NCBI RefSeq assembly: GCF_054482525.1 | Contig: NZ_CM137006.1 | DNA length: 64,000 nt | Strand: one strand, 5' to 3' | Shown here: positions 1 through 64,000 of the stretch, piece after piece | Layout of the letters: each line of letters opens with the position of its first letter | How positions within the stretch are numbered: position 1 is the first letter of the stretch | The notes under the pieces: generated by a model | The model's input: the letters and a program-made list of their open reading frames with translations, nothing else | The model's database searches: none | Told to the model about the DNA's origin: nothing | Position numbers and translations under genes: made by a program

Positions 1-1309
1 GATATGTCTGTTTTATGGTGCCAGAAAGGGTGGTATCGCGCTGGGTTTATTAGGCGGTATCGGTCTGGTCATTCTGGTCTTCGTCTTCCACCTTCAGCCA
101 GGTAAACCACCGGTTGATGTCATGCTGGTTATCATTGCGGTGGTGGCGGCATCGGCGACCTTGCAAGCTTCGGGCGGTCTTGATGTCATGCTGCAAATTG
201 CCGAGAAGCTGCTGCGCCGTAACCCGAAATATGTCTCAATTGTCGCGCCGTTTGTGACCTGTACGCTGACCATTCTTTGCGGTACGGGTCATGTGGTTTA
301 CACCATTCTGCCGATCATCTACGACGTTGCTATTAAGAACAACATCCGTCCGGAACGTCCAATGGCGGCAAGTTCTATCGGTGCACAGATGGGGATTATC
401 GCCAGTCCGGTGTCGGTTGCGGTCGTATCTCTGGTTGCGATGCTGGGTAATGTCACCTTTGATGGTCGCCATCTTGAGTTCCTCGACCTGCTGGCAATCA
501 CCATTCCATCGACGTTAATCGGTATCCTGGCGATCGGTATCTTCAGCTGGTTCCGCGGTAAAGATCTGGATAAAGACGAAGAGTTCCAGAAATTCATCTC
601 CGTACCGGAAAACCGTGAGTATGTTTACGGTGATACCGCGACGCTGCTGGATAAAAAACTGCCGAAAAGCAACTGGCTGGCAATGTGGATCTTCCTCGGG
701 GCAATCGCTGTAGTCGCCCTTCTTGGTGCTGATTCGGACCTGCGTCCATCCTTCGGTGGCAAACCGCTGTCGATGGTACTGGTTATTCAGATGTTTATGC
801 TGCTGACCGGGGCGCTGATTATTATCCTGACCAAAACCAATCCCGCGTCTATCTCAAAAAACGAAGTCTTCCGTTCCGGTATGATCGCCATCGTGGCGGT
901 GTACGGTATCGCATGGATGGCAGAAACCATGTTCGGTGCGCATATGTCTGAAATTCAGGGCGTACTGGGTGAAATGGTGAAAGAGTATCCGTGGGCCTAT
1001 GCCATTGTTCTGCTGCTGGTTTCCAAGTTTGTAAACTCTCAGGCTGCGGCGCTGGCGGCGATTGTTCCGGTCGCGCTGGCGATCGGCGTTGATCCGGCAT
1101 ACATCGTGGCTTCAGCACCGGCTTGCTACGGTTATTACATCCTGCCGACTTATCCGAGCGATCTGGCAGCGATTCAGTTTGACCGTTCCGGCACCACCCA
1201 CATCGGTCGCTTCGTCATCAACCACAGCTTTATTCTGCCGGGGTTGATTGGTGTGAGCGTATCGTGCGTCTTCGGCTGGATCTTCGCCGCGATGTACGGG
1301 TTCTTATAA
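1..1309 (+). CDS. dcuB: Anaerobic C4-dicarboxylate transporter DcuB, 5-prime partial (continues upstream of window)
   Basis: Reading frame is open from base 2; translation matches DcuB (…[21 protein letters not shown]…LLRRNPKY…); immediately upstream of fumB as in E. coli. Confidence 0.9.
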
Positions 1310-1318
1310 ATGCACTTT

Positions 1319-1354
1319 GCGTGCCGCCCGTGACTACGCGGCACGCCATTTTCG
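1319..1354 (+). terminator. GC-rich hairpin (gcgtgccgc…gcggcacgc) after dcuB stop, weak T-tract
   Basis: Inverted repeat read directly from sequence; T-run is short so termination efficiency uncertain. Confidence 0.35.
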
Positions 1355-1386
1355 AATAACAAATACAGAGTTACAGGCTGGAAGCT

Positions 1387-3033
1387 ATGTCAAACAAACC
1401 CTTTATCTACCAGGCACCTTTCCCGATGGGGAAAGACAATACCGAATACTATCTACTCACTTCCGATTACGTTAGCGTTGCCGACTTCGACGGTGAAACC
1501 ATCCTGAAAGTGGAACCAGAAGCCCTGACCCTGCTGGCGCAGCAAGCCTTTCACGACGCTTCTTTCATGCTCCGCCCGGCACACCAGAAACAGGTTGCGG
1601 CTATTCTTCACGATCCAGAAGCCAGCGAAAACGACAAGTACGTGGCGCTGCAATTCTTAAGAAACTCCGAAATCGCCGCCAAAGGCGTGCTGCCGACCTG
1701 CCAGGATACCGGCACCGCGATCATCGTCGGTAAAAAAGGCCAGCGCGTGTGGACCGGCGGCGGTGATGAAGAAGCGCTGTCGAAAGGCGTCTATAACACC
1801 TATATCGAAGATAACCTGCGCTATTCACAGAATGCGGCGCTGGACATGTACAAAGAGGTCAACACCGGCACTAACCTGCCTGCGCAAATCGACCTGTACG
1901 CGGTAGATGGCGATGAGTACAAATTCCTTTGCGTTGCGAAAGGCGGCGGCTCTGCCAACAAAACGTATCTCTACCAGGAAACCAAAGCCCTGCTGACTCC
2001 CGGCAAACTGAAAAACTTCCTCGTTGAGAAAATGCGTACCCTCGGTACGGCAGCCTGCCCGCCGTACCATATCGCGTTTGTGATTGGCGGTACGTCTGCG
2101 GAAACCAACCTGAAAACCGTCAAGTTAGCAAGCGCTCACTATTATGATGAACTGCCGACGGAAGGGAATGAACATGGTCAGGCGTTCCGCGATGTCCAGC
2201 TGGAACAGGAACTGCTGGAAGAGGCCCAGAAACTCGGTCTTGGCGCGCAGTTTGGCGGTAAATACTTCGCACACGACATTCGCGTTATCCGTCTGCCACG
2301 TCACGGCGCATCCTGTCCGGTAGGCATGGGCGTCTCCTGCTCCGCTGACCGTAACATTAAAGCGAAAATCAACCGCGAAGGTATCTGGATCGAAAAACTG
2401 GAACACAATCCAGGACAGTACATTCCACAAGAACTGCGTCAGGCCGGTGAAGGCGAAGCGGTGAAGGTCGACCTTAACCGCCCGATGAAAGAGATCCTCG
2501 CCCAGCTTTCGCAATATCCGGTTTCCACTCGTTTGTCGCTCACCGGCACCATTATTGTGGGTCGAGATATTGCACACGCCAAGCTGAAAGAGCTGATTGA
2601 CGCCGGTAAAGAACTGCCGCAGTACATCAAAGATCACCCGATCTACTACGCGGGTCCGGCGAAAACGCCTGCCGGTTATCCATCAGGTTCACTTGGCCCA
2701 ACCACCGCAGGTCGTATGGACTCCTACGTGGATCTGCTGCAATCCCACGGCGGCAGCATGATCATGCTGGCGAAAGGTAACCGCAGTCAGCAGGTTACCG
2801 ACGCGTGTCATAAACACGGCGGCTTCTACCTCGGTAGTATCGGCGGTCCGGCGGCGGTACTGGCGCAGCAGAGCATCAAGCATCTGGAATGCGTCGCTTA
2901 TCCGGAGCTGGGTATGGAAGCTATCTGGAAAATCGAAGTAGAAGATTTCCCGGCGTTTATCCTAGTCGATGACAAAGGCAACGACTTCTTCCAGCAAATC
3001 GTCAACAAACAGTGCGCGAACTGCACTAAGTAA
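1387..3033 (+). CDS. fumB: Fumarate hydratase class I, anaerobic (FumB), 548 aa
   Basis: Full-length ORF; translation recognisable as class I Fe-S fumarase; synteny with dcuB. Confidence 0.93.
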
Positions 3034-3155
3034 CCTCTTCGGCCCAGCGCCTGGCAGCATGCTGCCAGGTGATCCCCCTGGGCCACCTCTTTTGCGATTG
3101 TAATTTCACGCTTGCTGGTGAATAGTCAGTATTTTCCCTGACTTGCGAACTCACC

Positions 3156-3785
3156 ATGACCCGCACACTCAAGCCGTTAATTCTTAACACCGGCGCACTG
3201 GCGCTAACATTAATCCTGATTTATACCGGCATTTCGGCCCATGACAAACTCACCTGGCTGATGGAAGTGACACCGGTGATTATTGTCGTGCCGCTACTGC
3301 TTGCCACCGCTAAACGTTATCCGTTAACGCCGCTGCTCTATACGCTCATTTTCTTTCACGCCATCATCCTGATGGTCGGCGGGCAATACACCTACGCGAA
3401 AGTCCCCGTTGGTTTTGAGGTGCAGGAATGGCTGGGGTTGAGCCGTAATCCGTATGACAAGCTGGGGCATTTTTTCCAGGGGCTGGTGCCTGCACTGGTG
3501 GCACGAGAGATCCTTGTGCGCGGGATGTACGTTCGCGGACGTAAAATGGTGGCGTTTCTGGTCTGCTGCGTGGCGCTGGCGATAAGCGCGATGTATGAAT
3601 TAATCGAGTGGTGGGCGGCGCTGGCAATGGGCCAGGGAGCGGATGATTTTCTCGGCACCCAGGGCGACCAGTGGGACACGCAATCCGATATGTTCTGCGC
3701 GCTGCTTGGCGCATTAACGACGGTGATATTCCTCGCTCGCTTTCATTGCCGCCAGCTACGGCGCTTTGGCTTGATAACCGGATAA
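3156..3785 (+). CDS. yjdF: Inner membrane protein YjdF, 209 aa
   Basis: ORF with multiple hydrophobic segments; position between fumB and melB. Confidence 0.8.
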   Translation: MTRTLKPLILNTGALALTLILIYTGISAHDKLTWLMEVTPVIIVVPLLLATAKRYPLTPLLYTLIFFHAIILMVGGQYTYAKVPVGFEVQEWLGLSRNPYDKLGHFFQGLVPALVAREILVRGMYVRGRKMVAFLVCCVALAISAMYELIEWWAALAMGQGADDFLGTQGDQWDTQSDMFCALLGALTTVIFLARFHCRQLRRFGLITG

Positions 3786-3799
3786 CAACGTGCGCTTTG

Positions 3800-3900
3800 T
3801 TGATGCCGGATGCGGCGTGAATTCCTTATCCGGTCTACAAAATTTGCAAATCCAAAGCATTACATTAAGACGTGGCCTGATAAACATATCGCATCAGGCC
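3800..3900. repeat. REP/BIME palindromic units (gccggatgcggcgtgaattccttatccgg; ggcctgataaacatatcgcatcaggcc)
   Basis: Characteristic REP motifs in yjdF-melB intergenic region. Confidence 0.75.
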
Positions 3901-3923
3901 ATTTTCGTTAGCTATTGTCCACG

Positions 3924-5345
3924 TCAGGCTTTCACATCACTCACTGCACCGACCGGAATATCAGCATGAACAGGCTCGGGCGGTACTTTGCGATATTTAT
4001 CCAGCAGATGGATCTGGATCCTGCGCAGCGTGTCACCATTGAGGCGATAGAAACGGAAGTAGAGAATCAGCGTTACCATGAAAAACAGAGTCGGTAGAGC
4101 AATCATAATAAACTGCATACCTAATAGGGCTTGCGTAGACTGTTCAACATTCGGTACATAGCCAATCATCCCTAACACAACCGCAATGAAAAAAGCCGCA
4201 AAGGCTGAACCGCCCTTCACCACCATAGTCTGCACGGAGTAAGCGATGCTTTCACAGCGTACGTGCAGTTTATATTCACCGTAATCAACGGTATCTGCCA
4301 CCATGATGACCTGTAATACCCAGAAAAGCGCCGTTCCCACATTCAGCAAGATACCCGCAATCACAATGAGGACGACGTTGTGATAGCTCATTAATGCCAT
4401 TAACAGGAGAACACCACAGCTTAACACCGGAAGAATAGATGCTCCGGCCCATAAAATGCGTCGGGATAATGATTTAACTAAGCGTGGGAAGAATACTAAC
4501 GTCACCAGATTAGCAGCTCCCGCATACGACAGATAATAGGGGAACAAATCCGCATCACCGATAACATATGAGAAATAATAGATAGCAAAGCCGGTAATAA
4601 TATTGCTGGCTACATTATAAGCAAGAGCCATACCCAAGAGGCATGAAAGCTGATCGTTTTTATAAATAAGCGCAACGATGGCTTTAAGTGTCAGATGGCT
4701 TCCTTCAGCAGACGGTTGATTGTCTGACGAAAAGACTTCATGCACATTGCGCAGAGTGATGATGGTTGAAACAATAAAAAAGGCGATCAGTACCAGAGTG
4801 AACATCTGAAAGCCAAATCCCCGATCGCCACCGCCGACATAATTAACAAATGGTAGCGTCACACCTGCCGTAACAAAGCCCGCCAGACTGGCAAAAAAAC
4901 GCGGATAAGGAACCAGTTGTTCGCGCTCACGTTTATCGAGCGTTATGGTTGGAACCAGCGACCAGAAGGGAATATCCATAATGGTGTAAGTCATGCCCCA
5001 GAGGATGTAGGTCACGCAAACAAAGACAATCTGAGTAGTACCTTCAAACAGATGCGCACTAAAGAGGAGAAATAAGATTACAGAGTTTGCCAACGTACCG
5101 ATCAGGATCCAGGGTTTGAACTTACCCCATCGCGATCGCGTAGCATTTACAATCCATCCCATAATCGGATCGTTAATAGCATCCCAGATCCTCGCCACCA
5201 GAAACAAAGTACCGACCAAACCCACAGACAGCCCGACGACATCGGTGTAGTAATACATGAGGTACATATACACAATGCCGATCGCAAAATCCTTCCCGAA
5301 CGCTCCAAATCCATAACTGAGTTTTGTAGTCATTGAAATGCTCAT
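3924..5345 (-). CDS. melB: Melibiose:cation symporter MelB, 473 aa
   Basis: Translation begins [20 protein letters not shown]…; start chosen at the second in-frame ATG of the listed ORF to match MelB length. Confidence 0.92.
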
Positions 5346-5447
5346 AGGGTATCGGGTCGCTGTTACCAACGCCCGCCTTCTGTTATTGGTATCGTCAGAG
5401 GTGTGCGCCGGAATAAATCCCCCGGCGCAGTAGCGTTTAGTCGCGTT

Positions 5448-6803
5448 TTAACGGTGCAACCAGCCTGGTAGCCAGTCGCCGTGGGCGGCAATCAGGTCGT
5501 CAACAAGAGCATATATTTCGTCAATGCCCAGCACGGCGGCAGTATGCGGGTCCATCATCGCGGCGTGGTAAACACGGTCGCGATTTTCCGTAAGAATGGC
5601 TTCGGTCAGCAGCGTCTGTACGTTGATGTTGGTTTGCATCAGAGCGGCCAGATGCGAAGGTAGCGTACCGACTTTGGTCGGCTGAATGCCATTAGCATCA
5701 ACCAGACAGGCCACTTCCACACAACATCCTTGTGGCAGGTTATCAATCAATCCATCGTTACGGACGTTGCCGTAAATCACACTCGGCTCGCCAGTCCAGA
5801 TAGCGTTCATGATTGTGCTGGCATATTCCCGTGACGGTTTAATATCAATCCGAGAGGCGTTCTTATACTCCTCCAGCTCTTTATGCCAGTTCGCCAGCTG
5901 CTCGACGCAGCGTTTCGGGTACTCATCCAGCGGTACTTTATAACGCTCAATCAAATCCTCACGACCTGGCTTAATAAACCACGGTGTGTACTCAGCAAAA
6001 TGTTCTGACGATTCCGTGACGAAGTAGCCCAGCTTTTTGAACATTTCATAGCGCACAATATTCTGGCAGCGAGTATTGCCATGAATATTCGGCTTCGGTG
6101 CCTGCCCTGCTTCATAAGCCGCCAGCAGTTCCGGGTAGAGATTCACGTAACTGCCGTCGGCGGTTTTGCGCTCCAGTTCCAGGTAAAACGCCATATGGTT
6201 GATACCTGCGCAACGGTAACGCAGCGTAGCCGGGTCGATATTGAGGTCACGCGCCAGCTCTTCCGCCGTTCCCTGCACCGAATGGCACAGCCCTACCTGT
6301 TTGATATGCGGATAGCGGGCATACATCGCCCAGGTATTCATCGCCATTGGGTTAACGTAGTTGAGCATAGTGGCATCGGGGCAAACTTCCGTCATGTCCT
6401 CGCAAATTTGCCACAGGTGCGGAATGGTACGTAGCGCGCGCATAATACCGCCCGGCCCCAACGTATCGGCAATGGTTTGTTCCAGACCATGCCGCTTACA
6501 GACCTCGAAATCAGTCACCGTGCAAGGTTCATAACCGCCAATCTGAAATGCCACCACGACAAAATCGGCATCCTGTAAGGCTTCTTTCTGTTGGATGTGG
6601 CAGGTGATTTTGCCGCTGGCCCCTGCTGAATCCATCAGCTTGCGCACCACAATATGCGACTCTTCCAGGCGGGTGGGATCAATGTCCATCAGGGCAATAT
6701 GCGCCGTTTTCAGCGCCTCGCGATGGAACACATCACCAAGAATATTTTTAACGAAAATCGTCGAACCAGCGCCGATAAATGTAATTTTGGGTGCAGACAT
6801 CAT
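5448..6803 (-). CDS. melA: Alpha-galactosidase MelA (NAD/Mn-dependent family 4 glycosidase), 451 aa
   Basis: Full ORF; N-terminal Rossmann motif (KITFIGAGST); upstream of melB in same orientation. Confidence 0.93.
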   Translation of the reverse strand: MMSAPKITFIGAGSTIFVKNILGDVFHREALKTAHIALMDIDPTRLEESHIVVRKLMDSAGASGKITCHIQQKEALQDADFVVVAFQIGGYEPCTVTDFEVCKRHGLEQTIADTLGPGGIMRALRTIPHLWQICEDMTEVCPDATMLNYVNPMAMNTWAMYARYPHIKQVGLCHSVQGTAEELARDLNIDPATLRYRCAGINHMAFYLELERKTADGSYVNLYPELLAAYEAGQAPKPNIHGNTRCQNIVRYEMFKKLGYFVTESSEHFAEYTPWFIKPGREDLIERYKVPLDEYPKRCVEQLANWHKELEEYKNASRIDIKPSREYASTIMNAIWTGEPSVIYGNVRNDGLIDNLPQGCCVEVACLVDANGIQPTKVGTLPSHLAALMQTNINVQTLLTEAILTENRDRVYHAAMMDPHTAAVLGIDEIYALVDDLIAAHGDWLPGWLHR

Positions 6804-6880
6804 GCAGATCTCCTGGCTTGCTTGAATAACTTCATCATGGCAGGCGAATCTGCAGAAAACCTCCGGCTTCCAGGTTGAGC

Positions 6881-6936
6881 ATTCCCATAAACTCAGATCC
6901 TACGTGAAGCATCAATAAATCTGAGTTTATGGGAAT
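6881..6936. promoter_or_regulatory. melAB promoter operator region: perfect inverted repeat attcccataaactcagat / atctgagtttatgggaat separated by 20 bp (probable MelR sites)
   Basis: Palindrome read from sequence, located in melA-melR divergent intergenic region; assignment to MelR by established knowledge of melAB regulation. Confidence 0.55.
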
Positions 6937-7663
6937 AAATTACCTGAAAAGCAGAGTTTTCGGCCTCAGAATGCTCGGATGGTCCCCTCGCCTCTCTGGG
7001 AAGAGAGTGAAAACCGTGCTCCCACTCGCAGTCATCTTCCTGCACTCCTGCCATAATTCTGATATTCCAGGAAAGAGAGCCATCCATGAATACAGATACG
7101 TTTATGTGCAGCAGCGACGAAAAACAGACCCGCAGCCCGCTGTCGCTGTATTCGGAATACCAGCGGATGGAGATTGAGTTTCGCGCACCGCATATCATGC
7201 CCACCAGCCACTGGCATGGTCAGGTCGAAGTGAATGTGCCTTTCGATGGCGATGTGGAATACCTGATCAACAATGAAAAAGTGAGTATCAATCAGGGACA
7301 TATCACGCTGTTCTGGGCCTGTACACCGCACCAACTAACAGATACCGGAACCTGTCAGAGCATGGCGATTTTTAATCTGCCGATGCATCTGTTTCTCTCC
7401 TGGCCGCTGGATAAAGACCTGATTAACCACGTCACTCACGGCATGGTGATCAAATCACTGGCGACACAGCAACTTAGCCCGTTTGAAGTGCGCCGCTGGC
7501 AGCAGGAATTGAACAGTCCGAACGAGCAAATTCGCCAGCTCGCCATTGATGAAATTGGCCTGATGCTCAAGCGATTTAGCCTCTCTGGCTGGGAACCGAT
7601 TCTGGTCAATAAAACCTCGCGCACACACAAAAACAGCGTCTCGCGCCATGCGCAATTTTATGT

Positions 7664-7676
7664 CAGCCAGATGCTG
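7664..7676. repeat. Left copy of 13 bp target-site duplication (cagccagatgctg) of IS4
   Basis: Identical 13-mer found at 9103..9115 directly abutting the other IS4 end. Confidence 0.85.
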
Positions 7677-9102
7677 TAATGCCAGTCAGTTAAGCAACTG
7701 ACTGGCTCTTTTTCGGGGCTGTGGGGTATTTCCAGGGCCTCTCCTTTACCACTCTCGGGAAGGCCCTTTCCCTTCTTGTCGGTAATTTCACAAGTTGTCC
7801 CATACTTGCAAGATCGCGCATCAGCTCCGGTATACGTCCCGGTGAAGCGCCCTGCAATGTCATCAGCATTCTCATCACCATTCCGCATGATTCTGAGAAA
7901 CTCAGTTGATTCGGCCAGTAACCTTTCAGATGTTCCGCCATTTTAATCATCTGATATCTCACCAGATTATAAGCCAGTAAGACACCCCACAGCTCTTGCT
8001 CCACAAGCTCCGGTTTTTTACTTCTCAGCGTCAGCCTGCTCAGTTGCATCGTCTGTTTTATCTCCCTGTATCCCAGTTCGATTTCCCAGCGATGACTGTA
8101 CAGATCCGCCATTTCTCCTCCGGGGAAGCGCATGGCGTCCGTCATCGACGTCAGCAGATGGCAGACTTTTCCTTTGCGCGTCACGGTCAGCAGGCGGGCT
8201 GTCACTTCATTTCCCAGTCCCGGCCACTTTTTTCGTGCCTGCGGGCTGGTTTTCAGCTTCACCAGATGATCGCCTTTACCCAGTTTTCTGATCTCTTCAT
8301 ATTGCGCTCCCTTTCTGAGAGGTATCATCCAGTGGCGGTGTTCTCCCGCCAGGCTCCAGGCATTTAACAGTCCCAGTGAGTAATAACCTTTATCCATTAA
8401 CGTCAGAGTGTTATCGCCGGTTTGTTCTATAAGTTGCTCAGCAAGCTCATTTTCGCTGTTCTTCATCGTGCCGAAGGCTGCAGCCGTCAGCAGATGGCTG
8501 GTCAGTTCCATCTGGCAGACCATTTTGACCTGCGGGTAGAGCGCCGGGTTCCCGGCATGTGTCTGGCGGGGGAAGGCTGCATCGTTCTCTAGTGTATCCG
8601 GTGTGCGCCAGAACACACCATCGATGGCCAGCAGGGTCAGGCCGCACCAGTGCGGATGCGGCGTGGCGTTATGCCAGAGCTGCGCTGTTTTCGTGAACAC
8701 GCGGCGGACAGCCTCACTTCCCAGGCGCTGGCGGGCCTGAATAACGGCACTGGGGGCAACGAAGGGGCGATTGCCCGGCAGCATGATGTCCAGGCGATTC
8801 ACAATCTGGTGAAGAGGTTCTTTACGCTCAAGCGCCATGCCAACAATACACCAGACCATCATTTCGAGGGGAAGACGGCGCTTGCGTAGCGTTACAGTAC
8901 CTGATTCGGCAAGGCAACGAGAGATGAGTTCGGGGTCGAGGTAATCCCCCAGAGAAGTCAGTGGGTTACGCAGAGAATCGTAACGGGATACCAGATCAAG
9001 AGCCTGTCCAATGTGCATAAAAAAATCCGGAAACAAGTGAGCGTTTCCGGATTCTTACACAGCCACTGGATCGGTCAACTGATCCTTAACTGATCGGCAT
9101 TA
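7677..9102 (-). mobile_element. IS4 insertion sequence, complete (1426 bp) with imperfect terminal inverted repeats (taatgcc…/…ggcatta)
   Basis: Length and terminal repeats; internal transposase ORF; flanked by 13 bp direct repeat cagccagatgctg. Confidence 0.9.
7690..9018 (-). CDS. insG: IS4 transposase (InsG-like, DDE family), about 442 aa
   Basis: ORF inside IS4; translation matches IS4 transposase; start placed at MHIGQALD… (listed ORF begins 6 codons earlier). Confidence 0.85.
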
Positions 9103-9115
9103 CAGCCAGATGCTG
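9103..9115. repeat. Right copy of 13 bp target-site duplication of IS4
   Basis: Identical to 7664..7676. Confidence 0.85.
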
Positions 9116-9631
9116 GGCTTTATTGCCGAAAACTATGATCAGGCGCTGACCATCAACGATGTGGCTGAGCACGTCAAACTTAACGCCAACTATGCAATGG
9201 GGATATTCCAGCGGGTCATGCAATTGACGATGAAACAGTACATTACCGCGATGCGCATCAACCACGTTCGCGCGTTACTGAGCGATACCGATAAAAGTAT
9301 TCTCGATATTGCCCTGACGGCAGGCTTTCGTTCGAGTAGCCGTTTTTACAGCACGTTCGGCAAATATGTCGGCATGTCACCGCAACAATACCGCAAACTT
9401 AGCCAACAGCGCCGCCAGACGTTTCCCGGCTAAAGACGATATCAGTATCAGCCAAAAAAATAGTTTAGCCGTCGATAATAAGCAGTGAAAATAATTTAAA
9501 ATAATCACATAACATATTGTTTATAAAAACAAATATTTCAAAAATGTTTGTTTTTCACGCGCTTTACAGCCCGAAAAGGCCGGAAGATACTTGCCCGCAA
9601 CGAAGATTCCTTCATAACCGGGTAAGCAATG

Positions 9632-11899
9632 ATGAAAGTATTAATTGTTGAAAGCGAGTTTCTCCATCAAGACACCTGGGTCGGTAACGCCGTTGAGCGT
9701 CTGGCTGATGCTTTAAGCCAGCAAAATGTTACCGTGATTAAATCCACCTCCTTTGATGATGGTTTTGCCATTCTCTCTTCAAACGAAGCCATTGACTGCC
9801 TGATGTTCAGCTATCAAATGGAACATCCGGACGAACATCAAAACGTCAGACAATTGATCGGTAAGCTTCATGAGCGCCAACAAAACGTGCCGGTCTTCCT
9901 GTTGGGCGATCGGGAAAAAGCCCTCGCCGCAATGGACCGGGATCTGCTGGAGCTTGTCGATGAATTCGCCTGGATTCTGGAAGATACCGCCGACTTTATC
10001 GCCGGACGCGCCGTTGCCGCGATGACCCGCTACCGCCAGCAACTGTTGCCGCCACTGTTCAGCGCGCTGATGAAATATAGCGACATCCATGAATATTCCT
10101 GGGCAGCGCCAGGCCACCAGGGTGGCGTTGGTTTTACCAAAACACCCGCCGGACGTTTCTACCATGACTACTATGGTGAAAACCTGTTCCGCACCGACAT
10201 GGGCATCGAACGAACTTCCCTCGGTTCTTTGCTTGACCATACTGGCGCATTTGGCGAAAGCGAAAAATATGCCGCACGCGTATTTGGTGCCGATCGCTCC
10301 TGGTCGGTAGTCGTCGGTACTTCCGGCTCTAACCGCACCATCATGCAGGCTTGCATGACCGATAACGATGTCGTGGTCGTTGACCGTAACTGCCATAAAT
10401 CCATCGAACAAGGCTTGATGCTGACAGGCGCGAAACCGGTCTACATGGTGCCAAGCCGCAACCGCTACGGCATTATCGGGCCAATCTATCCGCAGGAAAT
10501 GCAACCTGAAACCTTGCAGAAGAAAATCAGTGAAAGCCCGCTGACTAAAGACAAAGCCGGGCAAAAACCGTCTTACTGCGTAGTGACCAACTGTACCTAT
10601 GACGGCGTGTGTTATAACGCTAAAGAAGCGCAGGATCTGCTGGAAAAAACCTCCGATCGGCTGCACTTTGACGAAGCCTGGTACGGCTATGCACGTTTCA
10701 ACCCGATCTATACCGATCACTATGCCATGCGCGGCGAACCTGGCGATCACAACGGTCCTACCGTTTTCGCCACCCACTCCACCCACAAACTGCTGAATGC
10801 GCTGTCACAGGCCTCTTATATTCATGTACGTGAAGGTCGTGGGGCGATTAACTTCTCTCGCTTCAACCAGGCCTACATGATGCATGCCACCACCTCCCCG
10901 CTGTATGCCATCTGCGCATCTAACGACGTGGCGGTGTCGATGATGGACGGCAACAGCGGCCTGTCACTGACCCAGGAAGTGATCGACGAAGCGGTTGATT
11001 TCCGTCAGGCGATGGCGCGGCTGTATAAAGAGTTCACCGCTGACGGTAGCTGGTTCTTCAAACCGTGGAACAAAGAAGTCGTCACCGACCCACAAACCGG
11101 CAAAACCTATGACTTTGCTGACGCACCAACCAAACTGCTGACCACCGTTCAGGACTGCTGGGTAATGCATCCGGGCGAAAGCTGGCACGGCTTCAAAGAT
11201 ATTCCGGATAACTGGAGTATGCTCGACCCGATTAAAGTCAGCATCCTTGCTCCGGGAATGGGTGAAGATGGTGAACTGGAAGAAACCGGTGTTCCAGCGG
11301 CGCTAGTCACTGCCTGGCTTGGTCGCCACGGCATTGTGCCTACCCGCACCACTGACTTCCAAATTATGTTCCTGTTCTCTATGGGCGTAACCCGTGGGAA
11401 ATGGGGGACTCTGGTTAACACCCTTTGCTCCTTCAAACGCCACTATGACGCCAACACACCGCTGGCGCAGGTGATGCCGGAACTTGTTGAACAATATCCT
11501 GACACTTACGCGAACATGGGGATTCACGATCTGGGTGACACCATGTTTGCCTGGCTGAAAGAAAACAACCCTGGCGCACGGTTGAACGAAGCCTATTCCG
11601 GCCTGCCGGTGGCGGAAATCACCCCACGTGAAGCGTACAACGCGATTGTCGACAACAATGTCGAACTGGTATCCATTGAAAATCTGCCAGGACGCATCGC
11701 GGCAAACTCAGTTATCCCGTATCCGCCAGGAATCCCGATGCTGCTGTCTGGTGAAAACTTCGGCGATAAAAACAGTCCGCAAGTAAGTTATTTACGCTCG
11801 CTGCAATCCTGGGACCATCATTTCCCTGGATTTGAACACGAAACAGAAGGGACAGAAATTATTGACGGTATTTACCACGTTATGTGTGTGAAAGCGTAA
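9632..11899 (+). CDS. adiA: Biodegradative (acid-inducible) arginine decarboxylase AdiA, PLP-dependent, 755 aa
   Basis: Translation MKVLIVESEF…; Orn/Lys/Arg decarboxylase architecture; followed by adiY and adiC. Confidence 0.93.
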   Translation: MKVLIVESEFLHQDTWVGNAVERLADALSQQNVTVIKSTSFDDGFAILSSNEAIDCLMFSYQMEHPDEHQNVRQLIGKLHERQQNVPVFLLGDREKALAAMDRDLLELVDEFAWILEDTADFIAGRAVAAMTRYRQQLLPPLFSALMKYSDIHEYSWAAPGHQGGVGFTKTPAGRFYHDYYGENLFRTDMGIERTSLGSLLDHTGAFGESEKYAARVFGADRSWSVVVGTSGSNRTIMQACMTDNDVVVVDRNCHKSIEQGLMLTGAKPVYMVPSRNRYGIIGPIYPQEMQPETLQKKISESPLTKDKAGQKPSYCVVTNCTYDGVCYNAKEAQDLLEKTSDRLHFDEAWYGYARFNPIYTDHYAMRGEPGDHNGPTVFATHSTHKLLNALSQASYIHVREGRGAINFSRFNQAYMMHATTSPLYAICASNDVAVSMMDGNSGLSLTQEVIDEAVDFRQAMARLYKEFTADGSWFFKPWNKEVVTDPQTGKTYDFADAPTKLLTTVQDCWVMHPGESWHGFKDIPDNWSMLDPIKVSILAPGMGEDGELEETGVPAALVTAWLGRHGIVPTRTTDFQIMFLFSMGVTRGKWGTLVNTLCSFKRHYDANTPLAQVMPELVEQYPDTYANMGIHDLGDTMFAWLKENNPGARLNEAYSGLPVAEITPREAYNAIVDNNVELVSIENLPGRIAANSVIPYPPGIPMLLSGENFGDKNSPQVSYLRSLQSWDHHFPGFEHETEGTEIIDGIYHVMCVKA

Positions 11900-12016
11900 C
11901 CACTATTCCGCTGAAGGCGTAATTGTTAAATAACATTACGCCGCCTGGCTTGAGGCCTTTTAAGTATGGCAACGTTTTCATAAAAATTGCTGCAAACAAA
12001 AAATGTCATGCTTTTT

Positions 12017-12043
12017 GCGCGGTCCCACCCCGCGCTTTTTTTT
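12017..12043 (+). terminator. Rho-independent terminator: gcgcggtcccaccccgcgc stem followed by T8
   Basis: Hairpin plus T-run read from sequence downstream of adiA. Confidence 0.5.
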
Positions 12044-12234
12044 GCCTGTTATTTATCCTTTTTTTAGCCTGTAAAAAAATATGTACATGAGAAATTACTA
12101 TAAAAATTTGTAATATTAGTAAAACTCGTTATTTTTATGCATGTTTATATTCATCATACAATTATATAACCATTTCCCGGTATCGCTTCGCTTTAGCGAG
12201 AACTGGTCTTTTATTCGCACTCAGGAGTACATGT

Positions 12235-12996
12235 ATGAGGATTTGCAGCGACCAACCTTGTATTGTTTTATTGACTGAAAAAGATGTCTGGATAAGGGTG
12301 AATGGGAAAGAACCTATTAGCCTTAAAGCTAACCATATGGCGTTATTAAATTGTGAAAATAATATTATCGACGTCTCCTCTCTTAATAACACTTTGGTTG
12401 CTCATATTAGTCACGACATCATCAAAGATTACCTCCGGTTTCTGAATAAAGATCTCTCGCAAATACCAGTATGGCAACGTAGCGCTACGCCCATCCTCAC
12501 TCTGCCATGCCTGACGCCAGACGTCTTTCGCGTTGCCGCGCAACACAGCATGATGCCCGCTGAAACTGAGTCAGAAAAGGAACGAACACGTGCATTATTA
12601 TTCACTGTGCTATCCCGTTTTCTCGACAGTAAAAAATTCCTTTCATTAATGATGTATATGTTACGTAATTGTGTAAGCGACAGCGTTTATCAAATTATTG
12701 AAAGCGATATTCACAAAGACTGGAATCTTAGTATGGTAGCCAGTTGTTTATGTCTTAGCCCAAGTCTGTTAAAGAAAAAGCTGAAAAGCGAAAACACCAG
12801 TTATAGCCAAATAATCACCACCTGCCGCATGCGTTATGCCGTAAATGAATTAATGATGGACGGTAAAAATATCTCTCAGGTTTCACAGTCCTGCGGCTAC
12901 AACAGTACGTCGTACTTTATTTCTGTCTTTAAAGACTTCTACGGTATGACGCCGCTGCATTATGTTAGTCAGCACAGAGAACGCACTGTCGCCTGA
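12235..12996 (+). CDS. adiY: AraC-family regulator AdiY, 253 aa
   Basis: ORF between adiA and adiC; C-terminal AraC HTH region; AT-rich coding sequence. Confidence 0.88.
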   Translation: MRICSDQPCIVLLTEKDVWIRVNGKEPISLKANHMALLNCENNIIDVSSLNNTLVAHISHDIIKDYLRFLNKDLSQIPVWQRSATPILTLPCLTPDVFRVAAQHSMMPAETESEKERTRALLFTVLSRFLDSKKFLSLMMYMLRNCVSDSVYQIIESDIHKDWNLSMVASCLCLSPSLLKKKLKSENTSYSQIITTCRMRYAVNELMMDGKNISQVSQSCGYNSTSYFISVFKDFYGMTPLHYVSQHRERTVA

Positions 12997-13132
12997 TTTT
13001 TAACCTTAACGAAGAGCTATATTAATAACGGCATCAGCGATAACCCGGTCGATAATAATTCAACTATCGAATGCAGGCGTATGATATGACGTAATTTATT
13101 GTCACGAAGCTCGCCTTCGCAGGAGTTTAATT

Positions 13133-14470
13133 ATGTCTTCGGATGCTGATGCTCACAAAGTGGGCTTAATCCCCGTCACCCTGATGGTGTCGGGGAATAT
13201 TATGGGGTCAGGTGTTTATCTGTTACCTGCAAACCTGGCCTCCACTGGCGGGATTGCCATTTATGGATGGTTGGTGACGATTATCGGTGCGCTGGGGCTC
13301 TCGATGGTATACGCCAAAATGTCGTTCCTCGACCCAAGTCCTGGTGGTTCTTACGCTTACGCCCGCCGCTGCTTTGGCCCGTTTCTCGGTTATCAAACCA
13401 ACGTCCTCTACTGGCTGGCCTGCTGGATCGGCAATATCGCCATGGTGGTCATTGGCGTAGGTTATTTAAGTTACTTCTTCCCGATTCTGAAAGATCCATT
13501 GGTATTAACCATCACCTGCGTCGTGGTGCTGTGGATCTTCGTCCTGCTGAATATTGTCGGTCCGAAAATGATCACCCGCGTGCAGGCCGTTGCCACCGTG
13601 CTGGCGCTGATCCCCATCGTCGGGATTGCCGTATTTGGCTGGTTCTGGTTCCGTGGTGAAACCTATATGGCGGCATGGAACGTCAGCGGCCTGGGCACCT
13701 TCGGCGCGATTCAAAGTACCCTTAACGTTACGCTGTGGTCGTTCATCGGTGTGGAAAGTGCCTCCGTTGCCGCAGGTGTGGTGAAAAACCCGAAACGCAA
13801 CGTCCCTATCGCCACCATAGGTGGGGTATTGATTGCCGCCGTTTGCTATGTGCTCTCCACCACCGCGATTATGGGGATGATCCCTAATGCCGCACTGCGC
13901 GTTTCTGCCTCGCCATTCGGTGATGCCGCACGGATGGCGTTGGGTGACACCGCCGGGGCCATTGTTTCCTTCTGCGCAGCTGCGGGTTGCTTAGGTTCAC
14001 TGGGCGGCTGGACGTTGCTGGCGGGGCAAACGGCGAAAGCCGCTGCCGATGACGGACTGTTCCCACCGATTTTTGCCCGTGTAAATAAAGCGGGTACGCC
14101 AGTGGCAGGGCTGATTATCGTCGGTATTTTGATGACCATCTTCCAGCTCAGCAGCATTTCACCAAACGCGACCAAAGAGTTCGGTCTGGTTTCTTCCGTC
14201 TCGGTCATCTTTACACTGGTGCCATATCTTTACACCTGTGCGGCGTTACTGCTGCTCGGCCACGGTCACTTTGGTAAAGCACGCCCGGCATATCTGGCAG
14301 TTACTACCATTGCCTTCCTCTACTGCATCTGGGCCGTGGTGGGGTCCGGGGCGAAAGAGGTTATGTGGTCATTTGTCACCCTGATGGTCATCACCGCCAT
14401 GTATGCGCTGAATTACAACCGGCTGCATAAAAACCCGTATCCCTTAGATGCACCAATAAGCAAAGATTAA
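13133..14470 (+). CDS. adiC: Arginine:agmatine antiporter AdiC (APC family), 445 aa
   Basis: 12-TM hydrophobic ORF; synteny with adiA/adiY. Confidence 0.92.
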
Positions 14471-14573
14471 TTCCCCTTAATCCAGCAAACATAAAAGCCA
14501 ACCTTAAGAACTTAAGGTTGGCTTAATTTTGCTTTGCGAGCATATGCGCACTTTGTTCGATGGAAACACCGTG

Positions 14574-16217
14574 ATGTTGAAGCGCCTACTAAAAAGACCC
14601 TCTTTGAATTTACTCGCCTGGCTATTGTTGGCCGCTTTTTATATCTCTATCTGCCTGAATATTGCCTTTTTTAAACAGGTGTTGCAGGCGCTGCCGCTGG
14701 ACTCGCTGCATAACGTACTGGTTTTCTTGTCGATGCCGGTCGTCGCTTTCAGCGTGATTAATATTGTCCTGACACTAAGCTCTTTCTTATGGCTTAATCG
14801 ACCGCTGGCCTGCCTGTTTATTCTGGTTGGCGCGGCTGCACAATATTTCATAATGACTTACGGCATCGTCATCGACCGCTCGATGATTGCCAATATTATT
14901 GATACCACTCCGGCAGAAAGTTATGCGCTGATGACACCGCAAATGTTATTAACGCTGGGATTCAGCGGCGTGCTTGCTGCGCTGATTGCCTGCTGGATTA
15001 AAATCAAACCTGCCACCTCGCGTCTGCGCAGTGTTCTTTTCCGTGGTGCCAATATTCTGGTTTCTGTACTGCTGATTTTGCTGGTCGCCGCACTGTTTTA
15101 TAAAGACTACGCCTCGTTGTTTCGCAATAACAAAGAGCTGGTGAAGTCCTTAAGCCCCTCTAACAGCATTGTTGCCAGCTGGTCATGGTACTCCCATCAG
15201 CGACTGGCAAATCTGCCGCTGGTGCGAATTGGAGAAGACGCGCACCGCAACCCATTAATGCAGAACGAGACACGTAAAAATTTGACCATCCTGATTGTCG
15301 GCGAAACCTCGCGGGCGGAGAACTTCTCCCTCAACGGCTACCCGCGTGAAACTAACCCGCGGCTGGCGAAAGATAACGTGGTCTATTTCCCTAATACCGC
15401 ATCTTGCGGCACGGCAACGGCAGTTTCAGTACCGTGCATGTTCTCGGATATGCCGCGTGAGCATTACAAAGAAGAGTTGGCACAGCACCAGGAAGGCGTG
15501 CTGGATATCATTCAGCGAGCTGGCATCAACGTACTGTGGAATGACAACGATGGCGGCTGTAAAGGTGCCTGCGACCGCGTGCCTCACCAGAACGTCACCG
15601 CGCTGAATCTGCCTGGTCAGTGCATCAACGGCGAATGCTATGACGAAGTGCTGTTTCACGGGCTGGAAGAGTACATCAATAACCTGCAGGGTGATGGCGT
15701 GATTGTCTTACACACCATCGGCAGCCACGGTCCGACCTATTACAACCGCTATCCGCCGCAGTTCAGGAAATTTACCCCAACCTGCGACACTAACGAGATC
15801 CAGACCTGTACCAAAGAGCAACTGGTGAACACTTACGACAACACGCTGGTTTACGTCGACTATATTGTTGATAAAGCGATTAATCTGCTGAAAGAACATC
15901 AGGATAAATTCACCACCAGCCTGGTTTATCTTTCTGACCACGGTGAATCGTTAGGTGAAAATGGCATCTATCTGCACGGTCTGCCTTATGCCATCGCCCC
16001 GGATAGCCAAAAACAGGTGCCGATGCTGCTGTGGCTGTCGGAGGATTATCAAAAACGGTATCAGGTTGACCAGAACTGCCTGCAAAAACAGGCGCAAACG
16101 CAACACTATTCACAAGACAATTTATTCTCCACGCTATTGGGATTAACTGGCGTTGAGACGAAGTATTACCAGGCTGCGGATGATATTCTGCAAACTTGCA
16201 GGAGAGTGAGTGAATGA
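14574..16217 (+). CDS. eptA: Lipid A phosphoethanolamine transferase EptA (PmrC), 547 aa
   Basis: Translation from [14 protein letters not shown]…; N-terminal TM domain plus sulfatase-like periplasmic domain; stop overlaps basR start (ATGA). Confidence 0.9.
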
Positions 16218-16882
16218 AAATTCTGATTGTTGAAGACGATACGCTGTTATTGCAGGGATTGATTCTGGCGGCGCAAACCGAAGGCTACGCATGCGATGGC
16301 GTGACAACCGCGCGGATGGCGGAACAAAGCCTTGAGGCCGGTCATTACAGCCTGGTAGTACTGGATTTAGGGTTACCCGATGAAGATGGACTGCATTTTC
16401 TCGCCCGTATCCGGCAGAAAAAATATACCCTGCCGGTACTGATCCTCACCGCTCGCGATACGCTGACCGACAAAATCGCCGGGCTGGATGTCGGTGCCGA
16501 TGACTATCTGGTGAAGCCTTTTGCGCTGGAAGAGTTACACGCCCGTATCCGCGCCCTGCTACGACGCCATAATAATCAGGGTGAAAGTGAGCTGATTGTT
16601 GGCAATCTGACGCTAAATATGGGTCGCCGTCAGGTCTGGATGGGCGGTGAAGAGTTGATTCTGACGCCTAAAGAATATGCTCTGCTGTCACGGTTAATGC
16701 TCAAAGCAGGCAGTCCGGTGCATCGGGAAATTCTCTACAACGACATCTATAACTGGGACAATGAACCCTCGACCAACACCCTGGAAGTGCATATCCACAA
16801 TCTGCGCGACAAAGTGGGCAAAGCCCGTATCCGCACCGTGCGTGGTTTTGGCTATATGCTGGTCGCAAATGAGGAAAACTAA
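16214..16882 (+). CDS. basR: Two-component response regulator BasR (PmrA), OmpR family, 222 aa
   Basis: MKILIVEDD… receiver domain and winged-helix C-terminus; operon with eptA/basS. Confidence 0.93.
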
Positions 16883-16891
16883 TTGAATCTG

Positions 16892-17983
16892 ATGCGTTTT
16901 CTGCGCCGACCAATATCGCTGCGCCAACGGCTGATATTGACCATCGGGGCCATTTTGTTGGTGTTTGAGCTGATCAGCGTCTTCTGGCTATGGCATGAAA
17001 GTACCGAGCAGATTCAGCTGTTTGAGCAGGCGCTACGCGACAATCGCAACAACGATCGCCACATCATGCGTGAGATCCGCGAGGCGGTCGCCAGCCTGAT
17101 CGTCCCCGGCGTCTTTATGGTCAGCCTGACGCTATTTATCTGCTATCAGGCGGTACGCCGCATCACCCGCCCGCTGGCGGAGCTGCAAAAAGAGCTGGAA
17201 GCGCGCACCGCCGACAATTTAACGCCTATTGCCATTCACAGTGCCACCCTCGAAATCGAAGCGGTGGTTTCGGCGTTAAACGATCTGGTCAGTCGCCTGA
17301 CCAACACGCTGGATAACGAAAGGTTGTTTACCGCTGACGTCGCGCATGAACTGCGAACGCCACTGGCGGGGGTGCGTTTGCATCTGGAACTGCTGGCGAA
17401 AACGCATCACATTGATGTAGCACCGTTAGTGGCACGGCTTGATCAGATGATGGAGAGTGTCTCCCAGCTACTGCAACTGGCGCGTGCCGGACAGTCATTT
17501 TCTTCCGGGAATTATCAACATGTAAAACTGCTGGAAGATGTCATTCTCCACTCGTATGACGAACTCAGTACCATGCTCGACCAGCGACAGCAAAACCTGC
17601 TATTGCCAGAGAGCGCCGCCGACATCACCGTTCAGGGTGATGCAACCCTGCTGCGGATGTTATTGCGAAACCTGGTAGAAAACGCCCATCGTTACAGCCC
17701 GCAAGGCAGCAACATTATGATTAAGCTGCAAGAAGATGGCGGAGCGGTCATGGCCGTTGAAGATGAAGGACCGGGTATTGATGAGAGTAAATGCGGGGAG
17801 TTGAGTAAAGCGTTTGTACGTATGGACAGCCGTTATGGCGGGATTGGTCTGGGGTTAAGTATTGTCAGCCGCATTACACAGTTGCATCACGGGCAGTTTT
17901 TCCTGCAAAACCGGCAAGAGACTTCTGGCACGCGGGCCTGGGTACGGCTGAAGAAAGATCAGTACGTGGCAAACCAGATATAA
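16892..17983 (+). CDS. basS: Sensor histidine kinase BasS (PmrB), 363 aa
   Basis: H-box ADVAHELRTPL and ATPase motifs; start taken at ATG 16892 (the listed ORF begins at an upstream TTG). Confidence 0.9.
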   Translation: MRFLRRPISLRQRLILTIGAILLVFELISVFWLWHESTEQIQLFEQALRDNRNNDRHIMREIREAVASLIVPGVFMVSLTLFICYQAVRRITRPLAELQKELEARTADNLTPIAIHSATLEIEAVVSALNDLVSRLTNTLDNERLFTADVAHELRTPLAGVRLHLELLAKTHHIDVAPLVARLDQMMESVSQLLQLARAGQSFSSGNYQHVKLLEDVILHSYDELSTMLDQRQQNLLLPESAADITVQGDATLLRMLLRNLVENAHRYSPQGSNIMIKLQEDGGAVMAVEDEGPGIDESKCGELSKAFVRMDSRYGGIGLGLSIVSRITQLHHGQFFLQNRQETSGTRAWVRLKKDQYVANQI

Positions 17984-18048
17984 AGAAAGCTGCTGACCAC
18001 CAGCACGCTGAACACGGTAGTTAAACTTTCATAAACACGGTTTTTCAT
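17959..18048 (-). CDS. pmrR: Small membrane peptide PmrR, 29 aa (MKNRVYESLTTVFSVLVVSSFLYIWFATY)
   Basis: Short ORF on minus strand with RBS ggagag upstream; I recognise the peptide as PmrR; its 3-prime end overlaps the basS 3-prime end on the opposite strand. Confidence 0.65.
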   Translation of the reverse strand: MKNRVYESLTTVFSVLVVSSFLYIWFATY

Positions 18049-18118
18049 TGCACTCTCCTCCGTTAACCTGGAGGAGAGTATGCGCGTCAGAGATTAAGTG
18101 AACCTTAAGAGTTCAATT

Positions 18119-18147
18119 GGCCTGATAAGACAGCGTCACATCAGGCC
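18119..18147. repeat. REP element (ggcctgataagacagcgtcacatcaggcc)
   Basis: Canonical REP palindrome between pmrR and proP. Confidence 0.75.
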
Positions 18148-18159
18148 ATCCGTTTCAGC

Positions 18160-19662
18160 TTATTCATCAATTCGCGGATGTTGCTGCACCAGGCGGGTAC
18201 GTTTCGCCTGCAAATCGGCAATCTCGTGGTCAATATCATCGATTTTCTGCTCGATATTATCGTAATGCTCGACGAGAATTTCCTTCGCTTCCTGTATATC
18301 TGACGCCGCCGGTGTCGCACCTTTCAACGGACGATTCGCCGTCTCTTTCATGGTTACGCCGGTGATTAAACCAACCACCGCCACTACCATCAGGTAATAG
18401 GCAGGCATCATCAGATTCTGCGAGCTTTCGACCAGCCAGGCCGCCAGTGTTGGCGTCAGACCGGCAACCAGCACCGAAATATTAAATGCCGCCGCCAGCG
18501 CGCTGTAACGGATATGCGTCGGGAACATCGCTGGCAAGGTAGAAGCCATAACGCCCGTAAAGCAGTTAAGGATCACCGCCAGCATCAGTAACCCGGCAAA
18601 AATCAGGCCGATGACGTTACTGTTAATCAGAATAAACGCCGGGATCGCCAACACAAACAGTGCAACACTACCAAGTAGCACAAACGGACGACGGCCAAAA
18701 CGGTCACTCAGCAAGCCCATCACCGGCTGGACAAACAGCATACCGATCATAATGGCGATAATAATCAGCACCCCGTGGTCTTCGGAGTAATGCAGGTTAT
18801 GCGACAAATAACTCGGCATATAGGTCAGCAACATGTAGTAAGTCACGTTGGTGGCAATTACCAGACCAATACATGTCAACAGGCTGCGCCAGTATTTAGT
18901 GGCAATCTCTTTAAACGAGACTTTCGGGCCATCCTGCAAACCTTCGCGGTCGCCCTGTTCCAGTTTATCAACATGCTGCTGGAACGCCGGAGTCTCTTCC
19001 AGCGCATGGCGCAGGTAAAGCCCGATAATCCCTAACGGCAGAGCAATAAAGAACGGAATACGCCAGCCCCAGTCGAGGAAGTTCGCTTCGCCGACAATGG
19101 TCGAAATTAACACCACCACGCCCGCACCCAGCACAAACCCGGCAATAGAACCGAAGTCCAGCCAGCTGCCCATAAATCCACGTTTACGGTCAGGGGAGTA
19201 TTCCGCAACAAATATCGACGCCCCGGTATATTCACCGCCGACCGAGAAACCTTGTGCCATCTTACAGATCAACAGCAGAATCGGTGCCCAAATACCAATC
19301 GTATCGTAGGACGGTATTAAGCCAATACAGAACGTACTGATCGACATAATCACAATAGTGATAGCGAGGATCTTCTGGCGACCATATTTATCGCCCAACA
19401 TACCAAAGAAGAGTCCACCAAGCGGTCGAATCAGAAAGGGAACGGAGAAAGTGGCAAGTGCAGCAACCATCTGCACGCTGGGGTCAGCCCCCGGGAAAAA
19501 AACTTTACCTAATGCGTAAGCAACAAAACCATAAACACCAAAATCAAACCATTCCATTGCATTACCCAGTGATGCTGCGGTAATGGCTTTACGCAGTTTA
19601 CCGTCATCAATAATAGTGACATCACGAAGGGTAATTGGTTTTACTTTTTTCCTTTTCAGCAT
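18160..19662 (-). CDS. proP: Proline/glycine betaine:H+ symporter ProP (MFS) with C-terminal coiled coil, 500 aa
   Basis: Translation from MLKRKKVKPITLRDVTIIDDGKLRK…; MFS topology; start chosen at internal ATG. Confidence 0.92.
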   Translation of the reverse strand: MLKRKKVKPITLRDVTIIDDGKLRKAITAASLGNAMEWFDFGVYGFVAYALGKVFFPGADPSVQMVAALATFSVPFLIRPLGGLFFGMLGDKYGRQKILAITIVIMSISTFCIGLIPSYDTIGIWAPILLLICKMAQGFSVGGEYTGASIFVAEYSPDRKRGFMGSWLDFGSIAGFVLGAGVVVLISTIVGEANFLDWGWRIPFFIALPLGIIGLYLRHALEETPAFQQHVDKLEQGDREGLQDGPKVSFKEIATKYWRSLLTCIGLVIATNVTYYMLLTYMPSYLSHNLHYSEDHGVLIIIAIMIGMLFVQPVMGLLSDRFGRRPFVLLGSVALFVLAIPAFILINSNVIGLIFAGLLMLAVILNCFTGVMASTLPAMFPTHIRYSALAAAFNISVLVAGLTPTLAAWLVESSQNLMMPAYYLMVVAVVGLITGVTMKETANRPLKGATPAASDIQEAKEILVEHYDNIEQKIDDIDHEIADLQAKRTRLVQQHPRIDE

Positions 19663-19925
19663 AGCTTTCCTCGCAGAGTTGGCCCATTTCCGCAAACGCC
19701 AGAAAAATCAGCGCGACGGCCGCAAAAGGGGAGCGGGAATTGCAGGATGCAATCTCTGTAACAAGCGTAGCGGGTTTGCTTACACCCTCCGGTTAAGGAA
19801 TGTACAATCAAACCAGTTGACGCCTGAATTGGGCAGTTAATGACCTTTTTACCCTACCAGTGTTTAAATTTGTGATCAACTTCACACATGCATTTCGTTT
19901 AGGACTCATTGGTGTAACTGATTAT

Positions 19926-20804
19926 TTACACCAAATTTACAGAGAAGATTTCCTCGACCATTGCCCCCGCCAGACGCTGCGCTGAACAGAGTCGTGGCAT
20001 CCCCAGTGCGACAGTTCGCCAGCGTTGGGTCACTGACCAGCAAACGGGTTGTTTATCTGCCGTGGACCACTTTCCCAGCCAACTTAAAAAATCAGCATGA
20101 TCCCCGCCCGTCGAAACGGTCGAAGAGGCAAACCACTGATGGTAATAGTGACGCGTGGTCGGGGCCGCATTGATACTCTCTGCCAGATGTTGTGTCGCTT
20201 TCACGCGCAAATCACCCAGCAACAACGCCACCGCTTGCGGGCTTCCCAGACGGCAGGCATCGCCAAATCCCCCCCAGCGCAACTCCTCCAGAACGATAAA
20301 ACAGCGCCCAGGCAACGACCAGGCGTTATACGCCCCAGCACGCCAGCGGGTAAAAATTTGCTCGCTCTGTTCACCCGCCTGCACCAGTAGGCCTCGTTGC
20401 GTTAACGCCTTTTCCTTCCAGCGACAACGGGCTGAAAACCACTCATACAAGGCGGCAATTTGCTGGGGGAGCTCAGGGAAAGCAGAGTGCTGGCGGTGAT
20501 CCATTTTTTGCAGCAGCGCCAGATGTTGCGCGATCTGCGTCAGCGCCAGATGACCGGGATCCAGCATCGAAGCCAGTTTTTCCACCAATGTCAGACGCAG
20601 GCTAAGCGGCGCATTTAACATCCCGCCGTTCGTCCATGCCTGAAGCTGCACACGCGCAAGAAGTTCCTGCATCAGTCGTTCACGAAACTGCTGCTGATGG
20701 GGTTGTGGATGGCGGACATCATCGCCCTGCGCCAGATCCACTAAAAAGCGCGGATGAACCGACTCCAGCACGCGACCGGGGCCGTCCAGTAACGTCTTGG
20801 TCAA
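19926..20804 (-). CDS. yjcZ: Uncharacterised protein YjcZ, 292 aa
   Basis: ORF immediately downstream of crfC, 4-bp overlap with crfC stop; matches K-12 yjcZ by position and length. Confidence 0.8.
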   Translation of the reverse strand: MTKTLLDGPGRVLESVHPRFLVDLAQGDDVRHPQPHQQQFRERLMQELLARVQLQAWTNGGMLNAPLSLRLTLVEKLASMLDPGHLALTQIAQHLALLQKMDHRQHSAFPELPQQIAALYEWFSARCRWKEKALTQRGLLVQAGEQSEQIFTRWRAGAYNAWSLPGRCFIVLEELRWGGFGDACRLGSPQAVALLLGDLRVKATQHLAESINAAPTTRHYYHQWFASSTVSTGGDHADFLSWLGKWSTADKQPVCWSVTQRWRTVALGMPRLCSAQRLAGAMVEEIFSVNLV

Positions 20805-23029
20805 TATCGTTCTGCCGTGAAAAGTGTTTGAATATCATCGCGTAACAGCTGAGCGTCGGTGTAAATCCAGCTGTGAGTCATCACAGCCTGCTGCAATTGC
20901 TGCTGCATCAGCCTGACCACCGATTCATTTTGTTGACGCAGAGCCAGGCTTTCGCGTAAACGCGTCTGTAATTCCGTCAAACATGAAGCGAACTCAGCGA
21001 AAAAAGTATTCATGCCTGCCGTAACAGATTCATCGACCTGCTCTGCCAGAACTTTAGCCATTTGTTGGCAATAAAGATCGACTTCTGCGCTTAATGCTCG
21101 TTGCAACACACTGTAATCAACCGTCTCTGTCGGGGATTTCTCATTTCCCCGTCCCCAGTCGGGCTGATTCAACCAGCGCGAAAAAGTCTCACGCACAACG
21201 CCTAAACGCGTGCTCTGCTCGTCCGTTGCTTCCTGGCGCGAAATGACTTCACTGAACAGCTGGCGAGTGTTGAAGTGGGGAACTGCGCCGTGAAAAACAG
21301 GAAAATGAAACCCAGGACGAAACCCTGACTCGCTCAATTCCATTTTGATTTGTTGCTCAATGGGCCGAATAACATCGGTTAACACCCGGCAAAGGGTGGA
21401 TTCCAGCTCGGCAAAACGCAGCGTAAAGTCGCGACTGATGGTGTTCTGCGCCGTCTGTAACAGTGTCTCACAGCGGGTACGAATCTCGCTTAACGGCTCC
21501 GAATCATCCTGAAACAAGGCGGCTAACTGCGCATTCAGCGCATCTTGCTGTTGACGCAGAAAGTGGTTGGCGGAGGTCAGGGCCAGCTCGATTTCATGTT
21601 TAATCTCGCCGCTCACCTGCGCCTGATTGAGTTGCAATAGCTGCAAACTTTCTTCGATCTGATGGATATTTTGCCGCAATTGTTCACAAGCGACGTTTAA
21701 CCCGTGCGCACGAAAATCCAGGTATTCCCGCGCCTGCTGCGCGTAATTCAACAGTTTATGCGCGGCAGATCGCAGAGCATACAACGAGGCGTTAGCGTAA
21801 GCGGCATGAAGCAACGCCTGAATTGGCTGGGCGAACAGCGAATCTTCCCACAACTGATCGGCAGCATGACGAATATGTTCGAGGTCCGCCAGATCGGCAT
21901 GACGCCAGCGCCTGCCGAGCGCGGCATGGGCAAAATCTTCCACCCAGCGTTGTTGCTCTGGCGGTGGTAACTTACCGTTGTTGGCTAACTCATGGCGCGC
22001 CCGATTCGCCAGGTAGCCCCACATCGACGACACCGGAAATATCTGCTGTGGCGTAATACAGCCTTTCATCAGCGTCCCGGAAATCAGTGCCCGCACCTGG
22101 TCGGCGTCGTCACTGTTACGATCCTGTTGATCGAACTTATTGACCAGCACATACAGCGGCACCGATTGCCCCACCGCCAAAATCGCCTCACGGACCTCTT
22201 CATCGGAGATCGATTTCAGTTGCGTATAATCCAGCACCGCCAGTACCGCCGAGGCGCGTGCCAGCTGCTGGTTAAGCATTTTTTGCAGATGCGGTTGCCC
22301 GGCTTCATTTGGCCCAGGGGTATCCAGTAACGTCAACTGACCGGGATAACTCTCCAGCCCCGCCAGATGGACAAACTCCACTTCAATCACGGGAATATAC
22401 TCAATGGCGGCGTAAGCAGAAAAAGGAAAATCGACGTCCAGCGCCTTCGCCAGTCGCACCAAATCATTCAAACTTTTCAGACAATGAAAAATAGGCTGGG
22501 CACCCAGATAATATTTTTCGAAAGCGACGCCATTTTCGATCCGCTGCATAAGCGCACGCATATCTTTATCTATTTCCAGCACATCGGTCAGATGCTTAAT
22601 ATCGCAATCACACAGGCGCTGTTGTAATTTTTGAATTAAACAATCGATTGGCGCGACATGTGAAAAATGCAGTACCGGTTCCTTTTGCCCGGGCGTATGG
22701 CGAATAAGCGTCGGCAGCGCAGTCATTGGGCGATTACGATTAGGCAAAACCTCCGTACCAACAATGGCATTAATGGTAGTTGATTTCCCTGCTTTCATGG
22801 TACCGACAATCGCCAGCACCATTTCCAGTCGGGAAATTTTACGCAACTCATTATTCAGCATCGCGTGACGTTCGGCGATATTAGGCTGACTCCAGGGTAA
22901 AGCCAGTTGTGGCGCATCGTCTCCGGGGACAGAGAGAGGCATTTTTTCCAGTAACTGCAACTGTTGGCGAGAAAGCTGTAACAGGCGTTCAGCCTCCTGA
23001 CTTAACTCATACAGGGTCTGTGTGTACAT
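20801..23029 (-). CDS. crfC: Dynamin-like GTPase CrfC (YjdA), 742 aa
   Basis: Large ORF with N-terminal P-loop (GTMKAGKST) GTPase domain; position between phnA and yjcZ. Confidence 0.85.
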   Translation of the reverse strand: MYTQTLYELSQEAERLLQLSRQQLQLLEKMPLSVPGDDAPQLALPWSQPNIAERHAMLNNELRKISRLEMVLAIVGTMKAGKSTTINAIVGTEVLPNRNRPMTALPTLIRHTPGQKEPVLHFSHVAPIDCLIQKLQQRLCDCDIKHLTDVLEIDKDMRALMQRIENGVAFEKYYLGAQPIFHCLKSLNDLVRLAKALDVDFPFSAYAAIEYIPVIEVEFVHLAGLESYPGQLTLLDTPGPNEAGQPHLQKMLNQQLARASAVLAVLDYTQLKSISDEEVREAILAVGQSVPLYVLVNKFDQQDRNSDDADQVRALISGTLMKGCITPQQIFPVSSMWGYLANRARHELANNGKLPPPEQQRWVEDFAHAALGRRWRHADLADLEHIRHAADQLWEDSLFAQPIQALLHAAYANASLYALRSAAHKLLNYAQQAREYLDFRAHGLNVACEQLRQNIHQIEESLQLLQLNQAQVSGEIKHEIELALTSANHFLRQQQDALNAQLAALFQDDSEPLSEIRTRCETLLQTAQNTISRDFTLRFAELESTLCRVLTDVIRPIEQQIKMELSESGFRPGFHFPVFHGAVPHFNTRQLFSEVISRQEATDEQSTRLGVVRETFSRWLNQPDWGRGNEKSPTETVDYSVLQRALSAEVDLYCQQMAKVLAEQVDESVTAGMNTFFAEFASCLTELQTRLRESLALRQQNESVVRLMQQQLQQAVMTHSWIYTDAQLLRDDIQTLFTAERY

Positions 23030-23352
23030 AGAAAATTCTTCCTTAAAGCAAATTTTGTTACTTTTATTTAGCCAGATTGTTTTTGAGTTCTGTTTTCGGC
23101 TTTTATAATTACTGCAAGAAATAATTTTATATTTAGCGTGTTGTTTTTTATTAGAATAAATAACGTCTTCCGATACGTTTAAAACGTCAGAAAGATAAAA
23201 ATATCATTTGAATTAAAAAAAGAACAAGTAGAGCATTAACCTTATCTTAAATAATAAATGGAGGCAAAAAGATTATTTTCTTTTTGCGTTTCCTTTCAAA
23301 TGAAAACGATCGTCGTCTAAAATCAGCAGTACCCCCGACAAACTCAGGGATT

Positions 23353-23362
23353 TTGTGTATAA
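23353..23362 (+). promoter_or_regulatory. Candidate extended -10 element (tgtgtataat) upstream of phnA
   Basis: TGnTATAAT match read from sequence in AT-rich intergenic region; no -35 verified. Confidence 0.3.
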
Positions 23363-23430
23363 TTGCGGCCTTTTTCGGCAATCTGCCGTTTTTTGGCGCT
23401 TTTGCCCTGCTGACTTTTGAGGAAATCCAC

Positions 23431-23766
23431 ATGTCATTACCACACTGCCCAAAATGCAACTCCGAATACACCTACGAAGATAACGGCATGTACATCTGCC
23501 CGGAATGTGCCTACGAATGGAACGACGCAGAACCTGCAGAGGAAAGCGACGAGCTGATCGTTAAAGATGCTAACGGCAATCTGCTGGCTGACGGCGACAG
23601 CGTTACCATCATTAAAGATCTGAAGGTGAAAGGTAGCTCTTCGATGCTGAAAATTGGCACCAAAGTGAAAAACATCCGCCTGGTTGAAGGCGACCATAAC
23701 ATCGATTGCAAAATCGACGGTTTTGGTCCGATGAAACTGAAATCTGAGTTTGTGAAAAAGAACTGA
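23431..23766 (+). CDS. phnA: Zinc-ribbon protein PhnA (YjdM), 111 aa
   Basis: [30 protein letters not shown]… with CxxC…CxxC motifs; listed ORF extends further upstream but real start is ATG at 23431. Confidence 0.88.
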
Positions 23767-23782
23767 TTGTATTGTGATCGGT

Positions 23783-23862
23783 AAGCCGGATAAGGCGCTC
23801 GCGCCGCATCCGGCAACGATGCCGACAGCCTGATGCGACGCTGACCGCGTCTTATCAGGCTT
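23783..23862. repeat. REP/BIME cluster (two REP palindromes)
   Basis: gccggataaggcgctcgcgccgcatccggc and gcctgatgcgacgctgaccgcgtcttatcaggc motifs. Confidence 0.75.
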
Positions 23863-23925
23863 CCCTCTCATCTGTATAAATTTCGAACTACACTTAACTG
23901 GCTTCTCTTAACTGAGGTCACCATC

Positions 23926-24369
23926 ATGCCGTTAAGTCCCTACCTCTCTTTTGCCGGTAACTGTGCCGACGCAATTGCTTATTATCAACGTACGTTGGGC
24001 GCTGAACTGCTCTATAAAATCAGCTTCGGCGAAATGCCAAAATCAGCGCAGGACAGCGCCGAGAACTGCCCTTCCGGAATGCAATTTCCCGATACCGCCA
24101 TCGCTCATGCCAACGTGCGCATTGCCGGAAGCGATATCATGATGAGCGATGCTATACCGTCAGGAAAAGCCAGCTACTCCGGCTTTACGCTGGTGCTCGA
24201 TTCGCAACAGGTCGAAGAAGGGAAACGCTGGTTTGACAATCTTGCCGCCAACGGAAAAATCGAAATGGCATGGCAGGAAACTTTCTGGGCGCATGGCTTC
24301 GGCAAAGTCACTGATAAATTTGGCGTACCGTGGATGATTAATGTCGTCAAACAACAACCAACGCAATAA
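23926..24369 (+). CDS. phnB: Glyoxalase/bleomycin-resistance fold protein PhnB (YjdN), 147 aa
   Basis: ORF upstream of phnC; matches K-12 phnB by position and length. Confidence 0.82.
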   Translation: MPLSPYLSFAGNCADAIAYYQRTLGAELLYKISFGEMPKSAQDSAENCPSGMQFPDTAIAHANVRIAGSDIMMSDAIPSGKASYSGFTLVLDSQQVEEGKRWFDNLAANGKIEMAWQETFWAHGFGKVTDKFGVPWMINVVKQQPTQ

Positions 24370-24404
24370 TCCGCCGGGAGGCCCGCCCTCCCGCACTGTC
24401 ATCG

Positions 24405-24465
24405 AATTCCCGTTAACTCTTCATCTGTTAGTCACTTTTAATTAACCAAATCGTCACAATAATCC
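24405..24465 (+). promoter_or_regulatory. phnC promoter region with probable Pho box (ctgttagtcacttttaattaaccaaatcgtcacaat)
   Basis: Direct-repeat TGTCA-like half sites with 11 bp periodicity upstream of phnC; PhoB control of phn operon is established; exact site boundaries inferred. Confidence 0.45.
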
Positions 24466-24501
24466 GCCACGATGGAGCCACTTTTTTAGGGAGTCTGCAT
24501 C

Positions 24502-25290
24502 ATGCAAACGATTATCCGTGTCGAGAAGCTCGCCAAAACCTTCAATCAGCATCAGGCGCTGCACGCGGTTGATCTGAACATTCATCACGGTGAAATGGTG
24601 GCTCTGCTTGGGCCGTCGGGTTCCGGCAAATCCACCCTTTTACGTCACTTAAGCGGTTTGATTACCGGCGATAAATCTGCCGGTAGCCATATCGAGCTGC
24701 TGGGCCGCACAGTCCAGCGCGAAGGCCGCCTGGCCCGCGATATCCGCAAAAGCCGCGCCAACACCGGCTACATCTTCCAACAATTCAACCTGGTGAATCG
24801 CCTGAGCGTACTGGAGAACGTGCTGATTGGCGCGCTCGGCAGCACGCCATTCTGGCGCACCTGTTTTAGCTACTTCACCCGCGAGCAGAAACAGCGCGCG
24901 TTACAGGCGCTGACCCGCGTTGGCATGGTGCATTTTGCCCATCAGCGCGTTTCCACCCTCTCCGGCGGACAGCAGCAGCGTGTGGCGATTGCCCGCGCGC
25001 TGATGCAGCAGGCGAAGGTGATTCTGGCGGACGAACCCATCGCCTCGCTGGACCCGGAATCAGCGCGCATCGTGATGGACACCCTGCGCGACATCAACCA
25101 GAACGACGGCATTACCGTGGTCGTCACGCTGCATCAGGTGGATTACGCCCTGCGCTACTGCGAACGCATCGTCGCCCTGCGCCAGGGGCACGTCTTCTAC
25201 GACGGCAGCAGCCAACAGTTTGATAACGAACGCTTTGATCATCTCTATCGCAGCATCAACCGCGTCGAAGAGAACGCGAAAGCTGCCTGA
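24502..25290 (+). CDS. phnC: Phosphonate ABC transporter ATP-binding protein PhnC, 262 aa
   Basis: Walker [13 protein letters not shown] signature LSGGQQQR. Confidence 0.93.
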
Positions 25291-25314
25291 CATCCCCATC
25301 ATTGAGGAAAACGA

Positions 25315-26331
25315 ATGAACGCTAAGATAATTGCCTCGCTGGCCTTCACCAGCATGTTCAGCCTCAGCACCCTGTTAAGCCCGGCGCACGCCGAAGAGCA
25401 GGAAAAGGCGTTGAATTTCGGCATTATTTCAACGGAATCACAGCAAAACCTGAAACCGCAATGGACGCCGTTCTTACAGGATATGGAGAAGAAGCTGGGC
25501 GTAAAGGTCAACGCCTTCTTTGCCCCGGACTACGCGGGCATTATCCAGGGGATGCGCTTCAATAAAGTGGATATCGCCTGGTACGGCAATCTGTCGGCGA
25601 TGGAAGCGGTGGATCGCGCCAACGGTCAGGTCTTCGCCCAGACGGTCGCGGCGGATGGATCGCCGGGTTACTGGAGCGTGTTGATCGTCAACAAAGATAG
25701 TCCGATCAACAACCTGAACGATCTGCTGGCGAAGCGTAAAGATCTCACCTTCGGCAATGGCGATCCTAACTCCACCTCTGGCTTCCTCGTCCCCGGCTAC
25801 TACGTCTTCGCCAAAAACAATATCTCCGCCAGCGACTTCAAGCGCACCGTCAACGCCGGGCATGAAACCAACGCGCTGGCCGTCGCCAACAAGCAGGTGG
25901 ATGTGGCGACCAACAACACCGAAAACCTCGACAAGCTGAAAACCTCCGCACCGGAGAAGCTCAAAGAACTGAAGGTGATCTGGAAATCGCCGCTGATCCC
26001 AGGCGATCCGATCGTCTGGCGCAAAAATCTGTCCGAAACCACCAAAGACAAGATCTACGACTTCTTTATGAACTACGGCAAAACGCCGGAAGAGAAAGCG
26101 GTGCTGGAGCGCCTGGGCTGGGCCCCGTTCCGCGCCTCCAGCGACCTGCAACTGGTGCCGATTCGCCAGCTCGCGCTGTTTAAAGAGATGCAGGGCGTGA
26201 AAGGCAATAAAGGGCTGAATGAGCAGGACAAGCTGGCAAAAACCACCGAGATTCAGGCGCAGCTGGATGACCTGGACCGCCTGAACAACACGTTAAGCGC
26301 GATGAGTTCGGTAAGTAAAGCGGTGCAGTAA
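25315..26331 (+). CDS. phnD: Phosphonate ABC transporter periplasmic binding protein PhnD, 338 aa
   Basis: Signal peptide then binding-protein fold; operon position. Confidence 0.92.
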   Translation: MNAKIIASLAFTSMFSLSTLLSPAHAEEQEKALNFGIISTESQQNLKPQWTPFLQDMEKKLGVKVNAFFAPDYAGIIQGMRFNKVDIAWYGNLSAMEAVDRANGQVFAQTVAADGSPGYWSVLIVNKDSPINNLNDLLAKRKDLTFGNGDPNSTSGFLVPGYYVFAKNNISASDFKRTVNAGHETNALAVANKQVDVATNNTENLDKLKTSAPEKLKELKVIWKSPLIPGDPIVWRKNLSETTKDKIYDFFMNYGKTPEEKAVLERLGWAPFRASSDLQLVPIRQLALFKEMQGVKGNKGLNEQDKLAKTTEIQAQLDDLDRLNNTLSAMSSVSKAVQ

Positions 26332-26334
26332 TGT

Positions 26335-26452
26335 GCTCGATCGGTCCCCTCTCCCTTGAGGGAGAGGGTTAGGGTGAGGGGGAAATGCGCACGCTGATGC
26401 CCTCACCCCGGCCCTCTCCCACAGGGAGAGGGAGAAAACATTAAACGGAGCA
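26335..26452. repeat. GC-rich palindromic intergenic repeat (Box C/RSA-like; units cccctctccc…gggagaggg and ccctcacccc)
   Basis: Read directly; a permuted inverted copy occurs at 35336..35490. Confidence 0.7.
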
Positions 26453-26456
26453 ATAT

Positions 26457-27236
26457 ATGCAAACCATCACCATCGCCCCACCCAAGCGCAGCTGGTTCGC
26501 GCTTCTGAGCTGGGCCATTGTTCTCGCCGTGCTGGTCGTCTCGTGGCAGGGCGCGGAAATGGCCCCGCTCACGCTGATTAAAGGCGGCGGCAACATGGCG
26601 ACGTTCGCCGCCGACTTCTTCCCGCCCGATTTCAGCCAGTGGCAGGATTACCTCACCGAAATGGCCGTCACGCTGCAAATCGCCGTCTGGGGCACCGCGC
26701 TGGCGGTGGTTCTCTCCATCCCCTTTGGCCTGATGAGCGCCGAAAACCTGGTGCCGTGGTGGGTTTACCAGCCCGTTCGCCGCCTGATGGACGCCTGCCG
26801 CGCCATTAACGAGATGGTCTTCGCCATGCTGTTCGTGGTCGCCGTCGGTCTCGGTCCGTTCGCTGGCGTACTGGCGCTGTTTATCCACACCACCGGCGTG
26901 CTCTCCAAACTGCTTTCCGAAGCGGTAGAAGCAATTGAACCCGGCCCGGTGGAAGGTATTCGCGCCACCGGTGCCAACAAGCTCGAAGAGATCCTCTACG
27001 GCGTGCTGCCGCAGGTGATGCCGCTGCTGATCTCCTACTCCCTCTATCGCTTCGAATCCAACGTCCGTTCGGCCACCGTTGTTGGCATGGTCGGCGCGGG
27101 CGGGCTCGGCGTCACCCTGTGGGAAGCGATTCGCGGTTTCCAGTTCCAGCAAACCTGCGCCCTGATGGTGCTGATTATCGTCACTGTCAGCCTGCTGGAT
27201 TTCCTCTCTCAACGGTTGCGTAAGCACTTTATCTGA
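26457..27236 (+). CDS. phnE: Phosphonate ABC transporter permease PhnE, uninterrupted 259 aa ORF
   Basis: Continuous ORF with EAA-type permease region; no frameshift seen. Confidence 0.88.
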
Positions 27237-27256
27237 TAAGCGAGGCATTGATAGCT

Positions 27257-27982
27257 ATGCACTTGTCTACACATCCGACCAGCTACCCAACACGCTATCA
27301 GGAGATAGCCGCAAAACTTGAGCAGGAGCTTCGTCAACACTACCGCTGCGGCGACTATCTTCCCGCCGAGCAGCAACTGGCGGCGCGCTTTGAGGTGAAC
27401 CGCCACACCCTGCGCCGCGCCATCGACCAACTGGTGGAAAAAGGCTGGGTACAGCGCCGTCAGGGCGTCGGCGTGCTGGTGCTGATGCGCCCGTTCGATT
27501 ACCCGCTCAACGCCCAGGCGCGTTTTAGCCAGAACCTGCTGGATCAGGGCAGCCATCCCACCAGCGAAAAACTGCTGTCTGTGCTGCGCCCGGCCTCCGG
27601 TCACGTCGCTGACGCGCTGGGGATAACCGAAGGCGAGAACGTTATCCACCTGCGCACCCTGCGCCGGGTCAACGGCGTCGCGCTCTGTTTAATCGACCAC
27701 TACTTTGCGGACCTCACCCTCTGGCCGACGCTGCAACGCTTCGACAGCGGCTCGCTGCACGATTTTCTGCGCGAGCAAACGGGGATTGCGCTGCGCCGCA
27801 GCCAGACGCGGATCAGCGCCCGCCGCGCCCAGGCCAAAGAGTGCCAGCGTCTTGAAATCCCGAATATGTCGCCGCTGCTGTGCGTGCGCACCCTTAACCA
27901 CCGTGACGGTGAAAGCAGCCCGGCGGAGTACTCCGTCAGCCTGACGCGCGCCGACATGATTGAATTCACTATGGAGCACTGA
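27257..27982 (+). CDS. phnF: GntR-family repressor PhnF, 241 aa
   Basis: N-terminal winged HTH, UTRA-like C-terminus; start at MHLSTHP. Confidence 0.9.
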   Translation: MHLSTHPTSYPTRYQEIAAKLEQELRQHYRCGDYLPAEQQLAARFEVNRHTLRRAIDQLVEKGWVQRRQGVGVLVLMRPFDYPLNAQARFSQNLLDQGSHPTSEKLLSVLRPASGHVADALGITEGENVIHLRTLRRVNGVALCLIDHYFADLTLWPTLQRFDSGSLHDFLREQTGIALRRSQTRISARRAQAKECQRLEIPNMSPLLCVRTLNHRDGESSPAEYSVSLTRADMIEFTMEH

Positions 27983-28435
27983 ATGCACGCAGATACCGCG
28001 ACCCGCCAGCACTGGATGTCCGTACTGGCACACAGCCAACCGGCTGAACTGGCAGCCCGCCTGAAGGCGCTGAACATCACTGCCGACTATGAAGTAATCC
28101 GCGCCGCTGAAACCGGCCTGGTGCAGATTCAGGCGCGGATGGGTGGCACCGGCGAACGCTTTTTTGCTGGCGACGCCACGCTCACCCGCGCCGCCGTACG
28201 CCTGACTGACGGCACGCTCGGCTACAGCTGGGTGCTGGGGCGCGACAAACAGCACGCCGAACGCTGCGCGCTGATCGACGCGCTGATGCAGCAAACCCGC
28301 CATTTTCAAAACTTATCAGAAACTCTTATTGCCCCGCTGAACGCTGACCGTATGGCACGCATTGCCGCACGCCAGGCCGAAGTAAACGCCAGCCGGGTCG
28401 ACTTCTTTACGATGGTTCGCGGAGATAACGCATGA
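27983..28435 (+). CDS. phnG: C-P lyase core complex subunit PhnG, 150 aa
   Basis: Operon position and length; start abuts phnF stop. Confidence 0.9.
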
Positions 28436-29016
28436 CCCTGGAAACCGCTTTTATGCTTCCCGTGCAGGATGCCCAGCACAGTTTTCGTCGCCTGTTAAAG
28501 GCCATGAGCGAGCCGGGCGTGATTGTCGCCCTGCATCAGCTCAAGCGCGGCTGGCAGCCGCTGAATATCGCCACCACCAGCGTGCTGCTGACGCTGGCCG
28601 ATAACGACACGCCGGTGTGGCTTTCTGCGCCATTAAGTAACGATATCGTCAGCCAGAGCCTGCGTTTTCATACCAACGCGCCGCTGGTCAGCCAGCCGGA
28701 ACTGGCGACCTTCGCGGTAACGGATGAGGCGATTTCCAGCGAACAGCTCAACGCTCTTTCCAGCGGCACCGCTGTTGCGCCGGAAGCGGGCGCGACGCTG
28801 ATTTTACAGGTCGTCAGCCTGAGCGGCGGGCGCATGCTGCGCCTTACTGGCGCGGGTATTGCCGAAGAACGAATGATCGCTCCGCAGCTGCCGGAGTGCA
28901 TTCTGCACGAACTCACCGAGCGCCCGCACCCGTTCCCGCTCGGCATCGACCTGATCCTGACCTGCGGCGAGCGGCTGCTGGCTATCCCGCGAACCACTCA
29001 TGTGGAGGTGTGCTGA
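28432..29016 (+). CDS. phnH: C-P lyase core complex subunit PhnH, 194 aa
   Basis: 4-bp overlap with phnG; operon position. Confidence 0.9.
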
Positions 29017-30080
29017 TGTACGTTGCCGTGAAAGGGGGCGAGAAGGCGATCGACGCCGCCCACGCCCTGCAAGAGAGCCGACGCCGGGGCAATACCGATT
29101 TGCCTGAACTGAGCGTCGCCCAGATTGAACAGCAGCTTAACCTTGCGGTGGATCGCGTGATGACCGAAGGCGGCATTGCCGACCGCGAACTGGCGGCGCT
29201 GGCGCTGAAACAGGCCAGCGGCGATAACGTCGAAGCGATTTTCCTGCTGCGCGCCTACCGCACCACGCTGGCGAAGCTCGCGGTAAGCGAGCCGCTCGAC
29301 ACCACGGAGATGCGCTTCGAACGGCGTATTTCAGCGGTTTATAAAGATATTCCCGGCGGTCAGTTGCTTGGCCCAACCTACGACTACACCCATCGCCTGC
29401 TCGATTTCACCCTGCTGGCAAACGGCGAAGCGCCGACGCTGACCACCGCCGACAGCGCACAACAGCCGTCGCCGCACGTTTTCAGCCTGCTGGCGCGTCA
29501 GGGGCTGGCGAAGTTTGAGGAGGATAGCGGCGCACAGCCGGATGACATCACCCGCACGCCGCCGGTTTACCCCTGCTCACGCTCCTCCCGCCTGCAACAA
29601 TTAATGCGCGGGGACGAAGGCTATTTGCTGGCGCTGGCCTACTCCACCCAGCGTGGTTACGGGCGCAATCACCCGTTCGCGGGCGAGATCCGCAGTGGCT
29701 ATATCGACGTGTCTATTGTGCCGGAAGAGCTGGGATTTGCGGTGAACGTCGGCGAACTGCTGATGACCGAATGTGAAATGGTCAACGGTTTTATCGACCC
29801 GCCGGATGAGCCGCCGCACTTCACGCGCGGCTACGGACTGGTGTTCGGCATGAGCGAGCGCAAAGCGATGGCAATGGCGCTGGTTGACCGTGCGTTGCAG
29901 GCTCCGGAGTACGGCGAGCACGCGACAGGCCCGGCGCAGGATGAAGAGTTCGTGCTGGCGCATGCCGACAACGTCGAAGCCGCAGGCTTTGTCTCGCACC
30001 TCAAACTCCCCCACTACGTCGATTTCCAGGCCGAACTGGAGCTACTCAAATGTCTGCAACAGGAGCAGAACCATGGCTAA
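29016..30080 (+). CDS. phnI: C-P lyase subunit PhnI (ribosyl-triphosphate forming), 354 aa
   Basis: Start at ATG 29016 ([16 protein letters not shown]…), overlapping phnH stop; the listed ORF starts at an upstream GTG. Confidence 0.9.
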   Translation: MYVAVKGGEKAIDAAHALQESRRRGNTDLPELSVAQIEQQLNLAVDRVMTEGGIADRELAALALKQASGDNVEAIFLLRAYRTTLAKLAVSEPLDTTEMRFERRISAVYKDIPGGQLLGPTYDYTHRLLDFTLLANGEAPTLTTADSAQQPSPHVFSLLARQGLAKFEEDSGAQPDDITRTPPVYPCSRSSRLQQLMRGDEGYLLALAYSTQRGYGRNHPFAGEIRSGYIDVSIVPEELGFAVNVGELLMTECEMVNGFIDPPDEPPHFTRGYGLVFGMSERKAMAMALVDRALQAPEYGEHATGPAQDEEFVLAHADNVEAAGFVSHLKLPHYVDFQAELELLKCLQQEQNHG

Positions 30081-30918
30081 TCTGAGCGGCTACAACTTTG
30101 CTTACCTCGACGAGCAGACCAAACGCATGATCCGCCGCGCCATCTTAAAAGCGGTGGCGATCCCCGGTTATCAGGTGCCGTTTGGCGGGCGCGAGATGCC
30201 GATGCCGTACGGCTGGGGAACTGGTGGTATCCAGCTAACCGCCAGCGTGATTGGCGAAAGCGACGTGTTGAAGGTGATTGACCAGGGCGCGGATGACACC
30301 ACCAACGCCGTGTCGATTCGCAACTTCTTTAAGCGCGTGACCGGGGTAAACACCACTGAACGTACGGACGATGCGACGCTTATCCAGACGCGCCACCGCA
30401 TCCCCGAAACGTCGCTGACCGAAGATCAGATCATTATTTTCCAGGTACCGATCCCCGAACCGATGCGCTTTATCGAGCCGCGCGAAACGGAGACCCGCAC
30501 TATGCACGCGCTGGAGGAGTACGGCGTGATGCAGGTGAAGCTGTATGAAGATATCGCCCGCTTCGGTCATATCGCCACCACCTATGCCTATCCGGTGAAG
30601 GTGAACGGGCGCTACGTGATGGACCCGTCGCCGATCCCGAAATTCGATAACCCGAAAATGGACATGATGCCCGCCCTGCAACTGTTCGGCGCGGGGCGCG
30701 AGAAGCGCATCTATGCGGTGCCGCCGTTTACCCGCGTGGAAAGCCTCGATTTCGACGATCACCCGTTCACCGTTCAGCAGTGGAATGAGCCATGCGCCAT
30801 CTGCGGATCGACCCACAGCTATCTTGATGAAGTGGTGCTGGATGACGCCGGAAACCGCATGTTTGTCTGCTCCGATACCGATTATTGCCGCCAACAGAGC
30901 GAGGCGAAAAGCCAATGA
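30073..30918 (+). CDS. phnJ: C-P lyase catalytic subunit PhnJ (radical SAM-like, Cys-rich C-terminus), 281 aa
   Basis: MANLSGYNFAYLDEQTKRMIRRA…; C-terminal CxxC…C…C cluster. Confidence 0.92.
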   Translation: MANLSGYNFAYLDEQTKRMIRRAILKAVAIPGYQVPFGGREMPMPYGWGTGGIQLTASVIGESDVLKVIDQGADDTTNAVSIRNFFKRVTGVNTTERTDDATLIQTRHRIPETSLTEDQIIIFQVPIPEPMRFIEPRETETRTMHALEEYGVMQVKLYEDIARFGHIATTYAYPVKVNGRYVMDPSPIPKFDNPKMDMMPALQLFGAGREKRIYAVPPFTRVESLDFDDHPFTVQQWNEPCAICGSTHSYLDEVVLDDAGNRMFVCSDTDYCRQQSEAKSQ

Positions 30919-31673
30919 ATCAACCGTTACTTTCGGTCAATAACCTGACCCACCTTTACGCGCCGGGCAAAGGCTTTAGCGATGTCTCTTTTGATTTATG
31001 GCCGGGGGAAGTGCTGGGCATTGTCGGGGAGTCCGGCTCCGGGAAGACCACGCTGCTGAAATCAATCTCCGCGCGCCTGACGCCGCAGCAGGGGGAGATT
31101 CGCTATGAAAACCGCTCCCTCTATGGCATGAGCGAAGCCGACCGCCGCCGTTTACTGCGCACCGAATGGGGCGTGGTACATCAGCATCCGCTCGACGGCC
31201 TGCGCCGCCAGGTGTCGGCAGGCGGCAATATCGGCGAGCGGCTGATGGCGACCGGGGCGCGTCATTACGGCGACATCCGCGCCACCGCGCAGAAGTGGCT
31301 GGAGGAGGTGGAGATTCCCTCCAACCGGATCGACGACCTGCCGACCACCTTTTCCGGCGGTATGCAGCAACGTTTGCAGATTGCCCGCAACCTGGTGACG
31401 CATCCGAAGCTGGTGTTTATGGACGAGCCAACCGGCGGGCTGGATGTATCGGTACAGGCGCGCCTGCTCGATCTGCTGCGCGGTCTGGTGGTGGAGCTGA
31501 ATCTGGCGGTGGTGATTGTCACCCACGATCTGGGCGTCGCCCGCCTGCTGGCGGACCGTTTGCTGGTGATGAAACAGGGGCAAGTGGTGGAGAGTGGGTT
31601 AACCGACCGCGTGCTCGACGACCCGCATCATCCGTATACCCAGCTGCTGGTGTCATCGGTTTTGCAGAATTGA
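30915..31673 (+). CDS. phnK: ABC-type ATPase PhnK, 252 aa
   Basis: Walker [10 protein letters not shown]; start at [15 protein letters not shown]. Confidence 0.9.
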
Positions 31674-31677
31674 GCCA

Positions 31678-31765
31678 GTGCCGGATACGGCGTAAACGCC
31701 TTATCCGGCCGACAAATGCGCTCCCCGTAGGTCGGATAAGACGCGTCAGCGTCGCATCCGACACC
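31678..31765. repeat. REP/BIME cluster inside phn operon (between phnK and phnL)
   Basis: gccggatacggcgtaaacgccttatccggcc and gtaggtcggataagacgcgtcagcgtcgcatccgac palindromes. Confidence 0.8.
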
Positions 31766-31783
31766 CGAACCACGAGGCGAAAA

Positions 31784-32464
31784 ATGATTAACGTACAAAA
31801 CGTCAGTAAAACCTTCATCCTGCACCAGCAAAACGGCGTGCGCCTGCACGTCTTACAACGTGCCTCGCTCACCGTCAACGCAGGCGAATGCGTGGTGCTC
31901 CACGGCCACTCCGGCAGTGGAAAATCAACCCTGCTACGCTCGCTGTACGCCAACTATCTGCCCGATGAAGGTCAAATCCAGATCAAACACGGTGATGAGT
32001 GGGTAGACCTGATCACCGCGCCAGCCCGCAAAGTGGTGGAGATCCGCAAAACCACCATCGGCTGGGTGAGCCAGTTTCTGCGCGTCATCCCGCGTATTTC
32101 GGCACTGGAAGTGGTGATGCAGCCTCTGCTCGATACCGGCGTACCGCGTGAAGCCTGCGCCGCTAAAGCCGCGCGTCTGCTCACCCGCCTGAACGTGCCT
32201 GAACGCCTGTGGCACCTGGCACCATCGACCTTCTCCGGCGGCGAACAGCAGCGCGTCAACATCGCCCGTGGCTTTATCGTCGACTATCCGATTCTGCTGC
32301 TCGACGAACCTACCGCCTCGCTGGACGCTAAAAACAGCGCCGCCGTAGTGGAACTGATCCGCGAAGCCAAAGCCCGCGGCGCGGCCATCGTCGGTATCTT
32401 CCATGACGAAGCCGTACGCAATGACGTCGCCGACCGCCTGCACCCGATGGGAGCCTCTTCATGA
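31784..32464 (+). CDS. phnL: ABC-type ATPase PhnL, 226 aa
   Basis: [11 protein letters not shown]…, Walker [10 protein letters not shown]; start at ATG 31784. Confidence 0.9.
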
Positions 32465-33597
32465 TTATCAATAACGTCAAACTGGTGCTGGAAAATGAAG
32501 TGGTGCACGGTTCACTGGAAGTACAGGATGGCGAAATTCGGGCCTTTGCCGAAAGCCAGAGCCGCCAGCCGGAAGCGATGGACGGCGAAGGTGGCTGGCT
32601 ACTGCCCGGACTGATTGAGCTGCATACCGACAACCTCGATAAATTCTTCACCCCGCGCCCGAAAGTCGACTGGCCCGCCCATTCGGCGATGAGCAGCCAC
32701 GACGCGCTGATGGTGGCAAGCGGCATCACCACCGTACTGGACGCCGTGGCGATTGGTGATGTGCGCGACGGCGGCGATCGGCTGGAGAATCTGGAGAAGA
32801 TGATCAACGCCATCGAAGAGACGCAGAAACGCGGCGTCAACCGCGCCGAGCACCGCCTGCACCTGCGCTGCGAACTGCCGCACCACACCACGTTGCCGCT
32901 GTTTGAAAAACTGGTGCAGCGCGAACCGGTGACGCTGGTATCGCTGATGGACCACTCGCCAGGCCAGCGCCAGTTCGCCAATCGCGAGAAGTATCGCGAA
33001 TATTATCAGGGCAAATATTCCCTCACCGATGCGCAGATGCAGCAGTACGAAGAAGAGCAATTGGCGCTCGCCGCACGCTGGTCGCAGCCAAATCGCGAAA
33101 CCATCGCCGCAATGTGCCGCGCGCGACACATTGCCCTCGCCAGCCACGATGACGCCACGCACGCCCACGTTGCCGAATCTCACCAGCTTGGCAGCGTGAT
33201 CGCCGAATTTCCCACCACGTTCGAAGCGGCAGAAGCCTCGCGCAAGCATGGCATGAACGTGCTGATGGGCGCGCCGAATATCGTGCGCGGCGGTTCGCAC
33301 TCCGGCAACGTGGCGGCCAGTGAACTGGCGCAGCTTGGCCTGCTGGATATCCTCTCTTCCGACTACTACCCCGCCAGCCTGCTCGATGCGGCATTTCGCG
33401 TCGCCGATGACGAGAGCAACCGCTTTACGCTGCCGCAGGCGGTGAAGCTGGTGACTAAAAATCCGGCGCAGGCGCTTAATCTTCAGGATCGCGGAGTGAT
33501 TGGCGAGGGCAAACGCGCCGACCTGGTGCTGGCGCATCGCAAGGGCAACCACATTCATATCGACCACGTCTGGCGTCAGGGTAAAAGGGTGTTCTGA
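32461..33597 (+). CDS. phnM: Amidohydrolase-family PhnM (ribosyl-triphosphate diphosphohydrolase), 378 aa
   Basis: Metal-dependent hydrolase motifs (HTD…); operon position. Confidence 0.9.
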
Positions 33598-34154
33598 TGA
33601 CGGGAAAACTGATTTGGTTAATGGGGGCCTCTGGCTCCGGAAAAGACAGTCTGTTGACGGAACTTCGCCAGCGGGAACAAACTCAGCTACTGGTAGCGCA
33701 TCGCTACATCACGCGCGCCGCCAGCGCCGGAAGTGAAAACCATATCGCCCTGAGCGAGCAGGAGTTTTTTACCCGCGCGGGGCAGAACCTTCTGGCCTTA
33801 AGCTGGCACGCTAACGGTCTGTATTATGGCGTCGGCGTCGAGATTGACCTCTGGCTGCACGCCGGATTCGACGTGCTGGTCAACGGCTCACGCGCGCATT
33901 TGCCGCAGGCGCGGGCGCGCTATCAATCGGCGCTGCTGCCCATTTGCTTACAGGTTTCGCCGGAGATCCTGCGCCAGCGCCTGGAAAACCGTGGTCGTGA
34001 AAACGCCAGTGAAATTAACGCCCGGCTGGCGCGCGCCGCCCGCTATACTCCTCAGGATTGCCATACGCTCAATAATGACGGCAGCCTGCGCCAGTCGGTC
34101 GACACGCTGCTGACGCTGATTCATCAGAAGGAGAAACACCATGCCTGCTTGTGA
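33597..34154 (+). CDS. phnN: Ribose 1,5-bisphosphate phosphokinase PhnN, 185 aa
   Basis: P-loop GASGSGKDS; operon position. Confidence 0.9.
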
Positions 34155-34575
34155 GCTTCGCCCGGCCACGCAGTACGATACCGACGCAGTGTACGCGCTG
34201 ATTTGTGAGCTAAAACAGGCGGAGTTTGACCACCACGCGTTTCGCGTGGGCTTTAACGCCAACCTGCGCGACCCGAACATGCGCTACCATCTGGCGCTGC
34301 TGGATGGCGAAGTTGTCGGCATGATCGGCCTGCATTTGCAGTTTCATCTGCATCATGTCAACTGGATCGGCGAAATTCAGGAACTGGTGGTGATGCCGCA
34401 GGCGCGCGGTCTGAATGTCGGCAGTAAATTACTGGCATGGGCAGAAGAAGAAGCCCGCCAGGCCGGGGCCGAAATGACCGAGCTTTCCACCAACGTGAAG
34501 CGCCACGACGCGCACCGTTTCTATCTGCGCGAAGGCTACGAGCAGAGCCACTTCCGCTTCACCAAGGCGCTGTAA
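34141..34575 (+). CDS. phnO: GNAT aminoalkylphosphonate N-acetyltransferase PhnO, 144 aa
   Basis: GNAT-like motifs; 14-bp overlap with phnN. Confidence 0.9.
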
Positions 34576-34576
34576 C

Positions 34577-35335
34577 ATGAGCCTGACCCTCACACTTACT
34601 GGCACTGGCGGCGCACAGGGCGTTCCGGCATGGGGCTGCGAGTGCGTGGCCTGCGCCAGAGCGCGGCGCTCACCGCAGTATCGCCGCCAGCCATGCAGCG
34701 GCGTCGTGAAGTTTAACGACGCGATCACCCTGATCGACGCCGGGCTGCACGATCTCGCCGATCGCTGGTCGCCCGGATCGTTCCAGCAGTTTTTGCTGAC
34801 GCACTACCATATGGATCACGTGCAGGGGCTGTTTCCGCTGCGCTGGGGTGTGGGCGATTCGATCCCGATCTACGGCCCGCCGGATGAACAGGGCTGCGAC
34901 GATCTGTTTAAACATCCGGGCCTGCTTGATTTCAGCCACACGATGGAACCGTTTGTGGTGTTTGATTTACAGGGGTTACAGGTCACGCCCCTGCCGCTCA
35001 ACCACTCAAAACTGACCTTCGGTTATCTGCTGGAAACGGCACACAGCCGGGTGGCGTGGCTGTCTGACACCGCTGGCTTGCCGGAAAAAACGCTGAAATT
35101 TTTACGCAATAATCAGCCGCAGGTAATGGTGATTGATTGCAGCCACCCGCCGCGCGAGGATGCACCGCGTAATCACTGTGATTTAAATACCGTGCTTGCG
35201 CTGAATCAGGTTATCCGCTCGCCACGGGTGATTCTGACCCATATCAGCCACCAGTTTGATGCGTGGCTGATGGAAAACGCACTGCCGTCGGGGTTTGAGG
35301 CGGGGTTTGATGGGATGGAGATTGGGGTGGCGTGA
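34577..35335 (+). CDS. phnP: Metallo-beta-lactamase-fold phosphodiesterase PhnP, 252 aa
   Basis: HxHxDH motif ([10 protein letters not shown]). Confidence 0.9.
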
Positions 35336-35490
35336 TGGGAGGGAATGTGCGCGCTGGCCCCCTCACCCTAACCCTCTCCCCAGAGGGGCGAGGGGACCGA
35401 TTGTGCTCGATATTGAATATTGCGCTGGTTTTCTCCCTCGCCCCATTGGGGAGAGGGCCGGGGTGAGGGGCGATGCCTGCTCCATACCCA
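35336..35490. repeat. GC-rich palindromic intergenic repeat, inverted and module-permuted relative to 26335..26452
   Basis: Shares cccctcaccc / ccctctcccc / gggagaggg / gtgctcgat modules with the phnD-phnE repeat. Confidence 0.7.
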
Positions 35491-35493
35491 ACA

Positions 35494-35823
35494 TCAACGC
35501 CCATACTCATCTTCCATTCTCCGCTCTTCATCTTCTAGCTGCCGACGCTCCTGATCCAGCTGGCGCTGGCGATCGTCCAGCTGCCTGCGGCGATCTTCAA
35601 ACTGGCGGCGGCGATCGTCATATTGTCTGCGCCGATCGTCGTTCACTTCACGCTGCCAGCCGTCGTCGCGCGAATCTTCATAGTCTCGCCCACGGTCAGG
35701 GTTATAAGCGTCGTTAATCGCCTGCTGAATATTGCCAATGGTGTCGTCGATAATATCGGCCTGGGCCGGAACGGTGGACAGCGTGAGCAGGGTGAATAAA
35801 AGAAATAGCGGAAAGCGTTTCAT
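35494..35823 (-). CDS. yjdP: Small secreted Arg/Asp/Glu-rich protein YjdP, 109 aa
   Basis: Signal peptide MKRFPLFLLFTLLTLSTVPAQA followed by charged low-complexity RRRQ repeats. Confidence 0.8.
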   Translation of the reverse strand: MKRFPLFLLFTLLTLSTVPAQADIIDDTIGNIQQAINDAYNPDRGRDYEDSRDDGWQREVNDDRRRQYDDRRRQFEDRRRQLDDRQRQLDQERRQLEDEERRMEDEYGR

Positions 35824-35891
35824 TAGCCAACCTCAAAAAGAAACTCTATCCACATTAGTCATTACTCATCCATGCAAGTAGTGGATGAATC

Positions 35892-36226
35892 TCAATTTCT
35901 CCGCTGCTCTATTGCCGTAATCGCCTCCACGCGTTGTTGATGACGACCGCCTTCGTACTGCGCGCCCAGCCACGCATCCACAATCATTTTTGCCAGTTCG
36001 AGGCCAACCACTCGTGAACCAAAAGCCAGTGCAACTTCACTGGCGTAATGCGGATAATCAGTACGCTCTGACGACCTGGTTTCTTTATCAATCCCCTCAC
36101 TCATTGACCATGAATAAAAGGCTGGCACAGCAACGCAGAATCCTGCGGTGCCAGCGACATGACCGCCCATTGCTCCGGTACGTTTTTTAATAAAAAACAC
36201 CGGTTGCATTGATTAATTGTGCTCAG
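35892..36226 (-). pseudogene. rpiB: rpiB (ribose-5-phosphate isomerase B) remnant: C-terminal about 67 codons recognisable, internal segment missing, 5-prime part unrelated
   Basis: Translation ends …AFGSRVVGLELAKMIVDAWLGAQYEGGRHQQRVEAITAIEQRRN which I recognise as the RpiB C-terminus; …SSERTDYPHYAS… is also present, but the segment between (with the catalytic Cys) is absent and the N-terminal 38 codons do not resemble RpiB. Confidence 0.5.
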
Positions 36227-36241
36227 GGTAATGACTCCAAC

Positions 36242-36745
36242 TTATTGATAGTGTTTTATGTTCAGATAATGCCCGATGACTTTGTCATGCAGCTCCACCG
36301 ATTTTGAGAACGACAGCGACTTCCGTCCCAGCCGTGCCAGGTGCTGCCTCAGATTCAGGTTATGCCGCTCAATTCGCTGCGTATATCGCTTGCTGATTAC
36401 GTGCAGCTTTCCCTTCAGGCGGGATTCATACAGCGGCCAGCCATCCGTCATCCATATCACCACGTCAAAGGGTGACAGCAGGCTCATAAGACGCCCCAGC
36501 GTCGCCATAGTGCGTTCACCGAATACGTGCGCAACAACCGTCTTCCGGAGACTGTCATACGCGTAAAACAGCCAGCGCTGGCGCGATTTAGCCCCGACAT
36601 AGCCCCACTGTTCGTCCATTTCCGCGCAGACGATGACGTCACTGCCCGGCTGTATGCGCGAGGTTACCGACTGCGGCCTGAGTTTTTTAAGTGACGTAAA
36701 ATCGTGTTGAGGCCAACGCCCATAATGCGGGCAGTTGCCCGGCAT
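36242..36745 (-). CDS. insB: IS1 InsB frame, 167 aa (expressed as InsAB-prime transposase by -1 frameshift)
   Basis: Translation matches IS1 InsB; overlaps insA 3-prime end around the ttaaaaaactc slippery motif. Confidence 0.9.
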
Positions 36746-36939
36746 CCAACGCCATTCATGGCCATATCAATGATTTTCTGGTGCGTACCGGGTTGAGAAG
36801 CGGTGTAAGTGAACTGCAGTTGCCATGTTTTACGGCAGTGAGAGCAGAGATAGCGCTGATGTCCGGCGGTGCTTTTGCCGTTACGCACCACCCCGTCAGT
36901 AGCTGAACAGGAGGGACAGCTGATAGAAACAGAAGCCAC
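36664..36939 (-). CDS. insA: IS1 InsA, 91 aa
   Basis: [43 protein letters not shown]… zinc-finger/HTH protein of IS1. Confidence 0.92.
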
Positions 36940-37238
36940 TGGAGCACCTCAAAAACACCATCATACACTAAATCAGTAAGTTGGCAGCATCACCTGTGCT
37001 CAGTATTTGCCGAAGTACAATATATATAATAAATATATAAAACACCTCATATTATTTACAGAGATAATAAATTCGCGTACTTTTCCCTCTTCAGCACAAA
37101 TGCCTAATAAAGTGGCGCGTTCAGCTCACACTTCTACTTATTAAAGTCGCAATTTCCCAATTATGATAACGCCAGCTTTAAATGACGTATTTTGCATGGA
37201 TTACATATTTACGACATAAATGATAAATGGAGATTTAT

Positions 37239-39224
37239 ATGAATAACTCTCGGTTATTCCGTTTGAGCAGGATTGTTATTGCGTTAACTGCCGCCAGCGG
37301 CATGATGGTAAATACCGCTTACGCAACAGATGAAGCGAAAGCCGCCACTCAATATACCCAACAGATTAATCAGAATTACGCCAAATCATTACCTTTTAGC
37401 GATCGTCAAGATTTTGACGATGCCCAGCGTGGATTTATCGCTCCGCTGCTGGATGAAGGTATTCTGCGTGATGCTAACGGCAAAGTTTACTACCGCGCAG
37501 ACGATTACAAATTTGATATTAATGCCGCTGCGCCGGAAACCGTAAACCCCAGCCTGTGGCGTCAGTCGCAAATCAACGGTATTTCTGGCCTGTTCAAAGT
37601 CACCGATAAAATGTATCAGGTGCGCGGCCAGGATATCTCTAACATTACGTTCGTTGAGGGCGAGAAAGGCATTATTGTTATCGACCCGCTGGTGACGCCG
37701 CCTGCCGCAAAAGCCGCACTTGATCTTTACTTCCAGCATCGTCCGCAAAAACCGATTGTTGCTGTGATTTACACCCACAGCCACGCCGACCATTATGGCG
37801 GTGTGAAAGGCATTATCTCTGAAGCGGATGTTAAATCCGGCAAAGTGCAGGTGATCGCTCCGGCAGGCTTTATGGACGAAGCCATCAGCGAAAACGTGCT
37901 GGCGGGTAACATCATGAGCCGCCGTGCGCTCTACTCTTACGGTCTGTTACTGCCGCACAACGCGCAAGGCAACGTGGGCAACGGCCTGGGCGTGACGCTG
38001 GCAACCGGCGACCCGAGCATTATTGCACCGACTAAAACTATCGTCAGAACTGGCGAGAAGATGATTATCGACGGCCTGGAGTTTGACTTCCTGATGACTC
38101 CGGGTAGCGAAGCGCCAGCCGAAATGCACTTCTATATTCCGGCCCTGAAAGCCCTGTGTACCGCCGAGAACGCCACGCATACCCTGCACAACTTCTACAC
38201 TCTGCGCGGCGCGAAAACCCGCGATACCAGCAAGTGGACCGAGTACCTGAACGAAACGCTGGATATGTGGGGTAACGACGCGGAAGTACTGTTTATGCCG
38301 CACACCTGGCCGGTCTGGGGCAATAAGCATATCAATGATTATATTGGTAAATATCGCGATACTATCAAGTACATTCACGACCAGACCCTGCACCTGGCGA
38401 ACCAGGGCTACACCATGAATGAAATCGGCGACATGATTAAGCTGCCGCCTGCGCTTGCCAATAACTGGGCCAGCCGCGGCTATTACGGTTCTGTCAGCCA
38501 CAACGCCCGCGCGGTGTATAACTTCTATCTTGGCTATTACGACGGTAACCCGGCTAACCTGCATCCATATGGTCAGGTGGAGATGGGTAAACGTTACGTG
38601 CAAGCTCTGGGCGGTTCTGCCCGCGTCATCAACCTGGCGAAAGAAGCGAACAAGCAAGGTGATTATCGCTGGTCGGCAGAACTGCTGAAACAGGTGATTG
38701 CCGCCAACCCTGGTGACCAGGTCGCGAAGAATCTGCAAGCGAATAACTTTGAACAGCTGGGCTATCAGGCCGAGTCCGCCACCTGGCGCGGTTTCTACCT
38801 GACCGGCGCGAAAGAGCTGCGCGAAGGGGTGCATAAATTCAGCCACGGCACCACCGGTTCCCCGGACACCATTCGCGGAATGTCGGTCGAAATGCTGTTC
38901 GACTTTATGTCCGTTCGCCTCGATAGTGCGAAAGCCGCGGGTAAAAATATCAGCCTGAACTTCAATATGAGCAACGGCGATAACCTCAACCTGACGCTGA
39001 ACGATAGCGTGCTTAACTACCGTAAAACGCTGCAACCTGAAGCCAACGCCTCTTTCTACATCAGCCGTGAAGATCTTCACGCCGTGCTGACCGGACAAGC
39101 CAAAATGGCGGATCTGGTAAAAGCGAAGAAAGCCAAAATTATTGGCAATGGCGCGAAACTGGAAGAAATTATTGCCTGTCTGGATAATTTCGATTTGTGG
39201 GTGAATATCGTAACCCCAAATTAA
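37239..39224 (+). CDS. yjcS: Metallo-beta-lactamase-fold alkyl/aryl-sulfatase YjcS, 661 aa
   Basis: Signal peptide, [10 protein letters not shown] metal-binding motif, C-terminal SCP2-like region; start at MNNSRLF. Confidence 0.88.
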
Positions 39225-39234
39225 TGCCACTCAC

Positions 39235-39262
39235 TTTTGGGGGCCCTTAAGCCCCCAAAAGC
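39235..39262. terminator. Near-perfect palindromic hairpin cttttgggggc ccttaa gcccccaaaag flanked by A/T runs (bidirectional terminator candidate)
   Basis: Read from sequence immediately after yjcS stop. Confidence 0.55.
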
Positions 39263-39432
39263 ATTTATTTAAAAAATATATACAGCAAATTAATACATAA
39301 AATATATAAGTTATGAATGCGGTGGCTGAATAAAGCTATTTTTATTCATCGAGAAAATAGCCATACTGACGCCTTCAATGGATATTGATATTCACTACAG
39401 ATATTGTTCGCAGCAGACAGGATGTATTTAAT

Positions 39433-39708
39433 ATGCCAACAGTTCTCTCTCGCATGGCGATGCAACTCAAAAAAACAGCCTGGATAATTCCCGTCTTCAT
39501 GGTTTCGGGATGCTCATTATCTCCGGCAATCCCGGTGATCGGCGCTTATTATCCCAGCTGGTTTTTCTGCGCCATTGCCAGCCTTATTTTGACGCTCATC
39601 ACGAGGCGAATTATTCAGCGGGCAAATATCAATCTGGCATTTGTCGGAATTATTTATACCGCCCTTTTTGCTCTCTACGCCATGCTGCTCTGGCTGGCAT
39701 TTTTCTAA
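39433..39708 (+). CDS. ytcA: Small lipoprotein YtcA, about 91 aa
   Basis: Lipobox MVSGCSL; immediately upstream of mdtN; start at MPTVLSRMAMQLKK (listed ORF starts at an upstream codon). Confidence 0.7.
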   Translation: MPTVLSRMAMQLKKTAWIIPVFMVSGCSLSPAIPVIGAYYPSWFFCAIASLILTLITRRIIQRANINLAFVGIIYTALFALYAMLLWLAFF

Positions 39709-39726
39709 TCTATTTGAGACGCGCTC

Positions 39727-40758
39727 ATGGAAAGTACGCCGAAAAAAGCTCCTCGCAGTAAATTCCCTGCTCTGTTAGTGGTTGCGTTGGCGCTGGTTGC
39801 CCTTGTTTTCGTTATCTGGCGCGTAGACAGTGCGCCATCAACTAATGACGCCTACGCGTCAGCAGATACCATTGATGTGGTGCCGGAAGTCAGCGGTCGC
39901 ATTGTAGAACTGGCGGTCACCGACAACCAGGCGGTGAAACAGGGTGATTTGCTATTCCGCATCGACCCACGCCCATACGAAGCCAATCTGGCGAAAGCCG
40001 AAGCCTCCCTCGCGGCGCTGGATAAGCAAATTATGCTCACCCAACGTAGCGTTGACGCGCAACAGTTTGGTGCCGACTCGGTTAATGCCACGGTAGAAAA
40101 AGCCCGTGCCGCCGCGAAACAGGCCACAGATACATTACGCCGCACCGAGCCATTACTGAAAGAAGGTTTTGTCTCAGCGGAAGACGTTGACCGTGCAAGA
40201 ACTGCGCAGCGCGCCGCAGAAGCCGATCTTAATGCCGTATTGTTGCAGGCGCAGTCAGCCGCCAGTGCCGTCAGCGGCGTCGATGCGCTGGTCGCCCAAC
40301 GTGCGGCGGTCGAAGCGGATATTGCCCTGACCAAACTGCATCTGGAAATGGCGACCGTTCGCGCGCCGTTTGATGGCCGGGTCATTTCCCTCAAAACCTC
40401 CGTCGGGCAATTTGCTTCTGCCATGCGCCCTATTTTTACCCTAATCGACACTCGTCACTGGTACGTGATCGCCAACTTCCGCGAAACCGATCTGAAAAAT
40501 ATTCGCTCAGGTACACCCGCAACGATTCGCCTGATGAGCGACAGCGGCAAAACCTTCGAGGGTAAAGTGGATTCGATTGGCTACGGCGTGCTACCGGATG
40601 ACGGCGGTCTGGTGCTGGGCGGCCTGCCGAAAGTGTCTCGTTCTATTAACTGGGTCCGCGTTGCCCAGCGTTTTCCGGTCAAAATCATGGTTGATAAACC
40701 TGACCCGGAAATGTTCCGCATCGGCGCTTCGGCAGTCGCTAATCTTGAGCCGCAATAA
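39727..40758 (+). CDS. mdtN: Efflux pump membrane fusion protein MdtN (HlyD family), 343 aa
   Basis: N-terminal TM anchor, coiled-coil and lipoyl-like domains. Confidence 0.88.
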   Translation: MESTPKKAPRSKFPALLVVALALVALVFVIWRVDSAPSTNDAYASADTIDVVPEVSGRIVELAVTDNQAVKQGDLLFRIDPRPYEANLAKAEASLAALDKQIMLTQRSVDAQQFGADSVNATVEKARAAAKQATDTLRRTEPLLKEGFVSAEDVDRARTAQRAAEADLNAVLLQAQSAASAVSGVDALVAQRAAVEADIALTKLHLEMATVRAPFDGRVISLKTSVGQFASAMRPIFTLIDTRHWYVIANFRETDLKNIRSGTPATIRLMSDSGKTFEGKVDSIGYGVLPDDGGLVLGGLPKVSRSINWVRVAQRFPVKIMVDKPDPEMFRIGASAVANLEPQ

Positions 40759-42809
40759 TGAGCGCGCTCAACTCCCTGCCATTACCGGTGGTCAGGCTGC
40801 TGGCGTTCTTTCATGAAGAGTTAAGCGAGCGGCGACCAGGCCGCGTGCCGCAGACTATGCAACTCTGGGTAGGCTGCCTGCTGGTGATTCTGATCTCGAT
40901 GACTTTTGAGATCCCTTTTGTGGCGTTATCGCTGGCAGTGCTGTTTTACGGTATTCAGTCGAACGCGTTTTACACCAAATTTGTCGCGATCTTGTTTGTG
41001 GTCGCCACGATGCTGGAGATCGGCAGCCTGTTTTTGATCTACAAATGGTCATATGGCGAACCGTTGATCCGATTGATCATCGCCGGACCGATCCTGATGG
41101 GCTGCATGTTTTTGATGCGCACCCATCGGCTGGGGCTGGTCTTTTTCGCCGTCGCCATTGTCGCTATTTACGGGCAAACCTTCCCCGCCATGCTCGACTA
41201 TCCGGAAGTGGTCGTGCGCTTAACCCTGTGGTGTATCGTTGTCGGCCTCTACCCGACGTTATTGATGACGTTAATCGGCGTGCTGTGGTTTCCCAGCCGC
41301 GCTATCACGCAGATGCATCAGGCGCTTAATGATCGGCTTGATGATGCCATTAGTCACCTGACGGACAGCCTCGCACCGCTACCCGAAACGCGGATTGAAA
41401 GAGAGGCGCTGGCGCTGCAAAAACTCAATGTCTTTTGCCTCGCGGACGATGCCAACTGGCGAACTCAGAGCGCATGGTGGCAAAGCTGCGTGGCAACGGT
41501 AACCTACATTTACTCGACGCTGAATCGCTACGATCCCACCTCTTTTGCTGATTCTCAGGCAATTATTGAATTTCGGCAAAAATTAGCCTCAGAAATCAAC
41601 AAACTGCAGCATGCCATTGCCGAAGGTCAGTGCTGGCAAAGCGACTGGCGGATCACTGAAAGTGAAGCGATGGCGGCACGGGAATGTAACCTGGAGAATA
41701 TCTGCCAGACATTGTTGCAACTGGGTCAGATGGACCCGAATACGCCGCCAACGCCCGCCGCCAAACCGCCATCAATGGTCGCCGATGCTTTTACCAATCC
41801 AGACTATATGCGCTACGCGGTAAAAACGCTGCTCGCCTGTTTGATCTGTTACACCTTCTACAGCGGCGTGGACTGGGAAGGCATTCACACCTGTATGCTG
41901 ACCTGCGTGATCGTCGCTAACCCGAATGTTGGTTCGTCGTATCAGAAAATGGCGCTGCGTTTTGGCGGTGCCTTCTGCGGTGCAATTCTGGCGCTGTTAT
42001 TCACGTTACTGGTCATGCCCTGGCTGGACAATATTGTCGAATTGCTATTTGTGCTGGCACCGATTTTTCTGTTGGGCGCATGGATTGCCACCAGCTCTGA
42101 ACGCTCTTCTTATATCGGCACACAGATGGTGGTCACCTTCGCGCTCGCCACGCTCGAAAACGTTTTTGGCCCGGTGTACGACCTGGTGGAAATTCGCGAT
42201 CGCGCCCTGGGTATCATCATTGGTACCGTGGTGTCCGCGGTGATTTACACCTTTGTCTGGCCTGAAAGTGAAGCGCGCACACTGCCGCAAAAACTGGCTG
42301 GCGCGCTGGGTATGTTGAGTAAAGTAATGCGGATCCCACGCCAGCAGGAAGTCACGGCTCTGCGCACTTATCTGCAAATTCGTATAGGTCTGCATGCGGC
42401 GTTTAATGCCTGTGAAGAGATGTGCCAACGCGTGGCGCTGGAGCGTCAACTGGACAGCGAAGAACGCGCTTTACTGATTGAACGTTCGCAAACGGTTATT
42501 CGTCAGGGCCGCGATATTCTTCACGCCTGGGATGCAACCTGGAACTCGGCGCAGGCGCTGGATAACGCACTACAGCCGGACAGAGCAGGTCAGTTTGCCG
42601 ACGCACTGGAGAAATACGCTGCCGGTCTGGCAACCGCACTCAGCCGTTCTCCTCAAATAACGCTTGAAGAAACACCCGCCTCGCAGGCCATCCTGCCGAC
42701 CTTATTAAAACAGGAACAACACGTCTGCCAGCTTTTCGCCCGCTTGCCAGACTGGACAGCCCCGGCATTAACGCCCGCCAAGGAACAGGTACAAGGAGCC
42801 ACGCAATGA
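40758..42809 (+). CDS. mdtO: Efflux pump inner membrane component MdtO (aromatic acid exporter/FUSC family), 683 aa
   Basis: Two hydrophobic domains separated by cytoplasmic region; operon position. Confidence 0.88.
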   Translation: MSALNSLPLPVVRLLAFFHEELSERRPGRVPQTMQLWVGCLLVILISMTFEIPFVALSLAVLFYGIQSNAFYTKFVAILFVVATMLEIGSLFLIYKWSYGEPLIRLIIAGPILMGCMFLMRTHRLGLVFFAVAIVAIYGQTFPAMLDYPEVVVRLTLWCIVVGLYPTLLMTLIGVLWFPSRAITQMHQALNDRLDDAISHLTDSLAPLPETRIEREALALQKLNVFCLADDANWRTQSAWWQSCVATVTYIYSTLNRYDPTSFADSQAIIEFRQKLASEINKLQHAIAEGQCWQSDWRITESEAMAARECNLENICQTLLQLGQMDPNTPPTPAAKPPSMVADAFTNPDYMRYAVKTLLACLICYTFYSGVDWEGIHTCMLTCVIVANPNVGSSYQKMALRFGGAFCGAILALLFTLLVMPWLDNIVELLFVLAPIFLLGAWIATSSERSSYIGTQMVVTFALATLENVFGPVYDLVEIRDRALGIIIGTVVSAVIYTFVWPESEARTLPQKLAGALGMLSKVMRIPRQQEVTALRTYLQIRIGLHAAFNACEEMCQRVALERQLDSEERALLIERSQTVIRQGRDILHAWDATWNSAQALDNALQPDRAGQFADALEKYAAGLATALSRSPQITLEETPASQAILPTLLKQEQHVCQLFARLPDWTAPALTPAKEQVQGATQ

Positions 42810-44305
42810 TCAATCGTCAACTTTCACGTCTGCTGTTGTGCAGCATTCTCGGCAGCACGACGCTGATTTCCGGCTGTGCCCTGGTACGTAAGGATTCTGC
42901 ACCTCATCAACAGCTCAAACCGGAACAAATCAAACTGGCCGATGATATTCATCTTGCCAGCTCCGGCTGGCCGCAGGCGCAGTGGTGGAAACAACTCAAT
43001 GACCCGCAGCTGGATGCGCTGATCCAACGGACGCTAAGTGGTTCACACACCCTCGCCGAAGCGAAACTGCGGGAAGAAAAAGCGCAGTCGCAGGCCGATT
43101 TGTTAGATGCCGGTTCACAGTTGCAGGTGGCCGCGTTAGGGATGCTCAACCGACAACGTGTCTCGGCGAACGGCTTTTTAAGCCCTTATGCGATGGATGC
43201 GCCAGCACTGGGTATGGACGGGCCGTACTATACGGAAGCCACAGTCGGTTTGTTTGCCGGACTGGATCTTGATTTGTGGGGTGTGCATCGCTCAGCGGTT
43301 GCCGCCGCCATTGGCGCGCATAATGCCGCGCTGGCAGAAACCGCAGCAGTAGAGCTATCGCTGACCACGGGCGTAGCGCAGCTTTATTACAGTATGCAGG
43401 CCAGCTATCAGATGCTCGATCTGTTAGAACAAACACGCGATGTGATTGATTACGCGGTGAAAGCGCACCAGAGTAAAGTGGCGCACGGTCTGGAAGCGCA
43501 CCAGAGTAAAGTGGCGCACGGTCTGGAAGCGCAAGTGCCTTTCCACGGCGCGCGGGCACAGATTCTGGCGGTCGATAAACAAATTGCTGCCGTTAAAGGG
43601 CAAATCACCGAAACGCGAGAATCTCTGCGTGCATTGATTGGCGCGGGAGCCAGCGATATGCCGGAGATCAAACCGGTGGCATTACCGCAAGTCCAGACCG
43701 GCATTCCGGCGACACTCTCTTATGAGTTGCTCGCCAGACGCCCGGATCTGCAAGCCATGCGCTGGTATGTTCAGGCGTCATTAGATCAGGTGGATTCCGC
43801 GCGGGCGCTGTTCTATCCGAGCTTTGATATCAAAGCGTTTTTCGGCCTGGATTCTATCCACCTGGATACCTTATTCAAAAAAACCAGTCGCCAGTTCAAC
43901 TTTATCCCAGGTCTGAAATTGCCGCTGTTTGACGGTGGACGGTTGAATGCCAATCTCGAAGGCACTCGCGCCGCCAGCAACATGATGATTGAACGTTACA
44001 ACCAGTCAGTGCTGAATGCGGTGCGCGACGTTGCCGTCAACGGCACGCGTCTGCAAACGCTCAACGACGAGCGAGAGATGCAGGCTGAACGCGTGGAAGC
44101 AACGCGCTTCACCCAGCGCGCTGCCGAGGCCGCCTATCAACGCGGCTTAACCAGCCGCTTACAGGCCACCGAAGCCCGGTTGCCAGTGCTTGCCGAGGAG
44201 ATGTCATTACTGATGCTGGACAGCCGCCGGGTGATCCAAAGCATTCAGTTGATGAAATCGCTGGGCGGCGGGTATCAGGCAAGTCCCGTCGTCGAGAAAA
44301 AATAA
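42806..44305 (+). CDS. mdtP: Outer membrane efflux factor MdtP (TolC-like), 499 aa, containing an 11-residue tandem duplication
   Basis: Lipoprotein signal (LISGCAL); OMF family; internal repeat HQSKVAHGLEA x2. Confidence 0.88.
   Translation: MINRQLSRLLLCSILGSTTLISGCALVRKDSAPHQQLKPEQIKLADDIHLASSGWPQAQWWKQLNDPQLDALIQRTLSGSHTLAEAKLREEKAQSQADLLDAGSQLQVAALGMLNRQRVSANGFLSPYAMDAPALGMDGPYYTEATVGLFAGLDLDLWGVHRSAVAAAIGAHNAALAETAAVELSLTTGVAQLYYSMQASYQMLDLLEQTRDVIDYAVKAHQSKVAHGLEAHQSKVAHGLEAQVPFHGARAQILAVDKQIAAVKGQITETRESLRALIGAGASDMPEIKPVALPQVQTGIPATLSYELLARRPDLQAMRWYVQASLDQVDSARALFYPSFDIKAFFGLDSIHLDTLFKKTSRQFNFIPGLKLPLFDGGRLNANLEGTRAASNMMIERYNQSVLNAVRDVAVNGTRLQTLNDEREMQAERVEATRFTQRAAEAAYQRGLTSRLQATEARLPVLAEEMSLLMLDSRRVIQSIQLMKSLGGGYQASPVVEKK
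43461..43533 (+). repeat. Perfect 33 bp tandem duplication (aagcgcaccagagtaaagtggcgcacggtctgg x2, plus 7 bp of a third unit) inside mdtP
   Basis: Read directly from sequence; in-frame. Confidence 0.95.
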
Positions 44306-44313
44306 AATGTCTG

Positions 44314-44346
44314 CCGCGTGATGGCTGTCACGCGGTATTTCGTTTC
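44314..44346 (+). terminator. Terminator hairpin ccgcgtga tggctg tcacgcgg followed by T-rich tract, after mdtP
   Basis: Perfect 8 bp inverted repeat then tatttcgtttcg. Confidence 0.5.
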
Positions 44347-44435
44347 GTCACGTCAAAACTGACGACAGCCTGTTTTTCGTCAGAGTTTTGAATAAATAGT
44401 GCCCGTAATATCAGGGAATGACCCCAAATAAAATG

Positions 44436-44451
44436 TGGCATAAAAGATGCA
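44436..44451 (+). promoter_or_regulatory. Sigma-54 promoter of fdhF (TGGCAtaaaagaTGCAt; GG and GC 12 nt apart)
   Basis: -24/-12 consensus read from sequence about 50 bp upstream of fdhF ATG; fdhF is known to be sigma-54/FhlA dependent. Confidence 0.7.
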
Positions 44452-44502
44452 TACTGTAGTCGAGAGCGCGTATGCGTGATTTGATTAACTGGAGCGAGAC
44501 CG

Positions 44503-46650
44503 ATGAAAAAAGTCGTCACGGTTTGCCCCTATTGCGCATCAGGTTGCAAAATCAACCTGGTCGTCGATAACGGCAAAATCGTCCGGGCGGAGGCAGCGCA
44601 GGGGAAAACCAACCAGGGTACCCTGTGTCTGAAGGGTTATTATGGCTGGGATTTCATTAACGATACCCAGATCCTGACCCCGCGCCTGAAAACCCCCATG
44701 ATCCGTCGCCAGCGTGGCGGCAAACTCGAACCTGTTTCCTGGGATGAGGCACTGAATTACGTTGCCGAGCGCCTGAGCGCCATCAAAGAGAAGTACGGTC
44801 CGGATGCCATCCAGACGACCGGCTCCTCGCGTGGTACGGGTAACGAAACCAACTATGTAATGCAAAAATTTGCGCGCGCCGTTATTGGTACCAATAACGT
44901 TGACTGCTGCGCTCGTGTCTGACACGGCCCATCGGTTGCAGGTCTGCACCAATCGGTCGGTAATGGCGCAATGAGCAATGCTATTAACGAAATTGATAAT
45001 ACCGATTTAGTGTTCGTTTTCGGGTACAACCCGGCGGATTCCCACCCAATCGTGGCGAACCACGTAATTAACGCTAAACGTAACGGGGCGAAAATTATCG
45101 TCTGCGATCCGCGCAAAATTGAAACCGCGCGCATTGCTGACATGCACATTGCACTGAAAAACGGCTCGAACATCGCGCTGTTGAATGCGATGGGCCATGT
45201 CATTATTGAAGAAAATCTGTACGACAAAGCATTCGTCGCTTCCCGTACAGAAGGCTTTGAAGAGTATCGTAAAATCGTTGAAGGCTACACGCCGGAGTCG
45301 GTTGAAGATATCACCGGCGTCAGCGCCAATGAGATTCGTCAGGCGGCACGGATGTATGCCCAGGCGAAAAGCGCCGCCATCCTGTGGGGCATGGGTGTAA
45401 CCCAGTTCTACCAGGGCGTGGAAACCGTGCGTTCTCTGACCAGCCTCGCGATGCTGACCGGTAACCTCGGTAAGCCACATGCGGGTGTTAACCCGGTTCG
45501 TGGTCAGAACAACGTACAGGGTGCCTGCGATATGGGCGCGCTGCCGGATACGTATCCGGGATACCAGTACGTGAAAGATCCGGCTAACCGCGAGAAATTC
45601 GCCAAAGCCTGGGGCGTGGAAAGCCTGCCTGCTCATACCGGTTATCGCATCAGCGAGCTGCCGCACCGCGCAGCGCATGGTGAAGTGCGTGCCGCGTACA
45701 TTATGGGCGAAGATCCGCTGCAAACTGACGCGGAGCTGTCGGCAGTACGTAAAGCCTTTGAAGATCTGGAACTGGTTATCGTTCAGGACATCTTTATGAC
45801 CAAAACCGCGTCGGCGGCGGATGTTATTTTACCGTCAACGTCGTGGGGCGAGCATGAAGGCGTGTTTACTGCGGCTGACCGTGGCTTCCAGCGTTTCTTC
45901 AAAGCGGTTGAACCGAAGTGGGATCTGAAAACGGACTGGCAGATTATCAGTGAAATCGCCACTCGTATGGGTTATCCGATGCACTACAACAACACCCAGG
46001 AGATCTGGGATGAGTTGCGTCATCTGTGCCCGGATTTCTACGGTGCGACTTACGAGAAAATGGGCGAACTGGGCTTCATTCAGTGGCCTTGCCGCGATAC
46101 TTCAGATGCCGATCAGGGGACTTCTTATCTGTTTAAAGAGAAGTTTGATACCCCGAACGGTCTGGCGCAGTTCTTCACCTGCGACTGGGTAGCGCCAATC
46201 GACAAACTCACCGACGAGTACCCGATGGTACTGTCAACGGTGCGTGAAGTTGGTCACTACTCTTGCCGTTCGATGACCGGTAACTGTGCGGCACTGGCGG
46301 CGCTGGCTGATGAACCTGGCTACGCACAAATCAATACCGAAGACGCCAAACGTCTGGGTATTGAAGATGAGGCATTGGTTTGGGTGCACTCGCGTAAAGG
46401 CAAAATTATCACCCGTGCGCAGGTCAGCGATCGTCCGAACAAAGGGGCGATTTATATGACCTACCAGTGGTGGATTGGTGCCTGTAACGAGCTGGTTACC
46501 GAAAACTTAAGCCCGATTACGAAAACGCCGGAATACAAATACTGCGCCGTGCGCGTCGAGCCGATCGCCGATCAGCGCGCCGCCGAGCAGTACGTGATTG
46601 ACGAGTACAACAAGTTGAAAACTCGCCTGCGCGAAGCGGCACTGGCGTAA
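44503..46650 (+). CDS. fdhF: Formate dehydrogenase H (selenocysteine-containing molybdoenzyme) FdhF, 715 aa with in-frame UGA (Sec) at 44920..44922
   Basis: Two adjacent same-frame ORFs (44503..44922 and 44971..46650) joined by a TGA; N-terminal 4Fe-4S Cys motif CPYCASGC; SECIS hairpin follows the TGA. Confidence 0.93.
44920..44970 (+). other. SECIS element: UGA plus downstream stem-loop (cacggcccatcggttgcaggtctgcaccaatcggtcgg)
   Basis: Matches the fdhF SECIS hairpin as I recall it; positioned immediately 3-prime of the in-frame TGA. Confidence 0.8.
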
Positions 46651-46664
46651 TACAGTCCTTTCTA

Positions 46665-46691
46665 CAGCCTCCTTTCGGAGGCTGTTTTTTT
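46665..46691 (+). terminator. Rho-independent terminator of fdhF (cagcctcc tttc ggaggctg + T7)
   Basis: Perfect hairpin followed by T-run. Confidence 0.8.
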
Positions 46692-46743
46692 ATCCATTCG
46701 AACTCTTTATACTGGTTACTCCCTACCCAATCGTATTATCAAA

Positions 46744-47433
46744 ATGAAAAAAATTATCGCATTGATGTTGTTTTTGACATTCTTTGCCCACGCGAACGAC
46801 TCCGAGCCTGGCAGCCAGTATTTAAAGGCAGCAGAGGCCGGGGACCGACGCGCACAATATTTTCTTGCCGACAGCTGGTTTAGCTCCGGCGATTTGAGCA
46901 AAGCCGAATATTGGGCACAGAAAGCCGCCGACAGCGGTGATGCTGATGCCTGCGCGCTGTTGGCGCAGATCAAAATCACCAATCCGGTCAGTCTGGACTA
47001 TCCACAAGCAAAAGTTCTTGCAGAGAAAGCAGCGCAAGCGGGGAGTAAAGAAGGTGAAGTAACGCTGGCGCATATTCTGGTAAATACGCAAGCGGGTAAA
47101 CCGGATTATCCAAAGGCGATTTCGCTGTTAGAAAACGCTTCGGAAGATCTGGAGAACGACTCTGCCGTCGATGCCCAAATGCTGCTTGGTTTGATTTACG
47201 CCAACGGCGTGGGCATTAAGGCCGACGATGACAAGGCAACCTGGTATTTCAAACGCAGCTCTGCGATTTCACGAACCGGTTATTCCGAGTACTGGGCGGG
47301 AATGATGTTCTTAAACGGTGAAGAAGGTTTTATCGAGAAGAACAAACAAAAGGCGCTGCACTGGCTGAACCTGAGCTGTATGGAAGGGTTTGATACCGGG
47401 TGTGAGGAGTTTGAAAAATTAACTAACGGTTAA
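46744..47433 (+). CDS. yjcO: Sel1-repeat (TPR-like) periplasmic protein YjcO, 229 aa
   Basis: Signal peptide then repeated Sel1-like motifs. Confidence 0.82.
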   Translation: MKKIIALMLFLTFFAHANDSEPGSQYLKAAEAGDRRAQYFLADSWFSSGDLSKAEYWAQKAADSGDADACALLAQIKITNPVSLDYPQAKVLAEKAAQAGSKEGEVTLAHILVNTQAGKPDYPKAISLLENASEDLENDSAVDAQMLLGLIYANGVGIKADDDKATWYFKRSSAISRTGYSEYWAGMMFLNGEEGFIEKNKQKALHWLNLSCMEGFDTGCEEFEKLTNG

Positions 47434-47435
47434 GG

Positions 47436-47510
47436 TAGGCCTGATAAGACGCGGTAAGCGTCGCATCAGGCATCCACATATTGCCGGGTGGATATCCCCG
47501 GCAATCTTCA
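47436..47510. repeat. REP element plus adjacent palindrome (aggcctgataagacgcggtaagcgtcgcatcaggcat; ccgggtggatatccccgg)
   Basis: Canonical REP in yjcO-gltP convergent intergenic region. Confidence 0.75.
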
Positions 47511-47511
47511 A

Positions 47512-48825
47512 TTATTGATCCGCAGTTTTATCAAATTTGCCCAGCACTTCACGCTCATAAGCCAGCGCTTTCTTACGGTCAAATTTGTGTTCCCACTTGG
47601 CAATCACCAGCACCGCCAGCGCATTACCCACCACGTTCAGCGCAGTACGCGCCATATCGAGGATACGGTCAACACCGGCAATAAATGCCAGACCTTCCAG
47701 CGGAATACCTACGCTACCCAGCGTTGCCAGCAGCACCACAAACGACACGCCCGGCACGCCAGCAATCCCTTTCGAGGTCACCATCAGCGTCAGCACCAGA
47801 ATGATTTCCTGCCAGATGGACAGGTCAATGCCATACAACTGCGCGATGAAGATAGCGGCAATACTTTGATACAGCGTCGAACCATCAAGGTTAAAAGAGT
47901 AACCGGTCGGCACCACGAAACTGGTGATCGACGCCGGTGCACCGTAGGCTTCCATCTTCTCAATAATTCGCGGCAACACGCTTTCAGAGCTGGCAGTGGA
48001 GTACGCCAGAATCAGCTCATCTTTCAGAATACGAATCAGGATCCAGACGCTTAACCCGCACAGGCGCGCCACAATTCCCAGCACTACCAGCGCGAAGAAC
48101 AGAATGGCGAAATGCACCAGCAGCACCAGTTTCGCCAGTGGCCACAGAGAAGAGAAACCAAAGTTAGCCACCGTCACCGCAATCAGCGCAAACACACCCA
48201 CCGGTGCATAACGCATCACCATGTGAGTCACTTTAAACATGGTTTCAGAGATGGAGCGGAACACGGTCACCAGCGGTTCACGATGCGTCGCGGGCAGGGA
48301 GGAAAGCCCCAGACCAAACAGCACCGAGAAGAAGATGATCGGCAGCATTTCGCCTTTCGCCATCGACGCCACAATGTTCGTCGGCACCAGCGACAAAATC
48401 GTGCCCATAATGCCGTGGGAACTGCTTTGTACCGCTTCCGTAGTGCTCTGATATTTCGAGATATCGACGGTCGCCAGCTGCGACATATCCACCCCGGCAC
48501 CGGGCTGGAAGACGTTCGCCAGAGTGATCCCCAAAATGATGGCGACGGTGGTGATCACCTCGAAGTAAATAATGGTTTTCGCGCCAATACGCCCGAGCTG
48601 TTTGGCATCACCAACACCCGCGATACCCACCACCAGCGTGGAGATCACAATCGGCACAACAATCATTTTGATCAGATGGATGAAGATATCACCCGCCGGA
48701 GAGAGCAAATTGACGACCAGCCAGTCGCGGCTGTCGCTATGGTAGTGCAGGTAGCTTCCCAGGAGAATGCCCAGCACCATAGCAAACAGAATCTGCCAAG
48801 CCAGGCTGAATTTTATATTTTTCAT
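47512..48825 (-). CDS. gltP: Glutamate/aspartate:proton symporter GltP (DAACS family), 437 aa
   Basis: Full-length ORF; translation matches GltP. Confidence 0.93.
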   Translation of the reverse strand: MKNIKFSLAWQILFAMVLGILLGSYLHYHSDSRDWLVVNLLSPAGDIFIHLIKMIVVPIVISTLVVGIAGVGDAKQLGRIGAKTIIYFEVITTVAIILGITLANVFQPGAGVDMSQLATVDISKYQSTTEAVQSSSHGIMGTILSLVPTNIVASMAKGEMLPIIFFSVLFGLGLSSLPATHREPLVTVFRSISETMFKVTHMVMRYAPVGVFALIAVTVANFGFSSLWPLAKLVLLVHFAILFFALVVLGIVARLCGLSVWILIRILKDELILAYSTASSESVLPRIIEKMEAYGAPASITSFVVPTGYSFNLDGSTLYQSIAAIFIAQLYGIDLSIWQEIILVLTLMVTSKGIAGVPGVSFVVLLATLGSVGIPLEGLAFIAGVDRILDMARTALNVVGNALAVLVIAKWEHKFDRKKALAYEREVLGKFDKTADQ

Positions 48826-49166
48826 CAGAATAACTTCCTCAATGGAGCGCCGTTCCCCGTTCAGAAACGCGAGAACGTGACATACTGCCAGGGCATGAAT
48901 TGTGTTGCGTTGGTTTGTAGATTTTTTTAACGCTTATGATCAGTATCATTTGCGCGGTATGTTGCGCAACCCTTTAACAACAGAGCTTTTCGCTGCATTA
49001 ATGCATAATAACGCGAGTTTATGGCAGGATTAATGAATAACCATTTGTTATGGAAAGATTTTTATTTGTTTAATCTGCAATAATACTGATTGGTTATTAT
49101 TTTTGGCATATGTTCATTCGATTATTTTTTATGCAGCTCAATAACATAATCTTCATCACCAGATGA

Positions 49167-49763
49167 TTAATCTGATCTCCGCTGCAACAGTTTCGCCAAA
49201 TTAATCGACTCGACCAGCTGTGTCCGGTTGATCCGGGGTGAGTTGAGATCCATCACTTTTTGCCATAGTTCGATGGCTTGCGCGTAATTCGCCTGCATAA
49301 ACGCATCGGAAGCCAGCAGCATCAGAGCGGTGATTTCGTTAGAGTCCAGCGCGAGGGCTTTGTCGATCATTGCGCGAGTCTGGGCGGTCATATGCTGGCT
49401 GGCCTGGTAATAAAGCACCGTCGCCAGCGCCGCATACAGTTCAGCGTTCTCACCACGTAGTTGCAACGCCTGACGGTACGCCAGCAGCGAATTGCTGTAA
49501 TCGTTTTGCCACAGATAATACTCGCCCAGTAACGCCCATTGTTCGCTGTTTTGTGGATTAGTGCGGATTTTATCCTGCAATGCCTGAAGCTGCGCTTCCG
49601 GGGTTTGCTGGTTGGCAAACTGATGTAGCGGATCGCGCTGACGCTGATACTCCGCACGTACCGCCTGCCATTTTGGGCTTAACAGATAACTGCCGATACA
49701 GAGAAATACCATCAATATCGTGAGTGTTGTCAGCATTTTCACCGGTATTTGAGGCTGTTTCAT
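49167..49763 (-). CDS. nrfG: TPR-repeat protein NrfG (cytochrome c552 heme-attachment accessory), 198 aa
   Basis: Start at [14 protein letters not shown]; TPR repeats; operon position. Confidence 0.88.
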
Positions 49764-50143
49764 CGCTTCGCCCTTACCCGCCAGAGGATCAGTATCATCA
49801 GCAGTAACAACACCACTGGCAGCGCCCACAACACCAGAGTCTGACCGGTTAACGGTGGGTTATAGCGAACAAAATCTCCGTAGCGTTCGGTCATCCAGCC
49901 AATGATTTCGACTTCACTTTTCCCCTCCGCCACCATGCTGTAAACCTGATGGCGCATACTGACTGCCACCGGCGCATTGGATTCCAGTAAGTTTTGATTC
50001 TGGCACTGCGGACAACGTAACTGGCTGGCAATATTTAACGCCTGTTCCTGTTGTTGCGGATTGGCGAATTGCCAGGTGTCTACAACCTGAGCGCGCGCAA
50101 AACAGGTAAATAACAGCAGTAGCGTGAGAAGCGCTTTATTCAT
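49760..50143 (-). CDS. nrfF: NrfF (CcmH-like thiol-disulfide protein), 127 aa
   Basis: Signal peptide, CPQC motif. Confidence 0.9.
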
Positions 50144-51818
50144 CGCGCTTCCTCCCCCGCCATCCGCTTAACAATGCGCCCGCAATCATCAACAATCCTC
50201 CCCCCCAGATCCAGCGCACACCGCTTTGTACATACAAACGAAAAGCGTAACGATCCGGCCCAGTTTTCTCCCCCATGACCGCATACCAGTCATGGATGCC
50301 GTTCCAGCGAATTGACGGTTCCATCATTTGCTGACGACGTGCTTCGTAAAAACGCCGCTCCGGCGTTAATTCACCAATGCGTTGCTGATGGTCAAACAGT
50401 GCCACTATCGCTTTTTCGCTGGTGTAATTGCCTCTGGCTTGCAGATCGAGGCGCTCAAAACGGAAGGTGTATCCTGCCAGCGTCACCTGCTGACCCGGCT
50501 GTAAATTCAGGCTGATCTCCTGACGGCTGACGCTGGAGACCACGATCCCCGCGGCAAATAACAGCACGCCCGCATGCGCCAGCAGCGCCGGAAGCTGCAC
50601 GCGTTTGCCAGAGACAAACGTCGCCAGCACAATCACCACCAGCATCAACAGACCAAACGGTAACGTCGCGCGGTTAAAATACGGCGCGCCAACGGAGAGG
50701 CGTCCCCAGCCCAGCAGGCCGTAAATCATCGGATAAAGCGTTCCCACCAGCACGATCAGTAGCACTGTGCAAAACAGCAACAGCGTAGCGAGGATTAACA
50801 TTTCCCGCGATAATCCCGAAAAACGCACCGCCGGGCCACCGTCCCGCGCTCGCCAGCCATACAGAGCCAGAGACGCAAGGCTAATCAGTGCAAACAGGCC
50901 GAACAACGGCACGGCGCGGACGTTATCCAGTGCGAACGCATGAACCGAAACCAGAATGCCAGAACGGACAATTAAGGTGCCCAGCAGCGACAGCATCAAA
51001 GTAACTATCGCCAGCAACAGCGACCAGTGGCGGAAAATCCCCCGCTGGCGTGTCAGGGATAAACTGTGCAGCAGCGCAGTGGCAGAAAGCCAGGGTAATA
51101 AAGAGGCGTTTTCCACCGGATCCCAAAACCACCAGCCGCCCCAGCCCAGTTCGCAATAGGCCCACCAGGAGCCGAGGATGATCCCCGCCGTTAATGCGCT
51201 CCAGCCAGGTAGTGCCCAGCGCCAGCAAATTCGGGCGCAGGCACCATCAAACTCGCTGCGCAGTAAACTCGCCAGCGCCACGCTCGCCGCCACCATCAAA
51301 CCGCCATACCCGAGATAAAGCAGCGGTGGATGAAAGATAAGACCGGGATGTTGCAGCATCGGATTGAGATCGCGGCCTTCGATTGCTGGTGGAAATATCC
51401 GCACGAAGGGATCGGACCACAGCACCACAAACAGTAGCAGTGCGGCGAGCATGAGAGATAAAACGGCTAGCGTCAGCGGAAATAGCGGATCGGTTTGCTG
51501 CCGATAATGCCAGGCAAACAGCGCGCTCCAGGCGGAAAGCAGTAGCACCCAAAGCAGCAGCGAACCTTCATGCCCCCCCCATACCGCCGCCAGTTTGAGT
51601 TCCCACGACAGCAGGCTATAGCTATGTTGGGCGACATAAATGACCGAGAAATCGCTGATGAGAAAACAATACGTCAGTACGCCAAAGGCGAGCAGCAGGA
51701 GCGCGAACTGCGCCAGAATGCCGATGCAAGTGAGTCGCATCATGGCAGGCCAGCGCAACCGCACTCCCGCGAAGGCCGTCAACGGGGTCAACACGTTGAC
51801 CCCGAGACTTAACAACAA
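50136..51818 (-). CDS. nrfE: NrfE (CcmF-like heme lyase); exact start uncertain
   Basis: Polytopic membrane protein with WGGWWFWDPVEN tryptophan-rich motif; listed ORF is 560 aa, true start may be a few codons downstream. Confidence 0.88.
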   Translation of the reverse strand: MLLSLGVNVLTPLTAFAGVRLRWPAMMRLTCIGILAQFALLLLAFGVLTYCFLISDFSVIYVAQHSYSLLSWELKLAAVWGGHEGSLLLWVLLLSAWSALFAWHYRQQTDPLFPLTLAVLSLMLAALLLFVVLWSDPFVRIFPPAIEGRDLNPMLQHPGLIFHPPLLYLGYGGLMVAASVALASLLRSEFDGACARICWRWALPGWSALTAGIILGSWWAYCELGWGGWWFWDPVENASLLPWLSATALLHSLSLTRQRGIFRHWSLLLAIVTLMLSLLGTLIVRSGILVSVHAFALDNVRAVPLFGLFALISLASLALYGWRARDGGPAVRFSGLSREMLILATLLLFCTVLLIVLVGTLYPMIYGLLGWGRLSVGAPYFNRATLPFGLLMLVVIVLATFVSGKRVQLPALLAHAGVLLFAAGIVVSSVSRQEISLNLQPGQQVTLAGYTFRFERLDLQARGNYTSEKAIVALFDHQQRIGELTPERRFYEARRQQMMEPSIRWNGIHDWYAVMGEKTGPDRYAFRLYVQSGVRWIWGGGLLMIAGALLSGWRGRKRDE

Positions 51819-51873
51819 CGCCAGAAAACCGACTTCAGGAAGGAATACGTCCAGAAACCACCTCTGTTCTGGC

Positions 51874-52830
51874 TTACGCCACCGTTAACTGCCCGGCGTA
51901 GAGAATGAAAAATCGCAACATCAACACGCCGACCAGGCTGGCCCCACACGCCGCCAGCACGGCAGGAATGCCGGAACTGCGATTGACCCACGGTTTGAGC
52001 AACATTGGTACAATCAACCCCAGCCCGGCGACACCAAGCCAGAACCACCACGTCCAGAAACCGCCGCCCAATGCCGCCACCAGCGCACGCACTTTACCGT
52101 CATCGCCCAGCGCCAGACCGACAAAAAACGCCACCAGCAGGAAGATTTCGCCCCATACCACAGGGATCTCCATACGGTGTACAAAGTGCGCTTCCGTGGA
52201 ATGCGGATTTTTGCGCTGACATATCGCCATGGCGATCAGCGCCACCGCCGCACCGGACGAGATGCCGGAGAAGAGGAACAACACCGGCAGGATCGGGTTA
52301 TTGAGGAACGGATACGATTTCAGCGCCGATAGCAGAAAGCCGGTATAAGCCCCCAGCATTACCGCCAGCACCAGCATCAATGTTTCCAGTCCGCGATGAA
52401 CGGGCGTCAGCAGGCTCAGAACCTTTTGTACGATCCCCAGCTTCGGCAACCAGCGTTGTTGCAGGGCAAGCAAATCATGTTCAAAGATTTTCGCCAGCCA
52501 CAGCACCAGCACCACCATGTAAAACTGAAAAAGCATCACCCCCATCGACATCACCGAGGTAAAACTGTAGTGGAACATCAGCTTCCAGAAGGTCCACGGT
52601 CTTGTCAGGTGGAAGACGAGGATCAACAGACCAAGGATCACCGCACCAGGCCCGATAATCAGCGTGGTGCGCAGCAACGTGCTGTCTGCACCGCCCGCCT
52701 GCGGGTAGACGCGACGTAACAGCACGGCCAGCGTCACCAGACCAGCAGAAATACCAATCAAAAACAGGTAGATGGCAATCGGCCAGTCCCACACCAGCGA
52801 TTCAAAATGAAATGCGGAAGTCTGCGTCAT
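51874..52830 (-). CDS. nrfD: NrfD membrane quinol-dehydrogenase subunit, 318 aa
   Basis: Polytopic membrane ORF; operon position. Confidence 0.9.
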   Translation of the reverse strand: MTQTSAFHFESLVWDWPIAIYLFLIGISAGLVTLAVLLRRVYPQAGGADSTLLRTTLIIGPGAVILGLLILVFHLTRPWTFWKLMFHYSFTSVMSMGVMLFQFYMVVLVLWLAKIFEHDLLALQQRWLPKLGIVQKVLSLLTPVHRGLETLMLVLAVMLGAYTGFLLSALKSYPFLNNPILPVLFLFSGISSGAAVALIAMAICQRKNPHSTEAHFVHRMEIPVVWGEIFLLVAFFVGLALGDDGKVRALVAALGGGFWTWWFWLGVAGLGLIVPMLLKPWVNRSSGIPAVLAACGASLVGVLMLRFFILYAGQLTVA

Positions 52831-53498
52831 TGGCTCACCTCCCCGTATTTAAACGGTACGCGGTACAGCTTCGGTTTGGTTCCCAGCGCCAGCTTGTAGC
52901 GGTAAGTGGGCTTCTTGCGCAGCAGTTGCGAAATCTCACTGTTGGGATCGTCCAGATTGCCAAACGTCAGCGCCTTCGTCGGGCAAGCCTCAACGCACGC
53001 GGGCAGCTTACCGGCCTGCAAATTGGTCTTACGGCAGAAATCGCATTTGTCCGCTGTCTTCGTGACCGGATGGATAAAGCGCACGCGGTACGGACAGGCG
53101 GCGATGCAGTACTGACAACCGACGCAGAGATCCGGATTTACATCGACAATCCCACTGGCAGCATCGCGAAAAGACGCACCGGTCGGGCAGACGTCAACGC
53201 ACGGCGCATGATCGCAGTGCTGGCAAGACTTACGGAAGAAGCGATATTTCACATCAGGAAATTCGCCCTGTGGCTCGCTACGAATAATTGTCAGGCGCGA
53301 GACGCCTTCCGGCACCTTGTTCACTTCCCGACAAGCATCCATACAGGCGGTACAGCCGATACATAACGACTCGTCATGCACCATGCCGTAACGCACCCCA
53401 TTGATATTCAACGTTTTCGCCACCACGCGCCCTGCGGTGCCGCTGACGGCTGCCAGCACGCCGACGCCGGTGAGAAACTGGCGACGAGACCAGGTCAT
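52827..53498 (-). CDS. nrfC: NrfC 4Fe-4S ferredoxin-type subunit with Tat signal, 223 aa
   Basis: Twin-arginine motif SRRQFL; multiple CxxCxxCxxxCP clusters. Confidence 0.92.
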
Positions 53499-54061
53499 GG
53501 CTGCTCCTTAAGCAACGGAACAGACGCCGGGTTAAAGTTCGGATTGGTGCGCTGATCGCTGTGGCAATCGACGCAAATCTTAATCCGTCCTTTGTCACTT
53601 AACGTCTGCATCGTATCTTGCTGTGGATGCAGGGAATGGCAGCTGGCGCACGCCACTTTGGTTACGTGGACATCGTGTGGCCAGAACGCTTTTTGCAACT
53701 GTTCCGGCAGATGGCAGGACATACAGACGCTGTTCTGCTCTCCAACCTTGTACATAGGCTCGTTAAAGCGCATCACATCTTTCACCCCTTCGCGGTGTTG
53801 CGGTGATGGCTGGCCGTGACAGTTGGTGCAGGTGACCGGCAGTTTGTTATTCGGGTTGATAACGGAAGCATGTTTGCCATGCATACCTTCGGTATCTGGT
53901 TTATGGCAGTCCAGACAGGCGGCATCCGGGTTACGCTGCTGGGTAACTTCGTAGCGATCACCAGATGCCTGCGCCGCAGGGGTAGCGGTAATTCCGTTCA
54001 GGCTCCACAACAGGCCCGACGCCAGCACCCCGGCAGTTAATAACGAACGTAATACGCTCAT
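53495..54061 (-). CDS. nrfB: NrfB pentaheme c-type cytochrome, about 188 aa
   Basis: Five CxxCH motifs; start at MSVLRSLL. Confidence 0.9.
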
Positions 54062-54105
54062 ATTCACTCCATTGTGTTTTCCGCCCCTTGCGAGGCGGAA
54101 CGGGG

Positions 54106-55584
<1,479 letters not shown>

Positions 55585-55934
55585 TTATTGTTTTTCACGA
55601 CAGTAACCGCACCTACACTGTCATGACATTACTCGCCCCTATGTGTAACAAATAACCACACTGTGAATGTTGTCTTTAATCAATTGTAAGTGCATGCAAA
55701 ATACCACTTTAGAGTTAGTCAGTATCTTCCTCTTTTTCAACAGCATGCATAACTGCATGTTCCTCAAAGAATTAATCAACTTTTGTTGCTGACCTTCAAA
55801 AATTACCCTGCCGTTTATTTGCACAATTCTACTTTTGCGTGATCTGTCGCCCAAATACTAAACAAAACTGCCAATACCCCTACATTTAACGCTTATGCCA
55901 CATATTATTAACATCCTACAAGGAGAACAAAAGC

Positions 55935-57893
55935 ATGAGTCAAATTCACAAACACACCATTCCTGCCAACATCGCAGACCGTTGCCTGATAAACCCTCAG
56001 CAGTACGAGGCGATGTATCAACAATCTATTAACGCACCAGATACCTTCTGGGGCGAACAGGGAAAAATTCTCGACTGGATCAAACCTTACCAGAAGGTGA
56101 AAAACACCTCCTTTGCCCCCGGTAATGTGTCCATTAAATGGTACGAGGACGGCACGCTGAATCTGGCGGCAAACTGCCTTGACCGCCATCTGCAAGAAAA
56201 CGGCGATCGTACCGCCATCATCTGGGAAGGCGACGACGCCAGCCAGAGCAAACATATCAGCTATAAAGAGCTGCACCGCGACGTCTGCCGCTTCGCCAAT
56301 ACCCTGCTCGAGCTGGGCATTAAAAAAGGTGATGTGGTGGCGATTTATATGCCGATGGTGCCGGAAGCCGCGGTCGCGATGCTGGCCTGCGCCCGCATTG
56401 GCGCGGTGCATTCGGTAATTTTCGGCGGCTTCTCGCCGGAAGCCGTTGCCGGGCGCATTATCGATTCTAACTCACGGTTGGTGATCACTTCCGACGAAGG
56501 CGTGCGCGCCGGGCGTAGTATTCCGCTGAAGAAAAACGTTGATGACGCGCTGAAAAACCCGAACGTCACCAGCGTAGAGCATGTGGTGGTACTGAAGCGT
56601 ACTGGCGGAAAAATCGACTGGCAGGAAGGGCGCGACCTCTGGTGGCACGACCTGGTTGAGCAAGCCAGCGATCAGCACCAGGCGGAAGAGATGAACGCCG
56701 AAGATCCGCTGTTTATTCTCTACACCTCTGGTTCTACCGGGAAGCCGAAAGGCGTGCTGCACACTACCGGCGGTTATCTGGTGTACGCGGCGCTGACCTT
56801 TAAATATGTCTTTGATTATCATCCGGGTGATATCTACTGGTGCACCGCCGATGTGGGCTGGGTTACCGGACACAGTTATTTGCTGTACGGCCCGCTGGCC
56901 TGCGGCGCGACCACGCTGATGTTTGAAGGCGTACCGAACTGGCCGACGCCTGCCCGTATGGCGCAGGTGGTGGACAAGCATCAGGTCAATATTCTCTATA
57001 CCGCGCCCACGGCGATTCGCGCGCTGATGGCGGAAGGCGATAAAGCGATTGAAGGCACCGACCGTTCGTCACTGCGCATTCTCGGTTCCGTGGGCGAGCC
57101 AATTAACCCGGAAGCGTGGGAGTGGTACTGGAAAAAAATCGGCAATGAGAAATGCCCGGTGGTCGACACCTGGTGGCAGACCGAAACTGGCGGTTTCATG
57201 ATCACGCCGCTGCCTGGCGCTACCGAGCTAAAAGCCGGTTCGGCAACACGTCCGTTCTTCGGCGTGCAACCGGCGCTGGTCGATAACGAAGGTAACCCGC
57301 TGGAAGGCGCTACCGAAGGCAGCCTGGTGATTATTGACTCCTGGCCGGGTCAGGCGCGTACGCTGTTTGGCGATCACGAACGTTTTGAACAGACCTACTT
57401 CTCCACCTTCAAAAATATGTATTTCAGCGGCGACGGCGCGCGTCGTGATGAAGATGGCTATTACTGGATCACCGGGCGTGTGGACGACGTGCTGAACGTC
57501 TCCGGTCACCGTCTGGGAACGGCAGAGATTGAGTCGGCGCTGGTGGCCCATCCGAAGATTGCCGAAGCCGCTGTCGTCGGTATTCCGCACAATATTAAAG
57601 GTCAGGCGATCTACGCCTACGTCACGCTTAATCATGGGGAGGAACCGTCACCAGAACTGTACGCAGAAGTCCGCAACTGGGTGCGTAAAGAGATTGGCCC
57701 GCTGGCGACGCCAGACGTGCTGCACTGGACCGACTCCCTGCCTAAAACCCGCTCTGGCAAAATTATGCGCCGTATTCTGCGCAAAATTGCGGCGGGCGAT
57801 ACCAGCAACCTGGGCGATACCTCGACGCTTGCCGATCCTGGCGTAGTCGAGAAGCTGCTTGAAGAGAAGCAGGCTATCGCGATGCCATCGTAA
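55935..57893 (+). CDS. acs: Acetyl-CoA synthetase Acs, 652 aa
   Basis: AMP-binding motifs ([11 protein letters not shown]); full-length. Confidence 0.95.
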
Positions 57894-57902
57894 CCCACAA
57901 TT

Positions 57903-57937
57903 GCCGGATGCGGCGTATAACGCCTTATCCGGTCTAC
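57903..57937. repeat. REP element (gccggatgcggcgtataacgccttatccggtctac)
   Basis: Canonical REP between acs and yjcH. Confidence 0.75.
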
Positions 57938-58119
57938 ACGCCCCTTTCTTTATAGTGGGAAAGGGCAAATATAAAAATTCCCCTAAGTATTTCGCGTTGC
58001 AGGAAGGAAGCAAGCGAGCATCTCCCCAGGAGCATAGAAAACTATGTGACTGGGGAAGGCGAGTGCGGCTGACGAACCTGCGGCGTGAAAGACGACGGGG
58101 AACCTCTGGAGAATCTGTG

Positions 58120-60080
<1,961 letters not shown>

Positions 60081-60257
60081 TCTCTCCCCTTCCCCGGTCG
60101 CCTGACCGGGGAATACTCTTCCTCTGCAAAATGCATCACCTTTTCACATAATATTAAACAAATAAACTCATTAAAAAATGAGCGATTTTTGACAGTCGTA
60201 GAAAATGATAATGCAGAGAATATGCCTTTTCTTTCTTGTTAATTATAAGGATATTTC

Positions 60258-61550
60258 ATGCGCTATAATGGTTTAAATAATATGTTTTTTCCTCTTTGCC
60301 AGATTAACGATAACCACTCTGTCACAAGTCCATCACATACAAAGAAAACAAAATCAGATAATTATAGCAAACATCATAAAAACACGTTAATTGACAATAA
60401 AGCCCTCTCTCTTTTCAAAAAAGATGATCATGAAAAAGTGATAGGCTTGATTCAGAAAATGAAAAGATTTTATGATAGTTTGCCATCAGGAAAAATCACG
60501 AAAGAAACGGACAGGAAAATACATAAACATTTTATAGATATAGCTTTATATGCAAATAATAAATGTGACGATAGAATTACGAGAAGAGTTTACCTTAGTA
60601 AAGAAAAGGAAGTGTCCATTAAGGTGGTATATTTTATAAATAATGTCACCGTCCATAATAATACTATCGAAATCCCACAGACAGTAAATGGTGGTTACGA
60701 TTTTTCACACCTTAGCCTGAAAGGTATCGTGATTAAAGATGAAGATTTATCCAATTCGAATTTTGCAGGTTGCAGACTACAAAACGCTATTTTCCAGGAC
60801 TGTAATATGTATAAAACGAATTTTTATTGCGCCATAATGGAAAAAATACTTTTTGATAATTGTATTCTCGATGACTCAAATTTCGCTCAGATAAAAATGG
60901 CTGACGGAACTCTAAATGCTTGCTCCGCTATGCATGTTCAATTCTTCAATGCAGCAATGAATAGAGCCAATATTAAAAATACCTTCCTTGATTATTCAAA
61001 TTTTTATATGGCGTACATGGCTGAGGCAAATCTTTATAAAGTAATAGCGCCATATGTTAATTTATTTAAAGCCGACCTTAGTTTCTCTAAACTCGATTTA
61101 ATTAACTTTGACCATGCTGATCTGTCTCGCGTCAATCTGAACAAAGCAATCCTCCAGAATATAAACTTAATTGATAGCAAACTCTTTTTTACGCGGCTGA
61201 CAAATACATTCCTCGAAATGGTTATATGTACCGGCTCTAATATGGCTAATGTTAATTTTAATAATGCCAATTTAAGCAACTGCCATTTCAACTGTTCTGT
61301 TTTAACAAAAGCCTGGATGTTTGATACCCGTCTCTATCGGGTTAATTTCGATGAGGCTAACGTGCAGGGAATGGGCATTTCCATTCTCCGTGAGGAGGAA
61401 AATATCCCCATTAATAGTGATACCCTGATAACACTACAGAAATTCTTTGAAGAAGATTGTACCTCTCATACTGACATATCACAAACTGAGGATAATATTC
61501 ATGCAGTCGCTATGAAGATTACTGCAGATATTATGCGAGATGCAGATTGA
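60258..61550 (+). CDS. yjcF: Pentapeptide-repeat protein YjcF, 430 aa, function unknown, AT-rich
   Basis: Repeated A(N/D)L(S/T)xAx-type pentapeptide tracts in C-terminal half; strongly AT-rich codon usage. Confidence 0.8.
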   Translation: MRYNGLNNMFFPLCQINDNHSVTSPSHTKKTKSDNYSKHHKNTLIDNKALSLFKKDDHEKVIGLIQKMKRFYDSLPSGKITKETDRKIHKHFIDIALYANNKCDDRITRRVYLSKEKEVSIKVVYFINNVTVHNNTIEIPQTVNGGYDFSHLSLKGIVIKDEDLSNSNFAGCRLQNAIFQDCNMYKTNFYCAIMEKILFDNCILDDSNFAQIKMADGTLNACSAMHVQFFNAAMNRANIKNTFLDYSNFYMAYMAEANLYKVIAPYVNLFKADLSFSKLDLINFDHADLSRVNLNKAILQNINLIDSKLFFTRLTNTFLEMVICTGSNMANVNFNNANLSNCHFNCSVLTKAWMFDTRLYRVNFDEANVQGMGISILREEENIPINSDTLITLQKFFEEDCTSHTDISQTEDNIHAVAMKITADIMRDAD

Positions 61551-61644
61551 GGTTAAGCCGAAGAACAGCCAATGAATTGACTTTAAAAGAGAGATAACTT
61601 ATTTGTTTTAGAATCATGTATGTTAGCCCGAGCTAACCTGTTAA

Positions 61645-61669
61645 AGGTGCAAAAGATTGCACCTTTTTC
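61645..61669 (+). terminator. Terminator hairpin aggtgcaaaagattgcacct + T5 after yjcF
   Basis: Inverted repeat and T-run read from sequence. Confidence 0.55.
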
Positions 61670-61703
61670 AAATTACCTCGGGCCTGGTTACGTCGCTTTC
61701 GGC

Positions 61704-63353
61704 TTACTGATTTTCCTCAATCAACAACGCTTCAAGCAAATCGAGATCGTGCAGTAATTTTTGCAGCGTTTCGTTGCTGATCTCCCGCGTGGCGCGCAGG
61801 TGGTACAGTTCAGCACGTTCAGAACGCAATGCCGCCAGACGGAAGCGACGCTCAAGGTTCTCTTCCTGCACGGAACTTTCAACGTCGTTACGTCCATCGG
61901 CGCGACGACGCAGGTTACCAATGACGCGAGAACTGACCTCCGTAAGCAACTGGTTATCGATATTCTCTTCGGTATCCGCCGCCAGACGCTCCTCCATTTT
62001 CTGGATCGCCACAATCGCCACTTCTGCCGTTGCCGCTCGCGCAATACGTTCCTCTTTCAATTGTTGCGAATGGTCCGCGACTTCAATGTGTTGTAGCAGA
62101 ATAGGCAACATCACCACGCCGACAAACAGCGAGAAGAGAATGACACCAGCCGCCAGGAATACCAGCTCGTAGCGCGCCGGGAAGACGTTACCATCCGGCA
62201 AGAGCAGCGGGATTGAGAGCACACCGGCCAGAGTGATCGCCCCACGCACCCCAGCGAAAGACGCGATCAGGATTTCTCGTGTGGTCCACGAACCAAACTC
62301 CATCGGCTTCTTCTTCAGGAAGCGGTTGCTGAACTTTTTCATCGTCCACAGCCAGCCGAAACGGACCAGCATCAGCGCCGCATAAATCAGAATGATATCG
62401 GTAAACAGCATCCAGATTTCGACGTTAGGGTCGATTTCTGCCGCCATCAGCGACGTCTCCAGAATACCCGGCAGCTGCAGACCTAACAGCAGGAACACCA
62501 TGCCGTTAAAGACAAATTCCAGCATCGCCCAGGTGCTGTTTGCGCGCAGGCGCATTGCCAGCGGCGCACGGCGCATCACACCGGAGCGGGTGATGGTCAT
62601 CCCGGCGGCAACCGCAGCGAGGATGCCGGAAACGCCAATATGTTCGGCAATCAGATAAGAAGCGAATGGCAGCAAGAACAGTAGAACAATCTGCGTCGCA
62701 GGTTCATCACCGCCCCAGCGGCTGAGGAATCGCAGCGAGCGACCATACAGCCAGCTCACTACAAAACCGGCGAGAATACCGCCAATGGCCACTTTCATAA
62801 ATTCGACCGTCGCACCGCCGACGGTGAAGATCATCGTCCCCATCGCCACTGCTACAGCAAACTTCAACGACACCAGGCCGGAGGCGTCATTCATCAACGC
62901 TTCGCCCTGCAAAATGCCCATGATTTTTTTCGGGATGCGCCCTTCGCCAACAATCCCCGAGAGCGCCACAGCATCGGTCGGAGAAAGCACCGCCGCCAGC
63001 GCAAAGGCGGGGATCAGCGGAATGCCCGGCACCACCCAGTAAATAAGAAAGCCAATGCCGACCACGGTGACCACCACCAGCGCCAGCGCGAGGCCGAAAA
63101 TCTCTCGACCATGTTCGAGAAATTCACGGGTCGGCGTTTTCCAGCCATCAGCGAACAGCAACGGCGGGATAAACAAGACTAAAAAGAGTTCAGGATCAAA
63201 CTCCACATGCAAACCAAACGTCGGCCACGCCAATAGCGCACCGATGGCGATTTGCATAAGCGGAAGCGGGATCTGAAAGGGCATGACACGAGTGACCACC
63301 CCGGACAGCGAGACCACGAGGGTCATTATCAGTATGGTGAAGAAGATTTCCAT
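61704..63353 (-). CDS. yjcE: Putative Na+/H+ exchanger YjcE (CPA1 family), 549 aa
   Basis: Polytopic membrane domain plus C-terminal cytoplasmic tail. Confidence 0.85.
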   Translation of the reverse strand: MEIFFTILIMTLVVSLSGVVTRVMPFQIPLPLMQIAIGALLAWPTFGLHVEFDPELFLVLFIPPLLFADGWKTPTREFLEHGREIFGLALALVVVTVVGIGFLIYWVVPGIPLIPAFALAAVLSPTDAVALSGIVGEGRIPKKIMGILQGEALMNDASGLVSLKFAVAVAMGTMIFTVGGATVEFMKVAIGGILAGFVVSWLYGRSLRFLSRWGGDEPATQIVLLFLLPFASYLIAEHIGVSGILAAVAAGMTITRSGVMRRAPLAMRLRANSTWAMLEFVFNGMVFLLLGLQLPGILETSLMAAEIDPNVEIWMLFTDIILIYAALMLVRFGWLWTMKKFSNRFLKKKPMEFGSWTTREILIASFAGVRGAITLAGVLSIPLLLPDGNVFPARYELVFLAAGVILFSLFVGVVMLPILLQHIEVADHSQQLKEERIARAATAEVAIVAIQKMEERLAADTEENIDNQLLTEVSSRVIGNLRRRADGRNDVESSVQEENLERRFRLAALRSERAELYHLRATREISNETLQKLLHDLDLLEALLIEENQ

Positions 63354-63503
63354 GCGTTCCCTGTTTGCGATGTTTTTTATGATCTGAGAAAGACGTTATG
63401 CCTGAATTCTCATTTTTTCAGAATATCGCAAAAGATCACACAATGTACGGAGAAAATAAAAACGGGTAGCCATTGCCACCCGTTTTCAGAATCATATGAA
63501 AGA

Positions 63504-64000
63504 TTAGATAGCCCAGCCACCCGCATAGAAGGTCACCAGCGCCACAGCGATAACGACCGTACCGATGTTCAACTTGCGCCATTCGCCGGAAACCAGACGA
63601 CCAATCACCAGAGTCGCGAAGCCGATCATAATGCCTGTTACGATGTTACAGGTCAGCACGATGAATACCGCCGTAACCAGCCCCGCCATCGCATCAACAA
63701 AATCAGCAAAGTCGATTTTCGCCACGTTACTCAGCATCAGCAGGCCAACGTACATCAGCGCCGGAGCCGTTGCATACCCCGGAACGAGGTAAGAGAGCGG
63801 AGAGAGGAACAGAATCAGCAGGAACAGCACGCCAACGGTGATAGCCGTCAAACCGGTTTTACCGCCCGCCGCCGTACCCGCCGCAGACTCAATGTATACC
63901 GCTGCCGGAGCTGCCCCCACCAGGCCAGAGAAAACGCTGCTCATGGAGTCAGTGGTCAGTGCTTTCCCGCCGTCGATGATCTGTCCATCTTTATCCAGCA
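63504..64000 (-). CDS. ghxP: Nucleobase (guanine/hypoxanthine) permease GhxP/YjcD, 3-prime portion; gene continues beyond window end
   Basis: C-terminal hydrophobic segments; frame open to window end. Confidence 0.75.

What the first reader, a model, noticed from the sequence alone, without database searches (positions are those of the whole stretch)
6881..6936. Intact symmetric operator pair at the melAB promoter despite disruption of its activator gene
There is a perfect 18 bp inverted repeat with a 20 bp spacer (attcccataaactcagat … atctgagtttatgggaat) in the melA-melR divergent region. The cis elements are preserved while melR is split by IS4, so the strain offers a natural test of whether the N-terminal fragment (no HTH) or the free HTH fragment has residual or dominant-negative activity.
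Basis: partly seen in the sequence, partly recalled or inferred. Interest (0 to 1): 0.3.

Follow-up and report, generated by a model that had tools for sequence, protein, structure and literature searches.

The report
Known MelR sites beside IS4-broken melR
The perfect 18-bp inverted repeat is real, but it is the textbook pair of MelR activator-binding sites (Site 2 and Site 1, with a weak CRP site between them) of the E. coli melibiose operon, and it is intact only because the IS4 insertion that split melR is very recent.

Summary
ATTCCCATAAACTCAGAT (6881-6898) and its exact reverse complement (6919-6936) are separated by 20 bp. This is the longest perfect inverted repeat in the 64-kb window, with a chance expectation of about 4e-5. 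It lies between divergent melA (5448-6803, minus strand) and melR (from 7086, plus strand).

The arms are the well-studied MelR Site 2 and Site 1. They are identical to E. coli K-12, where the sites were mapped. They have the published consensus G at positions 5 and 13, and they centre at -62.5 and -100.5 from the inferred melAB start. The spacer holds the low-affinity CRP1 site. They are two of five MelR sites, not a classic dimer operator.

melR is split by a complete IS4 (7677-9102, 1426 bp, 13-bp target duplication). One fragment is MelR 1-197. The other is an ORF for M196-G302 that carries the whole AraC-type DNA-binding domain.

Removing IS4 in silico restores a 302-aa MelR and leaves 8.3 kb only 1 nt different from melR+ strain PCN033. 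The cis sites have therefore had no time to decay. No promoter or ribosome-binding site was found for the DNA-binding fragment.

This is already known biology and of low interest.

The parts
6881..6898 (-). MelR Site 2. It is a consensus 18-mer that reads ATCTGAGTTTATGGGAAT on the minus strand. Its centre is -62.5 from the inferred melAB start.
   Evidence: It is a perfect arm of the inverted repeat and is identical to K-12. The consensus has G at positions 5 and 13, as stated in PMC2377442. Its orientation is opposite to site R, as published.
6899..6918 (.). The 20-bp spacer, which carries the low-affinity CRP1 site. The 22-mer is 6898-6919, centred at -81.5 on the dyad axis.
   Evidence: [quoted passage not shown] PMC1635313 says CRP needs MelR to bind this low-affinity site. 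Only 6/22 positions match the CRP consensus. It is the most variable of the named binding sites: 9/20 columns vary among E. coli alleles. Three positions differ from K-12: 6902, 6912 and 6915.
6919..6936 (+). MelR Site 1. It is a consensus 18-mer, ATCTGAGTTTATGGGAAT, centred at -100.5.
   Evidence: It is a perfect arm and is identical to K-12. Only 1/18 columns vary among nine E. coli alleles.
6861..6878 (.). MelR Site 2', placed from the published position. It is a weak site centred at -42.5 that overlaps the melAB -35 region.
   Evidence: PMC2377442 states that site 2' exists and that it is occupied only with melibiose. The position -42.5 is from my memory of Belyaeva et al. 2000. The sequence match to the consensus is poor: 3/18 on the minus strand and 7/18 on the plus strand (and my own count). 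The sequence is identical to K-12.
6939..6956 (.). MelR Site 1', centred at -120.5.
   Evidence: This is the third-best match to the 18-mer in the whole intergenic region and falls exactly at this centre. It matches 12/18 on the minus strand, including G5 and G13. PMC2377442 states that site 1' exists. I could not read the published orientation.
6827..6839 (-). The melAB core promoter: -10 hexamer CATGAT (6834-6839) and inferred transcript start at 6827.
   Evidence: The start is inferred from three facts. The melR start lies 237 bp upstream of the melAB start. The melR -10 is CATAAT at 7052-7057. CRP2 lies about 41 bp upstream of the melR start. The sequence was read, and the stretch is identical to K-12.
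7012..7033 (.). The CRP2 site (cores CGTGC-N6-TCGCA), centred at -41.5 from the melR start. It activates the melR promoter.
   Evidence: PMC2377442. It matches the CRP consensus at 12/22 positions. No difference from K-12.
7052..7074 (+). The melR promoter -10 CATAAT (7052-7057), the inferred start at 7064, and MelR Site R (7057-7074, TTCTGATATTCCAGGAAA).
   Evidence: The paper gives the -10 as CATAAT. It says site R overlaps the start, has consensus G at position 5 and non-consensus A at position 13, and is oriented opposite to site 2. All of this is matched here. None of the 18 columns varies among the nine alleles.
5448..6803 (-). melA (alpha-galactosidase). It is intact at 451 aa.
   Evidence: It differs from K-12 at 3 aa and from PCN033 at 1 aa.
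3924..5345 (-). melB (melibiose permease). It is intact at 473 aa.
   Evidence: It differs from K-12 at 1 aa.
7086..7679 (+). The melR 5' fragment, encoding MelR residues 1-197. The stop codon TAA is supplied by the first three bases of IS4.
   Evidence: No AraC HTH domain was detected.
7664..7676 (.). Left copy of the 13-bp target-site duplication, CAGCCAGATGCTG.
7677..9102 (-). A complete IS4 of 1426 bp. It has terminal inverted repeats TAATGCC...GGCATTA and its transposase gene lies on the minus strand.
   Evidence: It differs at 5 nt of 1426 from the IS4 copy in yicI of strain 118UI. The transposase matches Pfam Nterm_IS4 and DDE_Tnp_1. A transposase promoter-like site runs 9078 to 9051, and a terminator-like hairpin lies at 7681-7706.
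9103..9115 (.). Right copy of the 13-bp target-site duplication. It contains the ATG (9110) of MelR codon 196.
9110..9433 (+). The melR 3' fragment. The ORF encodes M196-G302 (107 aa) and holds the complete two-HTH AraC-type DNA-binding domain. There is no sign that it is expressed.
   Evidence: Pfam HTH_18 at 2e-20 and HTH_AraC at 6e-25. No plus-strand promoter-like site lies upstream. The upstream sequence CGGCATTACAGCCAG has no Shine-Dalgarno.

Best explanation
The inverted repeat is the pair of high-affinity MelR binding sites, Site 2 (6881-6898) and Site 1 (6919-6936), in the E. coli melR-melAB divergent control region.

[quoted passage not shown] Residue N222 contacts base pair 5 and R273 contacts base pair 13. 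The arms are identical because both are the consensus site. They are inverted because the two subunits face each other across a weak CRP site (CRP1) that fills the 20-bp spacer.

With the flanking weaker sites 2' and 1', the complex holds four MelR subunits and one CRP dimer. Melibiose lets MelR occupy site 2', which overlaps the -35 region, and this switches on melAB. Without melibiose, the upstream sites help MelR bound at Site R to repress melR.

In this strain a complete IS4 inserted at melR codon 197/198, just upstream of the DNA-binding domain. The strain therefore makes at most a DNA-binding-less MelR 1-197. That fragment is probably de-repressed, because autoregulation needs the DNA-binding domain. 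I predict that melAB is silent and the strain is melibiose-negative, even though melA, melB and every cis element are intact. The cis sites are intact simply because the insertion is evolutionarily very recent.

Shown here: the sequence identity, the geometry, the IS4 anatomy and the recency of the insertion. Taken from the literature: the binding and the mechanism. Inferred: the Mel-negative phenotype, de-repression of the truncated transcript, and non-expression of the HTH fragment.
For: The inverted repeat is exact and far beyond chance.

The locus is melB-melA | melR-adiA and is colinear with K-12.

Both arms, the melAB promoter, site 2', site 1', CRP2 and site R are base-for-base identical to K-12 MG1655.

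PMC2377442 supports the assignment on several points:
- The consensus has G at positions 5 and 13.
- CRP1 lies between site 1 and site 2.
- The melR start is 237 bp from the melAB start.
- The melR -10 is CATAAT.
- CRP2 is about 41 bp upstream of the melR start.
- Site R has G5 and A13 and is oriented opposite to site 2.

All of these constraints are satisfied at once by start sites at 7064 and 6827. Those place the arms at -62.5 and -100.5 and the dyad at -81.5.

Variation among nine E. coli alleles fits protein-binding arms and a looser spacer. Variable columns are 1/18 in site 1, 3/18 in site 2, 0/18 in site R, 9/20 in the spacer and 28/55 in the region between site 1' and CRP2.

Citrobacter braakii, C. 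portucalensis, Serratia oryzae and Escherichia sp. E1V33 keep the arms while the spacer sequence is free and is 1 bp longer in Citrobacter. In S. oryzae the repeat lies between divergent ORFs of melA-like and melR-like length, 449 and 313 aa.

The IS4 anatomy and the two melR fragments are documented.

Recency: excision in silico gives a 302-aa MelR identical to that of PCN033, and the 8,311 bp differ at 1 nt. None of 5,426 complete E. coli genomes has this junction.

A single melR missense SNP abolishes melibiose use in Salmonella Typhimurium ST313 (PMC6333337).
Against: No binding or expression data exist for this strain.

The position numbers -62.5, -100.5, -81.5, -42.5 and -120.5 come from my memory of Belyaeva et al. 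2000. They are only indirectly confirmed by the geometry in the paper I could read.

The cross-genus conservation is biased, because the search pattern fixed 12 of the 18 bases of each arm.

The spacer matches the CRP consensus at only 6/22 positions, so CRP1 cannot be recognised from sequence alone.

Perfect symmetry is not universal. B2-type alleles have 1-2 mismatches in site 2, and an E. coli B-type allele has one mismatch in site 1.
Confidence: 0.95

Rival explanations
1. The palindrome is a classical symmetric operator bound by one dimeric regulator, such as a LacI/GalR-type repressor or CRP itself, with each arm as a half-site.
For: The dyad symmetry is perfect. CRP does act in this region.
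Against: The arms are 18 bp each and their centres are 38 bp apart, which is too far for the half-sites of one dimer. The arms contain no TGTGA/TCACA cores. The literature puts CRP in the spacer and MelR monomers on the arms. The spacer, where a dimer would centre, is the most variable of the named sites within E. coli and across genera, and its length changes by 1 bp in Citrobacter.
Confidence: 0.02
2. The repeat acts as a nucleic-acid structure (RNA hairpin, intrinsic terminator, small RNA, or a REP-like repeat or DNA cruciform) and not as protein-binding sites.
For: An 18-bp perfect stem would be very stable. Rfam gave weak hairpin-type hits at 6847-6972.
Against: The repeat lies between the divergent starts at 6827 (leftward) and 7064 (rightward), so neither promoter transcribes it. 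No T-run follows it, and the terminator scan did not call it. The Rfam hits are plant miRNA families at 24-28 bits against gathering scores above 100. The 18-mer is not repeated elsewhere in the window.
Confidence: 0.01
3. The sites are kept under selection after melR was lost because one of the two MelR fragments still uses them. Either the free HTH domain M196-G302 binds sites 1, 2 and R and gives residual, melibiose-independent or interfering activity, or MelR 1-197 acts through protein contacts.
For: The target duplication supplies an in-frame ATG, so an ORF encodes the entire DNA-binding domain. The N222 and R273 contacts lie within it. An isolated MelR DNA-binding fragment has been described as stable (title of ref. 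12).
Against: There has been no time for selection to act, because the locus differs by 1 nt in 8.3 kb from a melR+ strain. No plus-strand promoter-like site lies in the last 100 bp of IS4, there is no Shine-Dalgarno before 9110, and a terminator-like hairpin blocks read-through from the melR promoter. Activation needs occupation of the weak site 2', which in full-length MelR is melibiose-dependent and therefore depends on the N-terminal domain. There is no wild-type MelR here for any dominant-negative effect.
Confidence: 0.04

Closest known systems
[quoted passage not shown]
   Same: Both 18-bp arms have the same sequence as in K-12, with the same 20-bp spacing, the same position relative to both promoters, and the same flanking sites 2', 1', CRP2 and R. 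This is the same element in another strain.
   Different: Three substitutions fall in the CRP1 spacer (6902, 6912, 6915) and ten more lie elsewhere in the intergenic region, none of them in a MelR site or CRP2. The allele is shared with strains annotated with an intact melR, such as PCN033, so it is ordinary polymorphism.
AraC at araO2/I1-I2 and other AraC/XylS activators (RhaS, XylS)
   Same: A monomeric two-HTH DNA-binding domain recognises a site of about 17-18 bp in a set orientation. A promoter-proximal site overlaps the -35 region. Autoregulation uses distant sites and looping, and CRP is a co-activator (introduction of PMC2377442).
   Different: MelR uses four upstream sites arranged as two opposed pairs, with CRP sandwiched between them. 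CRP binding depends on MelR.
Natural loss of melibiose use through melR mutation in Salmonella Typhimurium ST313 D23580 (PMC6333337)
   Same: The regulator is inactivated while the structural genes and promoter remain. A melR lesion alone is enough to give a Mel-negative strain.
   Different: That case is a missense SNP fixed in a lineage, with additional melB SNPs. This case is a single, apparently strain-specific IS4 insertion with intact melA and melB.
IS4 (IS4 family, E. coli)
   Same: It is 1426 bp long with terminal inverted repeats, a 13-bp target duplication, and a transposase with Nterm_IS4 and DDE_Tnp_1 domains. It is 99.6% identical to the yicI copy.
   Different: The insertion site in melR was not seen in any of 5,426 complete E. 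coli genomes. The transposase differs at three amino acids.

Membership tests
MelR Site 1/Site 2 pair of the melAB promoter | Lies in the divergent melR-melA intergenic region. | tested here: met
   melA ends at 6803 (minus strand) and melR starts at 7086 (plus strand). The annotation of PCN033 and K-12 agrees.
MelR Site 1/Site 2 pair of the melAB promoter | Two identical 18-bp sequences in opposite orientation that are the MelR consensus, with G at positions 5 and 13. | tested here: met
   ATCTGAGTTTATGGGAAT occurs on both strands with G5 and G13. The paper's statement was read.
MelR Site 1/Site 2 pair of the melAB promoter | Sequence identity with the K-12 DNA on which the MelR footprints and genetics were done. 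| tested here: met
   There are 0 differences in either arm against MG1655.
MelR Site 1/Site 2 pair of the melAB promoter | Centres at -62.5 and -100.5 from the melAB start, with CRP1 between them at -81.5. | tested here: met
   The starts at 7064 and 6827 are derived from CATAAT, the 237-bp distance and CRP2 at -41.5. The target numbers themselves are from my memory of Belyaeva 2000 and were not re-read.
MelR Site 1/Site 2 pair of the melAB promoter | Physical binding of MelR to these sites in this strain or allele. | not testable with these tools
   This needs EMSA, footprinting or ChIP. In addition, this strain lacks full-length MelR.
CRP binding site (considered for the palindrome itself) | A 22-bp site with TGTGA-N6-TCACA cores. 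| tested here: not met
   The arms have no such cores. The 22-mer centred on the dyad (6898-6919) matches 6/22 with cores TACGT and TCAAT. This fits only the published low-affinity, MelR-dependent CRP1 site in the spacer.
Intrinsic terminator or structured RNA | A transcribed G+C-rich stem followed by a T-run, or a match to an RNA family. | tested here: not met
   The terminator scan did not call it. Only sub-threshold Rfam hits were found. It lies upstream of both transcript starts.
IS4 insertion sequence | Length of about 1.4 kb, terminal inverted repeats, an 11-13-bp target duplication, and a DDE transposase with the IS4 N-terminal domain. | tested here: met
   It is 1426 bp, has TAATGCC...GGCATTA ends and a 13-bp duplication, and matches Pfam PF13006 and PF01609.
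AraC/XylS-family regulator (MelR) | [quoted passage not shown] | tested here: met
   The reconstructed 302-aa protein differs from K-12 MelR by 1 aa. HTH_18 and HTH_AraC match in residues 196-302. As encoded in this strain, the gene is split.

The most novel reading that the evidence does not exclude
The IS4 target duplication happens to supply an ATG at MelR codon 196. This strain might therefore express the isolated MelR DNA-binding domain (M196-G302) from transcription leaking out of IS4. That domain could occupy Sites 1, 2 and R constitutively, giving a natural 'split AraC-family regulator' with melibiose-independent residual or interfering activity at melAB.
Probability: 0.04. Interest if true: 0.3.

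Novelty: already known. Interest (0 to 1): 0.08.

Why it matters
It matters little. The repeat is one of the best-characterised activator site pairs in E. coli. Its presence beside a freshly IS-disrupted melR is what any recent insertion would leave behind.

The only practical consequences are for annotation and phenotype. This strain should be scored as melR::IS4 and is predicted to be melibiose-negative, with intact melA and melB that a plasmid-borne melR should rescue.

The allele comparison gives a small illustration of how constraint is distributed in this control region. Site R and Site 1 are nearly invariant, Site 2 tolerates 1-2 changes in B2 strains, and the CRP1 spacer and the loop region are free to vary.

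Tried and rejected
1. I tried to read the primary papers that give the site sequences and positions: Wade 2001 (PMC125794), Michan 1995 (PMC306891), Kahramanoglou 2006 (PMC1447455) and Bourgerie 1997 (PMC146657). None is held. Searches for 'MelR173', 'MelR303' and '100.5/62.5' found nothing useful. The position numbers therefore rest on my memory plus the geometry derived from PMC2377442.

2. I searched the literature for melR together with IS4 and found no paper.

3. I looked for the same melR::IS4 junction in 5,426 complete E. coli genomes and found none. The source strain was not identified. The nearest match for this locus is PCN033.

4. I considered whether the window comes from Shigella, given the IS-disrupted sugar regulon. 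I rejected this as unlikely. The 64 kb has no other IS-sized break in colinearity with K-12, apart from a missing als-rpiB block and small indels.

5. I ran an Rfam scan of 6000-10000. It gave only sub-threshold plant miRNA hairpin hits.

6. I tried to place sites 2' and 1' by sequence alone. Site 1' is clear at 12/18 but on the minus strand. Site 2' matches too weakly to orient. I left this to the published Fe-BABE data, which I could not read.

7. The cross-species scan with the two 12-mer cores returned only four species representatives.

Full report
**Observation.** The stretch 6881-6936 reads ATTCCCATAAACTCAGAT, then CCTACGTGAAGCATCAATAA, then ATCTGAGTTTATGGGAAT. It is the longest perfect inverted repeat with a spacer of 40 nt or less in the whole 64-kb window. 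The runner-up has 14-nt arms. Twenty first-order Markov surrogates reached only 10-14 nt, and the analytic expectation is about 4e-5. The 18-mer has no third copy in the window even with three mismatches allowed. A weaker symmetry extends outwards to 6857-6960. The full arms are 76% complementary, and the outer 24 nt match at 14/24 (P about 5e-4).

**Context.** The window is colinear with E. coli K-12 from dcuB/fumB towards yjcE at 95-98.6% identity. Locally the order is:
- melB (3924-5345, minus strand)
- melA (5448-6803, minus strand)
- a 282-bp intergenic region
- melR (from 7086, plus strand)
- adiA (9629-11899, plus strand)

melA and melB are full length, with 3 and 1 amino-acid differences from K-12.

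**What the repeat is.** Both arms are base-for-base identical to K-12 MG1655, the strain in which MelR binding was mapped. The one full-text MelR paper I could read was Samarasinghe et al. 2008 (PMC2377442). It states the following:
- MelR binds two pairs of sites, 2/2' and 1/1', with CRP between the pairs.
- Consensus positions 5 and 13 are G, contacted by N222 and R273.
- The melR start lies 237 bp upstream of the melAB start.
- The melR -10 hexamer is CATAAT.
- CRP2 lies about 41 bp upstream of the melR start.
- Site R overlaps that start, has G5 and a non-consensus A13, and is oriented opposite to site 2.

In the window, CATAAT is at 7052-7057, which puts the melR start at 7064. CGTGC-N6-TCGCA is then centred at -41.5. 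TTCTGATATTCCAGGAAA (7057-7074, plus strand) has G5 and A13. The melAB start falls at 6827, behind a CATGAT -10 hexamer. The arm ATCTGAGTTTATGGGAAT has G5 and G13. It lies on the minus strand at Site 2, which is opposite to site R as published, and on the plus strand at Site 1. The arm centres are then -62.5 and -100.5 and the dyad is at -81.5. These are the positions I remember from Belyaeva et al. 2000. They are my memory and I could not re-read them. A second paper confirms that CRP needs MelR to bind its low-affinity site at melAB (PMC1635313). In line with that, the dyad-centred 22-mer matches the CRP consensus at only 6/22 positions.

**Comparative support.** The intergenic region is present in 5,400 of 5,426 complete E. 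coli genomes. I aligned nine alleles spanning 86-100% identity and counted variable columns:

| Element | Variable columns |
|---|---|
| Site R | 0/18 |
| Site 1 | 1/18 |
| Site 2 | 3/18 |
| CRP1 spacer | 9/20 |
| Region between site 1' and CRP2 | 28/55 |

Perfect symmetry is therefore common but not obligatory. ST131/B2-type alleles carry 1-2 changes in Site 2, and an E. coli B-type allele carries one change in Site 1.

I also scanned one genome per species for the two 12-nt arm cores. This found Citrobacter braakii, C. portucalensis, Serratia oryzae and Escherichia sp. E1V33. In all of them the four unforced positions of each arm are also conserved. The spacer sequence is essentially free and is 1 bp longer in Citrobacter. 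In S. oryzae the repeat lies between divergent ORFs of melA-like and melR-like length, 449 and 313 aa. This test is biased by the search pattern and counts only as supporting evidence.

**The melR disruption.** A complete IS4 occupies 7677-9102. It is 1426 bp long with TAATGCC...GGCATTA ends, and it differs at 5 nt from the IS4 copy in yicI of strain 118UI. Its transposase is intact, with Nterm_IS4 and DDE_Tnp_1 domains. It is flanked by a perfect 13-bp duplication, CAGCCAGATGCTG. The upstream fragment encodes MelR 1-197 exactly and is stopped by the TAA that begins IS4. The duplicated target provides the ATG of M196, so a 107-aa ORF (9110-9433) encodes M196-G302. That ORF holds the entire two-HTH domain, with HTH_18 at 2e-20 and HTH_AraC at 6e-25.

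Removing IS4 and one duplicate copy in silico restores a 302-aa MelR. It is identical to the MelR of E. coli PCN033 and one residue (S67N) away from K-12. Over 8,311 bp the restored locus differs from PCN033 by a single nucleotide. None of 5,426 complete E. coli genomes carries this junction. The insertion is therefore recent and apparently strain-specific.

**Consequences.** 'Cis elements preserved despite loss of the activator' needs no special explanation, because there has been no time for decay. The three spacer differences from K-12 are shared with PCN033, which is annotated with an intact melR.

The predictions are inferences, not observations:
- melAB is not activated, because the promoter depends on MelR and a single melR SNP is enough to abolish melibiose use in Salmonella ST313.
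- The truncated melR transcript is de-repressed, because autoregulation requires DNA binding at site R.
- The HTH ORF is not appreciably expressed.

Three facts support the last prediction. The only promoter-like site near the right end of IS4 points inward and is the transposase promoter (9078 to 9051, minus strand). A terminator-like hairpin with a T-run sits at 7681-7706, just inside the IS4 end that melR transcription enters. No Shine-Dalgarno precedes 9110.

A dominant-negative effect has nothing to act on in this strain. An isolated MelR DNA-binding fragment has already been produced and studied (Michan et al. 1995, title).

**Rivals.**
- A single dimeric factor using the arms as half-sites is excluded by the geometry. 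The centres are 38 bp apart, the centre is variable, and the literature places monomeric MelR on the arms.
- An RNA or terminator role is excluded. The repeat lies upstream of both divergent starts, has no T-run, and gives only sub-threshold Rfam hairpin hits.

**Verdict.** The element is the already known MelR Site 2 - CRP1 - Site 1 module. The only strain-specific feature is an ordinary recent IS4 knockout of melR. Interest is low.

Noticed in passing
window 7637-7676 and 9103-9145; L004 127-166 and 1593-1635; L017 around 1584-1623 and 3050-3092: Three independent IS4 insertions, in melR, yicI and yccA, sit in similar targets. The duplications are CAGCCAGATGCTG, CAGCCAGGTCTG and GAGCCTGACGCTG. 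Each is preceded by (T/A)TTATG/AAATG-like sequence and followed by G..TTT. BLAST alignments ran 17-22 bp past the IS ends for this reason. This fits the strong target preference that I recall being described for IS4.
   Followed up: partly
window 36030-37014: The K-12 als operon and rpiB block (about 6.8 kb, L003 16823-23661) is absent and about 985 bp of other sequence stands in its place. This is the only other large break in colinearity with K-12 in the window.
   Followed up: no
window 6939-6956: At the published centre of MelR site 1' (-120.5), the best match to the 18-mer consensus is on the minus strand: CTCTGCTTTTCAGGTAAT, 12/18, with G5 and G13. That makes it inverted relative to Site 1. 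The plus strand matches only 5/18. I could not read the published orientation (Grainger 2003) to compare.
   Followed up: partly
window 6902, 6912, 6915: All three differences from K-12 within the 56-bp repeat unit fall in the CRP1 spacer, and all three lie in the positions that would be the CRP core pentamers. The window has TACGT and TCAAT where K-12 has TGCGT and GCAGT. The overall consensus match is unchanged at 6/22 in both.
   Followed up: partly
L008, L009 and L010 (JJ1886/ST131, UPEC129, Z226-1), aligned to window 6881-6898: B2-type E. coli alleles carry 1-2 substitutions in MelR Site 2, and their intergenic region is only 86-88% identical overall. JJ1886 and Z226-1 are annotated with a melR start 24 nt further upstream. 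About 1,000 of the 5,400 genomes that have the region fall in this identity band (80-90%), so many of them probably lack the perfect palindrome.
   Followed up: partly
window 7681-7706: The left end of IS4 forms an 11-bp-stem hairpin followed by TCTTTTT, which looks like a terminator for transcription entering from melR. It would make the insertion polar and end the truncated melR transcript immediately after its stop codon.
   Followed up: no
window 26332-26445 and 57913-58101: There are small indel differences from K-12 in the phnD-phnE region and between acs and yjcH. I did not examine them.
   Followed up: no

Follow-up and report, generated by a model that had tools for sequence, protein, structure and literature searches.

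The melR gene of Escherichia coli is interrupted by a complete copy of IS4 in the window, which is the whole stretch of 64,000 nucleotides analyzed here. The lesion is very probably the result of a single, recent, and simple IS4 transposition into an intact melR, and this degree of confidence applies to the best explanation as a whole, including insertion at a preferred target and the consequences proposed below for melibiose use. The element is a known one, the insertion and the kind of target are typical, the gene that was hit encodes a non-essential regulator, and there is no new mechanism. The new points are only the specific allele and the finding that melR codons 193–197 are a recurrent IS4 target.

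The IS4 element and its insertion into melR

The inserted DNA is 1426 bp long (positions 7677..9102) and lies on the minus strand, with its transposase-distal end (IRR) adjoining the 5′ part of melR. It is bounded by imperfect 18-bp terminal inverted repeats that begin with TAATGCC, namely TAATGCCAGTCAGTTAAG at the transposase-distal end (7677..7694) and the reverse complement of TAATGCCGATCAGTTAAG at the transposase-proximal end (9085..9102), and the two ends match at 16 of 18 positions. Sequence comparison revealed the 13-bp repeat CAGCCAGATGCTG on either side of the element, as a left copy of the target-site duplication at 7664..7676 and a right copy at 9103..9115. The repeat is perfect, a script found no further extension of it, and the probability of a chance 13-bp match exactly at both IS4 boundaries is approximately 4^-13. 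Members of the IS4 subgroup have the end signature -AATR and a target duplication of 10–13 bp (PMC2266710); the ends found in the window are consistent with this signature, and the 13-bp duplication is within the range of the subgroup. The minus-strand ORF inside 7677..9102 is given as 442/448 codons in the ORF list, and its translation corresponds to an intact IS4 transposase gene of 442 codons plus stop (7690..9018, minus strand). The exact protein matches the Pfam families PF13006 (Nterm_IS4) and PF01609 (DDE_Tnp_1). The copy in the window has all the defining features of IS4 that can be tested by sequence, including the length, the ends, the duplication, and the single-ORF DDE transposase.

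Compared to the IS4 of K-12 (insG locus, MG1655 4502090..4503515), the copy in the window shares the length of 1426 bp, the 18-bp ends, the 442-aa transposase, and identity at 1421/1426 positions, and the target duplications are 12–13 bp in both cases. The two copies differ in their chromosomal site and at 5/1426 positions, including one that places Leu at transposase residue 143; Pro is found at this residue in K-12 and four other copies. Copies with 100% identity to that of the window are present in five complete E. coli genomes, which have 3 to 7 IS4 places each and in which the identical copies are annotated as "IS4-like element IS4 family transposase." In general, about half of the complete E. 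coli genomes (2686 of 5426) contain IS4; the median copy number is one and the maximum is 32. The Leu143 variant is probably mobile, judging from the presence of exactly the same protein at several other chromosomal sites. A private inactivating mutation of the transposase was considered and rejected, as Pro143Leu is shared with identical copies, which occupy several sites and are present in five complete genomes. No repeats of at least 200 bp were found in the window, which indicates that there is no second IS4 copy within the 64 kb.

Two hairpins were predicted near the ends of the element. First, a scan combined with folding identified a terminator-like hairpin with an 11-bp stem on the plus strand (7681..7706; −18.7 kcal/mol, z = −3.0), which is located 4 nt inside IS4 and is followed by UCUUUUU (hairpin and U-run, 7681..7715). 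Its orientation is such that it would stop transcripts coming from melR. Second, a hairpin followed by U7 is located on the minus strand directly upstream of the transposase ATG (9019..9055; −23.5 kcal/mol, z = −6.2) and, by its orientation, may stop transcription that comes into IS4 from the side of adiA. A promoter-like site for the transposase, TTGACC-16-AAGAAT with a TG (9078..9051, minus strand), overlaps the 5′ arm of this second hairpin.

The disrupted gene is unambiguously melR. Its 5′ part (7086..7679, plus strand) comprises codons 1–197, identical to the melR of E. coli SCU-102, and a TAA stop codon that is provided by the first three bases of IS4. The 3′ remnant (9110..9433, plus strand) comprises codons 196–302, an ORF of 107 codons whose start, Met196, falls within the duplicated 13-mer, and the target duplication corresponds to melR nucleotides 579–591 (codons 193–197). 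In silico removal of IS4 and one copy of the repeat yields 909 nt, equal to 302 codons plus stop, with 0 mismatches to the SCU-102 gene; the rebuilt protein is identical to the annotated SCU-102 MelR and differs from K-12 MelR by one substitution (S67N). Pfam matches in the rebuilt protein are HTH_AraC at residues 200–241 and 254–291 and HTH_18 at residues 214–291, all of which belong to the DNA-binding half. The only match in the 5′ part is a weak one to Cupin_2 (residues 38–88), with no HTH, and this part encodes the N-terminal regulatory domain and linker without the DNA-binding domain. The insertion follows codon 197 and precedes the first AraC helix-turn-helix by three residues; both AraC motifs are in the 3′ remnant, and a contiguous MelR frame joining the two domains is absent. 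Residues N222 and R273, which have been reported as DNA contacts (PMC2377442), also fall in the downstream remnant.

These results bear out the structural part of a preliminary description of this DNA, whose coordinates all proved correct and which had recognized a complete 1426-bp IS4 with terminal inverted repeats, a flanking 13-bp direct repeat, and the separation of the AraC HTH domain from the rest of the activator. It had placed the insertion at "about codon 195," which is close, as the duplication covers codons 193–197. The excision that it suggested, of 7677..9102 plus one 13-mer, indeed restores a continuous 302-codon melR. Its view of a simple transposition into a previously intact gene agrees with the 13-bp duplication and the perfect match of the rebuilt gene to that of SCU-102, and its statement that melR is intact in K-12 was confirmed.

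Age and distribution of melR::IS4 alleles

The closest complete genome is that of E. coli SCU-102, in which melR is intact and annotated. Positions 1664..7676 of the window are 100% identical to this genome, and no mismatch occurs over the interval from fumB to the end of the 5′ part of melR; when IS4 is left out, the window shows 12 SNPs relative to SCU-102 in 62 kb of flanks, all of them in the remaining ~54 kb. For the right flank (9103..30000), the identity is 100.0% with each of three complete genomes (SCU-102, 19KM1776, and PCN033). Because the empty site is identical in SCU-102, the IS4 insertion is younger than the very shallow split between the two strains. Compared to SCU-102, IS4 is the sole lesion in the mel locus. 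The melB (3924..5345) and melA (5448..6803) genes on the minus strand are untouched and identical to their SCU-102 counterparts, which are annotated as intact, and the order of melB-melA on the minus strand and melR-adiA-adiY-adiC on the plus strand is the same in K-12 and SCU-102. The region upstream of adiA (9434..9628) is kept, and there should be no effect on adiA.

The preliminary description had proposed searching the junctions for lineages that share the insertion. Among complete RefSeq E. coli genomes, melR::IS4 was found in 0/5426 in the window's orientation and, with a synthetic junction query, in 0/5426 in the opposite orientation; because none of these genomes carries the insertion, the allele is young and rare. 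Exact junction strings gave 0 matches in the contigs of a one-genome-per-species collection, and the exact junction valid for both orientations gave 0 matches in JGI metagenome contigs. Exact-protein look-up of the truncated 197-residue product in draft genomes and read-archive assemblies was more informative and revealed further alleles.

The S67 allele present in the window was found to run into IS4 in two of these contigs, L002 (Logan SRR29937339) and L004 (ENA ERZ27274283). Both are interrupted at the same melR nucleotide as the window and carry IS4 in the opposite orientation, since melR is joined to the other end of the element. Their flanks differ from that of the window at 34/2229 and ~50/1040 positions, respectively, and also differ from each other. 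The K-12-type N67 allele of the 197-residue product was represented in 107 blocks and on 63 contigs, under the NCBI names "MelR, partial [Escherichia coli]" or "MelR [Shigella boydii]." At ten N67 places (L036 to L045), the junction was in all ten cases ...CAGCCAGATGCTG/TAATGCC, continuing with the transposase-proximal end of IS4 in two and with the distal end in eight. These ten places represent two flank haplotypes that are ~41 SNPs per 3.6 kb apart, one of which holds both orientations. Both haplotypes belong to B2-type E. coli lineages that carry a deletion of melB, and melR is intact in complete genomes whose flanks are 100% identical to them.

IS4 is thus found at the identical melR nucleotide in five flank backgrounds, including that of the window, and in both orientations. 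If each combination of flank haplotype and orientation is counted separately, these sequences would represent as many as six insertions of independent origin at a single melR nucleotide; in the lineages other than the window, only the left junction is covered, as the contigs stop inside IS4, and an identical 13-bp duplication is assumed there. The "partial MelR" proteins of draft genomes are therefore IS4 junctions and not random truncations. That the site is a recurrent IS4 target, occupied in both orientations in other lineages, had been missed in the preliminary description.

Four wild-type contigs (L001, L003, L005, and L006), which end 1–2 nt past codon 197, were also considered as possible mixed populations of interrupted and intact melR. 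This reading was rejected as unproven, because the exact-product look-up itself selects contigs ending at codon 197 and because a branch in the assembly graph would end at +0 and not at +1 or +2. Literature searches for "IS4" together with "melR" and for "MelR173" returned no paper, and within the scope of the former search melR is unreported as an IS4 target. A mutation-accumulation study reported eight new IS4 insertions.

Target preference and selection

The position of the insertion appears to be set by the target preference of IS4 and not by the domain structure of MelR. Thirty empty IS4 sites, of which 27 are non-redundant, were reconstructed from IS4 copies in other genomes. They follow a pattern of an A-run, 3–4 nt, a duplicated core of 11–14 bp, 3–4 nt, and a T-run, in which the core has C as its first and G as its last base and is frequently a palindrome. 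Many of the reconstructed sites are palindromes that resemble bidirectional terminators, and at the sites in eno/TPM, adhE, and bamD the orientation of IS4 is opposite from one genome to another. The melR site, ataaagcc CAGCATCTGGCTG acataaaatt, with ATAAAGCC as its target arm, combines a good arm on one side with a core, CAGC...GCTG, that is palindromic. In addition, the IS4 site at yicI, which is occupied in many ST131-like genomes, is strikingly similar to it (CAGCCAGGTCTG).

When a half-site weight matrix was built from the 27 other IS4 sites, the melR site ranked fourth among 61,784 positions of the IS-free window. Its score of 14.4 bits is below the median of 21.9 bits for the training sites, which were scored with the matrix derived from themselves, and the site is without the T-run arm on one side. 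The low score and the missing T-run arm suggest that a simple target model is incomplete as an account of frequent insertion into melR.

The galT gene has a single IS4 site that is used in both orientations, as is known from the literature of the 1970s–80s. The melR site resembles classical IS4 site specificity (the galT site; conserved target arms, as in De Palmenaer et al.) in several respects: one nucleotide is reused, both orientations occur, and a duplication of 11–14 bp is accompanied by an A-run arm. It differs from the classical sites in having one good arm only. The melR alleles provide a natural example of narrow target choice by IS4, with one nucleotide used in several lineages and in both orientations.

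Selection has to be weighed as a different source of the recurrence, in that loss of MelR could be advantageous in the gut and the IS4 insertions could be merely the alleles that become fixed. A ΔmelR strain had a ~1.5-fold advantage over its parent in germ-free mice, and point mutations in melR appeared in the course of colonization (PMC10878103). Furthermore, other melR lesions are present in public assemblies, including 1-bp deletions (L019 and L020) and a 2-bp duplication (L021). However, selection would scatter insertions over the 900 bp of the gene, while all the IS4 junctions found share one nucleotide, and the melR site fits the IS4 target model. In the B2-type lineages, moreover, there is little to gain from an insertion into melR because melB is already deleted. 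Selection as the source of the recurrence is considered unlikely, although it retains more weight than the other alternatives discussed below. Target preference is the most economical explanation, and selection for the loss of melR is probably a minor contributor, given that the ΔmelR strain had a gain of only ~1.5-fold in mice.

Another member of the IS4 family adjoins melR in E. coli DSM 103246 (NZ_CP019944). In this strain, IS10 / ISVsa5 is located 5 bp away from the IS4 position, with the junction ...CTCAG/TGCTGGGCT, and the same 107-codon remnant is left. IS10 prefers GCTNAGC-like targets. The case of DSM 103246 differs from that of the window in the element involved and in the far side of IS10, which is unrelated DNA, indicating that the locus has been rearranged. 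One could go further and propose that melR codons 193–197 form a hot spot at which IS4-family elements naturally insert, as IS4 occurs there in both orientations and IS10 lies 5 bp away, and that in various E. coli phylogroups this hot spot recurrently switches melibiose use off and, through precise excision between the 13-bp repeats, on again. We regard this proposal as quite improbable.

Predicted consequences for melibiose use

Both MelR and CRP are required for melAB expression, and site R mediates the repression of the melR promoter by MelR itself (PMC2377442). By transposing into an intact melR at a preferred target and duplicating 13 bp, IS4 would have split the gene after codon 197 and set the regulatory domain and linker apart from the DNA-binding domain with its two HTH motifs. 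No DNA-binding MelR would then be made, the MelR- and CRP-dependent melAB promoter would be silent, and melibiose would not be used, while the melR promoter would lose its autorepression. A 197-residue N-terminal fragment could still be produced from a transcript ending at the hairpin just inside IS4, and the 3′ HTH remnant would be silent. The strain is predicted to be melibiose-negative, because melAB depends on an activator whose DNA-binding domain has been cut off; this prediction combines the sequence with the K-12 literature. From the need of melAB for MelR, the preliminary description had arrived at the same phenotype or, as the other outcome, at melAB expression from an alternative promoter. 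This need is documented (PMC2377442), and a melibiose-negative phenotype is a reasonable prediction.

The preliminary description had further suggested that read-out from IS4 could express the 107-codon HTH fragment. Such read-out or read-through would yield a DNA-binding-only fragment that occupies the MelR sites of the mel promoters. In favor of this idea, Met196 provides an in-frame ATG in the remnant, neither HTH motif has been lost, and, according to the title of Michan et al. (1995), the C-terminal DNA-binding part of MelR was obtained in vitro as a stable fragment. However, the transposase gene is antiparallel to the remnant and points away from it, and transcripts from melR would meet a hairpin with a U-run at the end where they enter IS4. 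On the plus strand between 8600 and 9125, no sigma-70-like site reached 8/12 matches. The Shine-Dalgarno pairing energy for the ATG at 9110 is −1.7 kcal/mol, compared to −3.8 to −7.4 kcal/mol for melR, adiA, adiY, and melA, and this ATG is sequestered in a local hairpin of −16.8 kcal/mol formed between the IS4 end and melR. With the transposase antiparallel, no promoter-like site upstream, a weak Shine-Dalgarno sequence, and a buried ATG, the suggestion was not supported. A DNA-binding-only fragment is very unlikely to be made, and the 3′ remnant is most likely not expressed.

It is slightly less probable still that melAB is expressed independently of MelR, by transposase transcription that leaves IS4 toward the 5′ part of melR and continues in the direction of melA and melB, which would make the strain weakly melibiose-positive. 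The transposase gene and melAB are indeed on the same (minus) strand, and the minus-strand hairpin at the IS4 end is without a following U-run. However, such a transcript would have to cross ~590 nt of untranslated antisense melR and a 280-nt regulatory region, which are likely targets of Rho. The transposase promoter is a 9/12 match only, its Shine-Dalgarno sequence is weak, and several other lineages carry IS4 in the opposite orientation. Given ~870 nt of untranslated RNA and a weak promoter, read-out toward melAB carries little weight. Finally, misassembly is often due to IS elements, but an IS4 copy misplaced in melR by the assembler is hardly credible in view of the perfect 13-bp duplication, whose length is typical for IS4, the exactness of both junctions, and the presence of the same left junction in independent assemblies.

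The predicted outcome, a melibiose-negative strain, is comparable to that of engineered melR nulls (e.g., WAM1321 ΔmelR) and of AraC-family activators without the C-terminal domain, as the DNA-binding domain is lost in each case. Compared to the engineered nulls, the lesion in the window exhibits two distinct features. First, it is a natural IS insertion, and both halves of the gene are still present. Second, it is reversible in principle by precise excision between the 13-bp repeats. The source strain would thus be melibiose-negative through a single and potentially revertible lesion with melAB intact, which could be of use in biotyping and in interpreting metabolic models.

Elsewhere in the window, the sole other structural difference from SCU-102 is a copy of IS1 at 36227..36994 with a 9-bp duplication.

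Target preference of IS4 and the melR site

IS4 sites in other genomes (loci L056 to L075, L011, L026, L028, L031 and L033) are mostly palindromes that resemble bidirectional terminators and lie between convergent genes. Most of them are laid out as an A-run, a GC stem, a loop, the second stem and a T-run, the duplicated segment comprising the inner stem plus the loop, and in different genomes the same sites have been reused in opposite orientations. At melR, the duplicated 13-mer varies between alleles in its first base, window position 7664 (melR nt 579), which is C in the window and in every IS4-bearing allele seen, with T found instead in K-12 and in some contigs with wild-type melR. As almost all IS4 duplications have C as their first base, IS4 may insert less readily into the T allele.

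Four contigs with wild-type melR (L001, L003, L005 and L006), which come from different samples, end 1-2 nt past codon 197. These shared ends are probably a selection effect of the look-up for the exact 197-residue product by which the contigs were retrieved; alternatively, they may be linked to mixed populations of wild-type and IS4-bearing cells.

Other lesions in melR

In one scaffold (L021; ENA ERZ28629751 scaffold_40, locus positions 2999..3000), a 2-bp AT duplication (CCAGATATGCTG) at the exact centre of the IS4 target causes a frameshift in melR. In E. coli DSM 103246 (L014 and L023; NZ_CP019944, 4923178..4924722), an IS10-type element, ISVsa5, ends with ...CTCAG directly before TGCTGGGCT, 5 bp away from the IS4 site, and is adjoined by the same 107-codon melR remnant as in the window. 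The DNA on the far side of the element is unrelated, which indicates that the locus has been rearranged. Another copy of ISVsa5 is found in this genome between adiY and adiC.

B2-type E. coli lineages (the melR::IS4 contigs L036 to L045, together with L020 and L021) have lost melB and kept melA and melR, with yjdF adjoining melA at a junction at about locus position 1363. The occurrence of IS4 insertions or small frameshifts in melR in this melB-deleted background suggests that an operon already out of function is decaying neutrally.

IS activity in the source strain

A 768-bp IS1 flanked by a 9-bp duplication (TGTGCTCAG) lies between yjcS and an rpiB-like gene (window 36227..36994). It is absent from this site in SCU-102, the closest complete genome, and is the second strain-specific insertion besides IS4. 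Two new IS insertions compared to only 12 SNPs over 62 kb suggest that IS activity in the strain has been recent.

Hairpins at the IS4 ends

Both ends of IS4 carry a hairpin followed by a U-run, at the transposase end on the minus strand (window 9019..9078) and at the other end on the plus strand (window 7681..7715), each in an orientation that fits stopping transcription from outside. Since the hairpin at the transposase end shares part of its 5' arm with a promoter-like -10, read-in transcripts would contain the terminator and the element's own transcript would lack it, an insulation logic that would be similar to that of IS10 and IS50.

Follow-up and report, generated by a model that had tools for sequence, protein, structure and literature searches.

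In this study, we analysed the 1,233 bp that lie between adiA and adiC (positions 11900-13132) in a 64,000-nucleotide stretch of Escherichia coli DNA (contig NZ_CM137006.1), hereafter the window, and found that this AT-rich block, whose GC content is 0.39 by direct count versus 0.530 for the window, is an ancient part of the E. coli core genome and not a recent import. The block is probably to be understood as the regulatory core of the locus for arginine-dependent acid resistance, its AT-richness being linked to the H-NS-dependent low expression of the regulator adiY. Every element of this picture is already known, including the locus, repression by H-NS, the pH-sensing histidines of AdiY, control by SgrS, the adiA terminator and AdiZ. 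Our additions are modest and comprise the retention of the GC deficit at saturated synonymous sites, the extension of the range of the terminator module to Hafnia and Kluyvera, and a Hafnia AdiY homologue.

Layout and base composition of the adiA-adiC interval

Positions 11800-13200 are 100% identical to E. coli PCN033, where they are annotated as adiA, adiY and adiC, and the three open reading frames on one strand (9629-11899, 12235-12996 and 13133-14470) correspond to genes in the K-12 reference order melR-adiA-adiY-adiC-eptA (Table 1). The K-12 cluster (b4117-b4115) has the same genes in the same order, with 98.7% identity in adiY DNA and 100% identity in the adiC promoter spacer. It differs at the strain level only, by an 11-bp T-rich indel upstream of adiY, near 12051-12061, and by the IS4 element that interrupts melR here, outside the block. 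AdiY of E. coli K-12 has reportedly also been characterised by Stim-Herndon in 1996 and Brameyer in 2022. The IS4 element (7677-9102), inserted in melR upstream of adiA, is the nearest mobile element, and is strain-specific and unrelated to the AT-rich block; a melR deletion, suspected from an odd list of open reading frames, was ruled out in favour of this insertion. Small open reading frames of 20-55 aa also occur in the spacer, and we found no grounds for regarding them as genes.

Table 1. Features of the adi locus in the window, with the evidence for each and GC content.
Feature	Coordinates	Strand	Evidence and remarks	GC
adiA, biodegradative arginine decarboxylase	9629..11899	+	Open reading frame list; annotation of identical PCN033 and of K-12; RefSeq start 9632	0.525
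adiA 3'UTR, counterpart of Salmonella AdiZ (STnc1180)	11900..12043	+	Alignment with homologues; 144 nt	0.431
Stem-loop GGCGTAAT-N11-ATTACGCC within the adiA 3'UTR	11916..11942	+	Fold; RNAalifold	
adiA intrinsic terminator GCGCGG-N7-CCGCGC + T8, preceded by a U-run	12017..12043	+	Terminator scan; fold; conservation	
adiY promoter and 5' leader	12044..12234	+	Conservation; AT core 12044-12170	0.298 (core 0.213)
adiY, AraC/XylS-family activator of adiA and adiC, 253 aa	12235..12996	+	Pfam; K-12 identity	0.412 (GC3 0.449)
adiY-adiC spacer with the adiC promoter	12997..13132	+	100% identical to K-12	0.382
adiC, arginine:agmatine antiporter	13133..14470	+	Open reading frame list; annotation	0.547

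An initial annotation had described adiY and its leader as AT-rich relative to adiA and adiC, and direct counts bear this out, with GC contents of 0.412 for adiY and 0.355 for the 335-bp adiA-adiY spacer (11900-12234) versus 0.525 and 0.547 for the flanking genes. In the sliding-window profile that had been proposed as a check, GC content departs from the window mean of 0.530 and dips to a minimum of 0.33-0.34 around 11950-12400. The stretch originally singled out, 12100-12996, has a GC content of 0.397, which ranks it within the bottom 2.4% when every 897-bp window of the 64 kb is considered. A start at 12100 could not be retained as a boundary. Composition changes sharply where adiA stops and where adiC starts, and the AT-rich unit is the entire segment 11900-13132. 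In the block, the density of A/T tracts of at least 4 and of TpA steps is about double that in the window overall. The AT extreme of the block is 12044-12170, whose GC content is far under that of other spacers.

The low GC content of adiY extends to all three codon positions (GC1, GC2 and GC3 of 0.421, 0.366 and 0.449, respectively), and among the 52 annotated genes of the region it has the second lowest GC content (z = -2.4) and the third lowest GC3. Combining the amino acid composition of AdiY, in which Gly and Ala are scarce and Ser, Lys, Asn, Met and Cys abundant, with regional codon usage gives an expected GC content of 0.483, compared with 0.412 observed and a regional gene mean of 0.543. 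The deficit relative to that mean is thus about half due to amino acid composition (~0.06) and about half to AT-biased codon choice (~0.07). AT-richness is not a feature of the other regulators encoded in the window (melR, 0.507 with a GC3 of 0.63; dcuR, 0.499; basR, 0.520; phnF, 0.627).

The adiA 3'UTR and its terminator

In Salmonella, RNase E cuts the adiA 3'UTR to release the Hfq-binding sRNA AdiZ (STnc1180; Kanda et al. 2025, PMC12746102). AdiZ is a stable RNA of ~90-95 nt that is bound to Hfq and has seeds that pair with ptsG, pykF and dmsA, all of which has been shown for Salmonella only (PMC12746102). The U-run and terminator constitute the Hfq-binding module of AdiZ, and this U-rich sequence and intrinsic terminator are nearly perfectly kept in Escherichia-Shigella, Citrobacter and Salmonella, with the adiZ homologues of the Escherichia-Shigella group forming one cluster (PMC12746102). 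The adiA terminator also shields adiY from adiA transcription, in addition to being, in Salmonella, a source of AdiZ (PMC12746102).

The corresponding DNA in the window carries the U-rich and terminator module of an AdiZ-type sRNA, with CUUUUU, GCGCGG-N7-CCGCGC and U8 at 12011-12043. In our alignment, the UUUUU-GCGCGG-N7-CCGCGC-U7/8 module and an upstream TATTGCTGCAAA...TGTCATAC block show no or almost no variation, including in the Salmonella adiAZYC locus, which has the same gene order. Judged by this alignment, E. coli 11900-12043 is a homologue of the 3'UTR that yields AdiZ. The two regions are not identical in form, as the E. coli 3'UTR is 144 nt long versus ~105 nt in Salmonella, has an extra 5' stem-loop at 11916-11942, and carries a 4-U run at the position of the 8-U RNase E site of Salmonella. 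In addition, the SgrS-like seed of AdiZ is not conserved in Escherichia (PMC12746102). An Rfam scan of 11500-13500 at E <= 1 returned four chance-level matches far under their gathering scores, with no AdiZ/STnc1180 family among them.

These results revise the anatomy of the region. The initial annotation had treated the ~330 bp upstream of adiY as its leader and had placed two candidate terminator hairpins within it, at 11916-11942 and 12017-12043. The region is indeed AT-rich, but only part of it is leader, its first 144 nt being the adiA 3'UTR with the AdiZ module, and both hairpins fall within this AdiZ-homologous 3'UTR. One of them is a terminator: 12017-12043, the terminator of adiA, is the sole terminator-like site called in a scan of 11700-13300, and it has a fold z-score of -2.85 and a stem that is invariant in eight of eight sequences. 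The other, 11916-11942, has no U-tract (the sequence after the stem is GCCUGGCUUGAGG), and the terminator scan makes no call there. The segment containing it (11905-11965) folds at -18.1 kcal/mol (z = -2.05), and RNAalifold keeps a stem of 8 bp in which two of the eight pairs show compensatory changes between Escherichia and Citrobacter amalonaticus/sedlakii. The stem-loop is missing from Salmonella and the C. freundii group. Hairpin 11916-11942 is a conserved internal stem-loop of the 3'UTR and not a terminator.

The terminator module itself accompanies adiY over a wide range that reaches Hafnia and Kluyvera. It was identified in 28 loci, namely 27 of the 31 with an adiY match together with E. 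albertii L004, whose contig stops short of adiY, and in no complete adiA locus without adiY.

AdiY, its promoter and H-NS

The product of adiY is an AraC/XylS-family protein, with scores of 62.1 bits to PF00165 (HTH_AraC; cut-off 26.6) and 55.1 bits to PF12833 (HTH_18; cut-off 33.6). It is 99.6% identical to K-12 AdiY over 253 aa and is encoded on the same strand between adiA and adiC, which identifies it as the AdiY orthologue. No AdiY-specific NCBIfam model scored over its cut-off, the best match being the GadX model, at 153.6 bits (cut-off 500). Both His34 and His60 are present; these residues form the cytoplasmic pH sensor of AdiY, which then activates the adiA and adiC promoters and not its own (PMC12826058). 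AdiY acts as a tetramer and, at pH 6, binds at ~120 nM to the adiC promoter, represented by the 200 bp upstream of adiC (PMC12826058). In all non-Escherichia orthologues that we examined His60 is replaced by Arg or Lys, a replacement noted earlier for Salmonella and Citrobacter by the authors who described the pH sensor (PMC12826058).

The nearest E. coli paralogue of AdiY is EnvY (57% identity), followed by GadX, AppY, YdeO and GadW. EnvY (b0566) aligns over the full 253 aa but carries Tyr34 and Arg60 where AdiY has histidines, and its gene, which adjoins ompT at the edge of the DLP12 prophage, is less AT-rich than adiY (GC 0.463, GC3 0.591). The acid-resistance and virulence regulator genes gadX, gadW, ydeO and appY of E. 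coli and hilC/hilD of Salmonella belong to the same subfamily by profile scores and BLASTP (33-38% identity) and have GC contents of 0.32-0.42. Low GC content is common to adiY and its paralogues gadX (0.410), gadW (0.418), ydeO (0.395) and appY (0.317), but not to melR, the neighbouring AraC-family gene (0.503-0.507). The genomic setting of adiY is different from that of these relatives, as it occupies a conserved core position between two structural genes of normal GC content, whereas its gad, app and hil relatives are found in more extensive AT-rich islands (the acid fitness island, the DLP12 neighbourhood and SPI-1).

Upstream of adiY, the blocks conserved among Escherichia, Citrobacter and Salmonella include TTATTTT(T/A)ATGC, ATTCATCATACAAT, and the Shine-Dalgarno sequence CAGGAGT. 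Possibly, ATTCATCATACAAT contains a -10 element, the candidate being TACAAT at 12157-12162. A scan for consensus promoters found six sites, none of them at the conserved TACAAT block, compared with 4.0 +/- 2.3 expected, and the promoter consensus is therefore not enriched. In reporter fusions, the 300 bp that precede adiY behave as a weak promoter whose activity is low under all tested conditions, and AdiY shows no binding to them (Gallo et al. 2025, PMC12826058). The sRNA SgrS pairs with and represses adiY mRNA, at least as this work is cited in PMC8989999 and PMC12746102.

That adiY is silenced by H-NS, as had been suggested from its composition, is borne out by published experiments, and such repression is already known. 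The mRNA of adiY rises ~5-fold in an hns mutant, and in competitive gel shifts H-NS preferentially binds the fragment that carries the adiY promoter (Krin et al. 2010, PMC2984483), and adiY is also up when overexpression of an sRNA lowers hns mRNA (Gaida et al. 2013, PMC3794604). H-NS repression has been reported alike for gadX, gadW, ydeO and adiY (PMC2984483). According to a remark by Krin et al. (PMC2984483), the H-NS target lists from ChIP-chip in 2006 did not include adiY, and in a genomic SELEX paper adiY appears in one family table only. The AT content of the block is that of an H-NS-silenced locus (GC 0.39 versus 0.53, core 0.21, with twofold densities of A/T tracts and TpA steps). The 10-bp high-affinity H-NS motif TCGATAAATT is not enriched: allowing up to two mismatches, it occurs three times in the block compared with 2.3 +/- 1.5 times in composition-matched shuffles, and a count of three is reached by 17.5% of windows of the block's size.

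Conservation, origin and maintenance of the low GC content

The possibility that adiY and its upstream DNA are a recent, foreign AT-rich insert that still bears the signature of its donor was raised by the low GC content at all three codon positions, by the sharp edges of composition at the adiA stop and adiC start, and by the location of the relatives gadX, ydeO, appY, hilC and hilD in islands or prophage-adjacent DNA. We consider recent acquisition highly improbable. The block (11800-13200) was recovered from 5417 of the 5426 complete E. coli genomes, at no less than 80% coverage in 5404, and adiY is 98.7% identical to K-12, a divergence like that of its flanks (98.5-98.6% for adiA, adiC and eptA). 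The block occupies the same place in Salmonella and Citrobacter, which have the melR...eptA-basR context in common with Escherichia. Matches on plasmids are few (20 of 72,556 records); among the 10 listed, four are of 4.8-4.9 Mb, most others of 0.3-1 Mb and one of only 94 kb, and since they are mostly Mb-scale they look like chromosome-derived records. There are no mobile-element features beside the block and no element-like flanking repeats, the repeats detected being a single direct repeat of 13 nt, at 11963 and 12468, and a single imperfect inverted repeat of the same length. The marks of a recent island that we looked for, namely patchy presence, a history distinct from that of the flanks, and signatures of mobility such as repeats, IS elements or plasmid copies, were thus lacking in the block or, in the case of plasmid copies, nearly so, and our literature search found no paper that connects adiY with AT-richness or horizontal gene transfer.

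Among 80 adiA loci of other species that we compared for the presence of adiY and adiC, together with Escherichia itself, the order adiA-adiY-adiC was found in Escherichia, Citrobacter, Salmonella, Hafnia and two further Enterobacteriaceae. In genera other than Escherichia, Salmonella and Citrobacter, the chromosomal surroundings of the entire adi cluster are different. The ranks of AdiY identity track those of AdiA (Spearman 0.86, n = 30). Hafnia has a full-length, syntenic AdiY homologue, where a published survey with a strict BLAST cut-off had none. The comparison with the Salmonella adi locus, which had been proposed as a check, gave a similar deficit to that in E. coli (adiY 0.42 versus 0.53-0.57 for its flanks). 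More broadly, in each of the 21 loci with adiY, which range from Escherichia to Hafnia, adiY has a GC content 0.09-0.14 under the adiA/adiC mean, even though local GC content among these loci spans 0.45 (Hafnia) to 0.55 (C. sedlakii). The GC3 of adiY in these loci is 0.34-0.53 versus 0.50-0.73 for the flanks. Comparison of E. coli adiY with that of Citrobacter, Salmonella, Yokenella, Hafnia or Enterobacteriaceae strain 89 gives an identity of only 0.24-0.42 at four-fold degenerate sites, and these sites are therefore essentially randomised; even so, the GC4 of adiY is under the values for adiA and adiC in each of these genomes. A donor signature cannot outlast such turnover, and therefore the composition reflects a continuing process at the adiY locus. 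Low GC content is no evidence of recent transfer because it has been kept across genera despite this saturation. The adiY locus is thereby a clean, small case in which compositional detectors of horizontal gene transfer, and the label of xenogeneic silencing, are misleading for an ancient core regulator.

Of the horizontal acquisition suggested in the initial annotation, what remains is a possible ancient event. In Xenorhabdus, adiA and adiC are 18-66 bp apart, with neither adiY nor the terminator module between them, and the AT-rich block is exactly the DNA that is extra to this arrangement. In Vibrionaceae, Shewanella and others, a different antiporter lies upstream and adiY is absent. As adiA and adiC are adjacent without adiY in Xenorhabdus, the ancient insertion of a cassette composed of the terminator, adiY and the adiC promoter is plausible. 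The change may be a gain in Enterobacteriaceae/Hafniaceae or, alternatively, a loss in Xenorhabdus.

A further explanation is passive drift, in which the universal GC-to-AT mutation bias acts on a weakly expressed, fast-evolving adiY with little selection on its codon usage and on its non-coding flanks, and H-NS binding is a by-product rather than the cause of the retained composition. In favour of drift, adiY evolves considerably faster than its neighbours (AdiY of Hafnia is 50% identical, compared with 81% for AdiA and 92% for AdiC), has saturated four-fold sites and a promoter of consistently low activity (PMC12826058), and lies in a block where the specific H-NS motif is not enriched. Nevertheless, we regard drift as rather unlikely, as it does not fit with the normal GC content of the other regulators of the window (melR, dcuR, basR and phnF), with a promoter core whose GC content of 0.21 is far under that of other spacers, with a near-equal deficit in 21 genomes of differing base composition, or with the low GC content shared by the paralogous, H-NS-controlled gadX, gadW, ydeO and appY.

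The reading we prefer is that of a regulatory core kept AT-rich in connection with H-NS. The parts of the block are, in succession, the adiA 3'UTR and AdiZ-type terminator, a weak AT-rich adiY promoter and leader, adiY itself and the adiC promoter. H-NS binds the adiY promoter region and holds adiY ~5-fold repressed, and AdiY, upon sensing cytoplasmic pH via His34 and His60, activates the adiA and adiC promoters. An ancestor of the adiY-bearing Enterobacterales may have gained the cassette of terminator, adiY and adiC promoter by insertion between adiA and adiC genes that were then adjacent, and the AT-richness of this cassette may since have been maintained as it sets an H-NS-dependent, low and conditional expression of the regulator. 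Maintenance by selection is what we infer; a rarely expressed, fast-evolving gene that is subject to mutation bias and weak selection could show the same pattern.

Some loci carry additional DNA within this interval. Between adiA and adiY, Yokenella, Kluyvera, Kosakonia and Enterobacter sp. Bisph1 carry an extra 1.5-2.3 kb of AT-rich DNA, and the adiA-linked regulators of these four are about equally similar to AdiY and EnvY. The Yokenella insert encodes GadE-like (45% identity), HdeD-like (52%) and HdeA-like (72%) proteins, and the inserts of the other three, based on their size and GC content, probably also contain gadE/hdeD/hdeA-like genes. Potentially, and we put this forward as a tentative idea that we would sooner doubt than accept, the AT-rich cassette has been a selected silencing handle for well over 100 million years (our estimate from the saturation of synonymous sites across genera), with the spacer serving as a landing pad for acid-resistance genes and the AdiZ module always accompanying adiY. 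If so, H-NS would keep the regulator at a very low copy number, and activation of the Adi system would be heterogeneous, in the manner of bet-hedging.

AdiY in Hafnia and the residue at position 60

AdiY was reported to be absent from Hafnia by Brameyer et al. (2022), who used a BLAST cut-off of e < 1e-100. Our comparison of adiA loci collected from other genomes revealed an intact homologue of 253 aa in both Hafnia alvei and H. paralvei (49–51% identity), which scored higher against AdiY than against EnvY, its closest E. coli paralogue. The coordinates of these homologues and of the other features are listed in the table. His60 is one of two histidines reported to be essential for pH sensing by AdiY (PMC12826058), and the authors of that study had noted an arginine at this position in Salmonella and Citrobacter. 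Position 60 is Arg or Lys in all of the non-Escherichia AdiY orthologues we examined, including those of Hafnia, Yokenella, Kluyvera and Kosakonia, and EnvY likewise has Arg or Lys there rather than His. His34 is mostly kept among the orthologues examined.

Coordinates of features in the window and in the comparison loci
Feature	Sequence	Position	Description
AdiY homologue, Hafnia	L024	2712-3470	between adiA and adiC
AdiY homologue, Hafnia	L025	8603-9361	between adiA and adiC
Insert, Yokenella	L018	8397-10112	adiA-adiY spacer; ~2.2 kb, GC 0.43
IS4 target duplication	window	7664-7676; 9103-9115	13 bp, CAGCCAGATGCTG
IS4 element	window	7677-9102	1,426 bp; interrupts melR, ~530 bp upstream of adiA start
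GC peak	window	8500-8800	GC 0.63
Direct repeat AGTATGGCAACGT	window	11963-11975	adiA 3'UTR (AdiZ-like region)
Direct repeat AGTATGGCAACGT	window	12468-12480	adiY coding sequence
AdiY residue 60	window	12412-12414	His60
crfC	window	~20800-23030	
Low-GC patch	window	~22700-23650	yjdM-crfC spacer
IS1 copy	window	36227-36994	768 bp; InsA 91 aa, InsB 167 aa
Low-GC patch	window	~38950-39750	ytcA-yjcS spacer
Length difference	window	~43494-43500	mdtP/mdtO region
Low-GC patch	window	~48650-49350	nrfG-gltP spacer
Low-GC patch	window	~55350-56150	acs-nrfA spacer
yjcF	window	~59950-61800	pentapeptide-repeat protein

Variation of the adi locus among genomes

The Yokenella insert encodes GadE-like (45% identity), HdeD-like (52%) and HdeA-like (72%) proteins, and therefore components of the acid fitness island known from E. 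coli are located within the adi locus of this genus. AT-rich inserts of 1.5–2.3 kb (GC 0.39–0.42) also lie between adiA and adiY in Kluyvera, Kosakonia and Enterobacter sp. Bisph1, and the loci with an insert similar in size to that of Yokenella are L019, L046, L023 and L074. A GTDB species representative labelled E. coli SCPM-O-B-8794 (L047) has an identity to the window of only 0.65–0.75 when the four-fold degenerate positions in its adiA, adiY and adiC genes are compared, and the proteins that these genes encode are 96–100% identical. This representative behaves like a separate Escherichia lineage, unlike typical E. coli.

Insertion sequences and other differences from PCN033

The IS4 element has terminal inverted repeats (TAATGCC.../...GGCATTA) and encodes a transposase of 447 aa with Nterm_IS4 and DDE_Tnp_1 domains. 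It is missing from melR in both K-12 and PCN033, the latter being 99.97% identical otherwise, and its presence accounts for the GC peak at 8500–8800. PCN033 also lacks the IS1 copy. This copy is intergenic, separating yjcS from a short gene of the RpiB/LacA/LacB family, and its flanks overlap by 9 bp. A length difference of ~33 bp from PCN033 in the mdtP/mdtO region, where the overlap of the BLAST segments is 7 bp in the window versus 40 bp in PCN033, may represent a change in repeat copy number. In the PCN033 genome annotation, crfC is a pseudogene with an internal stop.

Base composition and a short repeat

The gene with the lowest GC in the window is yjcF (GC 0.339, GC3 0.332), which is below adiY, and the remaining low-GC patches are all spacers. 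An exact 13-nt direct repeat has one copy in the adiA 3'UTR and one in adiY, both on one strand; it may be a coincidence, its naive chance expectation being ~0.01–0.02 in 1.35 kb.

Follow-up and report, generated by a model that had tools for sequence, protein, structure and literature searches.

A stretch of 64,000 nucleotides (the window, to which all positions refer) carries on its minus strand a very short reading frame that meets the sensor kinase gene basS (pmrB) tail to tail and shares its last codons with it. This raises the question of whether the reading frame is a gene, whether the overlap itself has a regulatory role, and what other features of the locus may control the synthesis of so small a product. 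An earlier note, made from the sequence, had named the gene pmrR and described its product as a membrane peptide. Translation of 17959..18048 on the minus strand, from the ATG start, gives the 29-residue peptide MKNRVYESLTTVFSVLVVSSFLYIWFATY*, in agreement with the list of open reading frames and with the peptide originally put forward. This peptide matches the NCBIfam equivalog model for PmrR, NF033224, over its whole length (model positions 1–29 of 29; 74.2 bits, E = 5.2e-21, cutoff 30) and is exactly the peptide of UniProt entry PMRR_ECOLI, while Pfam holds no family that matches it. Residues 9–27 (LTTVFSVLVVSSFLYIWFA) form a single hydrophobic transmembrane segment with a mean Kyte–Doolittle value of 1.94, and the entropy at codon positions 1, 2 and 3 of the pmrR frame (1.02, 0.64 and 1.36) follows the usual pattern of coding sequence. 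A chance reading frame was ruled out because of the model match, the identity to PMRR_ECOLI, this codon-position pattern and the presence of syntenic homologues at 56 of 80 loci (see below). Of 5,426 complete E. coli genomes, 5,412 carry the 701-nt region around pmrR with an identity of at least 95%; in these approximately 5,400 genomes PGAP labels its genes pmrB, 'LpxT activity modulator PmrR' and proP. The gene order of E. coli PCN033 (adiC, eptA, basR, pmrB, pmrR on the opposite strand, proP) is that of the window. The RefSeq annotation and published descriptions (PMC8129183, PMC8004244) agree with the gene name, the membrane character and, together with the coordinates of the reading frames, the convergent orientation and the overlap of 25 nt. 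At the level of the gene, the reading frame is the already annotated E. coli gene pmrR and nothing different; pmrR, its PmrA box, the 25-bp overlap with basS/pmrB and its status as a candidate excludon have all been published before and are recorded in RefSeq. The features of the locus are collected in Table 1.

Table 1. Position of features at the pmrR–basS locus of the window.
Feature	Position	Strand	Description and basis
basS/pmrB sensor kinase gene	16883..17983	+	366-codon ORF
pmrR 3' UTR antisense to basS	17859..17958	−	TRS 'Primary' 3' end at K-12 4332305, equivalent to 17859
Match to Rfam RF02052 (STnc630)	17952..18117	−	Spans the PmrA box, the hairpin and the whole pmrR ORF
pmrR coding sequence	17959..18048	−	29 codons and TGA (17961..17959); translation, PGAP, NF033224, codon-position pattern
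Region common to the pmrR and basS coding sequences	17959..17983	both	25 nt, tail to tail
Published pmrR-sense RNA 3' ends	18047..18048	−	Read-through from proP ends here, 3–4 nt past the base of the hairpin
11-bp leader hairpin	18051..18080	−	5' arm 18080..18070, loop 18069..18062, 3' arm 18061..18051
Shine–Dalgarno sequence GGAGGAGAG	18053..18061	−	Purine-rich; 4 nt upstream of the pmrR ATG
Predicted −10 element CATACT	18077..18082	−	Follows the PmrA box after 10 nt; xAxACT in the family consensus
PmrA/BasR box CTTAAGGTTCACTTAAT	18093..18109	−	Exact match to YTTAAK-N5-YTTAAK
Hairpin GGCCTGAT...ATCAGGCC, presumably a REP element	18119..18147	−	REP-like; just past the proP stop (TAA, 18162..18160); sequence and folds
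Subclone DS86	outer end 18070		pmrR ORF and Shine–Dalgarno, without outer hairpin arm, −10 and PmrA box; MIC 0.5 (PMC8004244)
Subclone DS103	outer end 18087		Extended to include the complete hairpin and the −10 element; MIC 4 (PMC8004244)
Subclone DS126	outer end 18109		Outermost base is the first of the PmrA box; MIC 16 (PMC8004244)

According to the literature, PmrR blocks LpxT and so leaves the lipid A 1-phosphate free for the addition of phosphoethanolamine by EptA, an action that raises resistance to polymyxin and lowers resistance to deoxycholate. In Salmonella enterica and E. coli it is the same membrane peptide and LpxT inhibitor, transcribed from a PmrA-box promoter at a site antisense to the end of pmrB/basS. 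The biochemistry of PmrR and LpxT in Salmonella is reportedly the work of Kato et al. (2012, Mol Cell). For E. coli there is genetic evidence for the inhibition of LpxT: in a PmrA-constitutive strain, deletion of the PmrA box of pmrR gives a polymyxin-sensitive and deoxycholate-resistant phenotype, and polymyxin resistance is restored by deletion of lpxT (PMC8129183). The peptide has also been detected by Ribo-RET, and PmrR-6xHis is located in the membrane fraction; a growth defect in low Mg2+ is complemented by pmrR in a manner that depends on the start codon (ATG to TAA), and overexpression of PmrR is harmful (PMC11429745). Since the growth effects of PmrR under low Mg2+ are independent of lpxT (PMC11429745), LpxT is possibly not its sole target, and PmrR in E. 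coli may have others. MgrB and MgtS, of the PhoQ/PmrB network, resemble PmrR in that they have fewer than 50 residues and a single transmembrane segment, are induced by the same stress network and exert their action through binding to a larger protein of the membrane (PMC11429745), but their sequences are unrelated to PmrR, and their targets and genomic arrangement differ.

The extent to which the gene is conserved was determined from 80 loci with relatives of BasS, one per species, in which small reading frames on the minus strand by the basS stop codon were scanned and collected with an iterative HMM. A PmrR homologue of 28–33 residues (36–63 bits) was found at 56 of these loci and meets basS tail to tail at each of them. 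These loci belong to Escherichia, Citrobacter, Klebsiella, Raoultella, Kosakonia, Enterobacter, Kluyvera, Phytobacter, Trabulsiella, Pseudocitrobacter, Pluralibacter and Yokenella, to which are added Pantoea sp. A4 and several MAGs; within the 80-locus set no homologue lies beside basS in Pectobacterium, Rahnella, Rouxiella, Ewingella, Chimaeribacter or Edaphovirga. Residues F21 and W25 are invariant among the homologues, and a purine run resembling a Shine–Dalgarno sequence is retained at the 56 loci. The earlier note had named lack of conservation of the reading frame or its ribosome binding site as grounds for rejecting the gene; both are kept across Enterobacteriaceae. HMM matches of approximately 13 bits (MLQHAQNLEFEE...) were discarded as most likely derived from the C-terminus of the neighbouring uvrB product. 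When NF033224 was applied to the syntenic 30-residue peptides of Klebsiella (MQKINFREYLAVATALVIIVAFFHQWVLTF), Kosakonia, Kluyvera, Phytobacter and Enterobacter, it gave either no match or 19 bits, below its cutoff of 30, and in public records these peptides are hypothetical or unnamed. As judged by sequence and synteny, the PmrR family is probably wider than annotated, and the curated model misses the peptides of the Klebsiella group.

The overlap with basS has been reported in two papers of 2021 (PMC8129183, PMC8004244), the second of which likewise gives 25 bp. Its length differs considerably across genera, from −8 to +57 nt: it is 25 nt in Escherichia and one Trabulsiella species, 4 nt in Citrobacter and Raoultella, 22 nt in Klebsiella, 42 or 29 nt in some Kosakonia and 57 nt in Pseudocitrobacter, and at many other pmrR loci there is no overlap or a gap of 1–8 nt. 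Conservation of BasS extends to ...RAWV(R/K)(L/F); beyond this its tails vary in length and sequence, so that the length of the overlap changes as the basS stop codon drifts. In E. coli the last approximately eight codons (KDQYVANQI*) constitute this non-conserved tail, antisense to pmrR, and the residues QYVANQI are pmrR read backwards. What is conserved is the tight tail-to-tail abutment, present at all 56 pmrR loci. The 25-nt coding overlap is probably incidental, a by-product of tight packing and drift of the basS stop, and there is no support for a regulatory role of the overlap as such. We consider it very likely that pmrR, under activation by BasR/PmrA, encodes a 29-residue inner-membrane peptide and, jointly with this, that the coding overlap with basS arose in this way and is not a device.

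The tightness of the abutment has the consequence that no room is left for a terminator between pmrR and basS. In order to place published RNA ends, K-12 coordinates were converted with the relation window position = 4350164 − K-12 coordinate, derived from pmrR at 4332116..4332205. A published pmrR-sense 3' end falls at 17859, which is 100 nt past the pmrR stop and 125 nt inside the basS coding sequence; the stem predicted before this end is not unusual (z = −0.45). With no terminator between the genes, pmrR RNA would run on for approximately 100 nt antisense to basS. The earlier note had proposed that the convergent overlap could couple the expression of the two genes. The pair might be a functional excludon, in which PmrA-driven transcription of pmrR into basS lowers basS expression through colliding RNA polymerases or through duplex cleavage by RNase III (or basS transcription lowers pmrR) and gives PmrAB a feedback loop at the RNA level. 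In keeping with such a loop, the pmrR-sense RNA overlaps the basS coding sequence by 125 nt, the abutment is kept at 56 of 56 loci with pmrR, the pair is listed among the convergent excludons of E. coli by ExcludonFinder (NAR 2025, PMC12288877) and DNA downstream of pmrB alters the measured level of pmrB RNA (PMC8004244). Against it, the length of the coding overlap is not conserved, with several genera having none and gaps reaching 8 nt. Published RNA-seq shows that pmrR is co-induced with eptA and basR on activation of BasR, so that the units rise together and not reciprocally. Moreover, induction of arnT is unaffected by deletion of the PmrA box in the pmrR promoter (PMC8129183). The pair thus shares with convergent excludons the arrangement of the genes and the overlap of their transcripts (PMC12288877), whereas classic excludons have mutually exclusive expression and here both partners are induced by the same activator. 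We regard a functional excludon as unlikely. Of the proposed coupling, the part that stands is that pmrR RNA continues for 100 nt or more beyond its stop, antisense to basS, in a pair included in ExcludonFinder; the variable overlap (−8 to +57 nt), the non-conserved BasS tail and the co-induction of the two units speak against the rest. A modest interference effect on basS is possible; any effect of antisense pairing or collision would be at most modest, since BasR switches on both units together. The conserved abutment in every genus that bears pmrR may nevertheless reflect some selection on convergent transcription.

We then consider the other end of the gene. Only two exact PmrA boxes occur in the 64-kb window, that of pmrR and one before eptA at 14511..14527, and the eptA promoter shares the 10-nt spacing between box and −10 element. 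The box is found 40–46 nt from the ATG, with no more than one mismatch, at all 56 pmrR loci, and columns A34, A36, C37 and T38 of alignment A1, which belong to the −10 hexamer, are invariant or nearly so. The boxes of PmrA-type regulators are expected to follow class II geometry, here about −40 to −24. Because of this placement of the box and the 10-nt gap to the −10 element, the transcription start is predicted near 18069, which is the first loop base of the leader hairpin described below. A scan for σ70 promoters called none at pmrR; a promoter that depends on an activator and has no −35 element would be expected to escape such a scan, and we do not take this as counter-evidence. The PmrA box of the pmrR promoter has been deleted experimentally, and the dependence of pmrR on PmrA is known from published work (PMC8129183). 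In the activated state, phospho-BasR would bind the box at 18109..18093, RNA polymerase would use CATACT (18082..18077) and transcription would start near 18069, giving a leader of approximately 21 nt with an exposed Shine–Dalgarno sequence.

The ribosome binding site had been described in the earlier note as a good one. A Shine–Dalgarno sequence is indeed present, but in any transcript that begins before the pmrR promoter it forms the 3' arm of a hairpin of 11 bp, stable at ΔG −19.4 kcal/mol (z = −4.3), in which it is wholly buried; the 5' arm comprises the 3' half of the −10 element and the discriminator. The covariation of this hairpin was assessed on alignment A1 (57 sequences), with controls in which the pairing partners were slid and with 500 shuffles. 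The helix is kept with differing arm sequences (CTCTCCTCC/GGAGGAGAG, CTATCCTCA/TGAGGATAG, CTCTCCTG/CAGGAGAG and CTGCCC.../...GGGCAG). Paired cells amount to 82.6%, compared with 34–49% in the slid controls, double-sided changes number 65 compared with 5–21, and the covariation score of 0.302 (0.06–0.12 in controls) was reached by none of the 500 shuffles. RNAalifold recovered only seven of the 12 pairs and its covariation term was weak, the count on the named structure being the more informative. In order to ask on which strand the structure is formed, we compared wobble pairs: on the nine core pairs there are 35 G·U against 10 A·C in the pmrR sense, the latter corresponding to G·U in the basS sense (binomial p = 2.5e-4, a value that is indicative only, as the sequences are related), while over all 12 pairs the test is a tie (46 to 50), the signal being confined to the core. 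The excess of G·U over A·C on the core pairs points to a hairpin that acts in RNA of pmrR polarity. As an intrinsic terminator it has the stem and lacks the U-tract (its tail is GCAAUGAAAAAC); the terminator scan made no call, and a T-run after the hairpin occurs in only one of the 56 loci (L011). A canonical terminator was ruled out on the missing U-tract. In some genera an extra terminator-like hairpin abuts the PmrA box, and the leader hairpin is still kept.

The whole of this region is also matched by an Rfam family, RF02052 (STnc630), which is labelled an enterobacterial sRNA. It could therefore be argued that a non-coding sRNA is the main product of the locus, the 29-codon reading frame being incidental, and the match is indeed of full length (model positions 1–166 of 166) and strong, its 181.8 bits lying well above the gathering score of 55. 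The consensus of the family, however, holds the PmrA box, which is promoter DNA, followed by the AUG, the entire reading frame and the UGA, and its structure line contains the same 11-bp hairpin. The reading frame has the codon-position pattern of coding sequence and a Ribo-RET signal, and start-codon-dependent complementation (PMC11429745) has already largely refuted a non-coding locus. In addition, the peptide is conserved in genera beyond the reach of the Rfam model, which among 16 loci detects those of Escherichia and Citrobacter only, with no match in 14 other genera. The matched stretch thus consists of a conserved, translated reading frame with promoter DNA, and a primarily non-coding sRNA is highly improbable. 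Given a consensus that includes promoter DNA, AUG, reading frame and UGA, the STnc630 'sRNA' family is the pmrR gene together with its promoter, in spite of the non-coding label. No mention of STnc630 was found in the literature searched.

The hairpin also folds in the basS sense, and a set of published subclones bears on the strand in which it may function. The outer ends of these subclones were placed in the window from their primers (PMC8004244), and the 'critical 3' region of pmrB' delimited by them coincides with the architecture of the pmrR promoter and the hairpin. The authors mention pmrR without mapping the PmrA box, the −10 element or the hairpin (PMC8004244). The hairpin might serve the opposite strand as a 3' stem-loop of the eptA-basRS mRNA, acting as a terminator or as a barrier to exonucleases, and this would account for the need of pmrB for more than 86 bp of downstream DNA: DS86, in which the hairpin is incomplete, confers no resistance and yields approximately 315-fold less 'pmrB' RNA than DS126, while DS103, in which it is complete, reaches an MIC of 4 (PMC8004244). 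The comparison is confounded, as the pmrR −10 element comes in with DS103 and the PmrA box with DS126. Furthermore, the bias towards G·U in the pmrR sense (35 to 10, p = 2.5e-4) and the RNA 3' ends mapped beside the hairpin on the pmrR strand are at odds with a function in basS mRNA, no U-tract follows the hairpin on the plus strand, and mRNA half-life is unchanged (PMC8004244). We therefore think it improbable that the hairpin serves the opposite strand, and no more probable that such a role explains the requirement for downstream DNA. The coincidence with the promoter suggests that the result reflects the function of the pmrR promoter or of the hairpin rather than an effect of the pmrB 3' UTR. 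The effect could be due to plasmid-borne peptide, to antisense RNA in a possibly non-strand-specific RT-PCR or to the basS-sense 3' stem-loop, and the approximately 315-fold difference in pmrB RNA could be an effect in cis.

A function in pmrR-sense RNA requires transcripts that enter the hairpin from upstream. In E. coli K-12, Term-seq places a 3' end at 4332116, which is the A of the pmrR ATG in a sequence context identical to that of the window, TRS records an 'Internal' 3' peak at 4332117, and SEnd-seq is stated to show that the upstream gene terminates inside pmrR (PMC10687069). Read-through RNA from the upstream gene therefore reaches the hairpin, as seen from the 3' ends of Term-seq and TRS together with the statement on SEnd-seq. 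A terminator-like site at 18005..17991 within the pmrR coding sequence, a candidate confined to Escherichia, was rejected as the site of the published termination, the mapped 3' ends lying at 18047/18048. Every locus that keeps the hairpin has a co-oriented gene upstream, either proP, uvrB or a gene of the Na+/H+ antiporter family; the sole divergent neighbour, an aminotransferase gene in Pantoea sp. A4 (L059), occurs at the sole locus without the hairpin, which is a single case. In silico, the probability that the Shine–Dalgarno sequence of E. coli is unpaired is 0.000 in read-through RNA and 0.295 in mRNA from its own promoter (with the predicted start), and over the 56 loci the corresponding values are 0.142 and 0.362. 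The BasR-initiated mRNA would lack the 5' arm, because its predicted start near 18069 lies in the loop.

From these results we tentatively propose, with rather less than even confidence, that the hairpin is a conserved insulator against read-through, in which the −10 element and discriminator of the promoter pair with the Shine–Dalgarno sequence so that PmrR is made only from its own promoter. Upstream transcripts (from proP in Escherichia and uvrB in most others) would form the hairpin, end there and stay untranslated, while transcripts initiated through BasR would start within the loop and escape. Extended, with the same reserve, to other genera, the proposal includes the same module, with a 30-residue peptide not annotated as PmrR by PGAP, in Klebsiella, Raoultella, Kosakonia, Kluyvera, Phytobacter, Trabulsiella and others. 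There is precedent in mobile elements for such an arrangement, as fold-back inhibition protects IS10 and IS50 from outside transcription. In IS200, one stem-loop terminates impinging transcripts and another occludes the ribosome binding site (as summarised in PMC3196728). Like these, pmrR has an anti-Shine–Dalgarno arm upstream of its own predicted start, so that only read-through RNA would bury the Shine–Dalgarno sequence and end there. It differs from them in being a chromosomal regulon gene and not a transposase gene, in that a single putative hairpin appears to serve both roles, and in that the 5' arm of this hairpin is the −10 element and discriminator of the promoter itself.

Overall, the comparative data on overlap length temper the reading of pmrR–basS as an excludon. 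If the proposed insulation against read-through is true, PmrR, a peptide that is harmful when mis-timed, would be licensed by its own promoter alone, which fits the harm reported on its overexpression (PMC11429745). Furthermore, the unannotated PmrR homologues of Klebsiella and its relatives, together with the hairpin that may sequester the Shine–Dalgarno sequence, bear on the regulation of polymyxin resistance in clinically important species.

An exact-match search for PmrA boxes (PmrA/BasR sites) returned only two in the 64 kb window, and these flank the eptA-basRS-pmrR module on both sides. Both share the same geometry: a 10-nt gap separates the box from a hexamer whose second base is A and whose sixth is T. 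The pmrB subclones of PMC8004244 (DS86, DS103 and DS126) differ in their downstream ends, which fall within the pmrR promoter elements and the hairpin; these elements were not mapped by the authors.

Coordinates of the features in the window and in the fetched basS-relative loci (L0xx, one per species)
Feature	Position	Strand	Remark
Exact PmrA box	14511..14527	+	
Exact PmrA box	18093..18109	-	
Rfam RF02052 'STnc630' match	17952..18117	-	182 bits
BasS C-terminal tail	17954..17983	+	
Terminator-like stem, then GCTTTCTTTA	17991..18005	-	within pmrR coding sequence
11-bp hairpin	18051..18080	-	pairs pmrR -10/discriminator with SD
REP-like hairpin GGCCTGAT...ATCAGGCC	18119..18147	-	directly 3' of proP stop codon
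DS86 end	18070		
DS103 end	18087		
DS126 end	18109		
PmrR homologue, L018	3550..3642	-	syntenic, 30 aa
PmrR homologue, L021	3568..3660	-	syntenic, 30 aa
PmrR homologue, L015	3578..3670	-	syntenic, 30 aa
PmrR homologue, L044	3569..3661	-	syntenic, 30 aa
PmrR homologue, L028	3561..3653	-	syntenic, 30 aa
Co-oriented ORF end, L009, L013, L017	~3553..3680		
Stretch of the pmrR locus, L059	3490..4035		upstream neighbour is a divergent class-III aminotransferase gene

The five loci tabulated and about 40 further ones carry a syntenic 30-aa PmrR homologue together with a PmrA box; Klebsiella, Raoultella, Kosakonia, Kluyvera, Phytobacter and Trabulsiella are among the genera represented. Databases label these peptides 'hypothetical' or leave them unnamed, and the NCBIfam PmrR model does not recognize the syntenic homologues of Klebsiella, Raoultella, Kosakonia and others. 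Since the RF02052 consensus corresponds to the pmrR promoter plus coding sequence, the curated sRNA family STnc630 appears to be a protein-coding gene.

Comparison of the BasS C-terminus with those of L007, L018, L016 and L040 showed that neither length nor sequence is conserved past ...RAWV(R/K)(L/F); the E. coli tail consists of pmrR codons read antisense. In three Enterobacteriaceae loci (L009, L013 and L017), the end of a co-oriented ORF lies no more than approximately 20-30 nt from the basS stop. Compared with the uvrB neighbours confirmed in other loci, this end looks like the UvrB C-terminus. The interval up to basS contains no pmrR, which suggests that the gene has been lost or is arranged differently.

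The base pairs of the 11-bp leader hairpin covary across more than a dozen genera, and their bias favours RNA of the pmrR sense. Published RNA 3' ends lie 3-4 nt after this hairpin; none of the mapped ends falls at the terminator-like stem within the coding sequence, which locus comparison confines to Escherichia. Among pmrR loci, L059 (Pantoea sp. A4) alone lacks the SD-burying hairpin, and it is the only one with a divergent aminotransferase gene upstream. In six loci (L015, L043, L045, L050, L053 and L061), a terminator-like hairpin of the upstream gene is situated approximately 50-60 nt 5' of the pmrR ATG, its 3' arm overlapping the first PmrA half-site (CTTAA); putative terminator and activator site have bases in common there. 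In E. coli, proP RNA evidently runs beyond the REP-like hairpin as far as the pmrR hairpin, which may act as an insulator that keeps proP or uvrB read-through off pmrR.

Follow-up and report, generated by a model that had tools for sequence, protein, structure and literature searches.

The crfC (rdcA)-yjcZ (rdcB) operon of Escherichia coli, encoding a dynamin-like GTPase with its partner, and its intragenic FliA promoter

Two overlapping genes beside a long AT-rich spacer, crfC and yjcZ, raise two questions: what a dynamin-like GTPase does together with the product of the adjoining gene, and whether both genes are expressed as a single unit. We examined them in a 64-kb window (the whole stretch of 64,000 nucleotides that was analysed), which comes from an E. 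coli chromosome. The DNA was matched at 100% by E. coli SCU-102, where crfC, rdcB and yjdM are annotated, and most other E. coli genomes showed 95-99% DNA identity to the window strain; the crfC-yjcZ pair was found in 5,419 of 5,426 complete genomes (99.9%). The RefSeq boundaries of both genes coincide with the boundaries of the open reading frames (Table 1), the RefSeq gene name for yjcZ being rdcB, and the divergent gene yjdM (phnA in the older naming) starts at position 23431. CrfC matched the NCBIfam equivalog NF007368 over its full length (1-742 of 742; 1591.5 bits, cutoff 1146), and YjcZ covered the whole of the Pfam profile PF13990 (1-272 of 272; 473.8 bits, cutoff 27; E = 2e-142). Reading frames, NCBIfam, Pfam and RefSeq thus agree with the gene identities of the original prediction, which had also taken the 742-residue product of crfC to be a dynamin-like GTPase. 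The locus is the E. coli crfC(rdcA)-yjcZ(rdcB) operon, which has already been described in the literature, and for the window itself this has little consequence, as a well-annotated core operon with both function and regulation published.

Table 1. Positions of the crfC-yjcZ genes and of the associated sequence features in the window
Feature	Position	Strand	Remarks
yjcZ (= rdcB)	19926..20804	-	292 aa, TTG start; all-alpha partner protein
yjcZ TTG start over crfC TGA stop	20801..20804	-	TTGA, context ...CGA TAT TGA CCA AG...; coupling geometry
crfC (= rdcA, yjdA)	20801..23029	-	742 aa, ATG start; open reading frame and RefSeq annotation; soluble dynamin-like GTPase
FliA promoter inside crfC, drives yjcZ	21029..21056	-	TAAAGTTC-N11-GTCGATGA; matches published ChIP-seq motif
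Dynamin_N / G domain coding region	22199..22816	-	aa 72-277; Pfam match
Beta-clamp-binding motif, codons of 41-QLALP	22895..22909	-	Motif found in window; defined in PMC6374313
AT-rich intergenic spacer, crfC leader/promoter and yjdM promoter region	23030..23430	.	401 bp
Lone sigma-28 -10-like octamer	23093..23100	-	GCCGAAAA; read from sequence; no matching -35; candidate only
Extended -10 candidate, TGnTAnnnT	23198..23206	-	TGATATTTT; sole one in crfC sense, two hexamer mismatches; not supported
Perfect DnaA-box consensus	23354..23362	-	TTATACACA; yjdM-proximal part of spacer; pattern scan; putative function

The Pfam domain Dynamin_N (PF00350) was found in CrfC with 65.7 bits (cutoff 27; E = 7e-18), and a motif search located G1 (GTMKAGKS, residues 76-83), G2 (T103), G3 (DTPG, 236-239) and G4 (NKFD, 297-300), whose residues were invariant in 36 of 36 sequences, paralogues of 33% identity among them. 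Note that G4 falls just past the end of the Dynamin_N match. In an AF2 model of moderate confidence (pLDDT 79, pTM 0.60), the G domain is followed by helices at residues 400-505, 513-560 and 639-741. When this model was compared with the PDB using Foldseek, the best 50 matches all belonged to the dynamin superfamily, aligning over 700-850 columns at E-values down to 6e-12; the TM-scores to dynamins were low (about 0.3), as expected because dynamins are hinge-jointed proteins. The domain search that had been proposed as a check of the original prediction therefore found a dynamin-type fold, in agreement with the G motifs and the Foldseek result, and we conclude that CrfC is a member of the dynamin superfamily with an N-terminal G domain and a predicted long helical stalk. 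For GTP hydrolysis and self-assembly of CrfC, PMC6510439 and PMC6374313 cite Ozaki 2013, and the protein was reported to be soluble and to have no membrane-binding paddle (PMC6374313, PMC6510439). K82 and T103, the residues mutated in PMC6510439, are both present in the window.

The structural matches included BDLP of Nostoc, SynDLP, IniA, mitofusins, DLP1/DLP2 of Campylobacter and LeoA. Like BDLP, SynDLP, IniA, DLP1/DLP2 and LeoA, CrfC appears to consist of a G domain and then a long helical bundle (best full-length matches with E-values between 6e-12 and 2e-7), although it is only 12-15% identical to the known bacterial dynamin-like proteins, the similarity detectable with phmmer is limited to the P-loop region, and its partner is the unrelated YjcZ and not a second dynamin. 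The weak PADLOC matches of CrfC, confined to the G domain (LeoBC, 3.8e-06; LeoA, 7.4e-06), did not place it in the anti-phage systems Eleos or 'Dynamins', and no PADLOC model matched YjcZ.

YjcZ is confidently predicted to adopt an orphan all-alpha fold. A CrfC homologue was encoded immediately upstream of YjcZ in all 80 species loci, which answers the co-occurrence check proposed with the original prediction, and a dynamin was upstream in each of 11 additional metagenomic loci with YjcZ-like genes (11/11). The two-gene form was syntenic in 111 species-level genomes, with yjdM on one side and proP on the other, and the GTPase-YjcZ partnership, the overlap of the genes and an internal promoter (see below) were conserved over about 20 genera. 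The original prediction had called the function of yjcZ poorly defined, a description that is outdated at the genetic level: since 2019 YjcZ has been known as RdcB, which RdcA (CrfC) requires as a partner for activation of the diguanylate cyclase DgcE (PMC6510439). Genetics and a two-hybrid assay indicated that RdcA and RdcB interact with DgcE and activate it via its MASE1 domain (PMC6510439). RdcA/RdcB (YjdA/YjcZ) of E. coli K-12 (Pfiffer et al. 2019, PMC6510439) is the same system as that in the window, with the same genes, protein lengths (742 and 292 residues), gene order and overlap, and we found no substantive difference between them. The gene dgcE itself lies outside the window.

We consider it very probable that the core operon is explained by the RdcA/RdcB-DgcE function together with expression in two tiers. 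According to the published genetics, RdcA binds RdcB and docks on the membrane MASE1 domain of DgcE. The nucleotide-free form of RdcA would be active and GTP inhibitory, so that falling GTP at the entry into stationary phase would turn on DgcE, leading to c-di-GMP, CsgD and the curli/cellulose matrix. In E. coli, CrfC is also reported to bind the beta-clamp via 41-QLALP and to affect nucleoid partition. In the first tier, a long transcript would arise from the AT-rich leader, which is reportedly repressed by H-NS, and the TTGA overlap could couple translation of yjcZ to termination on crfC; in the second, a FliA promoter inside crfC, 225 nt before yjcZ, would give a transcript of yjcZ only, and the partner protein, hence the RdcA:RdcB ratio, would come under control of the flagellar regulon. 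Our own evidence covers the gene identities, the fold, the overlap, the exact match of the promoter, and the conservation of the pairing and the promoter, and the experiments on DgcE, GTP, the clamp, H-NS and FliA are from the literature. The mechanism rests on the papers of two laboratories, which disagree over whether the primary role is DgcE activation or chromosome partition.

If chromosome partition were the primary role of the pair, CrfC would tether sister replication forks via the beta-clamp, YjcZ would be an accessory and the activation of DgcE would be secondary. The protein described as the nucleoid partition factor CrfC (Ozaki 2013; PMC6374313) is the same as that in the window, judging from the presence of 41-QLALP and the full match to the NCBIfam equivalog, and RefSeq names it 'clamp-binding protein CrfC'; it was reported to bind the clamp and to form foci at the nucleoid poles, and delta-crfC and Q41A mutants were reported to produce anucleate cells (PMC6374313). 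However, Q41, a residue required to bind the clamp, occurred in only one of 79 orthologous loci, namely the E. coli window itself, the sister Escherichia species having P at this position, whereas the G domain, the pairing with YjcZ and the overlap are conserved across the loci. Clamp binding thus looks lineage-specific in comparison with the conserved GTPase/YjcZ partnership. Moreover, yjcZ is never mentioned in PMC6374313 and no partition role has been reported for YjcZ, clamp binding is independent of GTP, and much of the in vivo work was done by expression from plasmids (PMC6510439). We therefore regard a primarily partition-related role as unlikely. These results bear on the 'CrfC or RdcA' dispute, since wide conservation is seen for the partnership, the overlap and the internal promoter but not for the clamp-binding Q41, which is limited to E. 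coli; the 80/80 pairing, the predicted orphan fold of YjcZ and the restriction of Q41 to the E. coli sequence are new in the present study. In the AF2 model, 41-QLALP is in a low-confidence, probably disordered segment. A related peptide, L-x-L-x-[W/F]-S, is conserved, so that some peptide-mediated contact may exist.

The second part of the RdcA/RdcB-DgcE explanation, the two-tier expression, has to be weighed against a simple bicistronic operon, in which one sigma-70 extended -10 promoter in the leader would be the sole promoter and yjcZ would depend fully on crfC via translational coupling. Expression of both genes from the leader as a single unit was likewise the view of the original prediction. 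The predicted 4-bp overlap exists and is widely conserved (73 of 80 orthologous loci), although its sequence in the window is TTGA, with a TTG start, and not ATGA. ATGA was the form outside Escherichia and TTGA that of the three Escherichia loci; the TTG start was limited to Escherichia loci, and yjcZ began with ATG in 75 of the 80. The N-terminus of YjcZ as read from TTG was homologous to that of the ATG-started orthologues, with M1, G8, R11, L13 and E14 invariant. Judging from the geometry of the overlap, translational coupling between crfC and yjcZ is plausible.

A unit fed from the leader does not account for the published data, which place a FliA promoter within crfC that feeds yjcZ separately and was validated by ChIP-seq and RNA-seq (PMC4183435). 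The sequence of the site in the window was identical at 28 of 28 positions to the FliA ChIP-seq motif '(yjdA)yjcZ' (PMC4183435, Table 2). Scored against the consensus TAAAGTTT-N11-GCCGATAA, it matched at 13 of 16 positions with a spacer of 11, the joint best sigma-28 score in the window. In about 60 of 80 loci the motif preceded the yjcZ start by exactly 225 nt, and the conservation of synonymous sites was raised at the internal promoter (91st-95th percentile). The yjcZ RNA dropped from 52 to 1 in a fliA deletion (PMC4183435), and a lacZ fusion to the (yjdA)yjcZ promoter was FliA-dependent (bioRxiv 10.1101/188474). (yjdA)yjcZ is the third published intragenic FliA promoter of this kind; like the other two, (flhC)motAB-cheAW and (yafY)ykfB, it is sense-oriented and supplies the following gene with a canonical mRNA (Fitzgerald 2014, PMC4183435). 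Unlike in those two cases, crfC and yjcZ share 4 bp and encode proteins that associate in a complex, suggesting that the internal promoter can alter the stoichiometry of the partners, RdcA:RdcB, and does not merely activate an unrelated gene. Note that yjcZ on the sigma-28 transcript must start at TTG with a weak Shine-Dalgarno sequence, which counts against the model.

The long AT-rich leader that the original prediction assigned jointly to crfC and the divergent phnA (yjdM) is real: the GC content of the 401-bp spacer was 0.32 overall and 0.24 in the lowest 200-bp interval, in comparison with about 0.5 in the flanking genes, and the orthologous leaders were 323-636 bp with a GC content of 0.33-0.43 in all measured loci. 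The extended -10 element proposed in it did not hold. The pattern TGnTAnnnT occurred once in the crfC sense where 0.34 occurrences were expected from simulations (P(>=1) = 0.28), that is, at the level of chance; in both Escherichia sp. E1V33 and E. whittamii a 2-bp deletion has removed the site, and none of the sigma-70 candidates scanned had the TG. Sigma-70-like hexamers, such as TTGAAA-16-AATAAT at 23299..23272, are present in the leader, but such matches are expected in AT-rich DNA (seven as against 3.7 +/- 1.7 in shuffled sequences). Together with the FliA promoter inside crfC, these results make the simple bicistronic operon highly improbable, even with the conserved overlap and the conserved AT-rich leaders in its favour.

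As regards regulation of the long transcript in the two-tier model, binding of H-NS to the crfC promoter region and repression of crfC have been reported, as have DnaA boxes in the same region and an effect of DnaA on crfC mRNA (PMC6374313). A consensus scan of the window leader for sigma-28 promoters found no site that reached 11/16. The octamer GCCGAAAA is conserved in three Escherichia species, with a whole-promoter score below 10/16. Matches of 11-12/16 in 38 of 77 orthologous leaders were not taken as promoters; they were scattered, except for one that covers the start codon together with the ribosome-binding site and that we attribute to the conservation of that region itself and not to a promoter. 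In Fitzgerald 2014 (PMC4183435), the region upstream of yjdA had no FliA ChIP peak, and the earlier prediction was called incorrect. RNA of the crfC (yjdA) body was nevertheless reported to be about 10-fold FliA-dependent (PMC4183435; fold-changes in Zhao 2007), yet the sole FliA site is near the 3' end of crfC, so that the two-tier transcription model is incomplete. At the other end of the operon, no convincing intrinsic terminator was found after yjcZ; the candidate 3' of yjcZ is an AT-rich hairpin that spans the stop codon and has no T-run. In the leader and the 3' region, a scan with Rfam E-values of positions 19500..24000 gave no structured RNA, riboswitch or sRNA, the sole match, a naRNA4/REP-type element, being outside crfC-yjcZ.

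Relatives of YjcZ at or below about 32% identity were always encoded in dynamin-YjcZ-patatin cassettes, which adjoin restriction-modification, Gabija-like, NERD/UvrD and toxin-antitoxin genes, i.e. defence islands. A paralogous accessory cassette was carried as island cargo at variable chromosomal sites in 2,445 of 5,426 E. coli genomes (45%); the three-gene paralogue was absent from the window. An accessory operon of a dynamin, an RdcB-family protein and a patatin-like phospholipase on E. coli genomic islands was already noted in 2026, with a proposed role in phage defence (PMC12922286). Its dynamin is 33-34% identical to CrfC and its YjcZ-like protein about 31% identical to YjcZ, and it shares the gene order and the overlapping start and stop codons with crfC-yjcZ; it differs in being mobile-island cargo and in having a third gene, which encodes a patatin whose GASIG and DGG motifs are intact. 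That YjcZ always accompanies a dynamin, joined in the defence-island cassettes of distant relatives by a patatin that is catalytically intact, provides a testable handle on the role of YjcZ.

Although the cassettes beside defence genes and the island-borne paralogues might suggest that the pair is a decayed remnant of such a mobile module, with its phospholipase effector lost and no selected function, this is scarcely credible, since the synteny of the two-gene form in 111 species-level genomes with both reading frames intact, the conserved catalytic motifs and regulatory promoter, the presence in 99.9% of E. coli genomes, and the clear biofilm and motility-suppressor phenotypes of the deletions (PMC6510439) indicate a maintained core function and not decay. 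Starting from the RdcA/RdcB-DgcE explanation, we tentatively suggest, as a possibility that we rate at well below even, that the YjcZ family are adaptors, each linking its dedicated dynamin-like GTPase, by way of the nucleotide state of the latter, to an output that acts on the membrane. crfC-yjcZ would then be the chromosomally fixed branch of the dynamin-YjcZ-patatin module, lacking the phospholipase gene, and would have the MASE1 domain of DgcE as its output in place of a patatin. If so, RdcA/RdcB signalling and a putative abortive-infection-type defence system would share one mechanism, and the GTP-sensing logic proposed for DgcE may also serve the mobile form as a phage-triggered switch. 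In other genera, yjcZ and proP are separated by a further 1.7 kb, which was considered as a hiding place of a lost patatin gene; this was rejected, since the region encodes a KdgT permease on the opposite strand.

The crfC-yjcZ pair is a known, well-annotated operon that was correctly identified in the original prediction; the model proposed for it needs correction with respect to the function of yjcZ, a FliA promoter inside crfC, the TTG start of yjcZ and the extended -10 element. The six-frame ORFs coincided exactly with the coordinates proposed for both genes (Table). The junction sequence (...CGA TAT TGA CCA AG...) showed that the proposed 4-bp overlap is real, but that it is TTGA, with the TTG start of yjcZ lying over the TGA stop of crfC. 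RefSeq gives identical boundaries in a strain with 100% identity over 3.8 kb, and the YjcZ N-terminus from the TTG aligns with ATG-started orthologues, in which M1, G8, R11, L13 and E14 are invariant. The region is carried by 5,419 of the 5,426 complete E. coli genomes. Strain N921 (H6, NZ_CP176484.1) has an IS1A insertion in the crfC-rdcB-yjdM stretch, its match being in two pieces and about 776 bp longer. Three E. coli proteins of 438-442 aa (P0018, P0019 and P0022) have Dynamin_N and YjcZ domains in one protein (in P0018, about 227 other residues are followed by YjcZ residues 82-292); these look like internal deletions fusing crfC to yjcZ, as natural E. coli alleles. No convincing intrinsic terminator was found between yjcZ and the proP promoter region.

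Table. Features of the crfC-yjcZ region and its surroundings
Feature	Position	Strand	Description
Inverted repeat GGTGTAA-N8-TTACACC	19911..19932	-	AT-rich; spans the yjcZ stop codon; no T-run after it
yjcZ	19926..20804	-	292 aa; TTG start; six-frame ORF list
crfC	20801..23029	-	742 aa; ATG start; six-frame ORF list
Sigma-28 (FliA) promoter motif	21056..21030	-	Inside crfC; TAAAGTTC-N11-GTCGATGA
Codons of CrfC aa 41-45	22895..22909	-	Clamp-binding motif (41-QLALP)
crfC/yjdM spacer	23030..23430	divergent	401 bp; GC 0.32; lowest 200-bp window GC 0.24
Lone GCCGAAAA	23093..23100	-	In crfC-proximal conserved part; 7/8 against the sigma-28 -10 element; no -35
TGnTAnnnT	23198..23206	- (crfC sense)	Sole occurrence of this sense in the leader
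Perfect DnaA box	23354..23362	-	In yjdM-proximal conserved part
Rfam naRNA4 (CssrE)	23784..23861	+	REP-type nucleoid-associated ncRNA between yjdM and yjdN; 85.5 bits, E 6e-15

Because the operon has been assigned to the flagellar regulon, we looked for sites resembling the sigma-28 consensus. The highest-scoring site of the region (13/16, joint best across the 64-kb window) lies inside crfC and not in the leader, and is identical at 28 of 28 positions to the FliA ChIP-seq motif '(yjdA)yjcZ' of Fitzgerald et al. 2014. According to that study, yjcZ is driven by a promoter inside yjdA (crfC), with its RNA falling from 52 to 1 in a fliA deletion, and the FliA promoter predicted earlier upstream of yjdA is incorrect (PMC4183435). 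The FliA dependence of the internal promoter was confirmed with a lacZ fusion (bioRxiv 10.1101/188474). In about 60 of the 80 orthologous loci, the distance from the motif to the yjcZ start is exactly 225 nt. Within the motif, synonymous-site conservation of the codons for K659 (AAA, 0.96), D666 (GAT, 0.95) and V665 (GTC, 0.84) reaches about the 91st-95th percentile, and the codon block 659-668 ranks fifth among about 400 sliding windows. This raised conservation in the alignment indicates selection on the nucleotides of the motif beyond the protein sequence. In six loci from Kosakonia, Phytobacter massiliensis and a soil MAG (L011, L029, L033, L044, L046 and L047), the best sigma-28 match is not at -225; they have in common another 13/16 match (GAAAGTTTGCGTGACAGCCTGGCGATAC) located 133 nt upstream of yjcZ, possibly a sign of promoter turnover within crfC. 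In two published data sets the yjdA body is about 10-12-fold FliA-dependent, whereas the only FliA ChIP site of crfC is near its 3' end; the dependence of the yjdA body may reflect indirect control or an activator-dependent promoter.

The AT-rich region of about 400 bp that was proposed to be common to crfC and the divergent yjdM (formerly phnA, beginning at 23431) was confirmed by its length and composition (Table), and leaders are long and AT-rich in every genus measured (323-636 bp, GC 0.33-0.43). The candidate extended -10 element placed there did not hold up: the only TGnTAnnnT of crfC sense in the leader has a chance P of about 0.28, a 2-bp deletion removes the site in two other Escherichia species, and the leader scan gave no sigma-70 candidate with TG. 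An Rfam search of the leader gave no match. The parts conserved in Escherichia are the yjdM-proximal 140 nt or so and the crfC-proximal 100 nt or so; H-NS binding and repression, together with DnaA boxes, have been reported for the crfC promoter region (PMC6374313).

CrfC gave a full-length match to the NCBIfam CrfC equivalog (1591 bits; cutoff 1146) and a match to Pfam Dynamin_N (7e-18), and YjcZ matched PF13990 (2e-142). A motif search located the G motifs of CrfC (GTMKAGKS at 76-83, T103, DTPG at 236 and NKFD at 297), which were invariant in 36 sequences, among them paralogues with 33% identity. Because the sequence match to the PDB relatives BDLP and DLP1/2 was confined to the surroundings of the P-loop, we predicted the structure from the orthologue alignment (pLDDT 79, pTM 0.60). 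All of the top 50 Foldseek PDB matches of the model belonged to the dynamin superfamily (among them BDLP, SynDLP, IniA, mitofusins, DLP1/2, LeoA and Drp1), with 700-850 aligned columns and E down to 6e-12. The domain match, the G motifs and the Foldseek result support CrfC as a dynamin-like GTPase, and the predicted model argues firmly for the dynamin fold, helical stalk included.

The description of yjcZ as poorly defined is still fair at the biochemical level; genetically, it has been outdated by the literature on CrfC and on yjdA and yjcZ, renamed rdcA and rdcB by Pfiffer et al. 2019. DgcE needs both RdcA and RdcB to drive CsgD and matrix production, and RdcA binds both RdcB and the DgcE MASE1 domain; since RdcA K82A is active and T103D inactive, the results suggest that RdcA activates when free of nucleotide and that GTP acts as an inhibitor (PMC6510439). 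CrfC has been described with its clamp-binding motif, oligomerisation and nucleoid-partition phenotypes (PMC6374313). Among 79 orthologous sequences, the clamp-binding residue Q41 was present only in that of the E. coli window; sister Escherichia species have P at this position, and the adjacent L-x-L-x-[W/F]-S peptide is conserved. This distribution favours the GTPase-YjcZ partnership as the ancestral function, with canonical clamp binding probably specific to E. coli; a variant peptide contact could occur in other genera.

The YjcZ family is small, with 196 representatives (E<=0.001) among 1.84 billion in an exhaustive HMMER search, and members were detected in 111 species-level genomes by a genome scan. 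In the 80 loci listed from the scan, covering about 20 Enterobacteriaceae genera, the co-occurrence proposed as a check was complete, a CrfC homologue being directly upstream of yjcZ in 80/80. The 4-bp overlap was present in 73 and an ATG start in 75; TTG was found only in the three Escherichia loci. The pair keeps its synteny with yjdM and proP, and across genera identity to the E. coli proteins is about 60% for CrfC and YjcZ versus about 92% for ProP and YjdM, so the pair evolves quickly in a conserved neighbourhood. In most non-Escherichia genera, an opposite-strand gene for the 2-keto-3-deoxygluconate permease KdgT lies between yjcZ and proP (for example, 6935..7933 in locus L021); it is absent from Escherichia and a few others, such as Trabulsiella, Yokenella and Superficieibacter, where the yjcZ-proP gap is only about 260-440 bp.

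The only forward-looking angle is at the family level. In the three loci examined for YjcZ relatives with 34-47% identity, the two-gene form is retained, and two of these loci also have yjdM alongside. At about 32% identity or less, the relatives always belong to a cassette of three genes whose start and stop codons overlap, in the order dynamin (about 800 aa), YjcZ-like protein and patatin (about 355 aa); the upstream dynamin and a patatin with intact GASIG and DGG motifs were present in 8/8 cassette loci. YjcZ proteins may serve as adaptors that link a dynamin-like GTPase to an output acting on the membrane; this output would be DgcE for the core pair and the patatin for the mobile cassette. 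The cassette is absent from the 64-kb window, and PADLOC has no models for its dynamin or YjcZ-like protein. Its operon was already noticed in 2026 as strongly induced in Kapi1 lysogens, with a defence role proposed only (PMC12922286), and is therefore context and not a discovery. Its neighbours are genes of defence type, namely type I restriction-modification, the Gabija-like AAA_15/21 ATPase with a UvrD helicase, NERD with a UvrD-like helicase, and a toxin-antitoxin pair of the PIN type. CP4-44/57-like islands carry the cassette as cargo in 2,445 of the 5,426 complete E. coli genomes.
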